A DNA stretch of 37,454 nt, taken from contig QHUE01000091.1 in the NCBI GenBank assembly GCA_003221825.1, positions 1-37,454 of the forward strand. Direction: 5' to 3'. The first letter of the stretch is position 1. Each line of letters opens with the position of its first letter. This stretch comes from Gemmatimonadota bacterium. Lineage in GTDB: Bacteria > Gemmatimonadota > Gemmatimonadetes > Gemmatimonadales > GWC2-71-9. Shown here one piece after another: positions 1 to 37,454 of this stretch. The notes below the pieces were generated by a model that worked only from the letters and a program-made list of their open reading frames with translations, did no database searches and was not told the DNA's origin. Both the position numbers and the translations under genes were made by a program.

Positions 1-1
1 G

Positions 2-664
2 TCCACCCCTCAGGTACGGAAGCTCTTTATTCGCAGGCTATTAGCTTGGTATAAGAGGAAGGGCCGCGAACTTCCATGGCGGGAGACCCGCAACCCGTAT
101 GCCATCCTCGTCTCCGAGTTCATGCTCCAGCAGACGCAGGTCAGCCGCGTGCTGGACTATTTCCCGCGCTTCCTGGCGCGGTTTCCGACGATCGACGCGC
201 TTGCTCGCGCGCGACCCAAGGCTGTCATGGAGGAGTGGGACGGGCTCGGCTATTACGCACGCGCGCGCAATCTGCATAAGCTCGCGCGCGAGGTTACACG
301 TCGGCATGACGGCACGTTGCCCGACGACCCTGAGGACCTGCGGACACTCCCCGGTGTCGGCCGGTACACAGCCGGTGCGGTGGCGTGCTTCGCGTATGAA
401 AAGCCGGTGCCAACGGTCGACACGAACGTGAAACGAGTCCTCCAGAGGGTGTTCGCTGCGCGTGATGTCTGGGATTTTGCGACGACGTTGACGCCCAAAA
501 ACGGCAAGCGCGCCTGGAAACTCAATCAAGCGATGATGGAGCTTGGCGCGTTGGTTTGCACGGCGCGCAGCCCGAAGTGCCCAGAGTGTCCCGTCAAAAG
601 TGATTGCCTAGCAGTTCGCTCAATGACCCGAATTCGTAGCCGGCGGACCGTGCGTCCTGGATGA
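2..664 (+). CDS. mutY: MutY-type adenine DNA glycosylase, catalytic HhH-GPD/FeS domain only (5' end cut by window edge)
   Basis: The frame of the 122..664 ORF stays open back to nt 2 (..YKRKGRELPWRETRNPYAILVSEFMLQQTQV). MutY-like signatures are WDGLGYYARARNL, the HhH LPGVGRYTAGAV, VDTNVKRV, and the FeS loop Cys-x6-Cys-x2-Cys-x5-Cys (CTARSPKCPECPVKSDC). The ORF stops 16 codons after the last Cys, so there is no C-terminal NUDIX-like domain. Confidence 0.8.
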   Translation, partial: STPQVRKLFIRRLLAWYKRKGRELPWRETRNPYAILVSEFMLQQTQVSRVLDYFPRFLARFPTIDALARARPKAVMEEWDGLGYYARARNLHKLAREVTRRHDGTLPDDPEDLRTLPGVGRYTAGAVACFAYEKPVPTVDTNVKRVLQRVFAARDVWDFATTLTPKNGKRAWKLNQAMMELGALVCTARSPKCPECPVKSDCLAVRSMTRIRSRRTVRPG

Positions 665-1238
665 TGCCGGGCAGGGCGTTGGCGGTCTGCATCCGGTCGC
701 CCTCGGGATCATATCCATCCCCATCGTGCAGCAAGACGATCGCACCCGGTCGCAGCCTCTTCCGCACTCGTCTCCTGATCTCTTCGACTCCTGGTTTGGC
801 GGTGTCGAACACGCCGAATGTCCAACCGAATACCGTATAGGCGAGCTCTCGCGCGGCGGCGCGCAGGTATGGGCTCCGATATCCGTGGGGCGCGCGAAAC
901 GCTCGCGGCCGCTGGCCCGTCGCCCACCCGATCGCGGTGTGCGCCACCTCGAGCTGATGCCGCAGTCGCTGCCGGCTCGCAAAGTGCAGCTTCACATGGT
1001 TGTGCGTGTGGTTGCCGACCAAGTGGCCGGCGCCGGCCACGCGACGCGCAAGCTGGGGATAGCGCCGCACGTGATCCCCGACCATGAAGAACGAGGCGGG
1101 CACGCGCTCGCGCTCGAGCGTCTCGAGGATCGCGTCCGTCGCCCACTCGTTCGGGCCGTCGTCGAACGTGAGATAGATCCGCTGCTTCCTCGGCCCGCGC
1201 TCGACCGAGGGCCCGAAGAACAGATCCATCCCCATCAT
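594..1238 (-). CDS. Polysaccharide deacetylase (NodB homology domain), 214 aa
   Basis: NodB motifs TFDDGP, GNHTHNH, RAPHGY and LLHDGDG. The chosen ATG at 1238 (MMGMDLFF) overlaps the upstream stop as ATGA. The longer 349-aa ORF has an Arg/Ala-rich N-terminus lying inside the GT gene, so it was not used. Confidence 0.85.
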   Translation of the reverse strand: MMGMDLFFGPSVERGPRKQRIYLTFDDGPNEWATDAILETLERERVPASFFMVGDHVRRYPQLARRVAGAGHLVGNHTHNHVKLHFASRQRLRHQLEVAHTAIGWATGQRPRAFRAPHGYRSPYLRAAARELAYTVFGWTFGVFDTAKPGVEEIRRRVRKRLRPGAIVLLHDGDGYDPEGDRMQTANALPGIIQDARSAGYEFGSLSELLGNHF

Positions 1239-2359
1239 CCCGTCACCCGCCTGTAGACTGCCAGCACCCGCTGCGCCACGAGTGGCCACGCATGGCGCTC
1301 GGCGATGCGCCGTCCCTCCTGCGCCATCGTCCCGCGTCGGTCGGTATCGTCGATCAAGGCATTGACCGCGCGCGCCCAGGCATCGGCGTCGCCCGGCGGC
1401 ACGAACATGGCGTGCGACTGCCCGGCAACATCGCGGAAGGCCGGAATATCCGAGACGACCAGCGGCGTACCGCACGCCATCGCCTCGAGCAGCGTCACAC
1501 CAAAGGAGGCGCGCTTCGTGGGACAGACGTACACGTCGGCGCCGCGGTAGTAATCGGGCCGGTCGCCATTGGCATAGCCTGCGAAGTGCACGCTCGGGCC
1601 CAGCCCCCCCCGCCGGGCGGCCCGCTCCATCCGCGCGCGCCACGGTCCGTCACCGACGACGGTCAGCTTGGCAGCCGGATGGCGCTCGAGAATGCTTGGC
1701 ATCGCCGCAAGCACGGTCCCGAGATCGTTGCGCGGCTCGATGCGTCCGAGCCACAGCAGCTGCGGCGGGCGCTGCTCGAAGCGTCCACTTGCCCGGCCCA
1801 GCCCTGGCCGGAAGAACGTCGTGTCGACGCCGTTGGGAATGACTTCCCAGGGCGCCGTGAGGTAGCGGGCCATCGCTTCCTGGGCGGCGCTGCTGACCGC
1901 GATCGTGGCCGCGTGGCGATCGAGCAGCCGCTGGAACGGCCGGCGCAGGATGCGCAGGGCGATCGAGCGGGGGAACCAGGTGTGAAACGTGGCGACGACC
2001 GGAATGCCTGCCCGCACGGCCGCGCGCGGCGCAACGATCCCGAGCGTGGGATTCAAGCCGCCGTGCACATGCACGATGTCGAAGCGCTCCTTGCGGAACA
2101 GCGCCTCGAGCCGCGCGGTGAGTCGCCAGCCGACGGTAATCCGCGCCACGCCGCCGTTCGCATAGATCACCAGACTCGTCCCTACTCTGCGCACGTGCGG
2201 GGGATCGACGTCACCATTCATGCGCATGTGAGAGGTCACGATCGTCGCATGATGGCCGAGGGCGTCCAACTCCCGGGCGAGATGATGCACGTGCTCGGGT
2301 ACGCCACCGAGCTGCGGGTAGTAGTCCTCCGCGATGAGCGCGACCCGCAGCGGCGTCAT
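1235..2359 (-). CDS. GT4-family (GT-B, retaining) glycosyltransferase, PimA-like, 374 aa
   Basis: N-terminus MTPLRVALIAEDYYPQLGGVPEHVHHLAREL. C-terminal region YYRGADVYVCPTKRASFGVTLLEAMACGTPLVVSDIPAFRDV. It is colinear by eye with mycobacterial PimA. ATG 2359 overlaps the upstream TGA (ATGA). Confidence 0.85.
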   Translation of the reverse strand: MTPLRVALIAEDYYPQLGGVPEHVHHLARELDALGHHATIVTSHMRMNGDVDPPHVRRVGTSLVIYANGGVARITVGWRLTARLEALFRKERFDIVHVHGGLNPTLGIVAPRAAVRAGIPVVATFHTWFPRSIALRILRRPFQRLLDRHAATIAVSSAAQEAMARYLTAPWEVIPNGVDTTFFRPGLGRASGRFEQRPPQLLWLGRIEPRNDLGTVLAAMPSILERHPAAKLTVVGDGPWRARMERAARRGGLGPSVHFAGYANGDRPDYYRGADVYVCPTKRASFGVTLLEAMACGTPLVVSDIPAFRDVAGQSHAMFVPPGDADAWARAVNALIDDTDRRGTMAQEGRRIAERHAWPLVAQRVLAVYRRVTG

Positions 2360-3201
2360 CGCGCCCGCTGCTCCAGTCGCTCGACGGCGGAGACGACGGC
2401 GGCGGGCCGCTCTTCCTGGAGGTAATGCCCCGCGCCCGTCTGGCTGTCCACCTCGAACGACACGATGGAGTGATTCATGAGAGCGACCTCTTGTGGCGGC
2501 ACGTCGCCGTCGTGGTGGGCCGTGCCCACGACGAGCGTGACCGGACACGCGATGTCGCCCAGACGGGGGCCGAGCTTGGTCGGCTCGTGCGCCTGCGACA
2601 TCGCGAGAAAGGTCTTGAGCGTCGCGTCGAAGTTACGCGCCTCCCCGAGGGTGTAGCCCATGACCACGCCGTCGGTCACCCACGATCGGTCGCCCGAGGA
2701 ATCGAGCAGCATGCTGCGGACCTTGCGGCGCACCAGGTTGATTCCGCCGAGCAGCTTGACCCAGGGCAGATAGCGCATGGCGCTCCGGAACGTCGGCGTC
2801 GTTGCCTCTTCCGTGGGCCCGCCCTCGAGCGAGACGATGCCGCGCACCAGGTCGGGCCTATCGACCGCGAGCCGAAACGCGATCGCCGCACCGAGTGAGT
2901 GCGCGAGCACCAGCACCGGTCCCGCGTGCAGCGAATCGAGCACAGCGGCCAGACGATGCGCTTGCGCGGCGAGGGAGTAGTCGGCCTTCAGCGGCCGGCT
3001 CGAGAAGCCGGTGCCGAGCGGCTCGATGACGATCGGGCGAAACCCTTGAGCCGCGAGGAGCGGCACGACCTTCCGGAACGTGAAGGACGCGCCGAACAGG
3101 CCCGGGATGACGGCGACCGGTTTGCCGGTGCCGGCCCATGCCTCGACATGCATCGTCTCTGCCGGCGCCACGACGACGTACGGATGTTGCATGGCCAGCA
3201 T
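2356..3201 (-). CDS. Alpha/beta-fold hydrolase, 281 aa
   Basis: Oxyanion-type IPGLFG, nucleophile elbow LAHSLGAAIA, and C-terminal GAGHYLQEERP. ATG 3201 ([10 protein letters not shown]) shares 1 nt with the upstream TAA. The 448-aa ORF-track version is an Arg-rich extension over the upstream gene. Confidence 0.8.
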   Translation of the reverse strand: MLAMQHPYVVVAPAETMHVEAWAGTGKPVAVIPGLFGASFTFRKVVPLLAAQGFRPIVIEPLGTGFSSRPLKADYSLAAQAHRLAAVLDSLHAGPVLVLAHSLGAAIAFRLAVDRPDLVRGIVSLEGGPTEEATTPTFRSAMRYLPWVKLLGGINLVRRKVRSMLLDSSGDRSWVTDGVVMGYTLGEARNFDATLKTFLAMSQAHEPTKLGPRLGDIACPVTLVVGTAHHDGDVPPQEVALMNHSIVSFEVDSQTGAGHYLQEERPAAVVSAVERLEQRAR

Positions 3202-3806
3202 TACGGCGTCCCGAGGCGGGCGGCGCGCGAGGCGACGGTGTTCAGGTCGCCGCCCAGCGCATCCATATCGCGTTGAAAGCGGCAGTCGATGACGAGCAGG
3301 CCGACGACATAAGCGGCGAGATTCACGATGAAGATGATCGAGAAGATCAGGTGATACGGCGCCCAAATCCCGAAGTACAGCGCGAAGCGCTTCACTCCGG
3401 GATCGAGCTTCGAGCGGTCCACGATCGTCGTGAGCAGCAGTACGGCGACCGACGCGAGCACCGCCAGCCGCAGCGAAACGAGCCCGCCCACCGCGCACCC
3501 CAAGAAGATGGCGATCTCCGACGCGCGATCGAGCCACGTGTCGAGCCGGTGGCCGGCCGCGGAGACGAGGCCAAACTGGCGCGCGATGCCGCCGTCGAGA
3601 GCGTCGAGGAGTTGCCCGACGGCCATGAGCACCAGCCCCGGGACGACCCGACCCGTCGCGAATACGGCGGCGGCGGCCGCGCTCACCCAAAACGCGGCCC
3701 ACGTCACCTGATCGGGCGAGAGCCCGAGGGTGACGTGCATGAATCGCAGCACCGGGCGAATGCCGCGGTCTACAGCGGAACCAAGAACAGGAGCAAATTC
3801 ATACAT
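3201..3806 (-). CDS. CDP-alcohol phosphatidyltransferase (small, PI-phosphate/PgsA-like size), 201 aa
   Basis: The full family motif D-x2-D-G-x2-A-R-x8-G-x3-D-x3-D is present in [28 protein letters not shown]. Several TM segments. The start at ATG 3806 overlaps the preceding gene by 37 nt. An alternative ATG is at 3740. Confidence 0.8.
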
Positions 3807-4207
3807 AAGAGGACCACGATGAGAATGGCTTCCTTCGCTTTATCGGACACTCCGACCAAAAACCCCTGCGTGACGAGCGGCGAGTAGGGATACCACGGCA
3901 TCTTTTCGTAGCCGACGCTGTAATCCATCGCCAGGTGAATAAGAAAGAACAGCGCGGGCACCCACGTCCCGAGGAAAAAGCACAGCGGCACGATCCACAA
4001 CAGTGCGACAGGCTCCTGCAGTGACGTCCGCCAGTAATAACCGAGCTGCCTCCGGCGGCCAATCGCGCGCAGGTAAAAGGGGGCTTTGATCGCGTGATCG
4101 ATATCCACGCCGACGCCGAATACGTAGGCGAGCACGGCGTCGCTCCCCGTAAGCTTCAGGACTCGTACGCCGAGGGTGGTCGCGAGCGCGTGGGTGACGA
4201 TCGTCAT
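3770..4207 (-). CDS. Small integral membrane protein, possibly DUF457/YdjM-like metal-dependent hydrolase, 145 aa
   Basis: [14 protein letters not shown].. and VDIDH resemble DUF457 His/Asp motifs. About 4 hydrophobic segments. ATG 4207 overlaps the upstream TGA (ATGA). GC content is locally much lower than the flanks. Confidence 0.45.
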
Positions 4208-5229
4208 TCTGAACGGGCGGCAGGGGCGGTAGGGGCGGCAATGGGTCGCGGCGCTCCTACGGCCCAGATCAGCAGCAGCCCCGCCGCGATCCACGCGAAG
4301 TCGCGCACGCGACCGACGATCGACGTGTACAGACCGAGCTGGGGATCGAGCCCGAAGAGCTTGAAGAGGAGATAGTACGCACCCTCCCGGGCGCCAATCT
4401 CGAACGGCACCAGGAACAGGACGTTGCCCGCAATCGCCTCGAGCCCACCGATGGTAAAGGCAAGCAGGTAGCTGAGCCCGAACCCCAGGCTGGCGACGAT
4501 GAGCACCAGCTCGAGCATGAAGATGCAGCGGCTCAGATACTCGAGCAGGATCGCCTGGACAAAACGACCCGGCTGGCGGTGATAGAACTCCGTGATCTGC
4601 TCATCCAGCTCGACGAGCAGCGCGCGCTTGGGCTCGAGCGCGCCGCCCAGCCGGCGCAGGAGCGGGACCCGATTCAGCCAATTCAGGATCCGCTCGAGCA
4701 CGCCGCTGCGGTGGGCCGACACGAACAGCGCGATGATGCCGACGAGCACCAGCGCCACGACACCCAGGCTGGCGAACACCGCCGTCGGCGTCTCGCGCGG
4801 CAATAACGCAAACGCGAGACCGACCGCCGTGAACCAGACGAGTACGTAGGTGAACGAATGCAGCATGCGATGCAGGATCACGGAGCCGGCGGCGCGTCGT
4901 TTCCCGAGCCACGGCGCGAGCGCCGCGACCCGAAACGGCTCACCGCCGGCGTTGATCAACGGCGTGAGAAAGTTCAGCGCGCCGGCGGAGATCAGCACGG
5001 CGTAGGTGCGCCAGAACGACGGCCGGTTGGAGTCTCCCATCGTCAGCTGCCAGGCGAGCGCGCTACAGGCGTATACGAGCGCGTACAACAACACGATCGG
5101 GATGAACATCCAGCCCGTACGTGTAGCATCGGACACGAGCCGGCCGACGCCGATGCGTGCGATGAGATAGCCGAACACGGCCGCGCCGAGCAGAAACAAG
5201 GCAAGCTGCAACCGCCGGGGCGAGCTCAT
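4204..5229 (-). CDS. UPF0104 / lysyl-phosphatidylglycerol-synthase-TM-region-like (flippase-like) membrane protein, 341 aa
   Basis: Polytopic (about 8 TM segments). Family-like segments are NAGGEPFRV and LVPFEIGAREGAYYLLF. ATG 5229 overlaps the upstream TGA. Confidence 0.65.
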   Translation of the reverse strand: MSSPRRLQLALFLLGAAVFGYLIARIGVGRLVSDATRTGWMFIPIVLLYALVYACSALAWQLTMGDSNRPSFWRTYAVLISAGALNFLTPLINAGGEPFRVAALAPWLGKRRAAGSVILHRMLHSFTYVLVWFTAVGLAFALLPRETPTAVFASLGVVALVLVGIIALFVSAHRSGVLERILNWLNRVPLLRRLGGALEPKRALLVELDEQITEFYHRQPGRFVQAILLEYLSRCIFMLELVLIVASLGFGLSYLLAFTIGGLEAIAGNVLFLVPFEIGAREGAYYLLFKLFGLDPQLGLYTSIVGRVRDFAWIAAGLLLIWAVGAPRPIAAPTAPAARSE

Positions 5230-6227
5230 GCAACTGCAGCATACGAGGCCTCGAGCACCGCCGCGACCTGGGCGATATCGGCCATCGGGCGGGCGCGGTC
5301 ACCCGAATCGAGCGTGGTCGCGAAATCGTGAAACAGCCCGGCAAACCAGGTCGCGTACGCGGACTTGTCGAGATCGGCGGTATGGTCGAACGACTCCATC
5401 TGGCCGCCCTGCTCGAGCGTCAGGATGCCGCCGCTCCAGGTGATACTGCCGCGCTCGCCGATAAACCGGATCTCCGTCTCCCGTCGCCGCGCCGCCCAGG
5501 TGAGAAACATCGTCGCCATTCGATCGGGATACGAGAACACCAGCTGCGCCGTGTCTTCGACGTCGTAGCCGCCGTGGCGCAGGCGACCGGTCCACGCGCG
5601 CACCGCTTGCGGCGGCCCCGCGACGTCGAGGAGCTCGTAGACGAGGTGGGTACCGTGATCGAGGAGCACGCCGCCACGCCCGGCGGCGCGCCGGCCCCGC
5701 CACGGGACGTCGTCCCTGCCGGCGCCGGGATCGGCCGCGAGCCGATAGACCCGGAACTCCGCGAGATGCCAGCGGCCGATCACACCTTCGTCCAGCCAGC
5801 GTTTCACGCGCAGCCACACCGGATTGAAGCGGTACTGGTGACAGGGCATCACGACGCGACCCGCCTCGTGCGCCGCCGCGGCCAGGGTCGCGGCCTCGGC
5901 GCGGTTCACCGCCACCGGCTTCTCGCACAGGACGTGGTAGCCCTGCGACAGGCCCCAGAGCGATAGCTCCAGGTGCGATGCCGTCGGCGTGCAGATGTCC
6001 ACGAAGTCGATCGGACCGAGGTCGGCGAGCTGCTCGGGACGGGATAATAGAGGAATGCCGAGGAACGTCGACGGCGCCGACATCGCTTCCTCCACGATGC
6101 CGACGATGCGCAGCCGGGAGGCCACCTTCGGATCCGACTGGAACGCAGGGAGATGCCCGGAGCGCGCGATCCCGCCGAGCCCGAGCAGGACACCGCGATA
6201 GACCCGGGCGTCAGGCGAGCTGTGCAT
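5226..6227 (-). CDS. Gfo/Idh/MocA-family NAD(P)-dependent oxidoreductase, 333 aa
   Basis: N-terminal Rossmann segment VLLGLGGIARSGHLPAF, the conserved LCEKPVA (EKP) motif, and a C-terminal alpha/beta domain. Confidence 0.8.
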   Translation of the reverse strand: MHSSPDARVYRGVLLGLGGIARSGHLPAFQSDPKVASRLRIVGIVEEAMSAPSTFLGIPLLSRPEQLADLGPIDFVDICTPTASHLELSLWGLSQGYHVLCEKPVAVNRAEAATLAAAAHEAGRVVMPCHQYRFNPVWLRVKRWLDEGVIGRWHLAEFRVYRLAADPGAGRDDVPWRGRRAAGRGGVLLDHGTHLVYELLDVAGPPQAVRAWTGRLRHGGYDVEDTAQLVFSYPDRMATMFLTWAARRRETEIRFIGERGSITWSGGILTLEQGGQMESFDHTADLDKSAYATWFAGLFHDFATTLDSGDRARPMADIAQVAAVLEASYAAVA

Positions 6228-7062
6228 GGAATTTTGGCTCGCGCTCGTGCGCCAGAATGAGGAAGATCAGCACGACGTTCAGCGGCCCCACGACGATCCA
6301 GCAATAGGCGGCCGGCCAGTGCGGCACGGCGGTGAGGGCCAGGAGCAGGAAGCGAATGTTCTGCGCGATCCAGGCGCAGCCCCGCACCACCCAGCGCTGC
6401 CGCTCGGCCCATGAGCGGCGCAGCGACTCCGGCACATCGCGTCCCGACAGCGAGCGCGCGAGGGCCGTCGTGCGCGGGAACAGCCAGGCCTGGCGCCGGG
6501 TGTAGTCGCCGTAGATCCAGGAGGTGATCCGCTCCCAGATCGATTCCGCTCCGCGGATCTCCGCCGGCTCGGCAACGTCCAGCTCGCCGCCTGCACCGAT
6601 CGCGAAATGCAGATACGCCTGGCGGATGAAATCGGCCGCGGCGGCCTGGTAGGAGTGCGACAACAGCGCCGCAATCGCCAGCGCCGGCCCTTCCCAACCC
6701 CACCCGGCGGCATACAGCCGCGCCGCGAGGTGCCCGTACAGACTGATGAAGCGGCCGCTATCGGCCAGGCCATCGAGGATTCTGCCCATGCGGGTGGACG
6801 TGCCGCGCAGGCGCGCGAGCTGCCCGTCCACGCTGTCCAAGACATCGGAGGCGATGAAGAGCAGCACGCCGGCGGCGTTGACCCACGCGGTGCGGTACCA
6901 GAACAGGTGACCCGCGACGACCCCGAGCACGAGGCTCGCGAGCGTCACCGCATCAGGAGAGATCCGCGTCGGCAGCAGGGCCTTCGCAATGCGCCACCCG
7001 ACCGGCCTGAAGAACCGCCGGTCGGCCCATTCTTCGACGACGGGCCCTTTACTGGCGTACAC
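6211..7062 (-). CDS. CDP-alcohol phosphatidyltransferase, long form with C-terminal membrane extension, 283 aa
   Basis: Family motif in DSVDGQLARLRGTSTRMGRILDGLAD (D-x2-D-G-x2-A-R-x8-G-x3-D-x3-D). N-terminus RFFRPVGWRIAKALLPTRISPDAVTLASL. GTG start at 7062, overlapping the upstream gene by 14 nt. Confidence 0.8.
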   Translation of the reverse strand: MYASKGPVVEEWADRRFFRPVGWRIAKALLPTRISPDAVTLASLVLGVVAGHLFWYRTAWVNAAGVLLFIASDVLDSVDGQLARLRGTSTRMGRILDGLADSGRFISLYGHLAARLYAAGWGWEGPALAIAALLSHSYQAAAADFIRQAYLHFAIGAGGELDVAEPAEIRGAESIWERITSWIYGDYTRRQAWLFPRTTALARSLSGRDVPESLRRSWAERQRWVVRGCAWIAQNIRFLLLALTAVPHWPAAYCWIVVGPLNVVLIFLILAHEREPKFHAQLA

Positions 7063-8368
7063 GCGCGCTCGCTTCTTCGAGCACTGCCTTCATGGTGGCG
7101 AGCGCTTCCATCGCCTGCTCGTCGGTGATGACGAGCGGCGGGTTGATCCGTACTTCGGGGTTGTAAATCATCGCGATCACGCCGCGCGCGAGCAACGTGT
7201 CGAAGACCCAACGCGTGATCTTCTTGTCGAGCAGCTTGCGTGTCCCGGGCACGACCAGATCCATGCCGAGCATGAGCCCGCGGCCGCGCACGTCGCTGAC
7301 GATGGGGATCTCGTCTTCCCAAGAGCGCATCTCCTCGAGCATCAACGCTCCTGTTCGACGACTGTGTTCGACGAGTTGTTCTTCTACGATTGTTTGTATT
7401 GTCACGTGCGCCGCGGCCGCCGCGAGCGGGTTGCCGCCGTAGCTCGACGAGCTGCCGCTCGGATTCGCCCACGGCTTGGAGAACGCGATCGGCTCGCGAA
7501 TCACGATGCCGCTGACGGGGAAGCCGCCGCCGAACCCCTTGCCGACGAGCAGCACGTCGGGCACGACGTTGTCGTGCTCCACGGCAAACATTTTTCCCGT
7601 CCGCCCGAAGCCGGTGATCATCTCGTCGCAGATGAGCAGCGCGCCGATTTCCGTGGCGAGGGCCCGCAGCTCCCGCAGGTAGCCGGGGGGCGGGATGACG
7701 TTGCCGGCCGTCCCCTGCACCGGCTCGACGATGATCGCGGCGATGTCGTTCGTCGTCTCGAGCGCGATCTTGGACCGCACGAAATCGACGCAGTGCCACT
7801 CGCACGACGGGAACGTCTTGCCGAACGCGCAGCGCGCGCAGGCGGCGTACGGAGTCGAGTAGTTGCCGGGAGCCAGCGGCCCGAGGCCGTGCTTGAAGCT
7901 GCCCGACAAGAGCGGCAGGACTCCACCCGTCTTGCCGTGGAATCCGCCCCAGAATCCCATCATTTCGTGCCGGCCCGTGGCGGCTTTCGCGAGCCGCACC
8001 GCCGCTTCGACCGCCTCCGCACCGCTCGAGTAGAGCTGCGTGCGGTTCAAGTCGCCGGGCGCGAGCCCCGCGATCAGTTTCACCAGCGCCGCGCGATGCT
8101 CCGACGTGAAGCTCCCCACGTGCACGCGCTCCAGCTGCCGCGTCATCTCGGCGACGTAGCGCGGATGCGCATAGCCGAGGCTCGCGACGCCGACGCCGGC
8201 GAGCAGATCCACGTAGCGATTGCCGTCTATGTCCCACAGTACGGCGCCCTCGCCGCGATCCATGCACAGCTTGCTGAAGAGGGCGACGCTCTGCGTGCCC
8301 GGTGCGAGATACTGCGCCTCGAGCTCGAAGATGCGCTGCGATTCTGATTGGGTGACGAGATCGATCAT
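7049..8368 (-). CDS. Class-III (omega/acetylornithine-type) PLP aminotransferase, 439 aa
   Basis: SSGAEAVEAAVRLAK, IVEPVQGTAGNV, ICDEMITGFGRTGKMFA, and PDVLLVGKGFGGGFP (Schiff-base Lys region). ATG 8368 overlaps the upstream TGA. Confidence 0.85.
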   Translation of the reverse strand: MIDLVTQSESQRIFELEAQYLAPGTQSVALFSKLCMDRGEGAVLWDIDGNRYVDLLAGVGVASLGYAHPRYVAEMTRQLERVHVGSFTSEHRAALVKLIAGLAPGDLNRTQLYSSGAEAVEAAVRLAKAATGRHEMMGFWGGFHGKTGGVLPLLSGSFKHGLGPLAPGNYSTPYAACARCAFGKTFPSCEWHCVDFVRSKIALETTNDIAAIIVEPVQGTAGNVIPPPGYLRELRALATEIGALLICDEMITGFGRTGKMFAVEHDNVVPDVLLVGKGFGGGFPVSGIVIREPIAFSKPWANPSGSSSSYGGNPLAAAAAHVTIQTIVEEQLVEHSRRTGALMLEEMRSWEDEIPIVSDVRGRGLMLGMDLVVPGTRKLLDKKITRWVFDTLLARGVIAMIYNPEVRINPPLVITDEQAMEALATMKAVLEEASARVRQ

Positions 8369-9198
8369 GCCTGTCTTCCGTTTGCGGCCTTTTCGTCGAT
8401 ATAGCCGGCGATCGCCTCCGCAGCAGCGGCGCGCACCGGGGCAAAAGAGGGCCAGTCGTTGAGATCGATGAGCACCGGCGTGTCGGGCTCAGGGAACGCG
8501 ACGTCGCCGCCGAACACCTCGAGCCCGACGGCGCGTGCCGCGGCGAATACAAGCTCCTTCAGGCGTTCTTCCGAGATGTCGACACGGCCTGGATCGGCGG
8601 CATACCACGAGAAGAAGCGCCCGTCGGCGAGGGCGTAGAACTTCACGATCGGCCCGCCGACGTGCGCCTGGAGCGCGACGCGCGCCACGCCGCGCCGGGC
8701 GAACCCGGCGATCGCGTCCGTCACGCCCGCTTCCTTCGCCGATACGACGTCGGCGCTCGTTTCGGCGTGCACGTCGCCGCGCTTCACCCACACCGGCCGG
8801 CCGTCGCCGTTCAATTGATGCACGAGCGGCAGCACCGCCTGTGGCTCGGCGGTCGCCACGATCAGCGTGCGCGGGAACGGCAGCCCGGCCGCCGCCATCC
8901 GTCCGACCAACCGGTGCCGGTGACAGTTGAGGACGCTGTCCGGGGGATTGACGGCCAGCGCTTCCGGTGGCACGAGGTCGAGCAGGCGTTCCGATGCCGC
9001 AGGGCCCTGGCACATGTTCACGTACAGCTCCGCCGCCGGCAGGCGACCCGCGGCGACGTCGGCCTCACCCGTGCGCGTGACCCGCCAACCGCGCCGCTCC
9101 AGCCCGGAGATGGTGTCATCCAGGATCGCCGTGTCATTGCTGCGATGCTGGGCCGGCGAGTACGTCGGGCTCCGATAGAGTGCGACCAGGCGCTTCAT
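8365..9198 (-). CDS. ATP-grasp-fold protein (RimK / inositol-phosphate-kinase-like), 277 aa
   Basis: Pattern match by eye only: RPVWVKRGDVHAE, LQAHVGGPIVKFYALADGRFF, and FGGDVAF...PVLIDLNDWPSF (like the xIDxNxFPxx end of ATP-grasp domains). ATG 9198 (MKRLVALY) overlaps the upstream TGA. Confidence 0.55.
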   Translation of the reverse strand: MKRLVALYRSPTYSPAQHRSNDTAILDDTISGLERRGWRVTRTGEADVAAGRLPAAELYVNMCQGPAASERLLDLVPPEALAVNPPDSVLNCHRHRLVGRMAAAGLPFPRTLIVATAEPQAVLPLVHQLNGDGRPVWVKRGDVHAETSADVVSAKEAGVTDAIAGFARRGVARVALQAHVGGPIVKFYALADGRFFSWYAADPGRVDISEERLKELVFAAARAVGLEVFGGDVAFPEPDTPVLIDLNDWPSFAPVRAAAAEAIAGYIDEKAANGRQA

Positions 9199-9911
9199 CG
9201 TGCCGCCCCTCCCTGCGGTGCGCTGGCCGCGAGCCAACGCTCCGCGGCCTCGAGATCGCGCTTGTGATCGAGATCGATGATCTTCGCCACCTCTACTGTC
9301 GTGATCGGCGCGCGCACGGCGATGAGCAGCTTGAGGAATGCACGCATCCGGTTCTCCGACGTCACGGCCACGCTGGCGAGCCGGCGCGCGCCCGGACTGA
9401 ATCCGTAGACGCCACCCGTCACCACGACGGGAGCCGTGCCGTTGCGAGGGCTGTCGGCGATTTCAATGGCACGCCCCGCGGCGTCGCGCGCGACGTACAC
9501 CGGCCGCTCGTCATCCACAAACGGCGTTACAGCCAGCACCGCAAATGACCCGGCGCGAAGTTGCTCCGTCACACCGGCATAGACGAGTCGCCAGTCCTCG
9601 GCCGGCATCACCGTATCGACCATCGTGCAGAACACCGGACCCGGCGGCACCACCGCCAGACCCGCCACCAGCGTATGCAGCGAGGAGGGCGTGCGGCAGG
9701 CGCGCACGGTGACGGCCGGAGACGGGGGCTGAACGAGTACGCCCTCGCGCACCATGCTCGTAATCGATTCGCAGCCGAGCTGCTCGAGGATCTGAATCAG
9801 GTTGAGGATCTGCGGCCGGCCGGCCACGGACACTAGCGCCTTCGGCGTCGCCACGCCGTCGGCGGCGAGGCGGCTGCCGTCGCCGCCGGCGAGGATGAGT
9901 CCGTGCGTCAC
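9195..9911 (-). CDS. Nucleotidyltransferase (sugar/alcohol-phosphate cytidylyl- or nucleotidylyl-transferase), 238 aa
   Basis: The N-terminal loop HGLILAGGDGSRL...TPKALVSVAGRP is typical of NTP_transferase/MobA-like enzymes. GTG 9911 overlaps the upstream TGA (GTGA). The longer ORF-track N-terminus is Arg-rich and lies inside the HAD gene. Confidence 0.7.
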   Translation of the reverse strand: MTHGLILAGGDGSRLAADGVATPKALVSVAGRPQILNLIQILEQLGCESITSMVREGVLVQPPSPAVTVRACRTPSSLHTLVAGLAVVPPGPVFCTMVDTVMPAEDWRLVYAGVTEQLRAGSFAVLAVTPFVDDERPVYVARDAAGRAIEIADSPRNGTAPVVVTGGVYGFSPGARRLASVAVTSENRMRAFLKLLIAVRAPITTVEVAKIIDLDHKRDLEAAERWLAASAPQGGAAR

Positions 9912-10591
9912 GACGGCAGCACCTCGGCGAGCTCGGTCAACGTGGTGAGCCGCACCGTCGGCACGTTGGCATCGGGCGAGCGCGCGACCGGTGGCGCGAG
10001 CCACGCGGTCTGCATCCCGAGACTCGCCGCCGGCCTGATGTCGGCTTCGAAGTTGTCTCCGACCATCCATACCGGCTCCCCGTTAACACCGCCGCCGAGC
10101 GACTCGAGCGCGTGGCGGAACAGCCGCGGGTCCGGCTTGGTGGCGCCGACTCGGCCCGAGTCCGCGACCGCGGAGAAGTAGCTCATCAAATCCAGTTCCT
10201 CAAGGCAGGGCACCAAATTGCCAGTAAAATTCGACACTACCGCGAGCCGGTACGACCGCTGCAACCTCGCGAGCAGCGCCTGATTGCGGCGAATCACTGC
10301 GACGGCGTGGGCGTGGAAATCCTCCACGATCCGCTCGCGTGACAGCGTGAGCCCATCCGGAAGACGCGCCAACACGAGCGCCGACTGCAGATCGACCATG
10401 GCGCGAAATCCGAGTGATCCGATCCCCGGCACCCGGAGGAGCGCGCGGTCGGACGCGCGAAACGCGTCCTCGAAAACCGCGAACGGCTCGCGCCCGCCCG
10501 CCGCCGTGTAGCCCGCGTGGAACCGCACACTCCAACGCGCGCCATCGGCGTCGAGCGTGCCGCCGAAATCGAACAGCACCACACCGCGCAC
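9908..10591 (-). CDS. HAD-superfamily hydrolase, variant motif I (D-x-G instead of D-x-D), 227 aa
   Basis: Motif I LFDFGGTLD, motif II VVSNFT, motif III Lys in GATKPDP, motif IV MVGDNFEADI. GTG start at 10591. First gene after a 136-nt gap. Confidence 0.8.
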   Translation of the reverse strand: MRGVVLFDFGGTLDADGARWSVRFHAGYTAAGGREPFAVFEDAFRASDRALLRVPGIGSLGFRAMVDLQSALVLARLPDGLTLSRERIVEDFHAHAVAVIRRNQALLARLQRSYRLAVVSNFTGNLVPCLEELDLMSYFSAVADSGRVGATKPDPRLFRHALESLGGGVNGEPVWMVGDNFEADIRPAASLGMQTAWLAPPVARSPDANVPTVRLTTLTELAEVLPS

Positions 10592-10603
10592 CCCGCTCTG
10601 TCA

Positions 10604-10619
10604 GGCAAGAGCGGTACCG
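10604..10619 (-). promoter_or_regulatory. Candidate sigma-54 (-24/-12) promoter
   Basis: The minus strand reads cGGTACcgctcTTGCc. This is GG-N10-GC with the TTGC -12 element (consensus TGGCAC-N5-TTGCW). It lies 13 nt upstream of the HAD GTG and directly downstream of a sigma-54 enhancer-binding-protein gene. The implied 5' UTR is only a few nt. Confidence 0.35.
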
Positions 10620-10727
10620 TAGATCACTCTTGCTATGTGACGCCAAGAACGTGACTTAAGAACGGCGGCGCGCACGACTGGGGCAATTCGCCCCATCGGG
10701 ACTGGGGAGGTTCGGGACACCTCCGGC

Positions 10728-12111
<1,384 letters not shown>

Positions 12112-12119
<8 letters not shown>

Positions 12120-14334
12120 GCGCCGGCTCCGCGACGTGGACGCCCGCCGTGCGGTCCGCCCGCAGGATCACGCGGAATACCGCGCCCCCCCCCACGCCGT
12201 CGTCGTTCGGCTCGTTCGCCGCCTCCAGCGTCCCGCCGCACTCCTCGATCAGGCTGCGCGCCACGACCAGTCCCAGTCCCGTGCCCTTTGGCTTCGTGGT
12301 GAAGAACGGCTCGAACAAATGCGGCAACGCGGGAACCGGAATCCCCGGCCCCGTGTCGGCCACCTCGATATGGACGACGTCGCGTGAGGGTGCGCGCGAC
12401 GCACGGAGCGCGATCGCGCGCGGCCGCTCGGGCGCCATCGTCTCGAGCGCCTGCACCGCATTCAGCACGAGATTGACGAAGACCTGATGCAGGAGATCGG
12501 GATCTCCCAGCGCGGGCAGGGGGCGATCGTAGCGGCGCTCGAGCGCGATGTGATTGCGGGTCAGCTCGCCGTCGAGAAATTCCACCACGCCGTCAAGCAC
12601 GAGCGCCGCATCCATCCGTCCGATGCGGCGCTCCCGCCGTTGACGCGAGTCGAGCAGGTCGCGTACGATCGCGGTGATGCGCTCGATCTGCCGCATGATG
12701 ATCCCGAGGTTGCGGCGCCGCTCGGAGTTTTCGGGCTCGTTTTCGAGGAGCAGGCCAGCGCGCCCCGAGATCACGTTGAGCGGCGCCGCGATATCGTGGG
12801 CCAGTCCCGCCGCGAGATTGCCCACCTCCGCCATCTTTTCGGTCTCGCGCAGCCGGCGTTCCAGCACGACCCGCTCTTCGGCTTCGCGCATGATCCGCGC
12901 GCGCGCCGCCTCCAGATTGCTCGCCATCCGGTTGATTTCGTCCTCGAGTGCCGCCAGCTCGCCGCCTTGCAGCAGCCGCGGGCCGCGGCCGTGCCGTTCG
13001 ATGCGATGGGCAAGCTCGCCGCGACCGAGCGCCTGCACCGCGCCGACGAAACGCTTCATCGGCTCCGCCACGAGGCGGCGCACGAGCCACACCGTCAGCA
13101 CGGCGACGATGATGAGCAACGTGAGCGTATTGAAGAAAAATCGATCGCGCACCTGCGCTTGTTGCTGCTGCACGAACGACAATGGCTGCGCCACCTCGAG
13201 CGCGCCCGAAATCCGTCCGTCGGGACCGTAGATTGGCCGGAGTACCGAGAAGACGTCGTGATCTTCCAGCTCGCGCCGGAACGACACCGGCTTGCCGGTC
13301 GCGAGCACCTTGGCGAGCGATGCGGGGGGCGCCGGACTGGGCGTCTCGACGGAGTCCGACACGAGCAGCGGATTCCCGTGCCGATCGTAGAGCAGAATGG
13401 CGTAGATCTTGGGGTCGCTCGTGACCTGATTGATGACGCGCCGGAAGTTGGCGCGCGTGCTGTCCTGAAACGCATACCGCAGCGCTACACCGAGCGCCGC
13501 GCCGTACGCGCCCATCTCCTGCTCGGCCTGCGCAACCAGCGTGTCTTCCCGCTCGGCCATCGACCAATACATGTAACCCACCATGACCACGGTCATCGTG
13601 GGAAGGAGGAAGAGCAGGAGGCGCGTACTGAGCTTCATACCGGACCGCACATCACGAGTCGAGGACTCAGCCAGCTCGGACAGCGTCGTCAGGCGAACGG
13701 TCGGAACGCCCGCTTCACGCGACTTGCGAGGCGCGTCCGGCGGCGCCAGCCAGGCAGTCGCCAGACCGAGTGCCGCCGCCGGCCGGATGTCGGAGTCGAA
13801 GTTGTCGCCCACCATCCAGGCGGGTTGCGAGACGAGTCCGGGCCAGGTGAGCGCGTGCTGGAACAGCCGCGGGTCGGGTTTGGTGATCCCGACGCGGCCC
13901 GAATCGGCGACGACGGAGAAGTACTGCATCACGCCCAGCTCCTCGAGACAGAGCTCGAGGTTGCCGGTGAAATTCGACACGACGCCGAGATGATACGATT
14001 TGTGCAGCTGCGCGAGCAGCTCTTCATTGCGGCGCACGACGGTGCAAGTGGTGGAATGGAACTCGTCGGCGATGGCTCGCGCGGGAAGCGCGGCACCATC
14101 GGTGAGCCGGGGTAACAGCAACGCGGTTTGAGCGTCAACCATCGCGCGGAATCCCAGCCTCTCTATGCCCGAAAGCCGCTCGAGAGCTCGGTCCGACTCG
14201 CGAAACGCCCGGTCGAACGCCGCGAACGACTGTTTGCCACCCGCCGCCCGATAGGCGGCGTGAAAGCGAACGCTCCAACGGGAGCCGTCCGCGTCCAGAG
14301 TCCCGCCGAAGTCGAAGAGAACCAATCCTCGCAC
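12112..14334 (-). CDS. HAD-like domain fused in frame to a membrane sensor histidine kinase (TM - extracytoplasmic domain - TM - HAMP - HisKA - HATPase_c). The kinase alone could start at ATG 13638
   Basis: One open frame. From GTG 14334 (VRGLVLFDFGGTLDADG..) about 225 aa are a paralogue of the HAD at 9908..10591. Where that gene has its TGA, this copy reads ..SELAESSTRDVRSG and then MKLSTRLLLFLLPTMTVVMVGYMYW (TM1). Further elements are TM2 FFFNTLTLLIIVAVLTVWLV, H-box GLAHDIAAPLNVI, and G-boxes DTGPGIP and GTGLGL. The 905-aa ORF-track version runs over the upstream gene and was not used. Confidence 0.7.
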
Positions 14335-14387
14335 TCCGACAACGACCCGCAAATCGGTGGGATGGTCACCCTGAAACGTTGGACCAC

Positions 14388-14840
14388 CTACCTGAACAGC
14401 GTACCCGATATGAGAGCCATAAGTGCGAGAACCCCTGCAACGGTCGCAAAGACGGCCTGCCGCCTGCGCAATCCACTGAAACTCTCCGGCAGCTCGCCCC
14501 GGGGGTCGAGCTCCAGCCTGCTGAGCCGTGCCGCGGTCGGCATGACGACCCAGATCGCCACGATGGCACCGAGGAGTCCTAATCCCTGCATCGCCATGAG
14601 CCAGGTTGGAACGGTCGCGCTCTTGAAGTATGGCACTGACAGCACGAAGCCGCTCACCACCACGAGGACGGCACCGGGCCCGATCAGATTCCGGGACACT
14701 ACACTCATGACGCGGTATACCGCCAGCCGCTGATCGGGGGGGAAGTACTTGGCGGTGATGCCGCTGAGCATCACGGCGAGCCCGCCGCCCAGCCAGGCGA
14801 CGAACCCCATGACATGGAGGAAGAGCCACACGCCTTTCAT
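14388..14840 (-). CDS. Integral membrane protein (4 TM, DUF2269-like), 150 aa
   Basis: MKGVWLFLHVMGFVAWLGGGLAVMLSG.. with four hydrophobic segments. ATG 14840 overlaps the upstream TGA (ATGA). Confidence 0.6.
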   Translation of the reverse strand: MKGVWLFLHVMGFVAWLGGGLAVMLSGITAKYFPPDQRLAVYRVMSVVSRNLIGPGAVLVVVSGFVLSVPYFKSATVPTWLMAMQGLGLLGAIVAIWVVMPTAARLSRLELDPRGELPESFSGLRRRQAVFATVAGVLALMALISGTLFR

Positions 14841-15250
14841 GTGCGGCTCATGACCTCCGGCAAGGGTTGCCGCCCGGCGAAGCCCGCCTCCAGCTCGTGC
14901 CAGTGGGTGATCCGATCCTCGCCGAGCTTCCAGCACCACAGGATCTCGCGCGCGTCGAGGCGGCCGTGGAAGTCGACGAGCCCCTCGTCGAAGCCTTTGA
15001 ACTCGCAGCCGATCTGCTCCAGCTCGCCGAGGTAGCCGTTGATCTTCCCGGCTACCGTGTCGATCTCGGCCTTCAGGCTGAGCTGCTCCTGGGACTCGCC
15101 CCACTCGGGTCGGGCCTGAGCGGCAATGAGACCGTAGCGATCCACAAGATCCTTCCAGTGCGGGTACACCGACGTGATGTCCTGCACGACCCGGCGGACG
15201 AGGGGGAGCGTGCGATTGGCTTCGGCCAAGGTGAAAAACTTGTGAGCCAC
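14837..15250 (-). CDS. DUF2203-like protein, 137 aa
   Basis: MAHKFFTLAEANRTLPLVRRVVQDI.. matches my memory of the DUF2203 N-terminus. Abuts the CBS gene stop. Confidence 0.55.
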   Translation of the reverse strand: MAHKFFTLAEANRTLPLVRRVVQDITSVYPHWKDLVDRYGLIAAQARPEWGESQEQLSLKAEIDTVAGKINGYLGELEQIGCEFKGFDEGLVDFHGRLDAREILWCWKLGEDRITHWHELEAGFAGRQPLPEVMSRT

Positions 15251-15652
15251 TTACACCACCACGATTCCCTGAATTTCCTCGGGATGCGGTATGAATCCTA
15301 CGACCCTCTTGTCACCGTTCAGCACGACAATCGTCGACCGTACGTGATGATCCGCAGCGTCCGGCTGCTTCACCAGCTTGAATCCCTTGAGCTCGGTCTC
15401 GGGTTTGACCACGGGTGTATCGCTGCGAGCATGATCCGCGGCTGAGCAGTCCGTTGGATCGTGTCCCGCGCCTACACAGCGCGCCACAATATCGCGATCT
15501 GAAATCGTGCCCAGGTAATGGCGATCTTTGGGATTATCGACGACGGGTACGACAGAGATATTCTTGACTCGCATCAGCGCCGCCACTTCAGACGAGGTTG
15601 CGCCGGCCGCAGCAACTATCGGATCGGCAATCATCACTTCCGATGCTCGCAT
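15251..15652 (-). CDS. CBS-domain pair protein, 133 aa
   Basis: Two CBS-like repeats (VMIADPIVAAAGATSSEVAALMRVKNISVVPVVD.. and ..TIVVLNGDKRVVGFI). Confidence 0.7.
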   Translation of the reverse strand: MRASEVMIADPIVAAAGATSSEVAALMRVKNISVVPVVDNPKDRHYLGTISDRDIVARCVGAGHDPTDCSAADHARSDTPVVKPETELKGFKLVKQPDAADHHVRSTIVVLNGDKRVVGFIPHPEEIQGIVVV

Positions 15653-15656
15653 CGCC

Positions 15657-16511
15657 CTATCCTAAAGCCTTTTTCGTTGCCTGGTAACCCATCTCGACAT
15701 ACTCCTGGATGCGATCGACCGCGAACGTTGCTTCGCGCTCGGCGACGGCCCGCACATAGACGAGCCGCGGCCCGTCCTTCGGCCAGTCCGCGAGCGCCCG
15801 CTGCGTCTGCTCCGCCATCATGATCCGCATGGCTTCGCCATGCATCCGCACGACCCGCGGCAGGCGCGCGGGGACGGGCGCGTCGGGCGGCTCTGGCTGA
15901 TCGCCATTGGCGGAAGGTCCACCCCGTTCGTCGAATCCCGGCCCGACGTCCACCGCGACGAACAGGTCCGCGTCCTTCACGCGCTCGAGCGCGGGACCGA
16001 TCGGCAGCACGGCCCTGAGGCCGCCATCGCCCAGGCGCCGGCCGTTCGTTTCGAGCGGCGGGAAGTAGAGCGGGAGTGCGCACGAGCCGTACAGCGCATC
16101 CGCCAGCTCGAACTCGCCCTGCTCCCGGCCGAGCAGCAGCAGCTCGCCGCTGTCGAGATCGGTAGCCGTGACGGTCAGGGGGATGCGCAGGGACTGGAAG
16201 CTGGTCCTCGGAACGAGGACTGCGATGGCGCGCCGCAGGGCGGCGGCCGGAAACAGACTGCGGGCGAACAGACCCATCAGCAACGCCAGCGGATCGAGTG
16301 GCGCGACGTCCTTCCGCCGGATGCCCATGGCGCGGCGGCGCACCTGGTCGAAGGGGATACCCGCCGCGAGGGCGGCGCCGACGACGGCGCCCATGGACGT
16401 GGCGAAGATCTGGCTGGGGATGAGCTCGGCCTGCTCCAGAGCCCGGAAGGCTCCCGCGTGCGCGAGCGCCTTCGCTCCACCACCGGACAAGACCAGTACG
16501 ACCTTACTCAC
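15657..16511 (-). CDS. Patatin-like phospholipase, 284 aa
   Basis: Oxyanion LSGGGAKALAHAG, nucleophile elbow ATSMGA (Ala replaces the first Gly of G-x-S-x-G), and catalytic Asp in LGDGGL. Confidence 0.8.
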   Translation of the reverse strand: MSKVVLVLSGGGAKALAHAGAFRALEQAELIPSQIFATSMGAVVGAALAAGIPFDQVRRRAMGIRRKDVAPLDPLALLMGLFARSLFPAAALRRAIAVLVPRTSFQSLRIPLTVTATDLDSGELLLLGREQGEFELADALYGSCALPLYFPPLETNGRRLGDGGLRAVLPIGPALERVKDADLFVAVDVGPGFDERGGPSANGDQPEPPDAPVPARLPRVVRMHGEAMRIMMAEQTQRALADWPKDGPRLVYVRAVAEREATFAVDRIQEYVEMGYQATKKALG

Positions 16512-17001
16512 CCCGGCCCTGGTCGTAGCGGCGCTCCATCACCCGCTTCGCGCGACGCTTCGCGGCGCGGTCGTAGCGGCGCTTTTCGTCCGCGGTCTCG
16601 GGGACGATCGGCGCGACTTCGGTCGGGCGGCCGTTCTCGTCCAGCGCGACGTAGGTGACATAGCACGAATTGGTGTGGCGCCGGTCGCCCGTCAGCACGT
16701 TCTCGGCGAGCACTTTCACGCCGACCTCCATCGACGTCCGGCCCGCGAAGTTCACCCGCGCCATCGCGGTCACCAGTTCGCCGACGTGGATCGGCTCGCG
16801 GAAATCCACCTTGTCCACCGAGACGGTGACGCACTCACGGCGTGCGTGGCGGATCGCGGCGACGGCGGCGACGCGGTCGACGAGCGCGAGGATGTGACCG
16901 CCGAACACGTTGCCCATGATGTTCGCGTGATGCGGCATCATCAGCTCCGTGAGGACCGTTTCGGATTCGCGCGGGTGACGGGGAGGCCCCTGCTGCGCCA
17001 T
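16504..17001 (-). CDS. Acyl-CoA thioesterase (hotdog fold, YciA/BFIT-like), 165 aa
   Basis: MMPHHANIMGNVFGGHILALVD.. and SVDKVDFREPIHVGELV are typical of this family. Confidence 0.8.
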   Translation of the reverse strand: MAQQGPPRHPRESETVLTELMMPHHANIMGNVFGGHILALVDRVAAVAAIRHARRECVTVSVDKVDFREPIHVGELVTAMARVNFAGRTSMEVGVKVLAENVLTGDRRHTNSCYVTYVALDENGRPTEVAPIVPETADEKRRYDRAAKRRAKRVMERRYDQGRGE

Positions 17002-18803
17002 CAGTAGTCCACGGGCCTCAGGTAGAATTCGCCGATTGCAGTCTGTGACAGCACCGCGACGGTGGGCAGCCGGCGCTTCCAGTGGGTCGAGTCGAGACGC
17101 TTCCGTACGATCTCCACCTCTTCCTTAGTAAAGCCGCTCGGGGGGGGCTCCTCGCCGCGGATCAGATGATACAGGATGCGATCCGCGTTGAGGTACGAAA
17201 CGCCCAGGTCTCCTTCGTCTGTCTGGCCCTTGATCAGGTCGGCGGTGGCGGGTTTGCGCACGATGTCGTCGGGGACGCCGACGTGCCGCGCCAGCGCCCA
17301 CACTTGCGTCTTGAACAGATCGCCGAGCGGATTCACGGGCGGCGCGTCGTCACCGTGCCAGGTGAAGTAGCCGAGCAGCCGCTCCGACTTGTTGCTGGTG
17401 CCCAGCGGCAGCGCCTTGTGCTTGGCGGACAGGTCGAACAGCACGATCATCCGCTCGCGCGCCATCACATTGCCGAGCCGGTGCGGGCCGACATCGCCGA
17501 CTTGCTTCAGATAGCCGTCCACGGCGTCGGAGATGTCGACCGTGACGGACGGGATACCGAGGTTGTCGATGACGAGCTGCGCATGCGCGAGACTGTCGGG
17601 GCTCGAGGTCCGATACGGCATGCGCACGCCGATCACGTTGTCTTTGCCGAGCGCCGCGGCGGCCAGAAATGCCGTGAGCGCGGAATCGACGCCGCCCGAC
17701 AACCCGACCAGGCCCTTCTTGAAGCCGCGCCGGCGAACGACTTCGTCTTTCAAGAAACTCACCAACCAACGCCGGGTCAGTTCTGGATCGATGGCGAGGG
17801 GGTCGCCGTCCCGATCGCGGCTGCCTGTTACGATCGGCGCGGCGTGCGGCGTGGGGCGTGCGGCGCTGCTTGCGCCGTTCGTAGCCGGATCAAACTTTAC
17901 TTTGTCATTCTGACTCTTCCCACTCAGGCTCTTCGTGAGGACGGGGAGCGCGCTTTGCAGATCGGCGAGCAGCGGGGAATCAGACCGCGCGGTCGTCAAC
18001 GAATCAAGATCGATGTCGGCCGTGAGCAACGCCTCTTCGAACAGCGGCCCGCGCGCCAGCACTCTCCCGGTCGGATCGATTACCGCCGACGCGCCGGGGA
18101 ACCCCTTGCCGCCTTCGAACCCCACGAGATTCGCGAGCGCGACGAACACGCCGTGCTCCTCGGCGATGCCCCGGACGATGCGCTCCCAGCGAACGACCGA
18201 CGCCGGCAACGTCTCGCCCTCGCAGGCCTCGTCCTCCGGCTCGCCCAGCCCGCGCGCCGGTGATGCACTCGGCACAATGACGAGCTGCGCGCCCTCGAGC
18301 GCGGCGACGGTCGCGGCCAGCGAATGCCAGGCATCCTCGCAAATCAGGATCGCCGCCTTGCCGCCCCACCCCGTCTCGAATGAGCGCACGCCGTCCTGAC
18401 CGCGGTCCACGAAACGCTCTTCGTCGAACACGCCGTAGGTCGGCAGGAACACCTTGCGATGCACGTGACGCACTTCGGGCTTCCGCGTACTGAGCGTGAC
18501 GTACAGCGCGGAGTTGTGAATGTGATTCTGGAAACGCTCGTAGAACCCGACCACGACGTCGATCGCAGGCCCCTGGTAGGCGGCGGCGAGATCACGGGCG
18601 AGCGTGCCGGCCGTCACCGCCAGCTCCTTGACCCCGCCCTCGACGAAGTAGCCCGAGGTTGCGGTTTCGGGAAAGACGACGAGGTCCGGTTTGGGATCGA
18701 GCTGCGCGGCTTGGCTGAGCACAGCGCCGATCCGGGCCACGTTCTCGGCATACTCGCCCTTGGTGGGTCGGAACTGGGAGAGGACGATCCGGATGTGCGC
18801 CAT
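17001..18803 (-). CDS. nadE: Glutamine-dependent NAD+ synthetase (N-terminal CN-hydrolase domain + C-terminal NAD synthetase domain), 600 aa
   Basis: Nitrilase-type domain (VVFPETATSGY, ILICEDAWH) followed by the PP-loop GLSGGVDSALTA. Confidence 0.9.
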   Translation of the reverse strand: MAHIRIVLSQFRPTKGEYAENVARIGAVLSQAAQLDPKPDLVVFPETATSGYFVEGGVKELAVTAGTLARDLAAAYQGPAIDVVVGFYERFQNHIHNSALYVTLSTRKPEVRHVHRKVFLPTYGVFDEERFVDRGQDGVRSFETGWGGKAAILICEDAWHSLAATVAALEGAQLVIVPSASPARGLGEPEDEACEGETLPASVVRWERIVRGIAEEHGVFVALANLVGFEGGKGFPGASAVIDPTGRVLARGPLFEEALLTADIDLDSLTTARSDSPLLADLQSALPVLTKSLSGKSQNDKVKFDPATNGASSAARPTPHAAPIVTGSRDRDGDPLAIDPELTRRWLVSFLKDEVVRRRGFKKGLVGLSGGVDSALTAFLAAAALGKDNVIGVRMPYRTSSPDSLAHAQLVIDNLGIPSVTVDISDAVDGYLKQVGDVGPHRLGNVMARERMIVLFDLSAKHKALPLGTSNKSERLLGYFTWHGDDAPPVNPLGDLFKTQVWALARHVGVPDDIVRKPATADLIKGQTDEGDLGVSYLNADRILYHLIRGEEPPPSGFTKEEVEIVRKRLDSTHWKRRLPTVAVLSQTAIGEFYLRPVDY

Positions 18804-18828
18804 GGGGGAAAGATATTAGCTTGTAGCA

Positions 18829-18876
18829 GGCGATGGAGTTCGCCTTCAACCGCCCTCAGGGCTGATGACTCCTACC
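18829..18876 (+). promoter_or_regulatory. Fluoride riboswitch (crcB motif) aptamer, copy A, orphan
   Basis: GGCGATGGAGTTCGCCTTCAACCGCCCTCAGGGCTGATGACTCCTACC matches the crcB-motif pattern GGCGAUGGnGUUCGCC..AAC.GC-stem-GCUnAUGACnCCUAC. Identical to copy B at 45 of 48 positions (hand count). GATATT lies 11 nt upstream. There is no plus-strand gene downstream. It overlaps the last 7 codons of the minus-strand lipoprotein gene. Confidence 0.8.
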
Positions 18877-20280
18877 GATCACCGCATCGTCAGGAGTGAA
18901 CGCATAGCTGAACAACAGCGTCGTCACTCGGTCGCGGGTTGGGAGTGTCTGGACCGAGGTGGAGACGAGCTGGTACCCTCCCGGCACACTCTTGAACAGC
19001 TGTACCTGAACCGTCTCGGGATACCGGTTGCTCTTGATGTCCACCGAAATCCGGCTGGTCTTGCCGGTCATGCCGGTCGCCGGCGTCGCAAAGCGTGTGA
19101 TGGCGACGTCGTGCGTCCGCACCTGCAGGGTTCGCGTGATCGATCCCGTTCGACCATCGAATGTCGTGACCGTCAGCGTCACCTGGTAATCGCCGTCGAC
19201 CGCGTACCGATGCGTGGGGTTGAAACCCGTGCCCGCCGCCCCGTCGCCGAAATCCCACTGCCGCGTCTGAATCCCGACGCCGCCCGGATCGAACGACTGA
19301 TCGAAGAACTGCACCAGATCGAAGCTCGACGGATCGAACGGCTGGGTGAAGAAGTTCGCCTGCGGAGGGGGCGGCGGCTGGAGCGAGAACGTCGCAGTGC
19401 CGGGCTGATCGCTCCCGACCTGGAAGTAGTAGGTCTGCCCGGCAACCGCCGTGAAGGACACCGGGCCGCTGAAGCTGCTCGCGCAGCGCAGGAACGACAG
19501 ACTATTGAGCGAGGTGCCTTGGTAGACGGTGAGACCATCGAAGAACGGTGCCTGGAGACCGGCCGTAACCGCCTGCGTCGTCGTCGGAGTAAACCGGTAC
19601 CACACCGTTCTCGAATTGAAGAAGCAGAATGCCGGCTCGTTCGGTTCGCGCGTTGCAAAGTCGAAGACCGCTGTCGCCGTGAAGGGTATCCCCGGGGCCA
19701 GCTCCGCATCCGCAAAGTTGTCGTTGCCGCTTGGCGGTGGCGGGGGAGGAGGTGGCGGCGGTCCCGAGTCCTGCTGCAGACTGAAGACCGTCGGACCAGT
19801 CGCGCCGGCGGAATCCGAGATTTGGAAGAAGAACGCCGAGCCCGAATCGGCATTGAACGTGACCGGTCCAAAGTTCGAGTTACATCCCACCGGGATGAGC
19901 GTGTCGGCGCTGACGAAGTACGTCGAAAGGATCCCTGGGGCTGGACCGCGCAGTTGGGCGGTGAGTTGCACGGCACCCGGGGCCTGCGACACATAGACAT
20001 ACCAGACGGTGCGTGTCGGCGCCCCGATCGTGTCGTGACAGACCGACGTGACTTCGCCCGGTTCGACGGTGGCGTTCGTGACGTCCGTGCTGTCGAAGAA
20101 GGGCACGAACGGGATGAATCGCGCGCTGTCACGGTTGTCGTTGGGCGGGGCCGGCGATGCCGTGTCCTGCGCCACGACATCCGGACGGAGCGGCTGCAGC
20201 GGCGTTTCGCGCGTGCACGATGCAACGGCGAGTGCTGCCACAGCGGTGAAGGTGAGAAAGCGGGAAAATCGCGCGAGCAT
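18856..20280 (-). CDS. Secreted lipoprotein with two tandem PPC-like domains, a poly-Pro linker and a PKD domain, 474 aa
   Basis: ATG 20280 is preceded by AAGGAGG 7 nt upstream. Lipobox LAVASC. Two related ~130-aa domains (NDN..A ... TVWY.. ... FSLQ) are separated by a 10-residue proline run (PPPPPPPPPP). PKD signature WDFGDGAAGTGFNPTHRYAVDGDYQVTLTV. Confidence 0.85.
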   Translation of the reverse strand: MLARFSRFLTFTAVAALAVASCTRETPLQPLRPDVVAQDTASPAPPNDNRDSARFIPFVPFFDSTDVTNATVEPGEVTSVCHDTIGAPTRTVWYVYVSQAPGAVQLTAQLRGPAPGILSTYFVSADTLIPVGCNSNFGPVTFNADSGSAFFFQISDSAGATGPTVFSLQQDSGPPPPPPPPPPSGNDNFADAELAPGIPFTATAVFDFATREPNEPAFCFFNSRTVWYRFTPTTTQAVTAGLQAPFFDGLTVYQGTSLNSLSFLRCASSFSGPVSFTAVAGQTYYFQVGSDQPGTATFSLQPPPPPQANFFTQPFDPSSFDLVQFFDQSFDPGGVGIQTRQWDFGDGAAGTGFNPTHRYAVDGDYQVTLTVTTFDGRTGSITRTLQVRTHDVAITRFATPATGMTGKTSRISVDIKSNRYPETVQVQLFKSVPGGYQLVSTSVQTLPTRDRVTTLLFSYAFTPDDAVIGRSHQP

Positions 20281-20373
20281 GGATAGGCCTCCTTTGTAAA
20301 GGAGCTGCGATCGGACCGCGCGATTGTATATGGAGGGCGGCAAGCGAGCGTCAAGAAGCTATATTCTCCAACA

Positions 20374-20421
20374 GGCGATGGAGTTCGCCTTTAACCGCCC
20401 TACGGGCTGATGACTCCTACC
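20374..20421 (+). promoter_or_regulatory. Fluoride riboswitch (crcB motif) aptamer, copy B, upstream of crcB
   Basis: GGCGATGGAGTTCGCCTTTAACCGCCCTACGGGCTGATGACTCCTACC. TATATT (20360-20365) lies 8 nt upstream. It is followed by a terminator/SD platform and crcB. Confidence 0.9.
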
Positions 20422-20452
20422 CGAAACCACCAACGGCAGGAGTCTTTTCTTT
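20412..20452 (+). terminator. Riboswitch expression platform: terminator hairpin sharing the aptamer 3' strand
   Basis: GACTCCT (20412-20418, part of the aptamer) can pair with AGGAGTC (20438-20444), followed by TTTTCTTT. The AGGAG also serves as the SD for the TTG start at 20451. Confidence 0.5.
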
Positions 20453-20825
20453 GACTATCCTCTACATCGTCCTGGGCGGTGTCGCCGGAACATTGTCGCG
20501 CTACGGCCTCGAAGGTTGGATTCACGGCCGCATGGCGAGCGGCTTCCCACTGGGTACTCTGACTGTCAACATCGTCGGGTCCCTGCTCCTCGGGTTCATC
20601 CTGCGGATCGCAACCGGCGCGGTGGTGATCTCGCCCGACCTGCGGGCGGGTCTCACCATCGGCTTTTGCGGTGCCTTCACCACGATGAGCACGTTCAGCT
20701 ACGAGAGCGTCACCCTGCTCCACGACGGCGATTACCTTCGCGCCGTCCTCTACATGGGCGCAACGATCGGGGGCTGCGTCGTCGCGGTGGTCTTTGGAAC
20801 GGCGCTCGGCGACAAACTCCTGTGA
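20451..20825 (+). CDS. crcB: Fluoride ion channel CrcB/Fluc, 124 aa
   Basis: (TTG)TILYIVLGGVAGTLSRYGL..., GTLTVNIVGSLLLGF, GFCGAFTTMSTFSYE. Sits directly behind a fluoride riboswitch. Confidence 0.9.
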   Translation: MTILYIVLGGVAGTLSRYGLEGWIHGRMASGFPLGTLTVNIVGSLLLGFILRIATGAVVISPDLRAGLTIGFCGAFTTMSTFSYESVTLLHDGDYLRAVLYMGATIGGCVVAVVFGTALGDKLL

Positions 20826-20832
20826 GGTTCCG

Positions 20833-21177
20833 ATGACCGAACGATTCCGCGGCGAACGCACGCTGATGCGCGTCTTTATCGGCGAAAGCGACAAGTATCA
20901 CGGCAAGCCCCTGTACGAAGCGTTGCTCGAGCGCTTCCGCAGTAGAGGCCTGGCCGGCGCGACCGTGCTGCGGGGAGTCGCGGGATTCGGCGCGTCCAGC
21001 AAGCTCCACACCGACAAAGTGCTCCGGCTCTCGATGGATCTTCCGATGATCATCGAAGTGGTCGAAACCGACGAGGTGATTCAGGCGCTGCTGCCGGATC
21101 TGAGCGAGATGATCGGTGGCGGGTTGATCACGCTTGAGAAGGCAAACGTGATCCTCTATCGACCGGGATCCAGCTAA
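20833..21177 (+). CDS. DUF190 (PII-like) protein commonly linked to crcB, 114 aa
   Basis: MRVFIGESDKYHGKPLYEALLERFRSRGLAGATVLRGVAGFG.. is typical of DUF190. ATG 20833 has GAGG upstream. Confidence 0.75.
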   Translation: MTERFRGERTLMRVFIGESDKYHGKPLYEALLERFRSRGLAGATVLRGVAGFGASSKLHTDKVLRLSMDLPMIIEVVETDEVIQALLPDLSEMIGGGLITLEKANVILYRPGSS

Positions 21178-22447
21178 GCCCCCAGGTCACCAACAGCACG
21201 ACGACACCGAACAATACAACCTTCGGTTGGGCGATCACCGCCCCGACAAAGAGCGCCGCGTACACGGCAATGAACGCCGCCGGCAGCAATGGATACAGCG
21301 GCACGCGAAACGGCGCGAAGGACGCACGCGCGCGCAGTCTAAACAGTGATGCCACGGTCAGGCCATCGATCACCAGTATCAGCACGATCGCCCGGGCAAG
21401 CAGCTGGGCGAATGTGCCTGTCGCCGCCAGCGTCATCGACACGGCGCTCACGAGCACCATCGCCGTCCAGGGCGTGCCGCCGCGGTTGACGCGCATGAGC
21501 GCGGCGGGGCCCAGCCCGTCCCGTGACAAACCGAAGATCACGCGGGGCGTCACGAACACGTTGCCGTTGAGGGACGCGAGCACGACGAGCAGAGCGAGGA
21601 CCGCGATGATGAGGCCGCCCTTGGCGCCAAAGATGGCCATGGCCACGTCACCCGCGACGAGGTTCGACGCTGCCACCTGTTCGAACGGCAACACGTGCAG
21701 GAACGCCGCATTGAGCAGGAGATACAGGGCGGTCACGACGGCGATGCCGAGGATGAAAATGCGCGGCAGGGTACGCTCGGGCTCCACAACCTCCTCCGCG
21801 ATCTTCGCCGCGTCCACCGATCCGTAGTACGACCACATCACGGGCTGTGCTGCGACGGCCAGTGCCGCGACCACCTGCCAACCCTGAGGTGCGCCCGGCA
21901 GGACGCCGTGCCAGCCGGTACCGTGTCCCGCGACGAACGCCGCGATGACCACGCCGCCGAGCGCCAGCACCTTGGCCGCCGTCACGACGTTCTGAACCCA
22001 GCGGCCGGAGTTGATGCCCAGGAGATTGATGCAGATGAACAATCCGACGATCACCACCGCGATCCAGCGCGTCCATTCGGCCGGCCATCCAGCGATCCGG
22101 GCGCTGAACTCCGCCGCGGCGACGCCGATGGCAGCGATCGCGGCGGTGTAGATCGCCAACCCTTCCACCCACCCGACGACGAATCCCGCCCGGCGCCCGA
22201 ATGCCTCGCGCGCGTACACGTACTTGCCGCCCGCCCGTGGATACCGCGTCGCCAGCTCGGCGAACACGAGCGCCCCGAGCAACGCGAGCGCGCCACCCAA
22301 CACCCACGCGACGAACGTGAGCCCGGGGCGGCCGAGCTGGTTCGCAACCTCCCCCGGAGTCCGAAAAATCCCCGAGCCCACCATGATGCCGACGACCATG
22401 GCGAGGCCGTCGAACAAACGAAGCGACCGTTTCAGCTCGATGCTCAC
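21128..22447 (-). CDS. APC-family amino acid permease, 439 aa
   Basis: About 12 TM segments. N-terminal signature LFDGLAMVVGIMVGSGIFRTPGEVA. GTG start at 22447. The 3' end overlaps the convergent DUF190 gene by 50 nt. Confidence 0.8.
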   Translation of the reverse strand: MSIELKRSLRLFDGLAMVVGIMVGSGIFRTPGEVANQLGRPGLTFVAWVLGGALALLGALVFAELATRYPRAGGKYVYAREAFGRRAGFVVGWVEGLAIYTAAIAAIGVAAAEFSARIAGWPAEWTRWIAVVIVGLFICINLLGINSGRWVQNVVTAAKVLALGGVVIAAFVAGHGTGWHGVLPGAPQGWQVVAALAVAAQPVMWSYYGSVDAAKIAEEVVEPERTLPRIFILGIAVVTALYLLLNAAFLHVLPFEQVAASNLVAGDVAMAIFGAKGGLIIAVLALLVVLASLNGNVFVTPRVIFGLSRDGLGPAALMRVNRGGTPWTAMVLVSAVSMTLAATGTFAQLLARAIVLILVIDGLTVASLFRLRARASFAPFRVPLYPLLPAAFIAVYAALFVGAVIAQPKVVLFGVVVLLVTWGLSWIPVDRGSRLPSQA

Positions 22448-22529
22448 CGGCCGAAACGGTCGCTCCGAACTGCGAGAGTTGCTAGAGGCTCAGGCGGAAC
22501 TCATTGAGACACATGGGTATCTAGGTGCC

Positions 22530-24755
22530 ATGCGACTGTCGCTGCGATTTGTCGTCCCGCTGCTGGTCGCCCTCGGCATCTTCGCCTACGCGGCCCTCCC
22601 GCTGGTGGACAGGCTCATGCTCCGCTGGTTCAGCCGCGACCTCGAGGTGCGCGCCAACCTGATTGCGACTACGGTCGACGATCCGCTCCATACCCTGATT
22701 CGGACCGGCGACCGCAGCCGCATCCAGGAGTTCTTCACGCGCCTGACGCAGGACGAGCGCCTGTTCGCCGTCGCGTTCTGTCCCCCAGAGACCGGCGACC
22801 CTGTCGCGACCCCGACATTGCCGGCGGAAGTGCGCTGCTCCGACTTGGGCCGCTTCACCGAGCCGGCGGGCGATCTGCTGCAGACCGCGACCGGTCCCGT
22901 GTTCATCTCGGTGCGCCCGCTGGTCGGTGGCGGGAAGCTCGTGCTGGTGCACGACATGAGCTTCATCGCGCGCCGCAGCCGCGAGACCCGCGACTATCTC
23001 TTCCTCTTCTTTGTCGGGCTCGGCCTCACCGTCGCGCTCATCACCGTGGTGATCGCGCAGCTGTCCTGGCGCGGCTGGGTGCAGGGATTGCGCGCATTGC
23101 TGCGCGGCGAGGGTCTGCTGCGACCGTCGGGCAAGCCGTACGTCCCCGAGCTGCGCCCTATCGCGCGCGACCTGCGAGCGCTGATCCGCGACCTCGAGGC
23201 GGCGCCCCGACGCCTCGATGAGGACCACGTGGCCTGGACGCCCGACACGCTGCGCACCCTGCTGCGCGGAGAGCTGCGCGGGCAGGAGGTGATCGTGGTC
23301 TCGAACCGCGAGCCATACATCCACATGCGGCAGAACGGCGAGATCAAGGTTTGGCGCCCCGCGAGCGGCCTCGTGACCGCGCTCGAGCCCGTCATGCGCG
23401 CGTGCTCAGGTACCTGGATCGCGCACGGCGGCGGCTCGGCCGACCGCGACGTCGTGGACGCGCACGACCGCATCGCGGTCCCGCCGCCCCCCGCGCCGCC
23501 CGCGTATCAGCTGCGCCGCGTCTGGCTGACCGAGCAACAGGAAGCGGGCTACTACTACGGGTTCGCCAACGAGGGGCTGTGGCCGCTCTGTCACATCGCG
23601 CACGTGCGCCCGACATTCCGCACCTCAGACTGGGAGCAGTACGCCGCGGCCAACCGCCTGTTCGCGCGCGCGGTGGCCGACGAGGCCCGCTCGGACGACC
23701 CGATCGTCCTGGTGCACGACTATCACTTCGCGTTGCTGCCGCGCCTGATCCGCGAGTCGCTGCCCGAGGCGACCATCATCACGTTCTGGCACATTCCGTG
23801 GCCCAACCCGGAGGCGTTCGGAATCTGCCCGTGGCGCGAAGAGGTCCTCGACGGCCTGCTGGGCAGCAGCATCCTCGGATTCCACACACAGTTCCATTGC
23901 AACAATTTCCTGGACACGATCGAGCGCCTCATCGAGGCGCGCGTCGACCGCGAGATGTTTACCGTCTCCTACCGCGGCGAGTTGACGGCCGTCAAACGCT
24001 ACCCGATCTCGATCGAGTGGCCGGCGTCGCGTGCCGCCACGGCCGCGTCCGTCGAGCAATGCCGCGCCGCCCTGCGACAGCGCCACGGGTTACCCGAGGG
24101 GCACGCCATCGGCATCGGAGTGGACCGACTCGACTACACCAAGGGCGTGGAGGAGCGGCTGCGTGCCATCGAGCGGCTGTTCGAGCTGCAGCCCGAATGG
24201 CTGGGCAAGTTCACGTTCGTGCAGCTCGCGGCGCCGACGCGCACGCGCATCGAACACTACCAGCAATACCAGGCGCGGGTCGAGGCGCTGGCGGCACGCA
24301 TCAACGAGCGGTTCAAGCACGCGGCACACCCCGCCGTCATCCTGAGAATCGAGCACCACGAGCCTGAGTCCGTCTACGAGTACTACCGCGGCGCCGATGT
24401 GTGCGTCGTGACGAGCCTGCACGATGGGATGAACCTGGTGGCGAAGGAGTTCGTCGCCGCGCGCGATGATAACGCCGGCGTGCTCATCCTGAGCCAGTTT
24501 ACCGGAGCCGCGCGCGAGCTGCCCGAGGCGGTCATCGTAAACCCCTACGACACCGACCAGTGCGCCGCCGCGCTCCAGCTCGCGCTCACGATGCCCAAAG
24601 AGGAGCAGCGCGCCCGGATGCGGCTCATGCGCGAGCTGATCAAGGAGTTCAACGTGTACCGCTGGGCGGGCCGGATGCTGCGCGATGCCGCTGGCATGCG
24701 GCGGCGGGGACGCCTCTCGCACAGCGCGGTCGCGGTGGCCCGGGCCGCGTTGTGA
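22530..24755 (+). CDS. otsA: Trehalose-6-phosphate synthase (GT20) with a ~250-aa N-terminal two-TM sensor-like extension, 741 aa
   Basis: GT20 core ([17 protein letters not shown]-like [53 protein letters not shown]). The N-terminus has [23 protein letters not shown] (TM1), about 190 aa, then [23 protein letters not shown] (TM2). The start at ATG 22530 is chosen to avoid overlapping the divergent permease. Confidence 0.85.
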
Positions 24756-25480
24756 GGCGCGACGCACCTCCCCCCCTGCCACACGATGCATGGGCTTACT
24801 TCTTTGATCTCGACGGGACGTTGCTCGACTTCACGGATCCGCCAGGTGCCGTCCGTATCGACGACGCGTTGCGCGCGCAGATCGCCCGCCTCCACGACAG
24901 GACGGGAGGCGCCGTGGCATTGATCAGTGGCCGCGCGCTCGCCGACATCGATGACCTGCTCGACGGCGTCCGTCTCCCGGTGGCGGGCCAGCACGGCACC
25001 GAGCGGCGCGACGCCCGCGGCCGCGTCTCGCATCACGACTTTCCGCACGCGCGTCTGGACTGGGCACACGCGCGCCTGGCGGAGGCGATCGCCGGCCGGG
25101 CCGGATTGCTGCTCGAACACAAGGGACTGTCGCTCGCCCTCCATTACCGCCGCGCGCCGCGCCTCGGCGGGTACGCGCACCGACTCGTCGGATCGCTGGC
25201 GCCCACCCTCGGCGCCGAATTCTGCATCCAGCCCGGGAAGCGGATCGTCGAAGTGAAGCCCGCCGGGAAGGACAAGGGCGTCGCCTTGGTGGAGTTCATG
25301 GCCGAGGAGCCCTTTCGCGGGCGCACGCCGGTCTTCGTCGGAGACGACCTCACGGACGAGTACGGCTTCGAGGCCGTGAACCGCCTGAGCGGCCACTCGA
25401 TCAAAGTGGGGGCGGGCCGCACGGTCGCCCGCTGGCGCCTGCCGCACGTGCGCGCGGTGCGGGAGTGGCTGGCATCGTGA
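24752..25480 (+). CDS. otsB: Trehalose-6-phosphate phosphatase (HAD-IIB), 242 aa
   Basis: YFFDLDGTLLDF (D-x-D), ALISGR, KDKG and VFVGDDLTDE. GTG 24752 overlaps the otsA TGA (GTGA). Confidence 0.85.
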   Translation: MRRDAPPPLPHDAWAYFFDLDGTLLDFTDPPGAVRIDDALRAQIARLHDRTGGAVALISGRALADIDDLLDGVRLPVAGQHGTERRDARGRVSHHDFPHARLDWAHARLAEAIAGRAGLLLEHKGLSLALHYRRAPRLGGYAHRLVGSLAPTLGAEFCIQPGKRIVEVKPAGKDKGVALVEFMAEEPFRGRTPVFVGDDLTDEYGFEAVNRLSGHSIKVGAGRTVARWRLPHVRAVREWLAS

Positions 25481-27273
25481 CCTCTCTCGACCTTGCCCTC
25501 ATCGGCAACGGGACCATCGGCGCCCTCGTCGATCCCGAGGGCGAGATCACCTGGGCCTGCTTCCCCCGCTTCGACGGCGATCCGATGTTCTGCTCGCTGC
25601 TCAAGCCGCGGACGGAGGGGGCACAGCGCGACGACATCGGCTTCTTCACGATCGAGCTGCTCGACCGCGTCACGACCGAGCAGCACTACCTGCACAACAC
25701 CCCGGTCCTCATCACGCGCATGACGGACTCCGCCGGCGCAGCGATCGAGATCAGCGATTTCGCGCCGCGCTTCGAGCACCACGGCCGGATCTTCTGCCCG
25801 ATGATGCTGGTGCGGCGCGTCCGGCGCATCGCGGGGCACCCGCGCATTCGCGTGCGCGCGCGGCCGGCGCAGAACTACGGCCAGCCGCTCTCCGCCACGA
25901 CCTCGGGCAGCAATCACATCCGCTACGTCGGGACCGGACTCGTCCTGCGGCTGACGAGCGACGCGCCCATCACGTCGATCCTCGAGGAGAACCCCTTGTT
26001 CCTCGACGACGCCGTGACTCTGGTGCTCGGGCCGGACGAAACGCTGCAGGACAGCGCCGACGACGTGGGTACGCGCTTTCTGGCCGAGACCACGGCGTAT
26101 TGGCGCGACTGGGTGCGCTCGCTCGCCATTCCGTTCGAGTGGCAGGACGCGGTGATCCGCGCCGCGATCACGCTGAAGCTCAACGTCTTCGAGGACACGG
26201 GCGCGATCATCGCCGCCGTCACGACGTCGATTCCCGAAGCGGCGGACAGCAGCCGCAACTGGGACTACCGCTTCTGCTGGCTGCGGGACGCGTACTTCGT
26301 CGTGAATGCCTTGAACCGCCTCGGCGCGACGCAGACGATGGAGCGGTACCTGGGCTTCATCCGCAACGTCGTCGCCGACGGCGCGGACCGGCGGCTCGAT
26401 CCGGTGTACACCGTCACGGGTCACCGGCTGCCGCCGGAACGGGTGGTGGAGTCGCTGGCGGGCTACCGCGGCATCGGGCCGGTGCGCGTGGGCAACCAGG
26501 CGGCGGAGCAATCGCAGCACGACGTGTACGGCTCGTCCATTCTCGCGGCCACGCACGTGTTCTACGACCGGCGGCTGATCCGGCAGGGCGATGAGTCGCT
26601 GTTCCGCCGGCTGGAGCCGCTGGGAGAGCGCGCGTTCCGCTCCTTCGATCAGCCGGATGCAGGGTTGTGGGAGCTGCGGGGCAGCACACGCGTGCACACG
26701 TTCTCCGCCGTGATGTGCTGGGTGGGGTGCGAGCGGTTGGGCCGCATCGCCAAGCAGCTCGGCCTCGAGGACCGCGCCAGCTACTGGTGCCAGCGCGCCC
26801 GCGAGCTGCACGAGGAGATTTCGCGCCGCGCGTGGAACGAGAAGCTGGGCACGTTCGTCGCCACGTTCGACGGCGATACCCTCGATGCCAGCCTGCTGCA
26901 GCTGAACGAGCTGTTCTTCGTCGCGGACGACGATCCGCGTTTTGTCGCGACGGTGCGCGCCATCGGGAAGCAGCTGAAACGGGGCGACTTCGTGTTCCGC
27001 TACACGACCCCCGACGATTTCGGCACGCCGGCGAACGCATTTCTGGTGTGCACGTTCTGGTACATCAACGCGCTGGCGTCGATCGGCGAGCGCGATGAGG
27101 CGCGCCGCATGTTCGAATACGTGCTGGCCTGTCGCAACCGCCACGGCCTGCTCGCCGAGCACATCGATCCCAAGACACGGGAGCAGTGGGGCAACTTCGT
27201 GCAGACTTACAGTATGGTGGGACTGATAAGCTCAGCGATTCGGTTGTCGCAACGGTGGGATCAAGCCTTCTAA
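25477..27273 (+). CDS. Glycoside hydrolase family 15 (glucoamylase/trehalase-type), ~598 aa
   Basis: LDLALIGNGTIGALVD..WACFPRFDGDPMF, SIPEAADSSRNWDYRFCWLRDA, and TFWYINAL. GTG 25477 overlaps the otsB TGA (GTGA). An alternative GTG lies at 25465. Confidence 0.8.
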   Translation: MTSLDLALIGNGTIGALVDPEGEITWACFPRFDGDPMFCSLLKPRTEGAQRDDIGFFTIELLDRVTTEQHYLHNTPVLITRMTDSAGAAIEISDFAPRFEHHGRIFCPMMLVRRVRRIAGHPRIRVRARPAQNYGQPLSATTSGSNHIRYVGTGLVLRLTSDAPITSILEENPLFLDDAVTLVLGPDETLQDSADDVGTRFLAETTAYWRDWVRSLAIPFEWQDAVIRAAITLKLNVFEDTGAIIAAVTTSIPEAADSSRNWDYRFCWLRDAYFVVNALNRLGATQTMERYLGFIRNVVADGADRRLDPVYTVTGHRLPPERVVESLAGYRGIGPVRVGNQAAEQSQHDVYGSSILAATHVFYDRRLIRQGDESLFRRLEPLGERAFRSFDQPDAGLWELRGSTRVHTFSAVMCWVGCERLGRIAKQLGLEDRASYWCQRARELHEEISRRAWNEKLGTFVATFDGDTLDASLLQLNELFFVADDDPRFVATVRAIGKQLKRGDFVFRYTTPDDFGTPANAFLVCTFWYINALASIGERDEARRMFEYVLACRNRHGLLAEHIDPKTREQWGNFVQTYSMVGLISSAIRLSQRWDQAF

Positions 27274-27417
27274 AAAAAGCGGGGACATGCAAAAGCTAGT
27301 CCACAGACGCACCGCGGGCTTCAGGCAATGGTTAACGGGACCACCCTAGCAAGGATTGTCCCGTTGACTCAAGACGGTTCACCGCTGCTGCGTCTGTGGC
27401 CTAGTCGTTGCATGTCC
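27274..27417. repeat. MITE-like imperfect palindromic element, copy 1 (~135-nt core)
   Basis: The termini GGGGACATGCAAAAGCTAG ... CTAGTCGTTGCATGTCC are inverted repeats. Internal arms share CCACAGACGCA/TGCGTCTGTGG and AACGGGAC/GTCCCGTT. It is related to the reverse complement of copy 2. Confidence 0.7.
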
Positions 27418-28981
27418 TAGCCTGTGAGGGCTGTGCACACAACGCGAGCGCAACTCCATTCGTCCAGCCAAATCCATCCTGCGTCGGGTACTCTCCTCCG
27501 CCTGCTTTCTTGTTCGTGTTGACGACGTCGTACTTCTCCATCATCCTCCCTGTCGCGCTGTAGGTGCGCTGAATCAGCGCGAGCCAGCGGCTCGCGGCTT
27601 TATCGGCCAGGTCGGCGCGGCCGTAGCGCCGCACTCCTTCGATCGCGAGCCACTCGAGTGGCGGCCAGCCGTTGGGCGCGTCCCACTGCTGTCCGGTGGG
27701 GATCTTCGTGGTCACGAAGCCCCCGGGACCGAGGAATTCCTGCTCGAGACGGAGCGCCACGTGCCGTCCCTGATCGGGCGTGGCGATCCCGAAATAAAGC
27801 GGTGCAGCGGCGGCGAGTGTCAGCCGGTCCCGCACCGCCTCTCCCGTGCGCCAGCGGCGGTCGTAGAAAAAGCCGTTCTCGTACATCGACAGGATCGCCT
27901 GCCGCCGCTGCTCCGCTTTCTGATTGAAGCGACGTGCGACCTCGGCATCACCGCCCGCATGCCGGAAAGCTCGCAGTGCGGCGATCGTGCGCTCGGCGTG
28001 GTACAGGAGACTGTTGAGGTCGACGGGAATCAGCTGTGTCGTCTCGAGCGTCCGCAAATCCTTGGGATCGCGCATCCAGCGGCTCGAGAAATCCCAGCCG
28101 CTTTCCGCCGTCGCCCGTGCCTCGCGATAGAAACTCGCGCGCAGTGACTCGGGCAGAGTCTCCCCGATCTCGACGTCGGGCCGGTACGATTCGGGCCGTG
28201 GCTCCGCGAGGTCGTCCCAGTAGCGATTCAGGATGACACCGTCCGGCATCCGCACGACCCGCCGATAGAACTCGCCCGGTTTCAGTCGATCGGCGCCGTC
28301 CATCCAGAACGCGTACTCTGTTTCGAGTGCGTCGAGATAGGGCAATGCTTGCGACGTGTCGGCCGCCGTCGCGTACAGGCTCACCATCGCGGCGAAGTAA
28401 GGCGGCTGGCTCCGGCTCAGATAGTAGGTGCGATTGCCGTTCGGGATGTGCCCGACCGTCGTGATCAGGTGCGCGAAGTTGTCCAGCATGTTCTTCACGA
28501 GGTCGGTGCGCCCGCTCTGCACCAGGCCGAGCATCGTGAAGTAGGAGTCCCAGTAATAGATCTCGCGGAAGCGGCCGCCCGGAACGACGTACGGACGTGG
28601 AAGCGGGATGAGCGAGGAACGTGGATCGCTCGAGTCCGGAGATCTGGTGAGCACCGGCCAGAGCGCGTTGATGTGCGTCACCATGCTTTGCGTCGCGACG
28701 CTGTGGTAGCCGTTTCCGGCCGGCTGCGGCAGGATGAAGTTCTGGTCCACAAACGCCCGCAGCACGAAGCCCGGCATGCGGCGTGCGGAATCGTAGCGCG
28801 CCTCGATCGTCGCCGGCGCGGATCGAGGACGCGCGTCGACGAACTCCTTGGAGTCGGGGAAGATTCCAGAGAGCTGGACGTCTGAGAACAACGAGCCGAT
28901 GTCGTGCGCGGGATCGTACGACGGTCGGACGGTCGGACGGCCCGTCGGGCGGCATGCGACGACAACGAAAAGCGCGGACAT
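27401..28981 (-). CDS. treA: Periplasmic trehalase (GH37), 526 aa from ATG 28981
   Basis: GH37 signatures PGGRFREIYYWDSYFT, QPPYF, ESGWDFSSRW, and QWDAPNGWPPLEW. N-terminus MSALFVVVAC (lipobox-like). Alternative in-frame starts are at 29095 (MQKLD..) and 29170. Confidence 0.85.
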   Translation of the reverse strand: MSALFVVVACRPTGRPTVRPSYDPAHDIGSLFSDVQLSGIFPDSKEFVDARPRSAPATIEARYDSARRMPGFVLRAFVDQNFILPQPAGNGYHSVATQSMVTHINALWPVLTRSPDSSDPRSSLIPLPRPYVVPGGRFREIYYWDSYFTMLGLVQSGRTDLVKNMLDNFAHLITTVGHIPNGNRTYYLSRSQPPYFAAMVSLYATAADTSQALPYLDALETEYAFWMDGADRLKPGEFYRRVVRMPDGVILNRYWDDLAEPRPESYRPDVEIGETLPESLRASFYREARATAESGWDFSSRWMRDPKDLRTLETTQLIPVDLNSLLYHAERTIAALRAFRHAGGDAEVARRFNQKAEQRRQAILSMYENGFFYDRRWRTGEAVRDRLTLAAAAPLYFGIATPDQGRHVALRLEQEFLGPGGFVTTKIPTGQQWDAPNGWPPLEWLAIEGVRRYGRADLADKAASRWLALIQRTYSATGRMMEKYDVVNTNKKAGGGEYPTQDGFGWTNGVALALCAQPSQARTCND

Positions 28982-29106
28982 GCAAAGACTAGGTGCGTAG
29001 ACGCAGCGGCGGACGCGCAGTCTTGAGGCAACGGGATAATCCCGCAACCTCAAGACCGTTGCCCGCCGTGCGTCTGCTGCGTCTAGCTTTTGCATGTCCC
29101 CGCTTT
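28967..29106. repeat. MITE-like imperfect palindromic element, copy 2 (~124-nt core), inverted relative to copy 1
   Basis: GGACATGCAAAGACTAG ... CTAGCTTTTGCATGTCCCCGC. The right end is the exact reverse complement of the copy 1 left end over 21 nt (GCGGGGACATGCAAAAGCTAG). Lies between the symporter-fusion stop (29112) and treA. Confidence 0.7.
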
Positions 29107-29111
29107 GTTTG

Positions 29112-32100
29112 TTAGGCAAACACGATCCACAGCACACCAAGCAGGGCCACGAGCAGCACGGAGAGCCCAACCTCGAACTTCCGTTGGCCGGCCGTCTCGC
29201 CCTCTTCCGACTTGCCGTAGGTGAGTCCTTCAGTCTTCTCGCGAGGCGGCGGCGGCGTCATCATGCTCACGATGAAAAGCACAAAGGTGCAGATCACGAA
29301 CAGCAAGACCGCGTAGTGAAGGAAGTTGATTGTGGCAATCCAATGCCACGGCGTGCCGGGCGTGAGACCACCGCCCGACGCTTTGTTCGTGAGCTCGAGA
29401 ATGAGGCGCAACAGACCGAGCACGAGCCCCGTCAGCAGCGAGGCAATCGCGCCGGCGCCGTTCAGCCGGCGGTAAAACAGGCCAAGCAGGAAGCAGGCCG
29501 CGATCGGCGGGGCGATATAGGCCTGAACACTCTGCAGGTAGATGTAAATCTGCGACGAGACGTACTTCATGAACGGAATCCACGCCAAGCCCAGAAACAC
29601 CATGACACCTGCGGAAATGCGGCCCACTTGCACGAGCTGCCCCTCGGTGGCTGCGGGGCGCATTTTTCGATAGACATCCCACGTCAGCAACGTGGAGCAC
29701 GCGTTGAAGGCGGAGGCCAGGGAGCTCATCAGCGCCGCGAGCATCCCTGCTAGCACCAGACCCTTGATCCCCGCCGGTAAAAGCCGCGTCACCAGCGTGG
29801 GGTAGGCGGAATCGGGATTGTTGCGTATTTCCGGGAACAGTGCCAGAGCCACGATGCCGGGCAACACGAAAATGAAGACGGGAAGAATCTTCAAATATCC
29901 GGCGAAGATCGTTCCGGTGCGCGCCTCTTTGATATTCTTCGCGGCGAGCACGCGCTGCACGATGTGCTGATCGGTACACCAGTACCAGATGCCCAGGATC
30001 GGCGCGCCGAAGATGATACCGGTCCACGGGAAGTCCGGGTGGCTGGACGGCTTCCACATCGAGAAGAATCCGGCCGGCACCGTTGCCTGGAGTGCCGAGA
30101 TGCCGCCCACGCGCGAGAGCCCGATGGCCATGAGGGTAATCGAGCCGAGAATCAGCACGATGGCCTGGAGCACCTCCGTGTAGACCACGGCGCGCAGTCC
30201 GCCGAAGATCGTATACAGGCCGGTGACGACGATGAGGACGATGGCCGCGGTGTAGAAATTCCACCCCGTGACCGCACGAATCACGACGCCGCCCGCATAC
30301 AGCGTCACGCTGATCTTCGTCAACACGTAGCCGATGACCGAGACCCAAGTGAAATACGTCCGCGCTGCGGAGTTGTACCGCTTCTCCAGAAACTCCGGCA
30401 TCGTATAGACGCCGCTCTTCAGGTAATACGGCACGAAGAGCCAGCCGAGCAGCATCAGAATGAGACAGGCGAGCCACTCGAAGTGGCCGACCGCGAGCCC
30501 GCTCCCCGCACCGGTGCCCGCCAACCCGACCAGGTGCTCGCTGCCGATGTTGGAGGCGAACAGGCTGGCGCCGACGGCGAACCACGCGACGGTGAGCGTC
30601 CACAACTGGACGTCTGAGCTCGAGCCGTAGCGCACCGCGCGCAGGGCTCCTCCTTCGAACTTGTAACTCCACAACTCCGCGTACTGCAATCCGGAGCGGT
30701 CGACCACGCCCCGGACGGAATCCACAGCGCCGGGGCGGTTGCGCGTCGCGAGCGCCGCGAGCAGCACATTCACTTCGCGGCCCCACACGACGCGCGGGGA
30801 ATGATACAGATCGCGCTCGAACATGTCCCACACTTTGGGCGTGGCGTAGGCGTCGTTGGCAACCGCCAGTCCCACGCCGTCGATGAAGAGCCCGACAGGA
30901 TACGGAAGCAGGAACGGGCGGAGTAACTCAGCCTCGCGTGCCGAGTCCTGGTGCTCGAGCAGCAGCCACATCGCCGGATCGGTGCTCATCACCGGGATCG
31001 GCTGCCCCGCGCTGTCGAGCGACACGGCCGGGAAACGCAGCGTGTCGGCCGGAAAGCCGCCGCCTGCGAGCACAGAATCCCAATGCGCGCGCTCCGGCTC
31101 GGGCAACGCGGCGAGCTTGGCGCGTACGCGCGTCTCGACCTCGGCGGGCGCGAGCGCGACCATGAAGTGGCGCCCGGTCCCGCGCCACACCTCCGCCGCG
31201 CGCGCGATCTCGGCGGCGCGATCGATCCCGGGCTCGCCCATCGCCCGCAGCGCGCTGTCGATCGTGCCGATGGCACGGAGCGCCGCGGGCACCCACACCA
31301 CGTTCACATCGAATGCGAGGCACCCGCCCGCGTAGCCGACCCGGCTGTCCCGCCAGCTCCCCGGATGGCACCAGCCATCCGCGTCGCGCTTGAAGCTCAC
31401 GAGGTTCGTCGCCACCGGCGCGCGGGCGTAGGGCGCCGCGCGCCGGGCGACGAACGCGAGATTCTTGCGGAGCGCCGCGCCCCAGCGCCGCACGAATGCG
31501 CGCTTGCGCGCGTCGGCCACGCCGGCAGCGGCGAAGTAATGGCCCGCGACGACCGGCAGCTGGAAGTCGTCGTCCACCATCCAGTAGTTCTCGCGCGTCG
31601 CCTGGAGATTGCCGAGCAGCGCGCGGTTGCCCGTCCTGAGAAACTCGGCGCCGTTCTCGCGAATCGCCTGGCCGCCGAGCGCTTCCTCGTGGCTGACTTC
31701 GCCGCTGGGCGCGAGCTTGGCGAGCGCCGCGCCCATCACGAATTCCGGCATCGTATCGGACCAGACCGGCTCCATGAGCAGCGCGGTCATCAGCATGTCG
31801 CGGCCGAAGTACGTCGCATACGTCGGCAACCCCGCCATCAGCTTCTGGCGCGAGCTGAGCAGCTCGAACCCGCGGATCTCGCGCTCCACGCGCTGGGACT
31901 TGGCGGAATCGGCGAAGTGTCGGAATGCGGTGTTGAAGATCTGATCGCGATCGAGGGGATCGAGGGCCGGGCCGTCGGTGGCGAGTTCGACCAGCAGCTC
32001 GACCGGCTCGGCGCTGCGCGGCCGGACGGTCAGCACACGCCCGGAGAGCAGCGCGCGGGATCGCCTGGTGTCGCCGCTGAGCGTGAGCCACATGTGGTTC

Positions 32101-32720
32101 CGGGCATCGAGGCTCGGCTGATAGACCTGCGCCCGCCAGCGCGAGCCGCTGTGTGTCAGGGACAGCAGCGGAGCCAACCGGCTGGGATATGACCCGCCGA
32201 GCCGCTGGGCGAGCGCGGTGAACTCCGGCGGCACGAATGGCGGCGCGTTGATCGAATCGCTCACGCGTCCCGCGTATCCGAAATCGCGCTCGATGCGCAT
32301 CGAGCCCAAGAGGAACTGCCCGATCCGAGTTGACCGCCCGCCCTGCACCGTCAGCGAGTAGCGTAACCAGCGCCGAGCGCCCCGACCGTCGCGACCGCCG
32401 GTCGCACCCACCGTCGCTGACCCTGCCCCGAACGCGACCGCCGCGACCGCCGCAGTTGCTTCTTGACCGCCCCGACCGCCCGAATCTCGAACGGTGAAAC
32501 CGATACTTTCATTGAGCCCATCCGCCCACAGGTGCACCACGCGGCCTGTTTTCCCTTCGATGTAGATCTCGACTGAGTTGCCGCGGGAGTCGCGATACAA
32601 CCGGGCCGTGTAGCCCTCGTAGGCCGCGGGATCGTCGAGCCCGGGCGTCGGGAATTCGAGGACGGGTGGGGTGTCCCGCGCAGGTGCAGACTGCATCAGC
32701 AGCAGAAAGGCCAGAACCAT
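29112..32720 (-). CDS. In-frame chimera: signal-peptide-bearing glycosidase-like (amylo-alpha-1,6-glucosidase/GDE_C-like) domain joined to an SSS-family sodium:solute symporter lacking its first TM helix, 1202 aa
   Basis: The N-terminal ~690 aa carry MVLAFLLLMQSAPA, YATYFGRDMLMTALL, VVWGREVNVL and SSDVQLWT. From about nt 30590 downstream the sequence is vSGLT/SGLT-like (AWFAVGASLFASNIGSEHLVGLAGTG ... YWCTDQHIVQRVLAAK ...). The usual first helix and the YFLAGRSL segment are absent. The domain call for the N-terminal part is by eye only. Confidence 0.6.
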   Translation of the reverse strand: MVLAFLLLMQSAPARDTPPVLEFPTPGLDDPAAYEGYTARLYRDSRGNSVEIYIEGKTGRVVHLWADGLNESIGFTVRDSGGRGGQEATAAVAAVAFGAGSATVGATGGRDGRGARRWLRYSLTVQGGRSTRIGQFLLGSMRIERDFGYAGRVSDSINAPPFVPPEFTALAQRLGGSYPSRLAPLLSLTHSGSRWRAQVYQPSLDARNHMWLTLSGDTRRSRALLSGRVLTVRPRSAEPVELLVELATDGPALDPLDRDQIFNTAFRHFADSAKSQRVEREIRGFELLSSRQKLMAGLPTYATYFGRDMLMTALLMEPVWSDTMPEFVMGAALAKLAPSGEVSHEEALGGQAIRENGAEFLRTGNRALLGNLQATRENYWMVDDDFQLPVVAGHYFAAAGVADARKRAFVRRWGAALRKNLAFVARRAAPYARAPVATNLVSFKRDADGWCHPGSWRDSRVGYAGGCLAFDVNVVWVPAALRAIGTIDSALRAMGEPGIDRAAEIARAAEVWRGTGRHFMVALAPAEVETRVRAKLAALPEPERAHWDSVLAGGGFPADTLRFPAVSLDSAGQPIPVMSTDPAMWLLLEHQDSAREAELLRPFLLPYPVGLFIDGVGLAVANDAYATPKVWDMFERDLYHSPRVVWGREVNVLLAALATRNRPGAVDSVRGVVDRSGLQYAELWSYKFEGGALRAVRYGSSSDVQLWTLTVAWFAVGASLFASNIGSEHLVGLAGTGAGSGLAVGHFEWLACLILMLLGWLFVPYYLKSGVYTMPEFLEKRYNSAARTYFTWVSVIGYVLTKISVTLYAGGVVIRAVTGWNFYTAAIVLIVVTGLYTIFGGLRAVVYTEVLQAIVLILGSITLMAIGLSRVGGISALQATVPAGFFSMWKPSSHPDFPWTGIIFGAPILGIWYWCTDQHIVQRVLAAKNIKEARTGTIFAGYLKILPVFIFVLPGIVALALFPEIRNNPDSAYPTLVTRLLPAGIKGLVLAGMLAALMSSLASAFNACSTLLTWDVYRKMRPAATEGQLVQVGRISAGVMVFLGLAWIPFMKYVSSQIYIYLQSVQAYIAPPIAACFLLGLFYRRLNGAGAIASLLTGLVLGLLRLILELTNKASGGGLTPGTPWHWIATINFLHYAVLLFVICTFVLFIVSMMTPPPPREKTEGLTYGKSEEGETAGQRKFEVGLSVLLVALLGVLWIVFA

Positions 32721-32812
32721 GGGCCTACATACTCCGCCCCCTGACCGCCCTTGACAAGGTCTCACGGGGGCGGCATTTCGGATGGCATAACTGTCTTCTT
32801 GAGGTCCACGCG

Positions 32813-35747
32813 ATGAGATTCGTCCGACACGCAGTTCCCGTTTTCGCGCTGCTGTCCCTCACGGCATTCCCTCTCACCGCGCAAAACACCGGCACGGTCA
32901 GAGGACAGGTCGTCGACAGCACCACACGGCAGGCGCTCGCCGGTGTCATCATCCAAGTCGAAGGCACGCAGCTGCAGACTGCCAGTGGTAACGACGGCAG
33001 CTACACGCTCGCGTCCGTTCCTGCGGGAAGCGTGCTGGTGCGTGCGACCCGAATCGGGTACGCGCCGCAGCGGCAGTCCGTCACGGTGACAACGGGCGGA
33101 ACCGCCGAAGCGCAGTTCGCGCTTACCCCGCAAGCCTCGCTCCTCGAAGCGGTCGTCGTGACGGGGTACGGGACGCAGCGGCGCGAGGCCATCACCGGAT
33201 CGGTCTCGACCATCAATCCGGCGCAGGCCAACGTCGGCGTGACGACCAACGTCACGCAAATGCTCTCGGGTCGCGCGGCGGGCGTCGATATCACGCTGAA
33301 CAACGGCGAGCCCGGCGCGGGATCGCAGATTCTGATCCGCGGCGGCAGCTCGATCAGCAACAGCAACGATCCGCTCTACGTGATCGACGGCGTGCCGATC
33401 AATAACGTCGCGACCGAACCCCAGGGGATGAGCGGGGTGGTCGGGACGCCGGCGCTGCCTCGCAATCCGCTCAACCTGCTGAATCCCTCCGACATCGCTT
33501 CGATCACCGTTCTCAAAGACGCCTCGGCGACCGCCATTTACGGCAGCCGCGCCGCCAACGGCGTCATCCTGGTCGAAACGAAAAAGGGCACGGGCGGCGG
33601 CGGGCCGAGCATCGAGTACGATTCCTACGCCGCGGCGTCCTCGCCGGCACGGCGTCTCGATGTGCTCGATGGCGACGAGTACCGGGCCTACGTGAACCCC
33701 CAGTTCGTCACGTGGCGATCGGATTCGACCGCCTGTGCTGGACGTCCTGCGTGCGCGACCGGCTTTGCGGATTCGTCCGGCGGCTTCGGTGGGATCAAGC
33801 CGTATGTCCTCGGCACCGCGAATACGGACTGGGAACGGGCGGTCACGCGCACGGGGGTCACGCACAACCACAACCTGTCGTTCTCCGGCGGCACCGAGGA
33901 CACGCGCTATCGGGCGTCGCTCAACTACATGAAGGATGACGGCGTCGCGCTCTCGAGCACGCTGCAGCGGATTCAGGGCAGGCTGGCCGGAACGCATCGC
34001 GCGCTGGACAACCGGCTGCGGCTCGGCGTCAACGTGACGACGTCGCGCGTCAACAATACGTATCTGACGTTCGACAACACGGGCGGCTTCGAAGGCGGGG
34101 TGTTCCAGAACGTCGCCATCTTCGATCCGACCCAGCCGATCACCTTCACCGACGCGACCGGGACGCATTTCTACGAAGGCGGCGGCAGCTCGGTGCGTAA
34201 TCCCGTGGCGCTGGCAAAACAGCTGATCGATATCGGCCAGACAACCCGCACCCTCGGCAACGCGACCGCGGAGCTGGATATCGCGGGAGGGCTCACCGGT
34301 CAGGTCACGGTGGGGTTGGACCATGCGAGCGGCGGGCGCCAGACGTACTATCCGAAGGAGAGTCCGATCGGCGACGCGCTCGGCGGCGGGGTTGCGCGCC
34401 TGGTAGCAGAGCGTGCTCGTCTCCTTCTTTTCGCGCGCCAACTTCGGCTACAAGAACAAGTACTTCCTCACCGCCGCGTTGCGGTATGACGGCTCCTCCA
34501 AATTCGCGGCGGGCCACCAGTGGTCGTCATTCCCGGGCATTTCCGCTTCGTGGCACATGAGCGACGAGGGCTTCATGCAGAGCTCGCCGTTCTCAGACCT
34601 CCGCGTGCGCGCCGGTTGGGGCGTGCAAGGCAACCCCGGCATCCCGGCGTACTCCTCGTTGGCGTTGCTCGGCGCCGGCGGCGGTGGTACGTACACCTGG
34701 GGCGACGCGCCGCAGACCGGCGTCGCAGGAATTCAGAACCCCAATCCCGACCTCAAGTGGGAGCGGACGGCGCAGTTTGACCTCGGCGTCGACTTCGGAC
34801 TGATGAGCAATCGTCTGACGGGAAGCGTCGAATACTACATCAAGAACACGTCCGATCTGTTGCTGTCCGTCAAGGTGCCGCAGCCGGCCGCCGTGGAAGA
34901 GCGGCTCGAGAACGTCGGCAAGCTGCGCAATCGCGGCGTGGAATTGTCGCTCGATGCGCTCGCGATCTCGCGGCCGTCGTTGACCTGGCGGGCCGGCATC
35001 ACCTTCGCGGCGTCCCGCAACAAGGTGACGAACCTCGGATCCCGCGGGACGATCACTTCCGGCGGCGTCAGCGGTCAGGGCCAATCGGGCCAGGTCTCGC
35101 AGCTCATCGCTCCCGGATTGCCCCTCGGGACGTTCTACGGCCCGGTGTTCCTCGGCGTGGATGCGAACGGGAAGCAGCTCTTCGCGTGCAGCACCCCGAA
35201 TACGCCCGCGTCAAACTGTAGCAACGGCAGCACAATCAATGGGTCGGGACCGGGCGCCGGGGACTACCAGGTGATCGGGAACGCCAATCCCGATTTCACG
35301 CTCGGTTTCCACAACCAGATCACCTTTGGCAAGCTCGATCTGAGCTTCCTGATTCGGGCGTCGGTCGGACAGGACGTCTTCAACAATACGGCGCTCGTCT
35401 ACTCCACCAAGGGGAATGCGCTGCAGGGCAAGAACTTCCTCCGCCCCGCCCTGACCGACGGAATCGGGCTGCATGAACCGGCCATCTTCTCGTCACTGTG
35501 GATCGAGAACGGCTCTTTCGTGCGGCTGCAAAACATCACGCTGGAGTATACGCTCAACCTGCCGATGCTCCGCTCGGTGCAGAGCGCGCGGGTGTACGTA
35601 TCGGCTGACAATCTGCTGCTGCTGACCGGTTATTCGGGCCTCGATCCGGAAGTCTACGCCAGCTCCGGTCTGGCGTCGCGCGGGATCGATTATCTCAGCT
35701 ATCCACGGCCCCGTACCGTGACCGGTGGCCTTCGCCTGACGTTCTGA
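32813..35747 (+). pseudogene. SusC/RagA-type TonB-dependent outer-membrane receptor, interrupted by a frameshift near 34404-34415
   Basis: Signal peptide MRFVRHAVPVFALLSLTAFPLTAQ, CarboxypepD_reg-like domain (GTVRGQVVD..GSYTL), and plug (VVVTGYGTQRREAITGSV.., LYVIDGVP, ITVLKDASATAIYGSRAANGVILV). The barrel continues in another frame from ..VLVSFFSRANFGYKNKYFLTAALRYDGSSKF to the C-terminal ..RTVTGGLRLTF. The first frame stops at 34489. The second frame has a TAG at 34401-34403. Confidence 0.65.
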
Positions 35748-35761
35748 GGAGCTCGGGACCT

Positions 35762-37360
35762 ATGAAGCGAACCATGTCGAAGAGATCGATCCGCGGAGCG
35801 TGGCTCGCCGCGCTGCTGCTGGGATCAATGCAGGCGTGCACCAATCTGGATGAGCTTCCGAAGAGCGACATCTCTCCGGGGACGTTCTTCAACAATGAGG
35901 CGGAGGCGCTGGCCGGGCTCTCCGGCGTCTATGCGCAGCTCCGGGGCGCGTTCCCGGGCTACTGCTGCGCGTACTACGCCCTCAATGAAATCAGCACCGA
36001 CGAAATGGTGGTGCCGACGCGAGGTCAGGACTGGTACGACAACGGCCGCTGGCTGGAAATCCACGAACAAGGGTGGACCCCAGGCAGCCCGTCGACGCTC
36101 CAGGACATCAATTCGGCCTGGGTGAACAGCTTTACGGGGGTCGCGAACGCGAATCTCGCGTTGAGCGCGCTGCAGAGCCGGATCATCATGGACTCCGTGA
36201 AGCAGGCGGGAGTCATTGCCGAGCTGCGGGCGCTGCGTGCGTTCTACTACTACCAGCTGATGGATCTGTTCGGCGGCGTCCCGGTCGTCACGACAACGGA
36301 CGTCGCGCAGCGCGACCGCGTATCACGCGACTCCGTCTTCAAGTTCATTGAAGCGGAGCTGCTGGCCGCCCGGGCCGACCTGCCCAGGACGCGGGATGCG
36401 GCGAACAACGGCCGCTTCACGAAGGGCGCGGTCGACGCCATACTCGCGAGCATGTACGTCAATGCCGGCGTATTCACCAAGGACGCCGGCCAGTTCAGCG
36501 CCGTTGCGTATAACTCGTGCACGGGAATCACCGTGGCGGGAGGCCTGAGCGCCTGCCAAGCGGCGAAGGATCGCGCCGACAGCACGATCCTGTCCGGCGT
36601 CTACCAGCTGGCGGATACCTTCGTGAAGAACTTCCGGGCCGATAACAATCTGTCCCCGGAAAACATCTTCGTCGTCAAATTCGCCCCGCGCGATGGGCTC
36701 GGCTTCCCGTTCCTGCAGACGACGCTGCACTACAACCAGTTCTCGACAACCCCGTGGAACGGCTTCGCCACACTCGCTCAGACGTACCAAGCGTTCGACA
36801 CCTTGAACGACAGGCGCAAGAGCATCTTCCTGGTCGGCCCGCAGTTCAATGTCGAGACGGGTGACACGGTGTGCATCCGGCCGGGTTGCGCAAAAGGGGC
36901 GCCGCGGCTGGTGTTCACGCCCACCATCGCCGATGTGCGCGCGGCTACGGAAGGCGAGGGGGTTCGCATCTATAAGTGGCCGTACGATCCGAACCACGTG
37001 GCGCAGAACAACGGCAACGACTTCGCCTATTTCCGCCTGGCGGAGATGTACCTGATCAAGGCGGAAGCGGAGCTCAACGGCGCGACGGGGGCCCCGGCGC
37101 CGCTCGCATTGCTACGGACGGTGCGCGCGCGGTCGTTCACGACCGACACATTGAGTTCGGTCACGCTTCCCGTCATCCTGCGGGAGCGCCTGTTCGAGCT
37201 GACGTTCGAGGGGAAGCGCCGGCAGGATCTCATTCGGTTCGGCCAGTACACCGCGGCGTGGCAGTTCAAGACCGCGGGGCAGCCGTATCTCACGCTGATG
37301 CCCATTCCGCAGTCGCAGATCGACGCGAATCCGAAACTGGTCCAGAACACGGGATACTGA
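35762..37360 (+). CDS. SusD/RagB-family outer-membrane lipoprotein, 532 aa
   Basis: Lipobox LLLGSMQAC, SusD-like N-terminal region (AEALAGLSGVYAQLRG, RALRAFYYYQLMDLFGGVP), and C-terminal FRLAEMYLIKAEA and RERLFELTFEGKRRQDLIRFG. GGAG lies upstream of the ATG, 14 nt after the SusC stop. Confidence 0.9.
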   Translation: MKRTMSKRSIRGAWLAALLLGSMQACTNLDELPKSDISPGTFFNNEAEALAGLSGVYAQLRGAFPGYCCAYYALNEISTDEMVVPTRGQDWYDNGRWLEIHEQGWTPGSPSTLQDINSAWVNSFTGVANANLALSALQSRIIMDSVKQAGVIAELRALRAFYYYQLMDLFGGVPVVTTTDVAQRDRVSRDSVFKFIEAELLAARADLPRTRDAANNGRFTKGAVDAILASMYVNAGVFTKDAGQFSAVAYNSCTGITVAGGLSACQAAKDRADSTILSGVYQLADTFVKNFRADNNLSPENIFVVKFAPRDGLGFPFLQTTLHYNQFSTTPWNGFATLAQTYQAFDTLNDRRKSIFLVGPQFNVETGDTVCIRPGCAKGAPRLVFTPTIADVRAATEGEGVRIYKWPYDPNHVAQNNGNDFAYFRLAEMYLIKAEAELNGATGAPAPLALLRTVRARSFTTDTLSSVTLPVILRERLFELTFEGKRRQDLIRFGQYTAAWQFKTAGQPYLTLMPIPQSQIDANPKLVQNTGY

Positions 37361-37392
37361 TTGCCGGAAGCGTCGCACAACGAAGTTGATCA

Positions 37393-37422
37393 GAGAGGGG
37401 CGCGGCGGCTCGCGCCCCTCTC
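37393..37422 (+). terminator. GC-rich hairpin after susD (possible terminator, or part of the next gene's signal-peptide coding region)
   Basis: A 12-bp perfect stem GAGAGGGGCGCG / CGCGCCCCTCTC with a 6-nt loop. There is no clear U-tract. The same region reads in frame from TTG 37361 as ..RGARRLAPLSLLLLLGLSGL, which looks like a signal peptide running off the window. Confidence 0.3.
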
Positions 37423-37454
37423 GCTTCTCCTCCTGCTGGGACTGTCGGGGCTCT

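Follow-up and report, generated by a model that had tools for sequence, protein, structure and literature searches.

Gene organization of the locus

Twelve minus-strand genes of a soil Gemmatimonadales bacterium lie between positions 594 and 10591 of the analyzed window (i.e. the whole stretch of 37,454 nucleotides), where they form a real operon. These genes and the features upstream of them are:

Gene 1, 9908–10591, minus strand: HAD-IA family protein with atypical motif I (Pfam Hydrolase/HAD_2)
Gene 2, 9195–9911, minus strand: MobA-like nucleotidyltransferase (Pfam NTP_transf_3, 40.9 bits)
Gene 3, 8365–9198, minus strand: ATP-grasp enzyme of an unnamed family (profile against PDB, fold)
Gene 4, 7049–8368, minus strand: class-III (omega-type) aminotransferase (Pfam Aminotran_3, 306.6 bits)
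Gene 5, 6211–7062, minus strand: core CDP-alcohol phosphotransferase, 283 aa (Pfam, motif)
Gene 6, 5226–6227, minus strand: Gfo/Idh/MocA NAD(P) oxidoreductase (Pfam, three domains)
Gene 7, 4204–5229, minus strand: MprF-flippase-domain-like membrane protein (Pfam LPG_synthase_TM, 88.1 bits)
Gene 8, 3770–4207, minus strand: small integral membrane protein (conserved across 21 aligned loci)
Gene 9, 3201–3806, minus strand: second CDP-alcohol phosphotransferase, 201 aa, PIP-synthase-like (Pfam, complete catalytic motif)
Gene 10, 2356–3201, minus strand: alpha/beta-fold hydrolase (Pfam Abhydrolase_1/6)
Gene 11, 1235–2359, minus strand: PimA-like GT4 glycosyltransferase (Pfam)
Gene 12, 594–1238, minus strand: NodB-type (CE4) de-N-acetylase (Pfam Polysacc_deac_1, 115.7 bits)
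Promoter, 10605–10618, minus strand: sigma-54-type element GGTAC-N5-TTGC, 11–24 nt upstream of gene 1
Regulator, 10728–12119, minus strand: NtrC-type sigma-54-dependent response regulator, immediately upstream (Pfam Response_reg, Sigma54_activat, HTH_8)
Kinase, 12112–13638, minus strand: sensor histidine kinase (dCache-like, HAMP, HisKA, HATPase_c)
HAD paralogue, 13639–14326, minus strand: second HAD protein, also with DFGGTL, upstream of the kinase

The start and stop coordinates of the original prediction were reproduced for all 12 open reading frames, each in frame with a single terminal stop. Every junction was re-checked and abuts or overlaps as claimed: a GTGA overlap was found at 9908–9911, ATGA overlaps at 9195–9198, 8365–8368, 5226–5229, 4204–4207, 2356–2359, and 1235–1238, a 1-nt overlap at 3201, and longer overlaps of 14 nt (7049–7062), 17 nt (6211–6227), and 37 nt (3770–3806). 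In each chosen frame, GC content was 0.79–0.87 at third versus 0.38–0.52 at second positions, a contrast that constitutes a coding signature. Gene callers in public assemblies start gene 9 22 codons later (179 aa), resulting in a 29-nt gap; since homologues with 59–72% identity align from residue 1, the 201-aa start and its overlap with gene 8 are the better call.

Ten of the 12 proteins scored above Pfam gathering thresholds, in the families that had been forecast (HAD, NTP_transf_3, Aminotran_3, CDP-OH_P_transf twice, GFO_IDH_MocA, LPG_synthase_TM, Abhydrolase, Glycos_transf_1/GT4, and Polysacc_deac_1). NCBIfam equivalog-level cut-offs were reached by none of the operon proteins and were all missed by wide margins. 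The 37-kb window also contains genes for trehalose synthesis and degradation.

The promoter element falls within the 136 nt that separate gene 1 from the sigma-54 activator gene. Across loci, the same GG-N10-GC element precedes the HAD gene only where a sigma-54 response regulator adjoins (window/L001–L006, L008, L033, L041, and L042) and was not found in roughly 60 regulator-less loci. Its spacer bases differ between loci, and element and activator gene co-occur in five independent locus groups. The kinase and the HAD paralogue upstream read in one frame in this window.

Conservation of the cluster

The twelve genes had been regarded as one unit. Locus comparison showed that only seven of them are conserved across phyla, namely those encoding the HAD protein, nucleotidyltransferase, ATP-grasp enzyme, aminotransferase, CDP-OH transferase, Gfo/Idh/MocA dehydrogenase, and flippase-like protein. 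This core occurs in at least six phyla, with representatives in Gemmatimonadota, Verrucomicrobiota, Ignavibacteria, Myxococcota/Desulfobacterota, and Elusimicrobiota; cultured carriers include Syntrophobacter fumaroxidans MPOB and Desulfoferrobacter suflitae DRH4. Genes 8 and 9, for the small membrane protein and the second CDP-OH transferase, are found Gemmatimonadales-wide, and the hydrolase, GT4, and NodB genes (10–12) are restricted to the nearest relatives.

In Bacteroidota, the core is present without aminotransferase and dehydrogenase and adjoins the gene for myo-inositol-phosphate synthase (MIPS); the Bacteroides locus L067, for example, encodes nucleotidyltransferase, ATP-grasp enzyme, CDP-OH transferase, LPG_synthase_TM protein, HAD protein, and MIPS in one string. 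Overall, MIPS was located within 10 kb in 17 of the best 80 genome loci. In eight Ignavibacteria loci it is contiguous with aminotransferase and dehydrogenase, the full core standing in one operon; the order in the Ignavibacteria locus L053 is nucleotidyltransferase, ATP-grasp, aminotransferase, CDP-OH transferase, Gfo/Idh/MocA, HAD, MIPS. The Gemmatimonadales locus L017 carries a CDP-OH transferase and MIPS pair 5 kb from the cluster. No MIPS gene was found within the 37-kb window, nor within 10 kb in most loci of Verrucomicrobiota, Myxococcota, and Desulfobacterota, so that an inositol substrate in these three groups is an extrapolation.

Without aminotransferase and dehydrogenase, the core has the composition of the Bacteroides vulgatus-type 'alternative inositol lipid cluster' (Heaver et al. 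2022), and the earlier description of the pathway as undescribed does not hold to that extent. The published cluster is itself predicted, its function being unconfirmed, and species carrying it make phosphoinositol dihydroceramide (PMC9246714).

Protein families and catalytic motifs

Motif I of gene 1 reads DFGGTL, with Gly in place of Asp+2, and of the 77 HAD homologues compared, 73 have DxGGT[LI], with all phyla represented. Because the Asp+2 general acid/base is missing family-wide, a phosphatase role would be insecure. Gene 2 is a candidate CTP:(amino)inositol-phosphate cytidylyltransferase, its weak N-terminal NCBIfam matches including IPCT/DIPPS. Although gene 3 gave no Pfam match at E ≤ 0.01, its identity as an ATP-grasp enzyme was confirmed by the family profile against PDB (PsnB, 1.7e-7; ITPK4, 3.9e-6; RimK-like, 5.7e-5) and by the predicted fold (pLDDT 93.5; top Foldseek matches ArgX/LysX, PsnB, Ddl, and RimK, E about 1e-13). 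The family comprises about 850 clusters at 50% identity, with K139, K186, D232, D245, and N247 invariant. Its motif LIDxNDWPSF resembles the 'DLNylPSF' of ITPK, but this likeness is confined to the C-terminal third, whereas the fold is nearest to ligases (ArgX/LysX, Ddl, RimK).

The nucleotidyltransferase and ATP-grasp enzyme are fused in six or more independent clusters (50% identity), and HAD–nucleotidyltransferase–ATP-grasp (P0183) and ATP-grasp–HAD (P0269) fusions also occur, suggesting that the three soluble enzymes share one task. A CDP-OH transferase–HAD fusion has been reported in Prevotella veroralis (PMC9246714). The ATP-grasp enzyme had been proposed to form an amide on the amine made by the transaminase. 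All clusters without an aminotransferase nevertheless keep it, and it is repeatedly fused to nucleotidyltransferase and HAD, which points to a part in head-group activation.

The aminotransferase is the best-conserved core protein (47–93% identity between loci). Under a strict filter, it and the dehydrogenase were jointly present or absent in 46 of 48 well-flanked loci, the remaining two having partial aminotransferase matches. Both genes sit among the core genes, with translational overlaps to their neighbors. This is the classic oxidize-then-transaminate pair, gained or lost jointly, and supports in outline the predicted alcohol-to-amine conversion. The closest PDB entries of gene 4 are GABA and putrescine aminotransferases, and its family matches include PigE-type and putrescine-type enzymes; that its nearest solved relatives use omega-amines and aldehydes argues against an inosose substrate. 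The inosose aminotransferases known so far are DegT-family rather than class-III enzymes.

Both CDP-alcohol phosphotransferases have intact catalytic motifs and match solely inositol-type enzymes in PDB. In gene 5, the motif D-x2-DG-x2-AR...G-x3-D-x3-D is complete in the translation; its top PDB match is AF2299 (1.6e-8), followed by PIP synthases and IPCT/DIPPS, with no other enzyme classes at E ≤ 0.01. Gene 9 matches M. tuberculosis PgsA1 best in PDB (4.3e-6) and, far under cut-off, archaetidylinositol-phosphate and PIP synthases in NCBIfam. Directly upstream of it in every case is gene 8, for which there was no Pfam match even at E ≤ 10; it has only 755 homologues, for the most part in Gemmatimonadota, and invariant residues H6, D35, D37, H38, H91, D95, and E101 (21 loci). 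Gene 7, whose NCBIfam HpnL-like match (93 bits) is under cut-off, is present in 38 of 48 loci.

Among the tail genes, the hydrolase is limited to Gemmatimonadota (6 of 48 loci), and its position is sometimes shifted upstream of the cluster. Gene 11 aligns over its full length with PimA (2gej/4n9w; E 2e-42, residues 4–374 versus 21–385, 33% identity), far ahead of the PDB runner-up (1.6e-20). Gene 12 contains TFDDGP and HTHNH motifs, with no evident signal peptide; its NCBIfam PdaB/NodB-like match (about 140 bits) is under cut-off, and EPS-type families are among the weaker matches. Together with the MprF-like flippase, glycosyltransferase and deacetylase follow the logic of the amino-sugar lipid systems HexSDF (PMC10128005) and GpgSDF (PMC12713373), where it is experimentally established.

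Proposed pathway and alternatives

A soluble product is unlikely. In a compatible-solute pathway, nucleotidyltransferase and CDP-OH transferase would act like IPCT/DIPPS to yield a soluble phosphodiester that might be aminated (e.g. a glycero-phospho-inositol or di-inositol-phosphate analogue), with the HAD protein as final phosphatase and induction by osmotic or desiccation stress. The solved relatives of gene 5 (AF2299, IPCT/DIPPS), the weak IPCT/DIPPS match of gene 2, the presence of a HAD protein, the trehalose genes, and the sensor kinase with its sigma-54 switch would fit, but the HAD protein lacks the phosphatase general acid, a flippase-like protein belongs to the conserved core, the GT4 is most like the lipid-directed PimA, and related Bacteroidota species make inositol lipids. 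Moreover, the DIP-type solutes known so far come from hyperthermophiles, not from mesophilic soil bacteria. Similarly unlikely is a plain route to phosphatidylinositol and glycosylated PI, as in mycobacterial pgsA1–pimA, with dehydrogenase and aminotransferase serving elsewhere (e.g. in inositol epimerizing or for an amino sugar donor). It would agree with the spacing of genes 9 and 11 (two genes apart), the CDP-OH transferase and MIPS pair of L017, and the amine-free Bacteroidota version. Against it stand the embedding, translational overlap, and co-variation of the aminotransferase–dehydrogenase pair with the core over six phyla and the high conservation of the aminotransferase; class-III enzymes are also not the usual nucleotide-sugar aminotransferases.

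Even less probable is a transfer of CDP-activated (amino)cyclitol phosphate to polysaccharide, LPS, or lipid-linked glycan instead of bulk lipid. Inositol does occur in the B. thetaiotaomicron capsule, depending on MIPS (Heaver et al. 2022; PMC9246714). GT4 and NodB enzymes, which would belong to such a decoration, are common in exopolysaccharide loci but missing from almost all of the 48 loci, and Pfam annotation of the operon genes revealed no polymerase, Wzx/Wzy, or export genes. Phospho-alcohol decoration of glycans is normally carried out by LicD or TagF-type enzymes, not by CDP-OH_P_transf proteins. The N-glyceroyl-alkylamine phosphoglycolipid of Deinococcus-Thermus type, as originally suggested, is highly improbable. 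A fatty aldehyde would become an alkylamine, the ATP-grasp enzyme would form the N-glyceroyl amide, a CDP-OH transferase the phosphodiester, and GT4 and deacetylase would provide GlcNAc/GlcN. Class-III aminotransferases do turn aldehydes into primary amines, consistent with the PigE- and putrescine-type matches, and the ATP-grasp fold is ligase-like. Yet the ATP-grasp gene is kept in 8–10 loci without aminotransferase, its fusion partners are not lipid enzymes, the linked precursor gene is MIPS, and all positive evidence concerns inositol; the scheme needs neither nucleotidyltransferase nor Gfo/Idh/MocA enzyme, Pfam annotation of the operon genes showed no fatty-acyl reductase or glycerate-forming enzyme, and no Deinococcota were found among the best 80 genome loci or the named homologues.

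An inositol-based pathway is favored because of the MIPS linkage, the inositol-type CDP-OH transferases, and the PimA-like GT4, and we infer all its substrates and products. Myo-inositol phosphate would be supplied by a MIPS encoded elsewhere in the genome, oxidized by the Gfo/Idh/MocA dehydrogenase, and transaminated by the class-III enzyme to amino-deoxy-inositol (inosamine) phosphate. ATP-grasp enzyme, nucleotidyltransferase, and atypical HAD protein would ready and CMP-activate the head group in a Kennedy-type 'CDP-alcohol' route, in which the ATP-grasp enzyme most likely phosphorylates the cyclitol phosphate in an ITPK-like manner and the HAD protein may later strip the extra phosphate. 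The 283-aa phosphotransferase would then use a lipid alcohol of the membrane, diacylglycerol or ceramide, as acceptor for the phospho-head group, and the MprF-flippase-like protein would carry the product to the outer leaflet. As a Gemmatimonadales addition, the PIP-synthase-like transferase and its partner membrane protein may supply or extend an inositol phospholipid; the PimA-like GT4 would put a sugar, probably GlcNAc, on the cyclitol, and the cytoplasmic NodB deacetylase would free an amine on it.

This pathway retains, in outline, the original view of a phosphodiester head group made by a self-contained, non-textbook route, with family matches supporting the glycosylation and de-N-acetylation tail and the flippase-like protein; the twelve-gene unit, the full novelty, the ATP-grasp amide, and the N-glyceroyl-alkylamine are not supported. 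The searchable literature yielded no lipid bearing an inosamine head group, which is either novelty or a warning sign. Judged from sequence, we see about an even chance that the operon makes a so far undescribed inositol phospholipid carrying an amino modification and a sugar, by a CDP-activated route under a sigma-54 two-component switch. Histidine kinase and NtrC-type activator would switch expression of the operon through its sigma-54 promoter, and the end product would be a glycosyl-(amino)inositol phospholipid of cationic or zwitterionic character.

Operon structure and genomic setting

The twelve minus-strand open reading frames of the operon run from 10591 to 594, as originally predicted; all are in frame, and each has one terminal stop. 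The 11 junctions were likewise confirmed: seven are 4-nt ATGA/GTGA overlaps, one is an overlap of a single nucleotide, and the remaining three measure 14, 17, and 37 nt. Third-position GC was 0.79–0.87 in all twelve genes (G+C content of the window about 66%). The 5′ boundary is marked by a 136-nt gap, and the 3′ end is overlapped by a convergent endonuclease-III-like gene. In a profile-HMM check, ten of the proteins scored above the Pfam gathering thresholds for their predicted families. Public gene calls place the start of gene 9 later (179 aa); the overlapping upstream start (201 aa) was preferred, since homologues with 59–72% identity align from residue 1. The source is a soil-metagenome Gemmatimonadales genome, and identical proteins were found on 20 public contigs, with close homologues labelled Gemmatimonadales.

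Elsewhere in the window, a trehalose block (22224–29170) encodes an OtsA-like GT20 protein, an OtsB trehalose-phosphatase, a GH15 trehalase-like protein, and a GH37 trehalase, with an amino-acid permease and an SSF transporter nearby; it is a possible osmotic or desiccation-stress neighborhood for the lipid operon. On the plus strand, two overlapping open reading frames at 32666–34489 (CarboxypepD_reg and Plug) and 34413–35747 (beta-barrel) together represent one SusC-like TonB-dependent receptor, likely interrupted by a frameshift or sequencing error; a SusD-family gene follows at 35762–37360.

Conservation across genomes

All twelve proteins were compared with 80 loci found via the ATP-grasp family (the best 80 of at least 595). 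Per-gene counts rest on the 48 loci with full flanks.

Occurrence of the genes of the operon in the 48 loci with full flanks
HAD protein (gene 1): 47 of 48
Nucleotidyltransferase (gene 2): 44 of 48
CDP-OH transferase of the 283-aa type (gene 5): 41 of 48
Gfo/Idh/MocA dehydrogenase (gene 6): 40 of 48
Class-III aminotransferase (gene 4): 38 of 48
Flippase-like protein (gene 7): 38 of 48
Pair of gene 8 (small membrane protein) and gene 9 (second CDP-OH transferase): 14 of 48
Alpha/beta hydrolase (gene 10): 6 of 48
GT4 glycosyltransferase (gene 11): 3 of 48
NodB deacetylase (gene 12): 2 of 48

Given these counts, the operon is best described as nested, and the idea that its twelve genes form one unit was not supported by the neighborhood comparison. 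The core of genes 1–7 was found in Gemmatimonadota, Verrucomicrobiota, Ignavibacteria, Myxococcota/Desulfobacterota, and Elusimicrobiota, with the core genes on the same strand in nearly every locus. A lineage-level pair (genes 8 and 9) is added in Gemmatimonadales and one Ignavibacteriales locus, and genes 10–12 form a clade-specific tail. Aminotransferase and dehydrogenase were either both present or both absent; outside Bacteroidota, the pair occurred in most loci examined (38–40 of the 48 with full flanks). Cultured carriers include Syntrophobacter fumaroxidans MPOB and Desulfoferrobacter suflitae, and Melioribacter carries the version lacking the amine-forming genes.

At the S. fumaroxidans locus (L087; CP000478, 3606835–3627647), the core is bordered by two radical SAM genes, one of them for a B12-binding protein, and by an additional CDP-OH transferase (410 aa) on the opposite strand; these neighbors hint at a link to other lipid-modifying chemistry. 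Four loci bear unexpected host labels, namely Hyphomicrobiales (L040), Bifidobacterium (L047), Betaproteobacteria (L056), and [Ruminococcus] lactaris (L079). Their clusters look Gemmatimonadota-, Verrucomicrobiota-, or Bacteroidota-like, and the labels probably reflect mis-binning of metagenome-assembled genomes (MAGs) and not true hosts.

The ATP-grasp protein and its soluble partners

The third gene of the operon was assigned as follows:
8365–9198, minus strand, gene 3, ATP-grasp protein by profile and fold

Gene 3 had no Pfam match at E ≤ 0.01; at E ≤ 10 the best was ATPgrasp_ST (14.2 bits, cut-off 31.4). NCBIfam MptN reached 16 bits with a cut-off of 350, and a single-sequence search of the PDB returned noise only. 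The protein belongs to an unnamed family, which forms some 850 clusters when grouped at 50% identity and is present in at least 595 GTDB species genomes. A family profile built from 81 diverse members retrieved PsnB (E = 1.7e-7), ITPK4 (3.9e-6), a RimK-like protein (5.7e-5), and ITPK1 (1.4e-3) from the PDB. An AlphaFold model based on 72 diverse sequences (pLDDT 93.5, pTM 0.90) displayed the three-domain ATP-grasp fold; the diverse homologues were needed, as a shallow alignment (78–96% identity) gave a pLDDT of only 50.6. Top Foldseek matches of the model were ArgX/LysX, PsnB, Ddl, and RimK (E about 1e-13, TM 0.6–0.72). Residues K139, K186, D232, D245, and N247, corresponding to the ATP-binding lysines and the D-D-N metal (Mg) triad, are invariant across 72–81 diverse sequences, and the conserved residues align with the C-terminal motif of RimK, PsnB, and ITPK4. 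Profile, fold, and invariant residues thus bear out the ATP-grasp label of the original prediction.

The kind of reaction catalyzed is less clear-cut. The C-terminal motif LIDxNDWPSF resembles vDLNylPSF of inositol-phosphate kinases; the profile similarity to ITPK4 and ITPK1 is confined to the C-terminal third with this D-x-N...PSF motif, and ITPKs were absent from the top 50 structural matches. The modeled overall fold is ligase-like, and gene 3 could act as a ligase. An amide ligase acting on the amine made by the transaminase, as in the original prediction, was considered here along the lines of C. jejuni Cj1438. However, the gene is retained in all clusters that lack the aminotransferase and is found fused to activation enzymes, and we therefore dropped the amide ligase as the leading reading.

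Fusions of the nucleotidyltransferase and ATP-grasp proteins were detected in six independent clusters, and further independent clusters contained HAD–nucleotidyltransferase–ATP-grasp (802 aa) and ATP-grasp–HAD fusions. These fusions argue that genes 1–3 share one task, the simplest candidate being preparation and nucleotide activation of a soluble head group. In the gene 1 family, motif I is not DxDx[TV]: 73 of the 77 HAD homologues examined, from all phyla, carried DxGGT[LI], with Gly replacing the Asp+2 general acid/base throughout six phyla, while motifs II–IV are kept (SNF, KPDP, and GDNFEADI). Such a family-wide substitution is unusual among presumed phosphatases, and gene 1 may not be an ordinary one.

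CDP-OH transferases and modifying genes

Both CDP-OH transferases have complete catalytic motifs (gene 5, DSVDGQLAR-x8-GRILDGLAD; gene 9, DALDGGIAR-x8-GHRLDTWLD) and exceed the PF01066 cut-off of 22 bits (45.8 and 43.6 bits, respectively). In the PDB, they matched inositol-type enzymes only, i.e. AF2299, phosphatidylinositol-phosphate (PIP) synthases, and IPCT/DIPPS, with PgsA1 as best match of gene 9. Their closest NCBIfam models describe archaetidylinositol-phosphate and PIP synthases, but neither gene is a member: scores for NF045883 (cut-off 170) were 41.7 bits for gene 5 and 49 bits for gene 9, and those for NF040950 (cut-off 180) were 58.5 and 61.9 bits. Gene 9 is preceded by:
3770–4207, minus strand, gene 8, small membrane protein with invariant His/Asp/Glu

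Gene 8 matched nothing in Pfam even at E ≤ 10, and some of its homologues are labelled 'fatty acid hydroxylase superfamily' by JGI. Its TH...DxDH...H..DY pattern led us to consider a YdjM/DUF457-like membrane metal hydrolase, possibly a PIP phosphatase; given the Pfam result, this candidate was not retained.

For gene 11, the nearest PDB enzyme was PimA, a GDP-Man:PI alpha-mannosyltransferase (2gej/4n9w; E 2e-42, full-length alignment of residues 4–374 with 21–385, 33% identity), the second-best match having an E-value of 1.6e-20. Its donor would be an N-acetyl-hexosamine, judging from the downstream deacetylase, and its score for the GlcNAc-PG synthase model NF053787 was 65.6 bits (cut-off 480). 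By Pfam assignment, genes 11, 12, and 7 place a glycosyltransferase, a CE4 deacetylase, and an MprF-flippase-domain protein in one operon.

Link to inositol

A 'putative alternative inositol lipid cluster' has been described in Bacteroides (Phocaeicola) vulgatus and Prevotella, in which genes for an NTP transferase, a phosphatidyltransferase, a HAD protein, and a lysyl-PG-synthase-like neighbor lie beside the myo-inositol-phosphate synthase (MIPS) gene (Heaver et al. 2022, PMC9246714). Species with this cluster make phosphoinositol dihydroceramide, and the cluster has been suggested to encode a CDP-inositol route of the Kennedy type, with functions unconfirmed according to the authors (PMC9246714). 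Aminotransferase and dehydrogenase are missing from the Bacteroidota loci; in L067, the genes follow each other in the order TetR, nucleotidyltransferase, ATP-grasp, CDP-OH transferase, LPG_synthase_TM, HAD, myo-inositol-1-phosphate synthase. This locus, labelled 'uncultured Bacteroides sp.', was equated with the B. vulgatus cluster (BVU_RS13095/13105/13115) by its identical composition and the published description. Homologous strings were found in seven Bacteroidota loci (L067, L073, L074, L077, L080, L084, and L085), and genes 1, 2, 3, 5, and 7 are homologous to those of such loci (27–36% identity) in the same string; as in the B. vulgatus-type cluster, genes 2, 5, and 1 share one operon. 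That the cluster is wholly undescribed was accordingly not supported, since the core minus aminotransferase and dehydrogenase matches the published one (PMC9246714). Several differences were nevertheless evident. The published description makes no mention of an ATP-grasp gene (PMC9246714); it lies between the genes for NTP transferase and phosphatidyltransferase, in P. vulgatus predictably between BVU_RS13095 and BVU_RS13105. Further, the B. vulgatus-type cluster lacks the aminotransferase/dehydrogenase pair, the second CDP-OH transferase, the GT4 protein, and the deacetylase, all present in the window, whereas it adjoins MIPS, which the window's operon does not.

MIPS was not found within the 37-kb window. 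Among the 80 loci (the best 80 of at least 595), 17 had MIPS within 10 kb of the cluster. Eight Ignavibacteria loci carry MIPS in one string with aminotransferase and dehydrogenase; in L053, for instance, the order is nucleotidyltransferase, ATP-grasp, aminotransferase, CDP-OH transferase, dehydrogenase, HAD, MIPS. In a Gemmatimonadales MAG (L017, 19356–20817), a third CDP-OH transferase (226 aa) overlaps the MIPS start, 5 kb downstream of the cluster and past an opposite-strand GH3 gene; this is a classic PIP-synthase/MIPS pair.

Regulation

Directly upstream of the operon, the window contains, besides a dCache/HAMP histidine kinase gene, the following features:
10728–12119, NtrC-type sigma-54 activator, directly upstream of the operon
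10605–10618, GGTAC-N5-TTGC element (GG-N10-GC, −24/−12), 11–24 nt before gene 1

A GG-N10-GC element upstream of the HAD gene was detected only where a sigma-54 regulator adjoins (L008, L033, L041, and L042), with different spacer bases, and was absent in about 60 loci without such a regulator. Because element and activator co-occur across loci, the data support a putative sigma-54 promoter under two-component control in the window's lineage.

On the minus strand (12112–14829), a second HAD paralogue (DFGGTL) and a histidine kinase are joined in one 905-aa open reading frame. Five near-identical contigs (L002–L006) have one additional nucleotide and a stop, so that a 224-aa HAD protein and a 508-aa kinase are encoded separately, and contig L001 carries the same fused allele as the window; the fusion is either a genuine polymorphism or an artifact of a homopolymer or of the assembly. 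L001, otherwise identical, encodes at 4700–7900 a truncated response regulator (297 aa, without receiver domain), and some 380 nt are added in its nucleotidyltransferase region, which is called as two genes, neither with a Pfam match. L001 represents the same strain in a rearranged or chimeric assembly.

Comparison with known systems

The pairing of a nucleotidyltransferase with a CDP-alcohol phosphotransferase using a CDP-activated soluble alcohol, with a phosphatase acting last, is shared with IPCT/DIPPS (CTP:inositol-1-phosphate cytidylyltransferase/di-inositol-phosphate-phosphate synthase) and AF2299, to which gene 5 is most closely related among solved structures. Here, the activities reside in separate proteins, an ATP-grasp enzyme is added, the flippase-like protein is conserved, and the product is probably a lipid; scores for NCBIfam NF041135 (IPCT/DIPPS) were 22–37 bits with a cut-off of 580.

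As in mycobacterial PI/PIM synthesis with its PIP synthase PgsA1, PIP phosphatase, and PimA, a PIP-synthase-like gene (gene 9) and a PimA-like gene (gene 11) share one operon, although with scores far below equivalog level. Between them lies an alpha/beta hydrolase instead of the PatA acyltransferase, the deacetylase after the GT4 gene implies an N-acetyl-hexosamine instead of mannose, and the genes are combined with a CDP-alcohol activation module. In GPI synthesis, the GT4 enzyme PIG-A places GlcNAc on an inositol phospholipid, and PIG-L de-N-acetylates it to GlcN-PI, which is then flipped. The same three activities are represented by family in the operon, a likeness of logic alone; PIG-L is of the LmbE type and the deacetylase here of the NodB/CE4 type.

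Gfo/Idh/MocA dehydrogenases act before PLP aminotransferases to convert a ring C-OH into C-NH2 in the streptomycin (StrI/StsC), rhizopine, and kanosamine (NtdC/NtdA/NtdB) pathways, and kanosamine synthesis uses a phosphorylated substrate with a HAD phosphatase acting last. The aminotransferases of these pathways are of the DegT/DnrJ/EryC1 type, whereas gene 4 is class III, and what these pathways make are antibiotics or signals instead of head groups of lipids.

A glycosyltransferase, a polysaccharide-deacetylase-family enzyme, and an MprF-flippase-like protein produce cationic GlcN-type lipids in HexSDF of C. difficile (PMC10128005) and GpgSDF of P. aeruginosa (PMC12713373), the former under an adjacent two-component system (PMC10128005). 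The flipping, glycosylation, and de-N-acetylation proposed for genes 7, 11, and 12 would follow this tested logic. These two systems modify a glycolipid or PG, compared with the inositol-type lipid proposed here; their gene order is also different, and in the present operon the flippase-like gene is part of the core instead of the GT4/NodB tail.

Proposed pathway and its implications

The operon encodes a real, widely distributed pathway, probably for a lipid head group. That its product is a lipid derived from inositol seems to us an evenly balanced proposition. In such a pathway, gene 6 would oxidize an inositol phosphate and gene 4 transaminate it to an inosamine phosphate, which genes 3, 2, and 1 would process and activate with CMP. 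Gene 5 would transfer the phospho-head group to a lipid alcohol, and gene 7 would flip the product. In the extended operon, gene 9 with gene 8 may supply or extend a PI-type lipid, gene 11 may glycosylate the cyclitol, and gene 12 may de-N-acetylate the sugar. MIPS yields D-inositol-3-phosphate, while a Kennedy-type route to a D-1-linked head group requires a phosphate at the opposite position. Speculatively, the ATP-grasp protein could add this phosphate as a kinase, and the HAD protein could take off the first one, either ahead of the transfer to the lipid or following it.

An aminocyclitol product is predicted, though we place less confidence in the specific inosamine chemistry than in the inositol origin. 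Weak points of the proposed pathway are the absence of MIPS from the window, the DxGGT motif of the HAD protein, the ligase-like fold of the ATP-grasp protein, and the class-III aminotransferase, as known inosose aminotransferases are of the DegT type; moreover, no inosamine or aminocyclitol lipids were reported in the searchable literature. A serinol phosphate or aminopentanetetrol head group could be formed instead, but ranks below inosamine, since MIPS shares an operon with aminotransferase and dehydrogenase in Ignavibacteria. The N-glyceroyl-alkylamine type known from Deinococcus-Thermus, suggested in the original prediction, found no support, with no Deinococcota among the best 80 of at least 595 loci or the named homologues. 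The general picture of an amino-modified, glycosylated phosphodiester head group with a translocator survives; its alkylamine, amide, and single-unit elements were not supported.

Taken to its full extent, the proposal is tentative and rather doubtful in its entirety: the seven-gene core may produce an undescribed inosamine-phosphate phospholipid on diacylglycerol or ceramide via a Kennedy-type CDP-cyclitol route, with the new ATP-grasp family as cyclitol-phosphate kinase and the Asp+2-less HAD protein resetting the phosphate. Bacteria of soils and sediments, from at least six phyla, would commonly contain this lipid. In Gemmatimonadales, its extension would give a GlcN-(amino)inositol phospholipid, corresponding in bacteria to the GPI GlcN-PI core, under a sigma-54 two-component switch.

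Bacterial inositol lipids are considered rare, and to our knowledge proof is still lacking for the alternative pathway suggested in gut Bacteroidota; literature searches found neither follow-up characterization of the B. vulgatus cluster nor relevant Gemmatimonadetes polar lipids. The present analysis places that pathway as one branch of a much larger family and adds to it an overlooked ATP-grasp enzyme, fused to nucleotidyltransferase and HAD proteins. The prediction is directly testable in the cultured carriers. If true, abundant soil phyla such as Gemmatimonadota and Verrucomicrobiota would make an unrecognized amino-cyclitol lipid, with consequences for membrane charge, resistance to antimicrobial peptides and desiccation, and the interpretation of environmental intact-polar-lipid profiles.

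Follow-up and report, generated by a model that had tools for sequence, protein, structure and literature searches.

A putative "alternative inositol lipid cluster" has been described, as a prediction only, in B. (Phocaeicola) vulgatus and Prevotella, and has been connected with the production of inositol phosphoceramides by B. vulgatus and P. veroralis (Heaver et al., 2022; PMC9246714). The text of that study contains 0 occurrences of an ATP-grasp gene. In the MIPS-IPCT-BEPIS operon of Rhodothermus marinus, reported by Jorge et al. (2015, as described in PMC4587543), CDP-inositol is the head-group donor for ether glycerophosphoinositol lipids. The IPCT/DIPPS enzymes of Archaeoglobus fulgidus (PDB 4MND, 2XME) and Thermococcales make di-myo-inositol phosphate (DIP).

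Here we analyze a 37,454-nucleotide stretch of Gemmatimonadota DNA (contig QHUE01000091.1), referred to as the window. A preliminary description of its sequence had mentioned a CDP-inositol route as an alternative way to inositol lipids. Such a route is real, being proposed by Heaver et al. (2022) and reported for R. marinus by Jorge et al. (2015). The cluster found in the window occurs in many bacterial phyla and is uncharacterized. Most likely it makes a CDP-activated inositol head group, probably aminated here, for a membrane lipid that is not yet described. On balance, we read its six proximal genes as the aminating version of a widespread CDP-inositol (Kennedy) head-group pathway that leads to an inosamine-phosphate lipid.

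Organization of the Operon

The six genes are intact and lie on the minus strand at positions 5226-10591, each at the coordinates given in the preliminary description. In order, they encode a HAD protein, a nucleotidyltransferase (NT), an ATP-grasp enzyme, a class-III aminotransferase, a 283-aa CDP-alcohol phosphotransferase and a Gfo/Idh/MocA dehydrogenase. They form the first half of an operon of 12 genes, all coupled, the last of which ends at position 594. The six had been called start/stop coupled, and overlaps can indeed be read at every junction. The HAD and NT genes share GTGA, the ATP-grasp gene shares ATGA with each of its neighbors, the aminotransferase gene overlaps that of the long CDP-alcohol phosphotransferase by 14 nt, and the latter overlaps the dehydrogenase gene by 17 nt. 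Another ATGA joins the dehydrogenase gene to a flippase-like gene. Every catalytic motif is preserved: EKP, the PLP lysine, the signature of the CDP-AP, and K, D and N of the ATP-grasp enzyme. The arrangement is not due to chance: these genes are again found together across the 83 examined loci, which come from several phyla.

Proposed Activation and Transfer of the Head Group

The first gene (9908-10591; all genes discussed here, upstream regulators included, are on the minus strand) encodes a HAD-superfamily hydrolase that matches Pfam Hydrolase, HAD_2 and Hydrolase_like, and has only sub-threshold matches in NCBIfam. Its motif I is D-F-G-G-T-L, in which the nucleophilic Asp is kept and the general acid/base Asp+2 is changed to Gly. 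Since D-x-G-G-T replaces D-x-D, this is not a textbook phosphatase. The replacement is found in 70 of the 75 cluster-linked HAD proteins, in both the aminating and the non-aminating class of cluster. Judged by the missing Asp+2, a simple phosphomonoesterase role would be a poor fit.

The NT (238 aa; 9195-9911; Pfam NTP_transf_3) has its true start at a GTG, yielding VTHGLILAGGDGSRL, and with this start the LILAGGDGSRL motif noted earlier is present. With RmlA-like NTs its profile (A3) aligns only over residues 1-184, and with the IPCTs (2xme, 4jd0, 4mnd) over the full length; E values range from 1e-12 to 1e-16 for both groups alike. Scores against curated families stay far below every cut-off. 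The locus had been likened to a split IPCT/DIPPS pair. This holds insofar as the two enzymes are members of the IPCT and DIPPS superfamilies and form a split pair encoded side by side. Profile comparisons do not put the NT with IPCT over sugar-1-phosphate NTs, the two being equally distant, and this counts against a CDP-inositol reading. We infer that the NT makes a CDP-activated alcohol with CTP as the nucleotide.

The long CDP-alcohol phosphotransferase (283 aa; 6211-7062; PF01066) carries the full D-x2-D-G-x2-A-R-x8-G-x3-D-x3-D signature. A hydropathy scan places an insert of ~75 residues, with no strong hydrophobic stretches, before its last two membrane helices. Thirty-four conserved positions are common to both cluster classes, and no residue switches with class. 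The profile of this protein (A2) scores 76.6 bits with AF2299, 40-44 with PIP synthases, 30.4 with DIPPS and 30 with CEPT1. The best solved match, AF2299 of A. fulgidus (PDB 4O6M/4O6N/4Q7C; E 1.9e-20), is a CDP-alcohol phosphotransferase that was crystallized with CDP-glycerol and whose donor is a soluble CDP-alcohol (PMC4634129). Approximately six membrane helices have been associated with soluble acceptors (Clarke et al.). Because AF2299 and DIPPS process no lipids and six or so helices go with soluble acceptors, these likenesses favor a solute as the product.

The ATP-Grasp Enzyme

The ATP-grasp enzyme (277 aa; 8365-9198) has no match in Pfam, Ins134_P3_kin included, and represents a hitherto undescribed family. 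The family comprises 849 representative clusters and has the signature [IV]-D-x-N-[DA]-W-P-S-F. A profile built from 84 relatives matches PsnB (1.6e-7), ITPK4 (2.6e-6), RimK (5.5e-5) and ITPK1 (1.5e-3). The AlphaFold model (pLDDT 96) resembles RimK, ArgX and CPS at Z 21 and ITPK1 and PPIP5K2 at Z 18-19; the slightly higher values for the ligases count against a kinase. The C-terminal D-x-N-D-W-P-S-F is nearer to D-L-N-Y-L-P-S-F of ITPK4 than to E-V-N-S-S-P-G of RimK. In the family tree, aminating and non-aminating forms are set apart by only two changes, and the conserved residues are the same in both cluster classes with the single switch of Q64 to R. In 20 of the 21 sampled Bacteroidales clusters the gene lies between those for the NT and the transferase.

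Acylation of the amine had been suggested as one of two roles for this enzyme, the other being phosphorylation of the alcohol. Judging from gene content, it probably does not acylate the amine, since it is nearly constant, with the same conserved residues, in Bacteroidales clusters whose surroundings include neither an aminotransferase nor a dehydrogenase. As a whole, the preliminary interpretation is partly supported, with acylation as an unlikely part of it.

The Putative Aminating Pair

The class-III (omega-type) PLP aminotransferase (7049-8368; PF00202, 306.6 bits) has an intact PLP-lysine motif, and its nearest solved structures are GABA and putrescine aminotransferases. It is the best conserved protein of the cluster (47-59% identity between phyla) and directly follows the ATP-grasp enzyme in 71 of 71 examined loci of the aminating class. 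The Gfo/Idh/MocA NAD(P) dehydrogenase (5226-6227) has the EKP motif and matches Pfam GFO_IDH_MocA and C-terminal domains. Its sub-threshold matches are levoglucosan dehydrogenase, IolG and UDP-GlcNAc 3-dehydrogenase, and its PDB matches include WlbA-like, DgpA and scyllo-inositol dehydrogenases. The two had been singled out as a pair, and they do travel together as an add-on, also in clusters linked to MIPS (myo-inositol-1-phosphate synthase). Aminocyclitol pathways usually employ DegT-type rather than class-III aminotransferases, which counts against an inosamine product.

Distal Genes and Upstream Regulators

The flippase-like membrane protein (4204-5229; LPG_synthase_TM, HpnL-like; PF03706, 88 bits; TIGR00374 above cut-off) falls outside the region first described. 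It belongs to the conserved core, and the majority of related loci in either class contain it. It is followed, with ATGA coupling, by a small membrane protein of no recognized family (3770-4207), which has no Pfam match, and by a short CDP-alcohol phosphotransferase (201 aa; 3201-3806; PF01066). The latter resembles archaetidylinositol-phosphate (AIP) and PIP synthases, with NCBIfam scores of 61.9 bits for AIP synthase and 49 bits for PIP synthase, both under cut-off. These two genes co-occur in many Gemmatimonadales loci and in one Ignavibacteriales locus. An alpha/beta hydrolase (2356-3201; Pfam Abhydrolase_1/6), whose start codon abuts the previous stop, is limited to the closest relatives. 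The last two genes, both with ATGA coupling, encode a GT4 glycosyltransferase (1235-2359; Pfam Glycos_transf_1, Glyco_transf_4), with sub-threshold matches to MSMEG_0565, MshA, BshA and GlcNAc-PG synthase, and a NodB-type polysaccharide deacetylase (594-1238; NCBIfam PdaB/NodB).

Directly upstream of the operon is an NtrC-type sigma-54 activator (10728-12119; Pfam Response_reg, Sigma54_activat, HTH_8), a response regulator, and then a histidine kinase reading frame (12112-14829, start tentative; Pfam dCache, HAMP, HisKA, HATPase_c). The latter frame also holds a paralogue of the operon HAD (Pfam HAD_2/Hydrolase, residues 169-360) before dCache. The window also contains trehalose-6-phosphate synthase-like and trehalase genes.

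Distribution and Linkage to Inositol Synthesis

No fewer than 593 species genomes, from several phyla, contain the same gene set. Most of the aminating gene set, with a transferase of a different type, is also present in the cultured Desulfoferrobacter suflitae DRH4 (locus L088). The 83 loci, compared in a tblastn matrix, represent Gemmatimonadota, Verrucomicrobiota, Ignavibacteria, Myxococcota/Desulfobacterota, Elusimicrobiota and Bacteroidales. Within its own phylum the cluster is accessory and patchy (36 of 296 genomes). Rosetta-stone fusions tie the HAD, NT and ATP-grasp proteins to one task: HAD-NT-ATP-grasp (P0187), NT-ATP-grasp (six representative proteins) and ATP-grasp-HAD (P0273). 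In GCA_016204975.1 a single row comprises LPG_synthase_TM, a fused protein, Aminotran_3, GFO, the CDP-OH transferase, an unknown gene and MIPS.

MIPS adjoins eight aminating Ignavibacteria-type loci, loci L009 and L023, and most Bacteroidales loci; relatives with MIPS as a neighbor belong to Ignavibacteria, Bacteroidales, one Gemmatimonadales locus and one MAG. The Bacteroidales form is without aminotransferase and dehydrogenase and has the order NT, ATP-grasp, CDP-AP, flippase-like, HAD, MIPS. MIPS was not found in the window; the gene lies next to that for a canonical PIP synthase on a different contig. Almost every genome of the phylum carries MIPS (275 of 296), so that little can be read from its presence. 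Two genomes (G449 and G451) have the cluster and no MIPS match.

Proposed Pathway and Alternatives

In the order of steps that we propose, MIPS encoded on the other contig would supply inositol phosphate, which would be processed by the ATP-grasp enzyme, most likely an inositol- or inosamine-phosphate kinase, and by the unusual D-x-G HAD. The NT would activate the processed inositol phosphate with CTP, and the AF2299/DIPPS-like long transferase would then pass the phospho-alcohol to a membrane lipid alcohol (diacylglycerol or ceramide). The dehydrogenase would oxidize one ring hydroxyl, at whichever position is aminated, to a ketone, and the aminotransferase would convert this keto-inositol to an inosamine, giving an inosamine-phosphate head group. 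The flippase-like protein may move the lipid across the membrane, and the distal genes (second transferase, hydrolase, GT4 and deacetylase) may elaborate it further in this lineage.

A kinase is the more likely, putative, activity of the ATP-grasp enzyme. A somewhat unlikely alternative is that it is not a kinase but a carboxylate-amine or carboxylate-hydroxyl ligase, which would couple an amino acid or some other acid to the head group and so yield an inosamine or inositol lipid in aminoacylated form. The top fold matches are to RimK, ArgX/LysX and Ddl (Z 20-21; Foldseek E 1e-12), the profile matches PsnB and RimK no less strongly than ITPK4, and the only charge-changing class switch of the cluster, Q64 to R, lies in this enzyme, which may therefore see the aminated position. 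However, 20 of 21 Bacteroidales clusters without an aminating pair nearby contain the enzyme, and its 24 to 34 conserved residues are unchanged there, an acid-supplying gene is not among the conserved members, and the C-terminal motif is ITPK-like. Improbable as the final product is a soluble phosphodiester, namely an aminated compatible solute of the di-myo-inositol-phosphate or glycerophospho-inositol type. In such a scheme the NT would be an IPCT, the long transferase would link CDP-inositol with another soluble alcohol phosphate, and the HAD would take off the phosphate that is left, as in the conversion of DIPP to DIP. A flippase-like protein in the conserved core, the loss of the phosphatase general acid/base residue from the HAD, and a simpler form that accompanies inositol-phosphoceramide lipids in mesophilic gut Bacteroidales all speak against it. 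DIP-type solutes, moreover, are known from (hyper)thermophiles. In its favor are the nearest solved transferases, which have about six membrane helices and use soluble substrates, the constant presence of a phosphatase-type gene, the trehalose-related genes of the window, and the position of this patchy, accessory operon behind a two-component system.

It is also quite unlikely that the activated molecule is not derived from inositol. The NT would then make an NDP-(amino)sugar or another CDP-amino-alcohol, the dehydrogenase, aminotransferase and HAD would follow the kanosamine (NtdC/NtdA/NtdB) logic, and the inositol link seen elsewhere would be incidental or confined to the non-aminating form. 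The NT profile does score best with RmlA, GDP-mannose pyrophosphorylase and AglF-type NTs, sugar 3-dehydrogenases are among the nearest relatives of the dehydrogenase, and MIPS is missing from the window and from the two genomes named above. Yet MIPS directly adjoins aminating clusters (the Ignavibacteria-type loci, L009 and L023), and among solved NTs, full-length matches are confined to the IPCTs. By definition of its family, the long transferase requires a CDP-linked donor rather than an NDP-sugar, and it has no change specific to the aminating or the non-aminating class.

Comparison With Known Systems

Pairs that aminate sugars or cyclitols include NtdC/NtdA/NtdB of kanosamine synthesis, which also involves a HAD phosphatase, WlbA/WbpE, and the inositol dehydrogenase and inosose aminotransferase of aminoglycoside pathways. 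These pairs share with the window the oxidation of a ring hydroxyl by a Gfo/Idh/MocA enzyme followed by PLP transamination; their aminotransferases are of the DegT/DnrJ type, whereas that of the window is class III. The inositol phosphate kinases ITPK1, ITPK4 and PPIP5K2 have in common with the ATP-grasp enzyme the fold (Z 17-19), the Mg/ATP residues and a C-terminal D-x-N-x-x-P-S-F, but identity is 11-16% and ligases score equal or higher. The match between AF2299 and the long transferase covers the juxtamembrane and catalytic helices; AF2299 differs in having a cytidylyltransferase-like domain at its N terminus and is without the 75-residue insert and C-terminal part of the window protein.

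IPCT is of the same superfamily as the NT (full-length match, E about 1e-12), DIPPS has the same CDP-AP signature as the transferase, and their route also has a later dephosphorylation. In contrast to the separate genes of the window, IPCT/DIPPS of A. fulgidus is one fused protein; the window proteins reach 22-37 bits with the NCBIfam IPCT/DIPPS families against a cut-off of 580, the long transferase scores 30 bits with DIPPS, far less than the 77 bits with AF2299, and the product of DIPPS is a solute of thermophiles. The R. marinus operon, likened here by its description rather than by BEPIS sequence, shares the logic of MIPS, a cytidylyltransferase and a CDP-alcohol-family transferase that puts inositol phosphate onto a lipid alcohol without CDP-diacylglycerol. 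In the published description, it lacks genes for an ATP-grasp enzyme, a HAD, a dehydrogenase and an aminotransferase (PMC4587543).

The Bacteroidales form equals the cluster of Heaver et al. (2022) in content and order, as compared by genes rather than by alignment with B. vulgatus proteins. Relative to that cluster, the window has an additional class-III aminotransferase and Gfo/Idh/MocA dehydrogenase, additional second transferase, hydrolase, GT4 and deacetylase genes, and no adjacent MIPS. Both contain an NT, a CDP-alcohol phosphotransferase, a HAD hydrolase and a membrane protein that resembles lysyl-PG synthase, and such Bacteroidales loci share 27-36% identity and relative gene order with their homologues in the window.

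Organization and surroundings of the operon

The operon described here represents an uncharacterised pathway that is widely conserved. The window has a high GC content and is a contig of a 79%-complete MAG, and its nearest relatives are Gemmatimonadales MAGs. The core consists of six minus-strand genes. They encode a HAD protein (9908-10591), a nucleotidyltransferase (NT; 9195-9911), an ATP-grasp enzyme (8365-9198), a class-III aminotransferase (7049-8368), a long CDP-alcohol phosphotransferase of 283 aa (6211-7062), and a Gfo/Idh/MocA dehydrogenase (5226-6227). Pfam identifies the HAD, the NT (NTP_transf_3), the aminotransferase (PF00202), and the dehydrogenase; the phosphotransferase carries the complete family signature, and the ATP-grasp gene was recognized by later analysis. 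The NT gene starts with GTG and reads VTHGLILAGGDGSRL. The preliminary description had presented these six genes as start/stop coupled, and this holds: all are intact, and the successive junctions are GTGA, ATGA, and ATGA, followed by overlaps of 14 and 17 nt. Six further coupled genes encode a flippase-like LPG_synthase_TM protein, a small membrane protein, a second CDP-alcohol phosphotransferase of 201 aa, an alpha/beta hydrolase, a GT4 glycosyltransferase, and a NodB deacetylase. The coupled operon thus has 12 genes in all and ends at position 594.

An NtrC-type sigma-54 activator gene and a histidine-kinase frame lie upstream of the operon. A sigma-54 promoter had been proposed upstream of the operon, at CGGTAC-N5-TTGCC (within 10592-10727). 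A search for TGGCAC-N5-TTGCW with at most two mismatches does not recover this site, which by eye has three. About 13 matches with two or fewer mismatches are expected by chance in the window, so the case for a sigma-54 promoter comes from the adjacent activator gene and not from the sequence match. The histidine-kinase frame (12112-14829, minus strand) includes a paralogue of the operon HAD with the identical D-F-G-G-T-L motif, placed N-terminal to dCache, HAMP, HisKA, and HATPase domains. The frame may encode a protein that senses a pathway intermediate, or it may be a merger of two genes through the loss of a stop codon. The window also contains a patatin-like phospholipase gene (15657-16511, minus strand), a trehalose-6-phosphate-synthase-like gene (22224-24755, plus strand), and a trehalase gene (27401-29170, minus strand), for which no link to the operon was found.

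Two forms of the cluster and their distribution

With each species represented by one genome, at least 593 genomes were found to carry a relative. The window's proteins were compared with 83 loci by tblastn, and the clusters fall into an aminating form, which has the aminotransferase and the dehydrogenase, and a simple form, which has neither. In the aminating form the aminotransferase gene always directly follows the ATP-grasp gene, and a Gfo/Idh/MocA gene is nearby in nearly all complete loci. Its contigs are labelled Gemmatimonadota, Verrucomicrobiota, Ignavibacteria, Myxococcota/Desulfobacterota, and Elusimicrobiota. The simple form is found in Bacteroidales and Melioribacter with the order NT, ATP-grasp, transferase, flippase-like gene, HAD, and myo-inositol-1-phosphate synthase (MIPS). 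Two changes between the forms are sufficient to account for the ATP-grasp tree. The window's proteins share 27-36% identity with the loci of Bacteroides, Muribaculaceae, and Porphyromonadaceae (tblastn). A search that started from the transferase recovered it from 26 of the 151 Bacteroidales genomes in the sample.

Within Gemmatimonadota the operon is a patchy accessory trait. The ATP-grasp gene occurs in 36 of the 296 high-quality genomes sampled; for the family of the window the figure is 33 of 125, and for its genus five of eight. Fusions among the ATP-grasp representatives join the core enzymes in several ways: six are NT-ATP-grasp, one is HAD-NT-ATP-grasp (P0187), and one is ATP-grasp-HAD (P0273). 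The P0187 fusion sits in a row of LPG_synthase_TM, the fusion itself, Aminotran_3, GFO_IDH_MocA, a CDP-OH transferase, an unknown gene, and MIPS. P0273 has as neighbours MIPS, an NT, a CDP-OH transferase of 318 aa, and a carboxypeptidase-regulatory-like protein. One Bacteroidales genome has an in-frame fusion of the NT to the C-terminal two-thirds of the transferase (L115:620-1897). This frame was considered as a Rosetta-stone fusion of the two enzymes and rejected, the catalytic motif and the ATP-grasp gene being missing; it looks like the remnant of a deletion that inactivated the cluster. Three clusters do not match their labels. A locus labelled Hyphomicrobiales (L046) looks Gemmatimonadales-like, one labelled Bifidobacterium (L053) Verrucomicrobia-like, and one labelled [Ruminococcus] lactaris (L085) Bacteroidales-like; the likely explanation is faulty binning or a recent transfer.

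The nucleotidyltransferase and the long CDP-alcohol phosphotransferase

The NT has the N-terminal G-x-G-x-R-L signature as LILAGGDGSRL and matches NTP_transf_3 with 40.6 bits (Pfam). A profile of 35 orthologues matches RmlA and GDP-mannose pyrophosphorylase types at 7e-16 to 1e-15 over residues 1-184, and the inositol-1-phosphate cytidylyltransferases (IPCTs) 2xme, 4jd0, and 4mnd at 9e-14 to 3.5e-12 over the full length. In NCBIfam, AglF, archaeal GlmU, RmlA-long, and IPCT/DIPPS (DIPPS, DIPP synthase) are equally remote, at about 1e-16 to 1e-18 at best and far under their cut-offs. The NT appears to be a family of its own in these profile comparisons, which do not separate a placement with IPCT from one with the sugar-1-phosphate uridylyl-, thymidylyl-, or guanylyltransferases.

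The signature of the long transferase, D-x2-D-G-x2-A-R-x8-G-x3-D-x3-D, extends from D76 to D101, and its residues are invariant across 33 aligned orthologues. The profile of these orthologues matches AF2299 best (76.6 bits), followed by PIP synthases (40-44), DIPPS (30.4), and CEPT1 (30). The protein falls below every curated NCBIfam cut-off, with 58.5 bits for AIP synthase (cut-off 180), 41.7 for PIP synthase (170), and 37 for IPCT/DIPPS (580). Enzymes of the DIPPS/AF2299 type have a fused N-terminal cytidylyltransferase-like cytosolic domain, whereas the long transferase lacks it and begins at the juxtamembrane helix; the NT of the window is a separate gene, two genes upstream. The transferase has about six to seven helices, and an insert of about 75 residues is without strong hydrophobic stretches.

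A longer transferase type of 409-429 aa lies near the cluster in GCA_016204975.1 (L009:14777-16006) and Desulfoferrobacter suflitae (G004:C7:37990-38376). These proteins match the long transferase in the catalytic helices only, and in the former the catalytic domain is C-terminal. The D. suflitae strain, DRH4, has most of the aminating genes (locus L088). In several Bacteroidales genomes the long transferase has an additional paralogue that is more distant (L118, L119, L120, and G001:C4:28627-29472). In L118-L120 a flippase-like gene is beside this paralogue, and the 1.5-kb flanks contain no NT or ATP-grasp gene.

The HAD protein, the aminotransferase, and the dehydrogenase

Motif I of the window HAD is D-F-G-G-T-L, and D-[FYML]-G-G-T-[LI] is found in 70 of 75 cluster-linked HADs from both forms. 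The residues of motifs II, III, and IV are present in the translation. The window protein does not match the phosphatase motif D-x-D-x-T, as the general acid/base at Asp+2 is absent. In HAD phosphatases Asp+2 protonates the leaving group, and its absence is known from HAD members whose substrates are activated phosphoryl groups or whose chemistry is of another kind. Given the recurrence of D-x-G-G-T, Asp+2 is absent throughout the cluster-linked HADs, and the cluster HAD may not be a plain phosphomonoesterase.

The aminotransferase matches PF00202 with 306.6 bits over residues 34-430, its translation contains the PLP-lysine motif D-E-x-x-T-G...G-K-G-x-G-G-G, and its nearest relatives are GABA and putrescine aminotransferases. 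The dehydrogenase belongs to Gfo/Idh/MocA and is akin to sugar and cyclitol secondary-alcohol dehydrogenases. It does not reach the equivalog cut-off for the myo-inositol 2-dehydrogenase IolG (TIGR04380, 57.5 bits vs 355).

The ATP-grasp enzyme

The ATP-grasp family comprises 849 representative clusters at 50% identity, and the window protein has no Pfam match at E 0.01. Among solved structures, a profile of 84 members matches PsnB (1.6e-7), ITPK4 (2.6e-6), RimK (5.5e-5), and ITPK1 (1.5e-3), with the matches to ITPK4 and ITPK1 limited to the C-terminal part. An AlphaFold model from the 84-member alignment (pLDDT 96.3) has the full three-domain ATP-grasp fold; a single-sequence model (pLDDT 49) was discarded. 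The model aligns with CPS, RimK, and ArgX/LysX at Z 20-21 (21.2-20.3) over 245-261 residues, and with ITPK1, ITPK4, and PPIP5K2 at Z 17-19 (17-18.7 for the ITPK family). VIA-align places ITPK1 and PPIP5K2 just 2-3 Z units under the ligases. Foldseek returns the same ATP-grasp fold, with no inositol kinase among the matches listed. Comparison of the predicted fold does not decide between kinase and ligase. The Mg-ATP residues K139, K186, D232, D245, and N247 are conserved in the family, and the C-terminal signature [IV]-D-x-N-[DA]-W-P-S-F is nearer to D-L-N-Y-L-P-S-F of ITPK4 than to E-V-N-S-S-P-G of RimK.

Positions conserved at 90% or more within the aminating form were compared with those conserved to the same degree within the simple form. 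The transferase has 34 conserved positions common to both forms and no switches, and the ATP-grasp enzyme has 34 and one charge-changing switch. This is at residue 64, which is Gln in the aminating form and Arg in the simple form, also at the 95% level; no other class-specific switch in the conserved core alters the charge. Two switches in the NT, T165S and L193Q, are mild. The comparison suggests that the portion of the substrate in which the forms differ is seen by the ATP-grasp enzyme and not by the transferase, which is weak evidence because the two forms are nearly separate lineages.

The preliminary description had left two roles for this enzyme, phosphorylation of the alcohol or acylation of the amine. 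The catalytic residues are kept in clusters that have no aminotransferase or dehydrogenase nearby, so the same chemistry is expected in both forms. Of the two roles, acylation thereby loses ground, and conservation of these residues argues for phosphorylation, for example of inositol, inosamine, or an inositol phosphate. A ligase, which would fit the slightly higher Z scores, is rather unlikely; this question is separate from the choice between pathways.

A proposed pathway and its alternatives

We lean, by a narrow preference, toward a head-group route of the CDP-inositol type with added oxidation and transamination, leading to an inosamine-phosphate lipid. A bolder and more tentative proposal is that several phyla make an inosamine-phosphate membrane lipid via CDP-inosamine or CDP-inositol. 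This lipid would be a zwitterionic relative of phosphatidylinositol and inositol-phosphoceramide, of which we found no report. The ATP-grasp enzyme would be a bacterial kinase for inositol or inosamine (or its phosphate), and it and the D-x-G HAD would jointly set the ring position of the linking phosphate. One hypothetical scheme would use every core enzyme once. MIPS would make D-Ins3P, the ATP-grasp enzyme would add a second phosphate, and the NT would activate this second phosphate with CTP. The transferase would then place phospho-inositol phosphate onto a lipid, and the HAD would remove the remaining phosphate, leaving the usual 1-D linkage.

The transferase could instead act on a soluble acceptor and yield a DIP-like product. 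Its best match, AF2299, binds CDP-glycerol, which is a soluble donor, and lipids are not among its substrates. Clarke et al. link soluble acceptors to a set of about six helices, and lipid acceptors to additional helices at the C-terminus (PMC4634129). The six to seven helices of the window protein agree with this alternative, which we nevertheless hold to be improbable. We give a substrate other than inositol the same low standing. MIPS adjoins most simple-form loci, and it adjoins aminating loci too, namely eight of the Ignavibacteria type, the GCA_016204975.1 locus, and one Gemmatimonadales locus (L023). It has no match in two cluster-bearing genomes (G449 and G451), and the window contains none. 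The sample used for the ATP-grasp count, which includes the unpublished genomes G211, G336, and G311, has MIPS in 275 of 296 Gemmatimonadota genomes, so its presence is uninformative on inositol dependence within the phylum. The MIPS gene of the window's genome is on another contig (C212), directly preceded by a PIP-synthase-like gene (157.9 bits, cut-off 170; L008:403-2456). With these two genes the genome has a conventional inositol-lipid route, that of phosphatidylinositol, to which the operon of the preferred inosamine-lipid reading would add another. A pyrophosphatase gene follows the two genes on C212.

Two further readings were considered. A mycothiol-like thiol pathway, suggested by the GT4, phosphatase, deacetylase, and ligase functions, was rejected because the GT4 and deacetylase genes are confined to the closest relatives and the conserved core does not depend on their presence. 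A hopanoid link was considered from the HpnL-like protein, and the window contains no hopanoid genes.

Relation to published inositol-lipid routes

Lipid synthesis that depends on CDP-inositol has been reported in a single bacterium, and a proposal exists for gut Bacteroidales. According to PMC4587543, Rhodothermus marinus uses CDP-inositol as a lipid head-group donor and encodes a MIPS-IPCT-BEPIS operon. Literature searches on head groups of the inosamine or aminophospholipid kind, in Gemmatimonas and in bacteria generally, gave no relevant result. Phyla of soil, sediment, and groundwater contain a large branch of the family that carries the oxidation/transamination pair, which predicts an aminated inositol head group. 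If this is true, it would be a new class of bacterial membrane lipid with a charge unlike that of phosphatidylinositol, a difference relevant to envelope biology and to lipid biomarkers in soils. The ATP-grasp enzyme would then be a candidate for the bacterial inositol kinase noted as 'missing' in Tannerella (PMC4587543).

A close published counterpart is the putative 'alternative' cluster of Bacteroides vulgatus and Prevotella (Heaver et al., 2022; PMC9246714). In this cluster, genes for an NTP transferase, a HAD hydrolase, and a CDP-alcohol phosphatidyltransferase adjoin MIPS, with lysyl-PG-synthase-like and carboxypeptidase-regulatory-like genes nearby. CDP-inositol was proposed as the donor in a Kennedy-like route, and ATP-grasp is never mentioned (PMC9246714). 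The window's cluster is homologous to Bacteroidales loci of this type, with NT, transferase, and HAD clustered. The published cluster directly adjoins MIPS, whereas that of the window does not. The published gene content is exactly that of the simple form. The quoted B. vulgatus locus tags are BVU_RS13095, 13105, and 13115 (PMC9246714), and the two unlisted genes between them probably occupy the site of the ATP-grasp and flippase-like genes in the loci examined here. In 20 of the 21 best orthologous Bacteroidales loci, an ATP-grasp gene lies between the NT and the transferase, which makes it a near-constant member of the cluster. The published model of three enzymes (NT, then transferase, then HAD) is thus incomplete: the proposed three-gene cluster is a core of five to six genes, in which the ATP-grasp enzyme had gone unnoticed and the HAD is non-canonical, and this bears on how B. 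vulgatus and Prevotella make inositol sphingolipids.

Follow-up and report, generated by a model that had tools for sequence, protein, structure and literature searches.

Fluoride riboswitches of the RF01734 (crcB) class bind fluoride selectively and activate gene expression in response. They pair an aptamer with an expression platform whose stem, either a terminator or one that sequesters the Shine-Dalgarno sequence, competes with the pseudoknot strand, and they lie upstream of a fluoride-toxicity gene (crcB, eriC-F, and others). For other ligand classes, riboswitch-controlled antisense RNAs are known: as cited in PMC5473149, these include the ubiG operon of Clostridium acetobutylicum, with its S-box antisense RNA (Andre 2008, PMC2566862), and the B12 riboswitch and AspocR of Listeria (Mellin 2013, PMC3740843). 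Both systems carry a ligand-controlled terminator before the antisense part and have experimental support. Tandem riboswitches, such as the glycine riboswitches and two-aptamer logic gates, place two aptamers in one 5' leader, where they act on a single expression platform or gene. Homology-facilitated illegitimate recombination, in turn, joins DNA by one homologous and one illegitimate end and couples insertion with deletion (PMC3240628). Here, we compare with these systems a locus in a 37,454-nt stretch of DNA from a Gemmatimonadota bacterium (the window), wherein two fluoride riboswitch aptamers flank a minus-strand gene for a PKD-domain lipoprotein and the first of them, copy A, is aimed antisense into that gene.

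Two aptamers around a lipoprotein gene

A sequence-only reading of the window had proposed two fluoride riboswitches in the same orientation, and a covariance-model search confirmed that both aptamers are real (Table 1). Against the gathering score of 34 bits that sets RF01734 membership, copy A (E = 2e-15) and copy B (E = 2.6e-16) each matched model positions 1 to 64, the full length of the model; our own covariance model, R1, scored them at 74.8 and 79.2 bits, respectively. Both retained the nucleotides of the RF01734 core and pseudoknot (P1 loop, GAUGGAGUU; 3' strand, CUGAUGACUCCUAC), including the GGAGU/ACUCC pairing bases. A repeat finder aligned the cores (18827 to 18876 and 20372 to 20421, 1,545 nt apart) with 47 of 50 positions identical, and the three differences fell, as had been read, in the linker (one base, TTC/TTT) or the P3 loop (two bases, TCA/TAC). 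This likeness, together with the direct orientation, speaks for an in situ duplication, in which the lipoprotein gene was inserted into the riboswitch expression platform and about 70 nt were duplicated, so that the copies would be paralogues of one event. However, when 33 Gemmatimonadales aptamers were aligned, 28 columns proved invariant and 11 more at least 90% conserved, all of which were retained in both copies, and any two aptamers of the clade differed mainly in the linker and P3 loop. Because the core is nearly invariant across the order, the near-identity of the copies is uninformative on their age and is no evidence for recent duplication.

Table 1. Features of the nadE-crcB region of the window
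Feature	Position	Strand	Basis
nadE, glutamine-dependent NAD synthetase, 600 aa	17001..18803	-	Pfam NAD_synthase 216 bits, CN_hydrolase 103 bits
Putative recombination patch: nadE 5' end, 12-nt leader plus ancestral promoter flank, complete aptamer	18744..18878	.	Block identities, BLAST breakpoints
-10-like box GATATT of copy A, in ancestral nadE/riboswitch divergent promoter flank GAAAGATATTAGCTT	18812..18817	+	Inferred
Fluoride riboswitch aptamer copy A (orphan), intact, without native expression platform	18820..18881	+	RF01734 63.2 bits
PKD-domain lipoprotein gene, 3'-truncated, 474 aa versus 501 aa	18856..20280	-	Pfam PKD_4 54.6 bits
Fortuitous hairpin ACUCCU...AGGAGU, without U-tract	18868..18897	+	Fold, -11.9 kcal/mol
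-10-like box TATATT of copy B	20360..20365	+	Sequence, same in L081; inferred from position
Fluoride riboswitch aptamer copy B (resident copy)	20365..20426	+	RF01734 65.9 bits
Copy B expression platform, terminator stem GACUCCU/AGGAGUC plus U-tract	20412..20452	+	-13.0 kcal/mol, fold z = -3.4
crcB, fluoride channel, 124 aa	20451..20825	+	Pfam CRCB 98 bits
DUF190 gene, co-oriented with crcB	20833..21177	+	Pfam DUF190 133 bits

Copy B has the classic layout of the class. As the earlier reading held, its stem (GACTCCT, 20412 to 20418; AGGAGTC, 20438 to 20444) is followed by TTTTCTTT and then by crcB and the DUF190 gene, both identified by Pfam; the terminator thus overlaps the 3' pseudoknot strand and a fluoride-toxicity gene lies downstream. 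In the predicted switch, the 5' arm of the terminator would be the pseudoknot strand ACUCC itself, and the 3' arm AGGAG, which lies 8 nt before the TTG start of crcB, is likely to double as its Shine-Dalgarno sequence. The terminator platform was also kept in relatives. Moreover, R1 matched this site at 79.2 bits in every conspecific contig that covers it, and direct comparison found the copy B sequence identical in three of these (L081, L082, and L084). Judged by its sequence, copy B serves crcB-DUF190 as its working fluoride ON-switch.

Copy A differs from this system in lacking a U-tract and a downstream gene and in pointing antisense into a truncated gene. It can form a hairpin between ACTCCT (18868 to 18873) and AGGAGT (18892 to 18897), but neither sequence, fold, nor a consensus scan of 18500 to 20700 revealed a U-tract or terminator-like site behind it. 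The 5' arm of this hairpin is the aptamer tail, and PKD codons, read in antisense, make up its loop from 18875 onward and its 3' arm: CAGGAGT lies within the complement of Thr-Pro-Asp (ACT CCT GAC), codons that are also present in the full-length PKD genes of L081, L082, and L084, where no aptamer adjoins. The earlier reading had correctly noted an AGGAGT stem partner without a U-tract, as well as bases shared for some 20 nt past the aptamer through CAGGAGT. Its implication of shared descent did not hold, because the same codons pre-exist in aptamer-less conspecific genes and CAGGAGT is therefore not a retained terminator arm; of the proposed direct repeat of about 70 nt, only about 50 nt are aptamer, and the remainder is PKD coding sequence that matches by coincidence. 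For the same reason, we rejected the idea that the rare codons ACT CCT had been selected so as to restore a terminator arm.

The overlap of copy A with the 3' end of the lipoprotein gene was evident as well: the PKD stop codon (TCA, 18856 to 18858) sits inside the P3 loop, and the last five codons plus stop (RSHQP*) are read off the antisense of the aptamer. Contrary to the claim that no plus-strand open reading frame follows copy A, a frame of 473 aa (18865 to 20286) begins at the AUG of the aptamer, the sole plus-strand frame there, yet its GC content by codon position (0.785/0.538/0.589) mirrors that of the PKD frame (0.592/0.537/0.785) and it had no Pfam match, and we rejected it as a real gene. 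Each copy is preceded by the AT-rich, -10-like box that had been noted. The upstream flank of copy A, CATGGGGGAAAGATATTAGCTTGT, is identical in L074 and nearly so in L001, L007, L013, L016, L021, and L058. Since a sigma-70 promoter and terminator consensus scan of 18500 to 20700 returned 0 sites, flagging neither -10 box and missing even the copy B terminator, the promoter calls rest on position and conservation.

The locus in relatives and conspecifics

The usual layout in Gemmatimonadales has no PKD lipoprotein gene: the riboswitch, crcB, and DUF190 gene run in one direction and nadE in the other (DUF190<-crcB<-riboswitch / nadE->), crcB and nadE being separated by about 102 nt. In 31 of 80 nadE loci, an aptamer was located upstream of nadE, toward crcB and without an intervening PKD gene; in the compact, ~102-nt spacers, it lies about 25 nt from the nadE start. 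Relatives thus bear out the expectation that nadE adjoins the riboswitch-crcB unit where the lipoprotein gene is missing, which favors an in situ duplication. A different picture emerged from the relatives that do carry the PKD gene: there, a full-length PKD gene is followed by a palindrome and then by nadE, and no more than one aptamer occurs, on the side of crcB. The PKD gene occupies this locus in lineages with 60 to 86% PKD identity as well as in ten conspecific contigs and, by this distribution, is long resident there. In L006, L025, L030, and L050, a permissive Rfam search of the interval from PKD to nadE detected no remnants of a decayed aptamer.

The ten conspecific contigs, which come from ten different samples or assemblies (L081 to L084, L091 to L095, and L097), carried a full-length or frameshifted PKD gene. 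They include very close strains, with only 2 (L091) and 3 (L092) mismatches to the window over 6,303 nt on the crcB side. Across 99 sequences (about 1.18 Mb, these contigs included), R1 found two aptamers in the window alone. Window homology to the conspecifics stopped at 18875 in 10/10 contigs and resumed at 18815 in the eight that reach far enough into nadE, the BLAST alignments breaking at exactly these two positions in all contigs. The window PKD gene is 3'-truncated relative to all homologues; P0001, a protein 99% identical to it, ends ...DDAVIGKVTFRAVATIMGARDALPADNEAIGNPTKVIR.

These comparisons weigh heavily against in situ duplication. Conspecific and more distant PKD-bearing genomes carry a single aptamer, and the window PKD gene has lost its 3' end relative to every homologue; the repeat stops at the aptamer, with further similarity coming from PKD coding sequence; and copy A is accompanied by a stretch of nadE and leader, about 72 nt long, whose identity is 75% to conspecifics but 92% to another lineage. 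Of the three explanations that the sequence-only reading had offered, this one came closest, in that nadE does lie beside riboswitch-crcB in relatives. Its core, a duplication upon PKD insertion, found no support, since the PKD gene is older and was accompanied by one aptamer, and we regard it as very improbable. Intragenomic gene conversion from copy B was likewise rejected: the flank of copy A matches the ancestral nadE flank and differs from that of copy B, and it comes with foreign nadE sequence.

A candidate imported patch beside nadE

Block comparisons delimited a patch of about 130 nt (about 132) that contains copy A. The window matched the conspecific L092 at 207/207 positions over 18404 to 18610 and at 133/133 over 18611 to 18743, but at only 54/72 over 18744 to 18815. 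For the foreign lineage L074, the corresponding values were 84%, 80%, and 66/72, with a further 17/18 over 18816 to 18833. The left edge is thus at or just before 18744, and the right edge is a 4-nt microhomology, CCGA, at 18875 to 18878. Within these limits, the patch takes the place of the first ~60 nt of nadE (18744 to 18803), the palindrome, and the terminal 31 codons of PKD in the conspecific layout; between the breakpoints at 18815 and 18875, the net exchange was 59 nt in and 195 nt out. Mismatches to the conspecific contigs on the nadE side were strongly clustered, 25 of 32 lying inside 201 of 3,098 nt (binomial P = 4e-24), and against the closest background (L092 and L095) all 18 differences fell within 18744 to 18807.

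The use of L092 and L095 was what narrowed the tract, as differences at 18615 to 18737 proved to be a separate polymorphism. Over a longer, 194-nt nadE tract, a third-sequence comparison had both alleles about 80 to 84% identical to outgroups, and a donor search of 80 nadE loci with a 206- to 266-nt tract identified no lineage closer than the conspecifics; the 72-nt block test after narrowing gave clear polarity. L074 is the nearest lineage sampled, with 6 mismatches in 72 nt, and is not identical to the patch. The recombinant allele was seen only once. Neither a copy-A-specific 36-mer nor a degenerate aptamer/PKD junction pattern had a match in the JGI metagenome collection (0 matches each), nor did these scans yield an exact donor, and exact-protein look-ups of the window nadE and truncated PKD proteins found none on record. 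The junction reads GGTGATCGGTAGGAGTCATC, and a donor allele would be expected to carry GATCCGGATGTGCGCCATGGGGGAAAGATATTAGCTTGTAGC with a terminator and crcB behind it.

We consider it likely, with some confidence, that copy A is the scar of a recent recombination and an unselected passenger, copy B being the working switch. The ancestral state would have been crcB<-riboswitch / nadE->, with a divergent promoter region of about 100 nt in common. An older insertion would then have brought a full-length PKD gene and a palindromic repeat between riboswitch and nadE, leaving one aptamer beside crcB. Recently, a related lineage with the ancestral layout (nearest sampled, L074) would have contributed a short DNA segment that recombined into the strain of the window: at the nadE end by sequence similarity near 18744, and at the other end, just past the aptamer, by an illegitimate join at CCGA, in PKD codon Gly469. 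The import would have cost the locus 195 nt, comprising the final 31 codons of PKD together with the palindrome, and placed a second promoter-plus-aptamer set beside nadE. Copy A, as part of a foreign-allele patch later than PKD, would therefore represent the same ancestral riboswitch in an imported allele and would not be a paralogue that arose in situ. The aptamer of copy A shows no decay, which is expected for a young event and equally for a functional element.

The two aptamers, the breakpoints, the foreign affinity of the patch, the truncation of PKD, and the lack of copy A in all relatives are direct results; the direction of the event and its mechanism, putatively homology-facilitated illegitimate or short-patch recombination, are deduced, as are promoter activity and lack of function. 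The locus resembles the described cases (PMC3240628) in that one patch end lies in homologous (homeologous) nadE sequence with a foreign affinity over the adjoining 72 nt, the other end is a 4-nt microhomology at the 18875 breakpoint (the second breakpoint being 18815), and the insertion, itself short, goes together with a deletion. It differs in that the event is reconstructed from comparative sequence, with L074 as the nearest lineage to a putative donor, and in that the homologous anchor left in the window is very short, about 60 to 70 nt of diverged sequence.

An assembly or sequencing chimera, by which a ~132-nt patch from a co-occurring related population was spliced in, whether through a chimeric read or during assembly, must also be weighed. 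In its favor, the allele was seen only once and the patch would fit within a typical read; these soils also harbor related populations side by side, and the common allele path holds a long palindrome that may have contributed to such an error. Long palindromes are hard to sequence and to assemble. Yet only 4 nt (CCGA) are shared at the right-hand join, much less than a k-mer graph join would require, and the same strain background resumes on both sides, with 2 to 3 mismatches in 6.3 kb. Other short mosaic patches were also present in the conspecific contigs (18615 to 18737 and 20898 to 21084), and real short-tract recombination is therefore common in the population. An artefact is, on balance, unlikely.

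Possible transcripts from copy A

Copy A probably still starts transcription and binds fluoride. It has lost its U-tract and its gene, and would yield at most an unregulated antisense transcript into the truncated PKD gene. A stronger reading, also offered from the sequence, is that of a nascent or functional fluoride-responsive antisense RNA, with transcripts from the copy A promoter running into PKD. In this mode, fluoride would shift the balance between pseudoknot and ACUCCU/AGGAGU hairpin and thereby affect elongation, Rho loading, or stability, and hence expression of PKD or PKD-nadE. In favor of this reading, promoter flank and aptamer are intact, the hairpin engages the pseudoknot strand with a predicted -11.9 kcal/mol, near the -13.0 of copy B, and the aptamer-then-antisense geometry is the one described for the B12 riboswitch/AspocR and ubiG S-box systems. 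Those systems have a ligand-controlled terminator before the antisense part, whereas copy A has neither terminator nor conservation. No U-tract or other ligand-dependent stop lies between aptamer and antisense part (scan, 18500 to 20700), the 3' arm of the hairpin is accidental, and the arrangement is private to one sequence (second aptamer only in the window among the 99 sequences; metagenome scans, 0 matches), its target PKD gene being itself truncated. A limited literature search found no report of a fluoride riboswitch driving an antisense RNA. We consider a new antisense role for copy A unlikely.

A related possibility, likewise improbable, is that copy A is a newborn regulatory element. 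A short-patch recombination would have brought an intact promoter and fluoride aptamer to where a convergent gene ends, the Thr-Pro codons of that gene supply the AGGAGU arm by chance, and fluoride could then alter the fate of the antisense RNA (Rho access or stability) and hence PKD-nadE expression. If true, this would be the first fluoride-riboswitch-controlled antisense transcript, born of recombination and not of gradual evolution.

The third explanation offered at the outset was a long-range tandem arrangement, in which transcripts from copy A read 1.5 kb through PKD antisense into copy B and crcB, providing a second promoter and two-aptamer logic. As in tandem riboswitches, two aptamers of the same class lie on one strand near one operon, their shared orientation fits such a transcript, and the consensus scan found no terminator-like site between them. 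Tandem riboswitches share one leader, however, whereas the copies here lie 1,545 nt apart, are separated by a convergent 1.4-kb gene, have a promoter-like box each, and are not conserved in this arrangement. Over 1.4 kb, the transcript would be untranslated and would meet the PKD gene head-on, and it would be gated by the copy B terminator, which means that no new logic would arise. We hold this to be the least probable of the explanations considered, with hardly any chance of being right. Because no ligand-dependent stop follows copy A and the arrangement is not conserved, both the antisense and the tandem readings lack the hallmarks of a selected function.

Given the missing conservation and expression platform, copy A is most likely without function as a regulator and not under selection, and most likely a recent, strain-private accident as opposed to a new regulatory design; the locus offers nothing mechanistically new on fluoride sensing or on gene control. 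An orphan riboswitch aimed antisense looks like a new regulatory layout, and its explanation here by strain-level recombination counsels caution; it was the comparison with conspecific contigs that yielded breakpoints to the base pair. The two 50-nt direct repeats now in place could permit later loss of the PKD gene. More broadly, the locus suggests that a complete promoter-plus-aptamer module may be movable on about 130 nt of DNA, which is one way in which riboswitches could gain new targets.

Two aptamers and the crcB switch

An Rfam search of the whole window at curated thresholds returned exactly two matches, both to RF01734 on the plus strand with the full model covered, and both far above that family's gathering score of 34. 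The two fluoride riboswitches reported by the sequence-only reading are thereby confirmed by covariance model, and its placement of nadE, the PKD-domain lipoprotein gene (PKD), crcB and DUF190 also held (see the table). Copy A, the orphan beside nadE, and copy B, before crcB, form direct repeats (18827-18876 and 20372-20421) that match exactly over stretches of 20, 9, and 18 nt; the repeat finder gave 47/50 identity at a spacing of 1545 nt. Their three core differences are confined to the linker and P3 loop, and the P3 loop of copy A contains the PKD stop codon. In an alignment of both copies and 31 aptamers of related genomes, 28 columns were invariant and 11 further columns at least 90% conserved, with variation chiefly in the linker and P3 loop. 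Because cores across the clade are nearly all conserved, the near-identity of copies A and B tells little about age.

Copy B retains the crcB-side terminator and start codon of the ancestral spacer. Its terminator stem, GACUCCU/AGGAGUC (-13.0 kcal/mol, z = -3.4), is followed by UUUUCUUU, and the AGGAG in the 3' arm sits 8 nt upstream of the crcB TTG start. In this riboswitch class, fluoride stabilizes a pseudoknot that blocks the terminator and turns the gene ON. With this anatomy checked, copy B is most likely the working ON-switch of crcB: fluoride would stabilize its GGAGU:ACUCC pseudoknot, precluding the terminator that would otherwise halt transcription and hide the likely crcB ribosome-binding site.

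Features of the locus, patch, and junction
Feature	Position	Strand	Detail
nadE	17001-18803	-	
Copy A aptamer	18820-18881	+	RF01734, 63.2 bits
PKD-domain lipoprotein gene	18856-20280	-	
Copy B aptamer	20365-20426	+	RF01734, 65.9 bits
crcB	20451-20825	+	
DUF190	20833-21177	+	
Block	18404-18610		conspecifics 207/207; L074 84%
Block	18611-18743		conspecifics 133/133 (L092); L074 80%
Block	18744-18815		conspecifics 54/72; L074 66/72
Block	18816-18833		conspecifics 6/18; L074 17/18
Junction, recipient		+	...GACTTTC-CCGA-TCACCGCATCGTCAGGAGT...
Junction, L074-type donor			...GACTCCTA-CCGA-AACCATCCACGGCAGGAGT...
Junction, window			...GACTCCTA-CCGA-TCACCGC...
Palindrome	L081:7505-7601		equivalents in L082, L084, L091-L095, L097

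The locus in related genomes

A nadE protein scan with one genome per species gave 80 Gemmatimonadales loci (58-93% identity), in which neighboring genes were mapped by tblastn and aptamers by pattern and a clade-specific covariance model. The recurrent gene order was AA-permease / DUF190<-crcB<-aptamer / nadE->4HBT->. In the compact layout, the nadE-crcB spacer is ~102 nt and reads CATG.GGGAAAGATATTAGCTT..AGC-aptamer-CTCCTACC.GAACCA.C.ACGGCAGGAGTTTTTCTTTGAC; the nadE-side flank of this ancestral spacer survives at copy A, with a CATGGGGGAAAGATATTAGCTTGT identical to that of L074, a different lineage with an 88% identical nadE protein and the ancestral layout without PKD.

Eight loci (L026, L043, L046, L048, L049, L054, L055, and L075) carry, between the aptamer with its terminator and crcB-DUF190, an extra conserved ORF of ~130-145 aa (MTQQLLNHNQRRRL...RRRIAAVAEIWAVRVEDL...YGAVHPDL...; e.g., L026:6113-6514, minus strand). 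It had no Pfam-A match at E<=1 and a single, meaningless NCBIfam match (E 0.077), and is apparently an uncharacterized gene under fluoride-riboswitch control. In L050 (5581-6076), the aptamer (6011-6076) lies only ~100 nt from DUF190, and all that can be detected of crcB in between is a 19-residue fragment; most of crcB has apparently been lost, with the riboswitch and DUF190 left in place.

Among the 80 loci, PKD lies upstream of nadE in four (L006, L025, L030, and L050). Searched permissively with Rfam, these gave one aptamer, on the crcB side of L050, and no aptamer remnant between PKD and nadE. Their PKD is ~31 residues longer than that of the window (...FTPDDAIIGKVTFRAV...PTKV.R, then stop), and between it and GTATCTTTCC..ATG of nadE lies a GC-rich palindrome; a protein search put the normal family length at ~500 aa. 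Six further PKD contigs (L085-L090) had at most one aptamer, on the crcB side. We read PKD as an older insertion at the locus, with a single aptamer. The sequence-only reading had offered, as one of three options, a duplication linked to insertion of this gene. Its direction was right, in that relatives without the gene do exist, but the duplication itself was not borne out, and the extended similarity between the copies is accidental.

The palindrome is REP/MITE-like, with GACGGTA(A/G)GGG repeats (...GACGGTAGGGGACGGTAGGGGCGCAGCATGCTGCGCCCCTAC...CTACCGTCCCTTACCGTC). In many lineages it is found at one shared hotspot (GAAAGATA/) next to nadE, and it also adjoins nadE in L004, L005, L011, L020, and L033; in L020 it lies directly before crcB, at the position of other genomes' aptamer.

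A probably imported patch private to one sequence

Conspecific contigs were gathered as those with the PKD proteins P0001 and P0026 (L081-L084) and those with the exact DUF190 protein of the window (L091-L098). P0001 shares 99% identity with the PKD protein of the window but is 501 aa long and complete at its C terminus. Over 18875-25177, L091 and L092 differ from the window at 2 and 3 of 6303 nt, respectively. Homology breaks at 18875 in every conspecific contig reaching the PKD 3' end and restarts at 18815 in all eight extending far enough into nadE. Between these breakpoints, 195 nt of the common allele (the final 31 PKD codons plus the palindrome) stand where the window has 59 nt, namely copy A. 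The window contains no palindrome copy (0 matches at a tolerance of 3 mismatches), since the recombination removed the only local one. Conspecific contigs covering the crcB-side site each have exactly one aptamer, scoring 79.2 bits as does copy B and identical to it by direct comparison in L081, L082, and L084. In a covariance-model search of 99 sequences (~1.18 Mb), two aptamers were found solely in the window.

Divergence from L081 on the nadE side is concentrated, with 25/32 mismatches within 201/3098 nt (binomial P = 4e-24). L092 and L095 carry the window alleles at 18615-18737, and all 18 nearby differences from them fall at 18744-18807. The block identities place the patch at ~18744-18875, with affinity to a PKD-less lineage and in an L092-like background. 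Copy A evidently arrived on foreign DNA; the exact donor was absent from the sampled sequences. The right-hand join falls within a 4-nt microhomology, CCGA (18875-18878), and is judged illegitimate. Homology-facilitated illegitimate recombination joins a homologous end and an illegitimate end and couples insertion with deletion (PMC3240628); the window patch likewise has a homologous end, a microhomology end, and a short insertion plus deletion. The event fits this process in shape, and the mechanism is suggested on that resemblance.

Full-length PKD at the locus is common to lineages with 60-86% PKD identity and to all other conspecific contigs; as the window's PKD is truncated and its patch foreign-like, the window is most likely the derived state. 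In a cruder polarity test of a 194-nt tract, which in part is unrelated polymorphism, both alleles were ~80-84% identical to outgroups.

Two other tracts vary within the species. At 18615-18737 (nadE codons ~23-63), seven linked sites define two conspecific haplotypes that bear no relation to the aptamer patch: L092 and L095 with the window versus L081, L091, L093, L094, and L097. Inside DUF190, 20898-21084 holds 22 window/L081 differences in ~190 nt, with almost none elsewhere. This cluster, which L084 shares only over 21034-21084, resembles a further short recombination patch, which would make the population a mosaic of short imported tracts.

The recombinant allele was seen in the window alone, with none beyond it in exact-protein look-ups and JGI metagenome scans, as an assembly chimera would predict. 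We consider a chimera unlikely because an assembly graph cannot join on 4 nt of overlap, the flanks on the two sides of the patch share one strain background, and other short mosaic patches (18615-18737; 20898-21084) occur among conspecific contigs. For copy A, the best reading is a recent scar of recombination, private to this strain. Separately, the PKD allele of L084 (6001-7416) loses its frame after codon ~350 through a 25-nt insertion with neighboring substitutions, and its product, P0026 (471 aa), has no Pfam domain called; this second, independent disruption within the species suggests that the gene is dispensable.

Expected activity of copy A

From the junction onward, the "expression platform" of copy A reads PKD codons G-I-V-A-D-D-P-T in antisense. 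The sequence-only reading had taken its AGGAGT for a retained stem partner and the similarity past the aptamer for a shared repeat; both are PKD coding sequence, AGGAGT being the antisense of ACT CCT (Thr-Pro), codons unchanged in L081, L082, and L084, where no aptamer adjoins. The hairpin ACUCCU/AGGAGU (-11.9 kcal/mol) thus arose by chance where the two sequences met and was, as far as these alleles indicate, neither inherited nor selected. No U-tract follows copy A in the sequence, and a scan found no terminator-like site downstream.

No gene controlled by copy A was found. The sole ORF, 18865-20286 on the plus strand from the aptamer AUG, was rejected as a mirror frame of PKD (GC by codon position, 0.785/0.538/0.589 versus 0.592/0.537/0.785 for PKD) and had no Pfam match. 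The patch brought in its promoter flank intact, and the aptamer is intact too, so copy A can probably start transcripts and bind fluoride. Its expected output is at most a fluoride-independent antisense transcript into truncated PKD, and Rho, or collision with transcription of PKD, would probably stop it. A tandem logic, with transcripts from copy A reading into copy B, is not supported, as the copy B terminator would still gate any that arrived. Being confined to one sequence, the arrangement offers no evidence of selection for its layout; for copy A, the role of a passenger is the most likely one.

Both riboswitches are real, well-formed, and ordinary members of a known RNA family, and the context of copy A is accidental. 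Recombination between copies A and B would remove the truncated PKD and restore the ancestral nadE / riboswitch-crcB layout. The interest of the locus is modest and lies in the example it gives of a promoter-aptamer module being relocated.

Follow-up and report, generated by a model that had tools for sequence, protein, structure and literature searches.

The trehalase gene treA of a Gemmatimonadota bacterium (contig QHUE01000091.1) lies between two oppositely oriented palindromic repeats, which raises the question of what these repeats are, how they came to border a single gene and what they do there. The window, meaning the whole stretch of 37,454 nucleotides that was analysed, contained the following genes and repeat features.

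25465..27273, plus strand: GH15 glucoamylase/trehalase-like gene (Pfam Glyco_hydro_15 and TREH_N), convergent with treA
27272..27278, minus strand: A7 run of the plus strand, which is the U7 tract immediately 3' of the hairpin on the treA transcript
27274..27426, no strand: copy 1 with an outer stem extension of 8-9 nt, family site A, where the GH15 gene and treA converge at their 3' ends
27274..27439, no strand: block of 166 nt absent in empty-site relatives, from the GH15 stop codon to the treA codons ...GVALAL
27283-27417: core of copy 1, 135 nt, near-perfect palindrome with GGACATGCAAA..CTAG ends
27283..27299, plus strand: terminal inverted repeat at the outer end of copy 1, GGACATGCAAAAGCTAG
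27305..27317, plus strand: box 1 of copy 1, AGACGCACCGCGG, which pairs with box 1'
27332..27367, plus strand: apical stem-loop of copy 1, TTAACGGGACCACCC-loop-GGATTGTCCCGTTGA, containing a C/T mismatch that is conserved
27382-27395: box 1' of copy 1, CCGCTGCTGCGTCT, whose extra bases are the source of the element polarity
27401..27417, minus strand: terminal inverted repeat at the inner end of copy 1, reading GGACATGCAACGACTAG on that strand
27401..28981, minus strand: treA, GH37 trehalase, taken from the first ATG (Pfam Trehalase, E = 7.5e-139)
28967..29108, no strand: copy 2 with its outer stem extension, family site B, flanked by the SSF symporter stop codon and treA
28976-29099: core of copy 2, 124 nt, near-perfect palindrome with GGACATGCAAA..CTAG ends
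29112..32765, minus strand: upstream ORF with a sodium:solute symporter domain at its end (Pfam SSF), in synteny with L020-L022

Two inverted palindromic copies with these ends had been described in a first-pass annotation, and the description was borne out by the ends themselves, the alignment and the four end 11-mers. Copy 1 started with GGACATGCAAAAGCTAG and ended with CTAGTCGTTGCATGTCC, and copy 2 started with GGACATGCAAAGACTAG and ended with CTAGCTTTTGCATGTCC. The 11-mer GGACATGCAAA, allowing one mismatch, occurred exactly four times in the window, always at an end of one of the two copies; 0.27 occurrences were expected from shuffled sequences, and none of 100 shuffles reached four. The intrinsic orientations of the copies were opposite, and copy 1 was better aligned with the reverse complement of copy 2, as proposed, with a central gap of 15 columns and with the 21-mer GCGGGGACATGCAAAAGCTAG exact in both (27279-27299 and the reverse complement of 29083-29103). 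The octamer AAAAGCG(C/G), said to precede three of the four ends, was exact at two of them (27275-27282, AAAAGCGG; 28968-28975, AAAAGCGC), but the third, CAAAGCGG (reverse complement of 29100-29107), was an inexact match. The fourth end lay inside treA and lacked the octamer.

The long hairpin that had been expected of each copy was reproduced by folding. On either strand both copies formed long hairpins, with free energies between -78 and -98 kcal/mol and z-scores between -7.6 and -12.4; none of 200 shuffles folded equally well. The hairpin of copy 1 reached -80 kcal/mol (z = -8) and that of copy 2 -91 to -98 kcal/mol. In the covariance model R1, copy 1 scored 168 bits over the full model length and copy 2 scored 111 bits. 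As first reported, the window contained no other copy by the covariance model and no transposase by Pfam scans of the main ORFs, and the same scans found no recombinase.

The two copies are members of an undescribed family of ~135-nt quasi-palindromic, MITE-like repeats restricted to a clade of Gemmatimonadales from soil. The family was searched for with an exact-end pattern in which both 10-nt ends had to be perfect, and the sample was therefore skewed to well-kept copies, with decayed copies undercounted. A total of 106 family copies was found in Gemmatimonadota contigs, at ~12 orthologous sites defined by their flanks. Among species-representative Gemmatimonadota MAGs, exact-end matches gave 14 family copies, on 13 contigs from 9 MAGs; in soil metagenome contigs they gave about 90. 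Six of the 19 loci from the genome scan were not clean family members: L001, L003, L006, L012 and L015, all outside Gemmatimonadota, were unrelated palindromes with the same 10-mers by chance, and L009 was a half-degenerate copy of site G. Orthologues of copy 1 at site A were present in 21 other contigs and those of copy 2 at site B in at least 11. With up to three full-length copies per MAG, and two in the window, the copy number was low for a MITE. No family member was found in viral contigs, where the pattern scan gave only an unrelated palindrome, or in plasmids by BLASTN of copy 1. No published description of interspersed repeats in Gemmatimonadota was found in the literature, and a repeat family is thus added for a poorly studied yet abundant soil phylum.

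The elements were 124-141 nt long, or ~150 nt with the outer stem, and no element-specific ORF was present in the family copies. All copies carried GGACATGCAAAnnCTAG at both ends, with AAAAGCGN before each. The family-wide flank consensus, AAAAGCGN followed by GGACATGC on both sides, gave an A-run and a T-run, with at least T4 on each strand. The deletion derivatives (40, 63, 80 and 100 nt) were all still hairpins with A and T tracts, and in L137 the apical hairpin alone survived as a remnant that kept both tracts and resembled an ordinary terminator hairpin. The element lay between convergent 3' ends at sites A, E, G and J2 and between divergent genes at site C, where both Shine-Dalgarno sequences abutted it within ~10 nt of its ends. 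Each element makes up the entire intergenic spacer, in which an A-run and a T-run enclose a long GC-rich hairpin whose two arms carry conserved boxes, and the stop codons, Shine-Dalgarno sequences or start codons of the neighbours adjoin it or fall inside it.

When the elements were compared with their surroundings, identity was 0.50-0.60 at flanking fourfold-degenerate sites and 0.81-0.99 in the element interiors. The edges of these islands were sharp, with the adjacent 50 nt 0.52-0.62 identical against 0.98-0.99 in the element, so that ordinary recombination tracts do not explain the conservation. Of 147 columns, 80 were at least 90% conserved, with an identity of ~0.98 both within and between sites, whereas the remaining columns drifted. 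Twenty of the 80 were fixed by the search pattern, which left ~60 non-ascertained columns, also ~98% conserved. Compared with 50-60% at the fourfold sites, this value indicates purifying selection on the sequence boxes. As a MITE-like insertion that was kept and did not decay, the family is an unusually clean example, its boxes at ~98% while neighbouring synonymous sites were near saturation. No compensatory change was observed in 30 consensus base pairs, all of which were invariant or changed on one side, and RNAalifold covariation was uninformative. Since the stems were invariant and lacked the compensatory changes expected of a plain structural hairpin, structure alone under-explains the conservation. 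The boxes were invariant in sequence and not merely paired; thus, a sequence-specific partner probably reads them.

The best explanation, to which an even chance was given, is that the elements are ancient MITE-like insertions kept by selection as terminator-like hairpins at gene boundaries and flipped by template switching. Judged purely from the anatomy, their most likely role would be that of a two-way transcript-end or insulator hairpin, acting like an intrinsic terminator or as an mRNA-end stabiliser. On the treA strand, copy 1 had a GC-rich stem followed by U7, which is the anatomy of an intrinsic terminator and fits the terminator-like role first suggested, with a hairpin far longer than typical. 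The A7 run that gives this U7 takes in the last two bases of TAA, the stop codon of the GH15 gene (27271-27273). A simple terminator scan missed the elements because of its loop limit of 8 nt, and it gave no excess of terminators in the window, its counts matching those of the shuffles. The placement of site C between divergent genes does not fit a pure terminator. In a more elaborate form, considered rather unlikely, the ~12 sites would form a cis network derived from a domesticated MITE, in which a putative sequence-specific factor reads the boxes of both arms and each site sets transcript boundaries or the expression of adjacent genes; slow nested flips would occasionally rewire the affected neighbour or the donated C- or N-terminal residues.

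A second reading, possible but clearly less probable than the boundary hairpin, places the function in the double strand. The boxes would be bound, as double-stranded or cruciform DNA, by a sequence-specific protein, for which a regulator, a nucleoid protein and a domesticated transposase are candidates, or the arms would carry outward promoters, and the hairpin would be secondary. The ~60 non-ascertained columns, invariant on both arms and alike in paralogous and orthologous copies, with neither compensatory changes nor a strand bias in folding, agree with this reading, as does the apparent tolerance of either orientation. The element also filled the divergent intergenic region at site C, and the positions of the Shine-Dalgarno sequences there imply promoters inside the element or transcripts crossing it. 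Promoters and an IHF site are known from Correia elements (PMC3184786). However, no sigma-70-like promoter was detected in the elements or their vicinity, the -35-like hexamers considered in the arms varied between sites, no candidate binding protein was identified, and the genes beside the family sites shared no common functional theme. Furthermore, sites A, E, G and J2 lie between convergent 3' ends, a position in which a promoter or operator would hardly be meaningful. A promoter picked by eye in one arm (TTGACC-N18-TAGTCT) was dropped as unconserved between sites, and CTAGnnTTTG, which resembles the Bacteroidetes -7 box, was dropped for its wrong spacing. The resemblance of AGACGTCT, in the L020 remnant, to a MetJ box was dismissed as coincidence.

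The origin of the elements was examined through orthologous sites. Site A was empty in L137 and L138, in which treA and the GH15 gene overlapped tail to tail by ~40 nt. Site B was empty in L020, L021, L023, L029 and L117; at the empty site the SSF stop codon overlapped the treA ATG, and treA had a normal lipoprotein signal peptide. In many lineages site A was filled and site B empty. The presence of filled and empty orthologous sites indicates that both copies in the window arose by insertion. Copies clustered by site and not by genome, with identities of 0.80-0.95 within sites and 0.55-0.80 between sites; sites A and B of the same contig were only 0.62-0.67 identical. All 67 of 67 near-identical contig pairs had identical occupancy and orientation. 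No recent movement of the family was detected from the clustering of copies or from these pairs, and a covariance-model search of 702 kb gave no additional copies beyond neighbouring sites and short derivatives.

Target-site duplications, anticipated in the first-pass annotation, were not demonstrable in the family flanks or the empty-site junctions. The element flanks, AAAAGCGN / NCGCTTTT, were inverted and not direct repeats, and a TA possible at the site-A junction was indistinguishable from bases of the Leu codon and the stop codon. Neither the window nor 880 kb of loci contained a transposase or distant terminal-repeat pairs flanking one, and no RAYT gene was found in the latter. As neither a target-site duplication nor a partner transposase was found, the case for a MITE origin is built on three features, namely the terminal inverted repeats, the dispersed copies and the contrast of filled and empty sites. 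The elements were like MITEs in being short, without coding capacity, bounded by terminal inverted repeats and dispersed, with filled and empty sites, but not in recent transposition. They would have inserted at about a dozen gene boundaries long ago, been inherited vertically and been kept by purifying selection, and would not be mobile now.

It is improbable, and already hard to hold, that the elements are neutral selfish MITEs without function, similar through recent spread or repeated element-specific replacement. Small non-coding elements with terminal inverted repeats, dispersed, with filled and empty orthologous sites and internal deletion derivatives, are in keeping with such an origin, but clustering by site, the filling of the same sites in different species, the contrast between boxes and fourfold sites and the sharp island edges all oppose it. 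Arm-to-arm conversion does not rescue it, since on population-genetic reasoning it leaves the neutral substitution rate unlowered.

The first-pass annotation had placed the repeats in a non-autonomous terminal-inverted-repeat or a REP/Correia-like family. The first part stood, as the copies were short dispersed palindromes with terminal inverted repeats, but the REP/REPIN part did not: GTAG-motif doublets and hundreds of copies were not found, nor was a RAYT gene in the 880 kb of loci. Correia elements number hundreds per genome and have a TA duplication and recent mobility between strains. These elements of Neisseria, also called CREE or NEMIS, have terminal inverted repeats of 24-26 bp, lie beside gene ends, form long hairpins and occur in internal-deletion size classes of 107 versus 155 bp (PMC2229807, PMC3184786, PMC2649163), and they carry an IHF site, while outward promoters have been demonstrated in them (PMC2649163, PMC3184786). 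The Gemmatimonadales family resembled Correia elements (~104-157 bp) in size, long terminal inverted repeats, gene-end location, hairpins and deletion classes, whereas the high copy number, recent mobility, TA duplication, IHF site and outward promoters were not found in it.

ERIC elements have a low copy number in some genomes, and their size classes come from internal deletions. ERIC/IRU elements (enterobacterial repetitive intergenic consensus) are imperfect, intergenic palindromes co-transcribed with their neighbours; their transcripts form long stem-loops, and they can be fused to adjacent ORFs (PMC2229807, PMC3184786); they have 7-bp terminal repeats with 5'-TA-3' at the termini and a target-site duplication, and their effect on mRNA stability depends on orientation (PMC2229807). 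ERIC/IRU (~127 bp) was similar to the family in length, imperfect palindromy, intergenic location, low copy number and deletion classes, but shared no sequence similarity with it and belongs to a different phylum. The 7-bp repeats contrast with 17-25 nt and no demonstrable duplication in the Gemmatimonadales family, in which both orientations persisted at the same site, unlike the orientation-dependent effect of ERIC.

SPRITE is an interspersed repeat like an oversized intrinsic terminator with AAAA/TTTT ends, present in 30 copies near gene 3' ends, for which a target-site duplication is not established and co-option as a terminator was proposed (PMC3049150). The terminator-like form with AAAA/TTTT ends, the low copy number, the position near gene 3' ends and the lack of an established duplication were shared with the Gemmatimonadales family. 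SPRITE differs in its AT-rich sequence, its 18-bp stem and its long U-rich tract, and it is not a multi-box full-length palindrome; orthologous conservation and in-place inversion have not been described for it. REP and REPIN sequences are hairpin-forming extragenic repeats with long vertical inheritance (PMC3116915), two features found here as well. REPINs are RAYT-linked doublets of short GTAG-motif REP units in hundreds of copies, whereas the arms of the Gemmatimonadales family were not REP-like palindromes and only about a dozen sites were found, with no RAYT in the 880 kb. Rickettsia palindromic elements (RPE, 105-146 bp) are incorporated in protein-coding genes (PMC2229807); they lie in frame inside conserved proteins, whereas the Gemmatimonadales element supplied only termini, namely a C-terminal tail with a stop codon and a start codon with an N-terminal leader. 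An integron attC site or gene cassette was rejected, as the ends were GGACATGC...GCATGTCC and not RYYYAAC ... GTTRRRY, and synteny was conserved with no cassette array.

Element inversion between lineages, like the strong purifying selection and the coding contribution to treA, lay beyond what the first-pass annotation could show. At site A the two orientations occurred in a ratio of 11:10, with large score gaps, and at least 3-5 independent changes were required on gene trees. The box-1 and apical markers flipped independently, which represented nested partial flips with breakpoints at several depths, and symmetric arm-converted variants also occurred. Orientation differed only between diverged lineages, with no flip (0/67) in contig pairs with at least 97% identical flanks. 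An assembly artefact was rejected, because the perfect outer repeat of only 10-17 nt is far below assembly k-mer sizes; the agreement of independent assemblies of the same lineage also opposed it. These rare in-place flips, some of them nested or partial, likely arose by recombination or template switching between the palindrome arms and not by transposition. As recurrent nested inversions in place, they would provide a natural record of quasi-palindrome template switching over evolutionary time.

Promoter invertons with shared repeats are found in Bacteroides, and the elements might by analogy be phase-variable switches, with their shared terminal repeats as the substrate of a site-specific recombinase that inverts them. 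Both orientations in roughly equal numbers at one site, and about a dozen sites with the same terminal repeats, are consistent with such switches, but they are very unlikely: none of the 67 near-identical pairs of independent assemblies differed in orientation, the breakpoints were nested and not restricted to the terminal repeats, the window lacked a recombinase, and a flip of the almost palindromic interior alters very little. Equally slight is the chance that the element encodes a structured non-coding RNA acting in trans. The very stable folds and the conserved sequence would suit such an RNA; however, no consistent strand bias was observed in folding energy or G-U counts between sense and antisense, covariation was absent, either orientation relative to the neighbours was tolerated, no promoter was found, and the elements matched no Rfam family at the gathering score or at E up to 5.

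As gene-boundary insertions, the two copies also contributed to treA itself. The first-pass annotation had stated that the repeats bracket treA exactly, which proved an understatement. The treA stop codon TAG (27401-27403) and the last five sense codons lay within the inner end of copy 1, whose inner repeat encodes the TreA residues T-C-N-D by translation, and the first ATG of treA (28979-28981) lay within the inner repeat of copy 2. The C-terminus of TreA was TCKN, TCKD or TCND in nearly all of the 120 closest homologues. The C-terminal Cys-x-Cys tail was absent from most of the distant homologues and from the empty-site relatives; an ancestral tail was therefore rejected, and the tail is element-derived. 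The treA frame was open across copy 2 to a second in-frame ATG in the outer repeat (29093-29095) and on to 29170, and it was open across the element in every site-B lineage. The GH15 gene was the last in an otsA-otsB-GH15 run, and 12 nt separated the stop codon of the upstream SSF ORF from the core of copy 2.

It is hardly conceivable that treA is a composite mobile unit or a segment inverting between the two copies, as had first been suggested by their opposite orientation around a single gene, and for the sampled lineages this is refuted: gene order and treA orientation were constant in all relatives (SSF > treA > < GH15 in every contig with these junctions), hybrid junction classes numbered 0 among 21 site-A and 11 site-B junctions, the copies, only 0.62-0.67 identical, were inserted separately, and treA was syntenic in relatives with neither element.

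With the elements taken as separate boundary insertions, copy 1 would have split two genes, treA and GH15, that once overlapped tail to tail. It now supplies the C-terminal residues and the stop codon of TreA, as well as a hairpin on the treA transcript with U7 behind it. Copy 2 would have taken over the 5' end of treA, and it supplies the first ATG or ATGs. The locus may thus serve as an example of an insertion that resolved a tail-to-tail gene overlap, and of insertions that gave a housekeeping enzyme its stop codon, C-terminal tail and start codon. The elements also account for the inconsistency with which the starts of these trehalases are annotated (MQKLD..., LRDYP... and MSALL...).

The window had a G+C content of about 67%, carried SusC/SusD genes and encoded proteins whose closest homologues were from Gemmatimonadales. 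The gene order around treA was otsA, otsB, GH15 (+), copy 1, treA (−), copy 2 and an SSF symporter ORF (−), with the following features.

Repeat copies and treA landmarks
27283–27417: copy 1, 135 nt, starting with GGACATGCAAA..CTAG and ending with CTAG..TTGCATGTCC
27401–27403: stop codon of treA (−), in the inner end of copy 1 (the end facing treA)
28976–29099: copy 2, 124 nt, starting with GGACATGCAAA..CTAG and ending with CTAG..TTGCATGTCC
28979–28981: first ATG of treA (−), in the inner end of copy 2
29093–29095: second in-frame ATG of treA (−), in the outer end of copy 2

The two palindromic copies with shared CTAG ends described in the first-pass annotation were both present at the coordinates reported there, and they were inverted relative to each other as described: the reverse complement of copy 2 was a better alignment partner for copy 1 than copy 2 as it stands, with a central gap of 15 columns. 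The 11-mer end occurred four times in the window with at most one mismatch (0.27 expected from shuffles), always at the ends of the two copies. Both strands of both copies were predicted to form the long hairpin that had been claimed (−78 to −98 kcal/mol; z, −7.6 to −12.4). The annotation had seen no other copy and no transposase gene, and neither a third copy (covariance model search) nor a transposase or recombinase (Pfam scans of the ORFs) was found in the window. The motif AAAAGCG(C/G), reported before three of the four ends, was exact at two; the third end had CAAAGCGG and the fourth was inside treA. The copies went further than bracketing treA: copy 1 contained the treA stop codon and the last five sense codons, and copy 2 contained the first ATG. 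The treA frame was open across copy 2 up to the second ATG.

The dispersed family proposed from these two copies was borne out in relatives. The pattern GGACATGCAA-N95-125-TTGCATGTCC, scanned over one genome per species, gave 19 loci. Family copies were found at 14 of them, on 13 contigs of nine Gemmatimonadota MAGs, including one half-degenerate copy (L009); the remaining five, from other phyla, were palindromes unrelated to the family. In metagenome contigs the pattern matched at 113 loci, most of them family members. By flank clustering, 106 copies fell into only about 12 sites, a count in which well-kept copies were favoured and decayed copies and divergent relatives undercounted because perfect 10-nt ends were demanded on both sides.

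Insertion sites of the family (neighbours named from Pfam, other than those of I, K and F)
Site A: between convergent treA and GH15, 21 copies plus variants
Site B: between SSF and treA in tandem, 11 copies
Site C: between divergent enoyl-CoA hydratase and mtnA-like genes, 30 copies
Site D: DUF2780 / DUF2914, 12 copies
Site E: between convergent crcB and OMP genes, 5 copies
Site G: adjoining an ABC-2 permease gene, 6 copies
Site H: between M28 peptidase and ComEA-like genes in tandem, 4 copies
Site I: adjoining a long ORF with a TonB-receptor-like C-terminus, 4 copies
Sites J and J2: adjoining an S8 peptidase gene, 5 copies
Sites K and F: 2 and 1 copies

Identical sites were occupied in different species. 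Interior identity was 0.80–0.95 within a site versus 0.55–0.80 between sites, and only 0.62–0.67 when site A was compared with site B of the same contig, which indicates that dispersal was older than the split of these lineages and that sites were not homogenised. Across 702 kb, made up of the window and 99 loci, the family covariance model R1 gave only neighbouring sites and short derivatives and no new sites. The elements fell into size classes of 40, 63, 80, 100, 115, 124, 128 and 133–141 nt. They had no match in Rfam, plasmids or viral contigs, and a search of the literature gave no account of a repeat family in Gemmatimonadota. The family is real, but small and old.

When the window was compared with two relatives in which the element was absent at site A (L137 and L138), their TreA ended with ...GVALALLKGL(I/V)PPLR.... 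In L138 (5427–5468), treA and GH15 shared about 40 nt in a tail-to-tail overlap, with the TreA tail encoded antisense to the GH15 C-terminus SQRWDQAF. In L137 (2040–2079), the ots–GH15 genes were gone, and a GH15 3′ remnant was kept because the TreA tail was still encoded there. The window had an extra block of 166 nt (27274–27439), from the GH15 stop codon to the treA codons for GVALAL, which encoded the tail C-A-Q-P-S-Q-A-R-T-C-N-D and a stop codon. The translated terminal repeat (TCKN, TCKD or TCND) ended nearly all of the 120 closest TreA homologues, and such a tail was missing from most distant homologues.

Many relatives had an empty site B, with the SSF stop codon overlapping the treA ATG (TGATG) and TreA starting with an ordinary lipoprotein signal peptide, e.g. 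MKRPCVVRRASCVALLLTLAC. In filled sites the element replaced the 5′ end of treA, and the treA frame was open through it in all filled lineages examined. Both copies in the window are thus insertions. Gene callers placed the TreA start inconsistently (MQKLD..., LRDYP... or MSALL...), and the shortest start, MSALLVAC (homologue P0004), left too little for a signal peptide; the translation start probably lies within the site-B element.

Several variants were observed at these sites. In L021 (11631–11670), all that was left of the site-A element was a 40-nt hairpin (end, TTGCGT, end). Gene calling placed the start of the following gene, PBP_like_2 (MAALFF...), which was absent from the window, at the ATG of the hairpin's right end; this is a second case of an element end used as a start codon. 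Relative to L086, L008 (~2020–2110, MAG AG34) had a deletion of 68 nt that fused the inner end of copy 2 to the YDPAHD codons and took out the signal peptide and lipobox of TreA. The residual ORF began inside the element in another frame, and this treA may encode a cytoplasmic trehalase or be a pseudogene. Five TreA homologues lacking the site-B element (P0030, P0036, P0045, P0084 and P0077) had two to three tandem copies of an N-terminal 10-residue unit, MKRPCVVRRA; the treA 5′ end is hypervariable and prone to repeats even where the element is absent.

No target-site duplication was demonstrable from the conserved flanks and the site-A junction. The flanks AAAAGCGN and NCGCTTTT were inverted relative to each other and thus extended the stem, and their conservation ended at position −9. 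At the site-A junction, TA was indistinguishable from bases of the Leu codon and the stop codon.

An invertible treA segment, one of two arrangements suggested earlier, was contradicted by the junctions: all were of the SSF–B–treA5′ or treA3′–A–GH15 class, no hybrid was found among site-A and site-B junctions, and gene order was unchanged between relatives with and without elements. The other, a composite mobile unit, was not supported by the features tested, and the place of treA was constant in relatives.

The elements themselves, not the treA segment, are inverted between lineages. A few markers differing between the arms gave each element an intrinsic polarity, by which 11 contigs had site A in one orientation to the flanking genes and 10 in the other, with large score gaps (e.g. 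110 vs 62, 56 vs 135). Column identity of five site-A copies was 80% when aligned by gene order and 92% by intrinsic polarity. Neighbour-joining trees of 11 lineages required at least five (GH15) or at least three (treA) orientation changes. At site C, the box-1 and apical states occurred in all four combinations, the apical module alone was flipped in L117 (site A), and symmetric variants had one arm copied onto the other; the markers therefore flip independently. Such markers do not fit an element that was excised and re-inserted as a whole. Nested inversion and arm-to-arm conversion inside the quasi-palindrome, via template switching or recombination, would account for them. None of 67 contig pairs with at least 97% identical flanks differed in orientation, which ruled out both an assembly artefact and a fast switch.

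For site-A lineage pairs, fourfold-degenerate sites of treA and GH15 were typically 0.50–0.60 identical, whereas element interiors, leaving out the pattern-fixed 10-nt ends, were 0.81–0.99 identical. Between L011 and L107 the element was 0.983 identical, and the fourfold sites were 0.56 (treA) and 0.60 (GH15). On the treA side, identity over the neighbouring 50 nt was 0.52–0.62, against 0.98–0.99 in the element, and such sharp edges are not explained by ordinary recombination tracts. Family-wide, 80 of 147 columns, 20 of them set by the search pattern itself, were at least 90% conserved (~0.98 within and between sites alike). The remaining 67 had within-site identities of 0.53–0.89 (site C, 0.53; site A, 0.76), the low end being near the fourfold-site level. 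None of 30 RNAalifold consensus pairs had compensatory changes; all were invariant or changed on one side. The constraint thus fell on sequence boxes of both arms and not merely on pairing: the ends, CTAG, AGACGCACCGCGG and its partner, and the apical ACGGGAC..ACCC / GGGT.GTCCCGT. This pattern argues for purifying selection at the level of sequence boxes. Folding energy and G–U counts had no consistent strand bias.

Fourfold identities of the genes flanking site A were discordant for the same lineage pairs (L008 vs L038, treA 0.53 and GH15 0.82; L010 vs L107, treA 0.79 and GH15 0.54), which indicates that homologous recombination has been frequent and that its breakpoints lie close to the element.

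Each element took up the whole intergenic space, and stop codons, Shine-Dalgarno sequences or start codons of neighbours abutted it or fell inside. Its layout was a long GC-rich hairpin between an A-run and a T-run, and on the treA transcript copy 1 formed a hairpin followed by U7. All deletion derivatives kept a hairpin with A and T tracts, including the 40-nt L021 hairpin and the L137 remnant, an apical hairpin alone that resembled an ordinary terminator. The most likely role of the element is that of a two-way hairpin that ends or insulates transcripts, or of a stabiliser of mRNA ends, and a sequence-specific partner probably recognises the invariant boxes. Its chief rival is a Correia-like element working at the DNA level, by binding protein or by carrying promoters; a promoter consensus was not found. 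A pure terminator is argued against by site C between divergent genes, by stems free of compensatory change, and by a simple terminator scan that called no element and found no terminator excess in the window.

ERIC, Correia/CREE, SPRITE and RPE are alike in size, shape and habit (PMC2229807, PMC3184786, PMC3049150, PMC2649163). Like MITEs, the elements were short and dispersed, bore terminal inverted repeats and had empty as well as filled sites; no target-site duplication could be shown, and neither recent mobility nor, in the window and 880 kb of loci, a partner transposase was seen. REPIN, attC site, inverton and composite transposon were each rejected on the features tested. The family was filed as an addition to the class of interspersed palindromic (MITE-like) repeats, unusual in its low copy number, box-level purifying selection and recurrent in-place inversion.

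Other features of the window were also observed. The SSF symporter (29112–32765, −) was a single ORF of 1217 aa fused with an upstream protein of unknown function, which in L020–L022 were two genes (704–722 and 536–543 aa) with a 4-nt overlap in L020 and L022. A SusC-like TonB-dependent receptor was split into overlapping ORFs (32666–34489 and 34413–35747, +), CarbopepD_reg plus Plug in one and the beta-barrel in the other; relatives had a single gene of 1024–1032 aa, so either this gene is a frameshifted pseudogene or the sequence contains an error. Two fluoride riboswitches (18820–18881 and 20365–20426, +; Rfam 63 and 66 bits) shared ~94% identity across roughly 70 nt, a stretch that takes in the GGAG downstream. 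Of the two, the second was upstream of crcB (20451–20825) and a DUF190 gene, and the first had downstream only a minus-strand PKD-domain gene (18856–20343). Since nadE and crcB were neighbours in relatives, it looks as if this 1.5-kb gene was inserted together with the riboswitch duplication.
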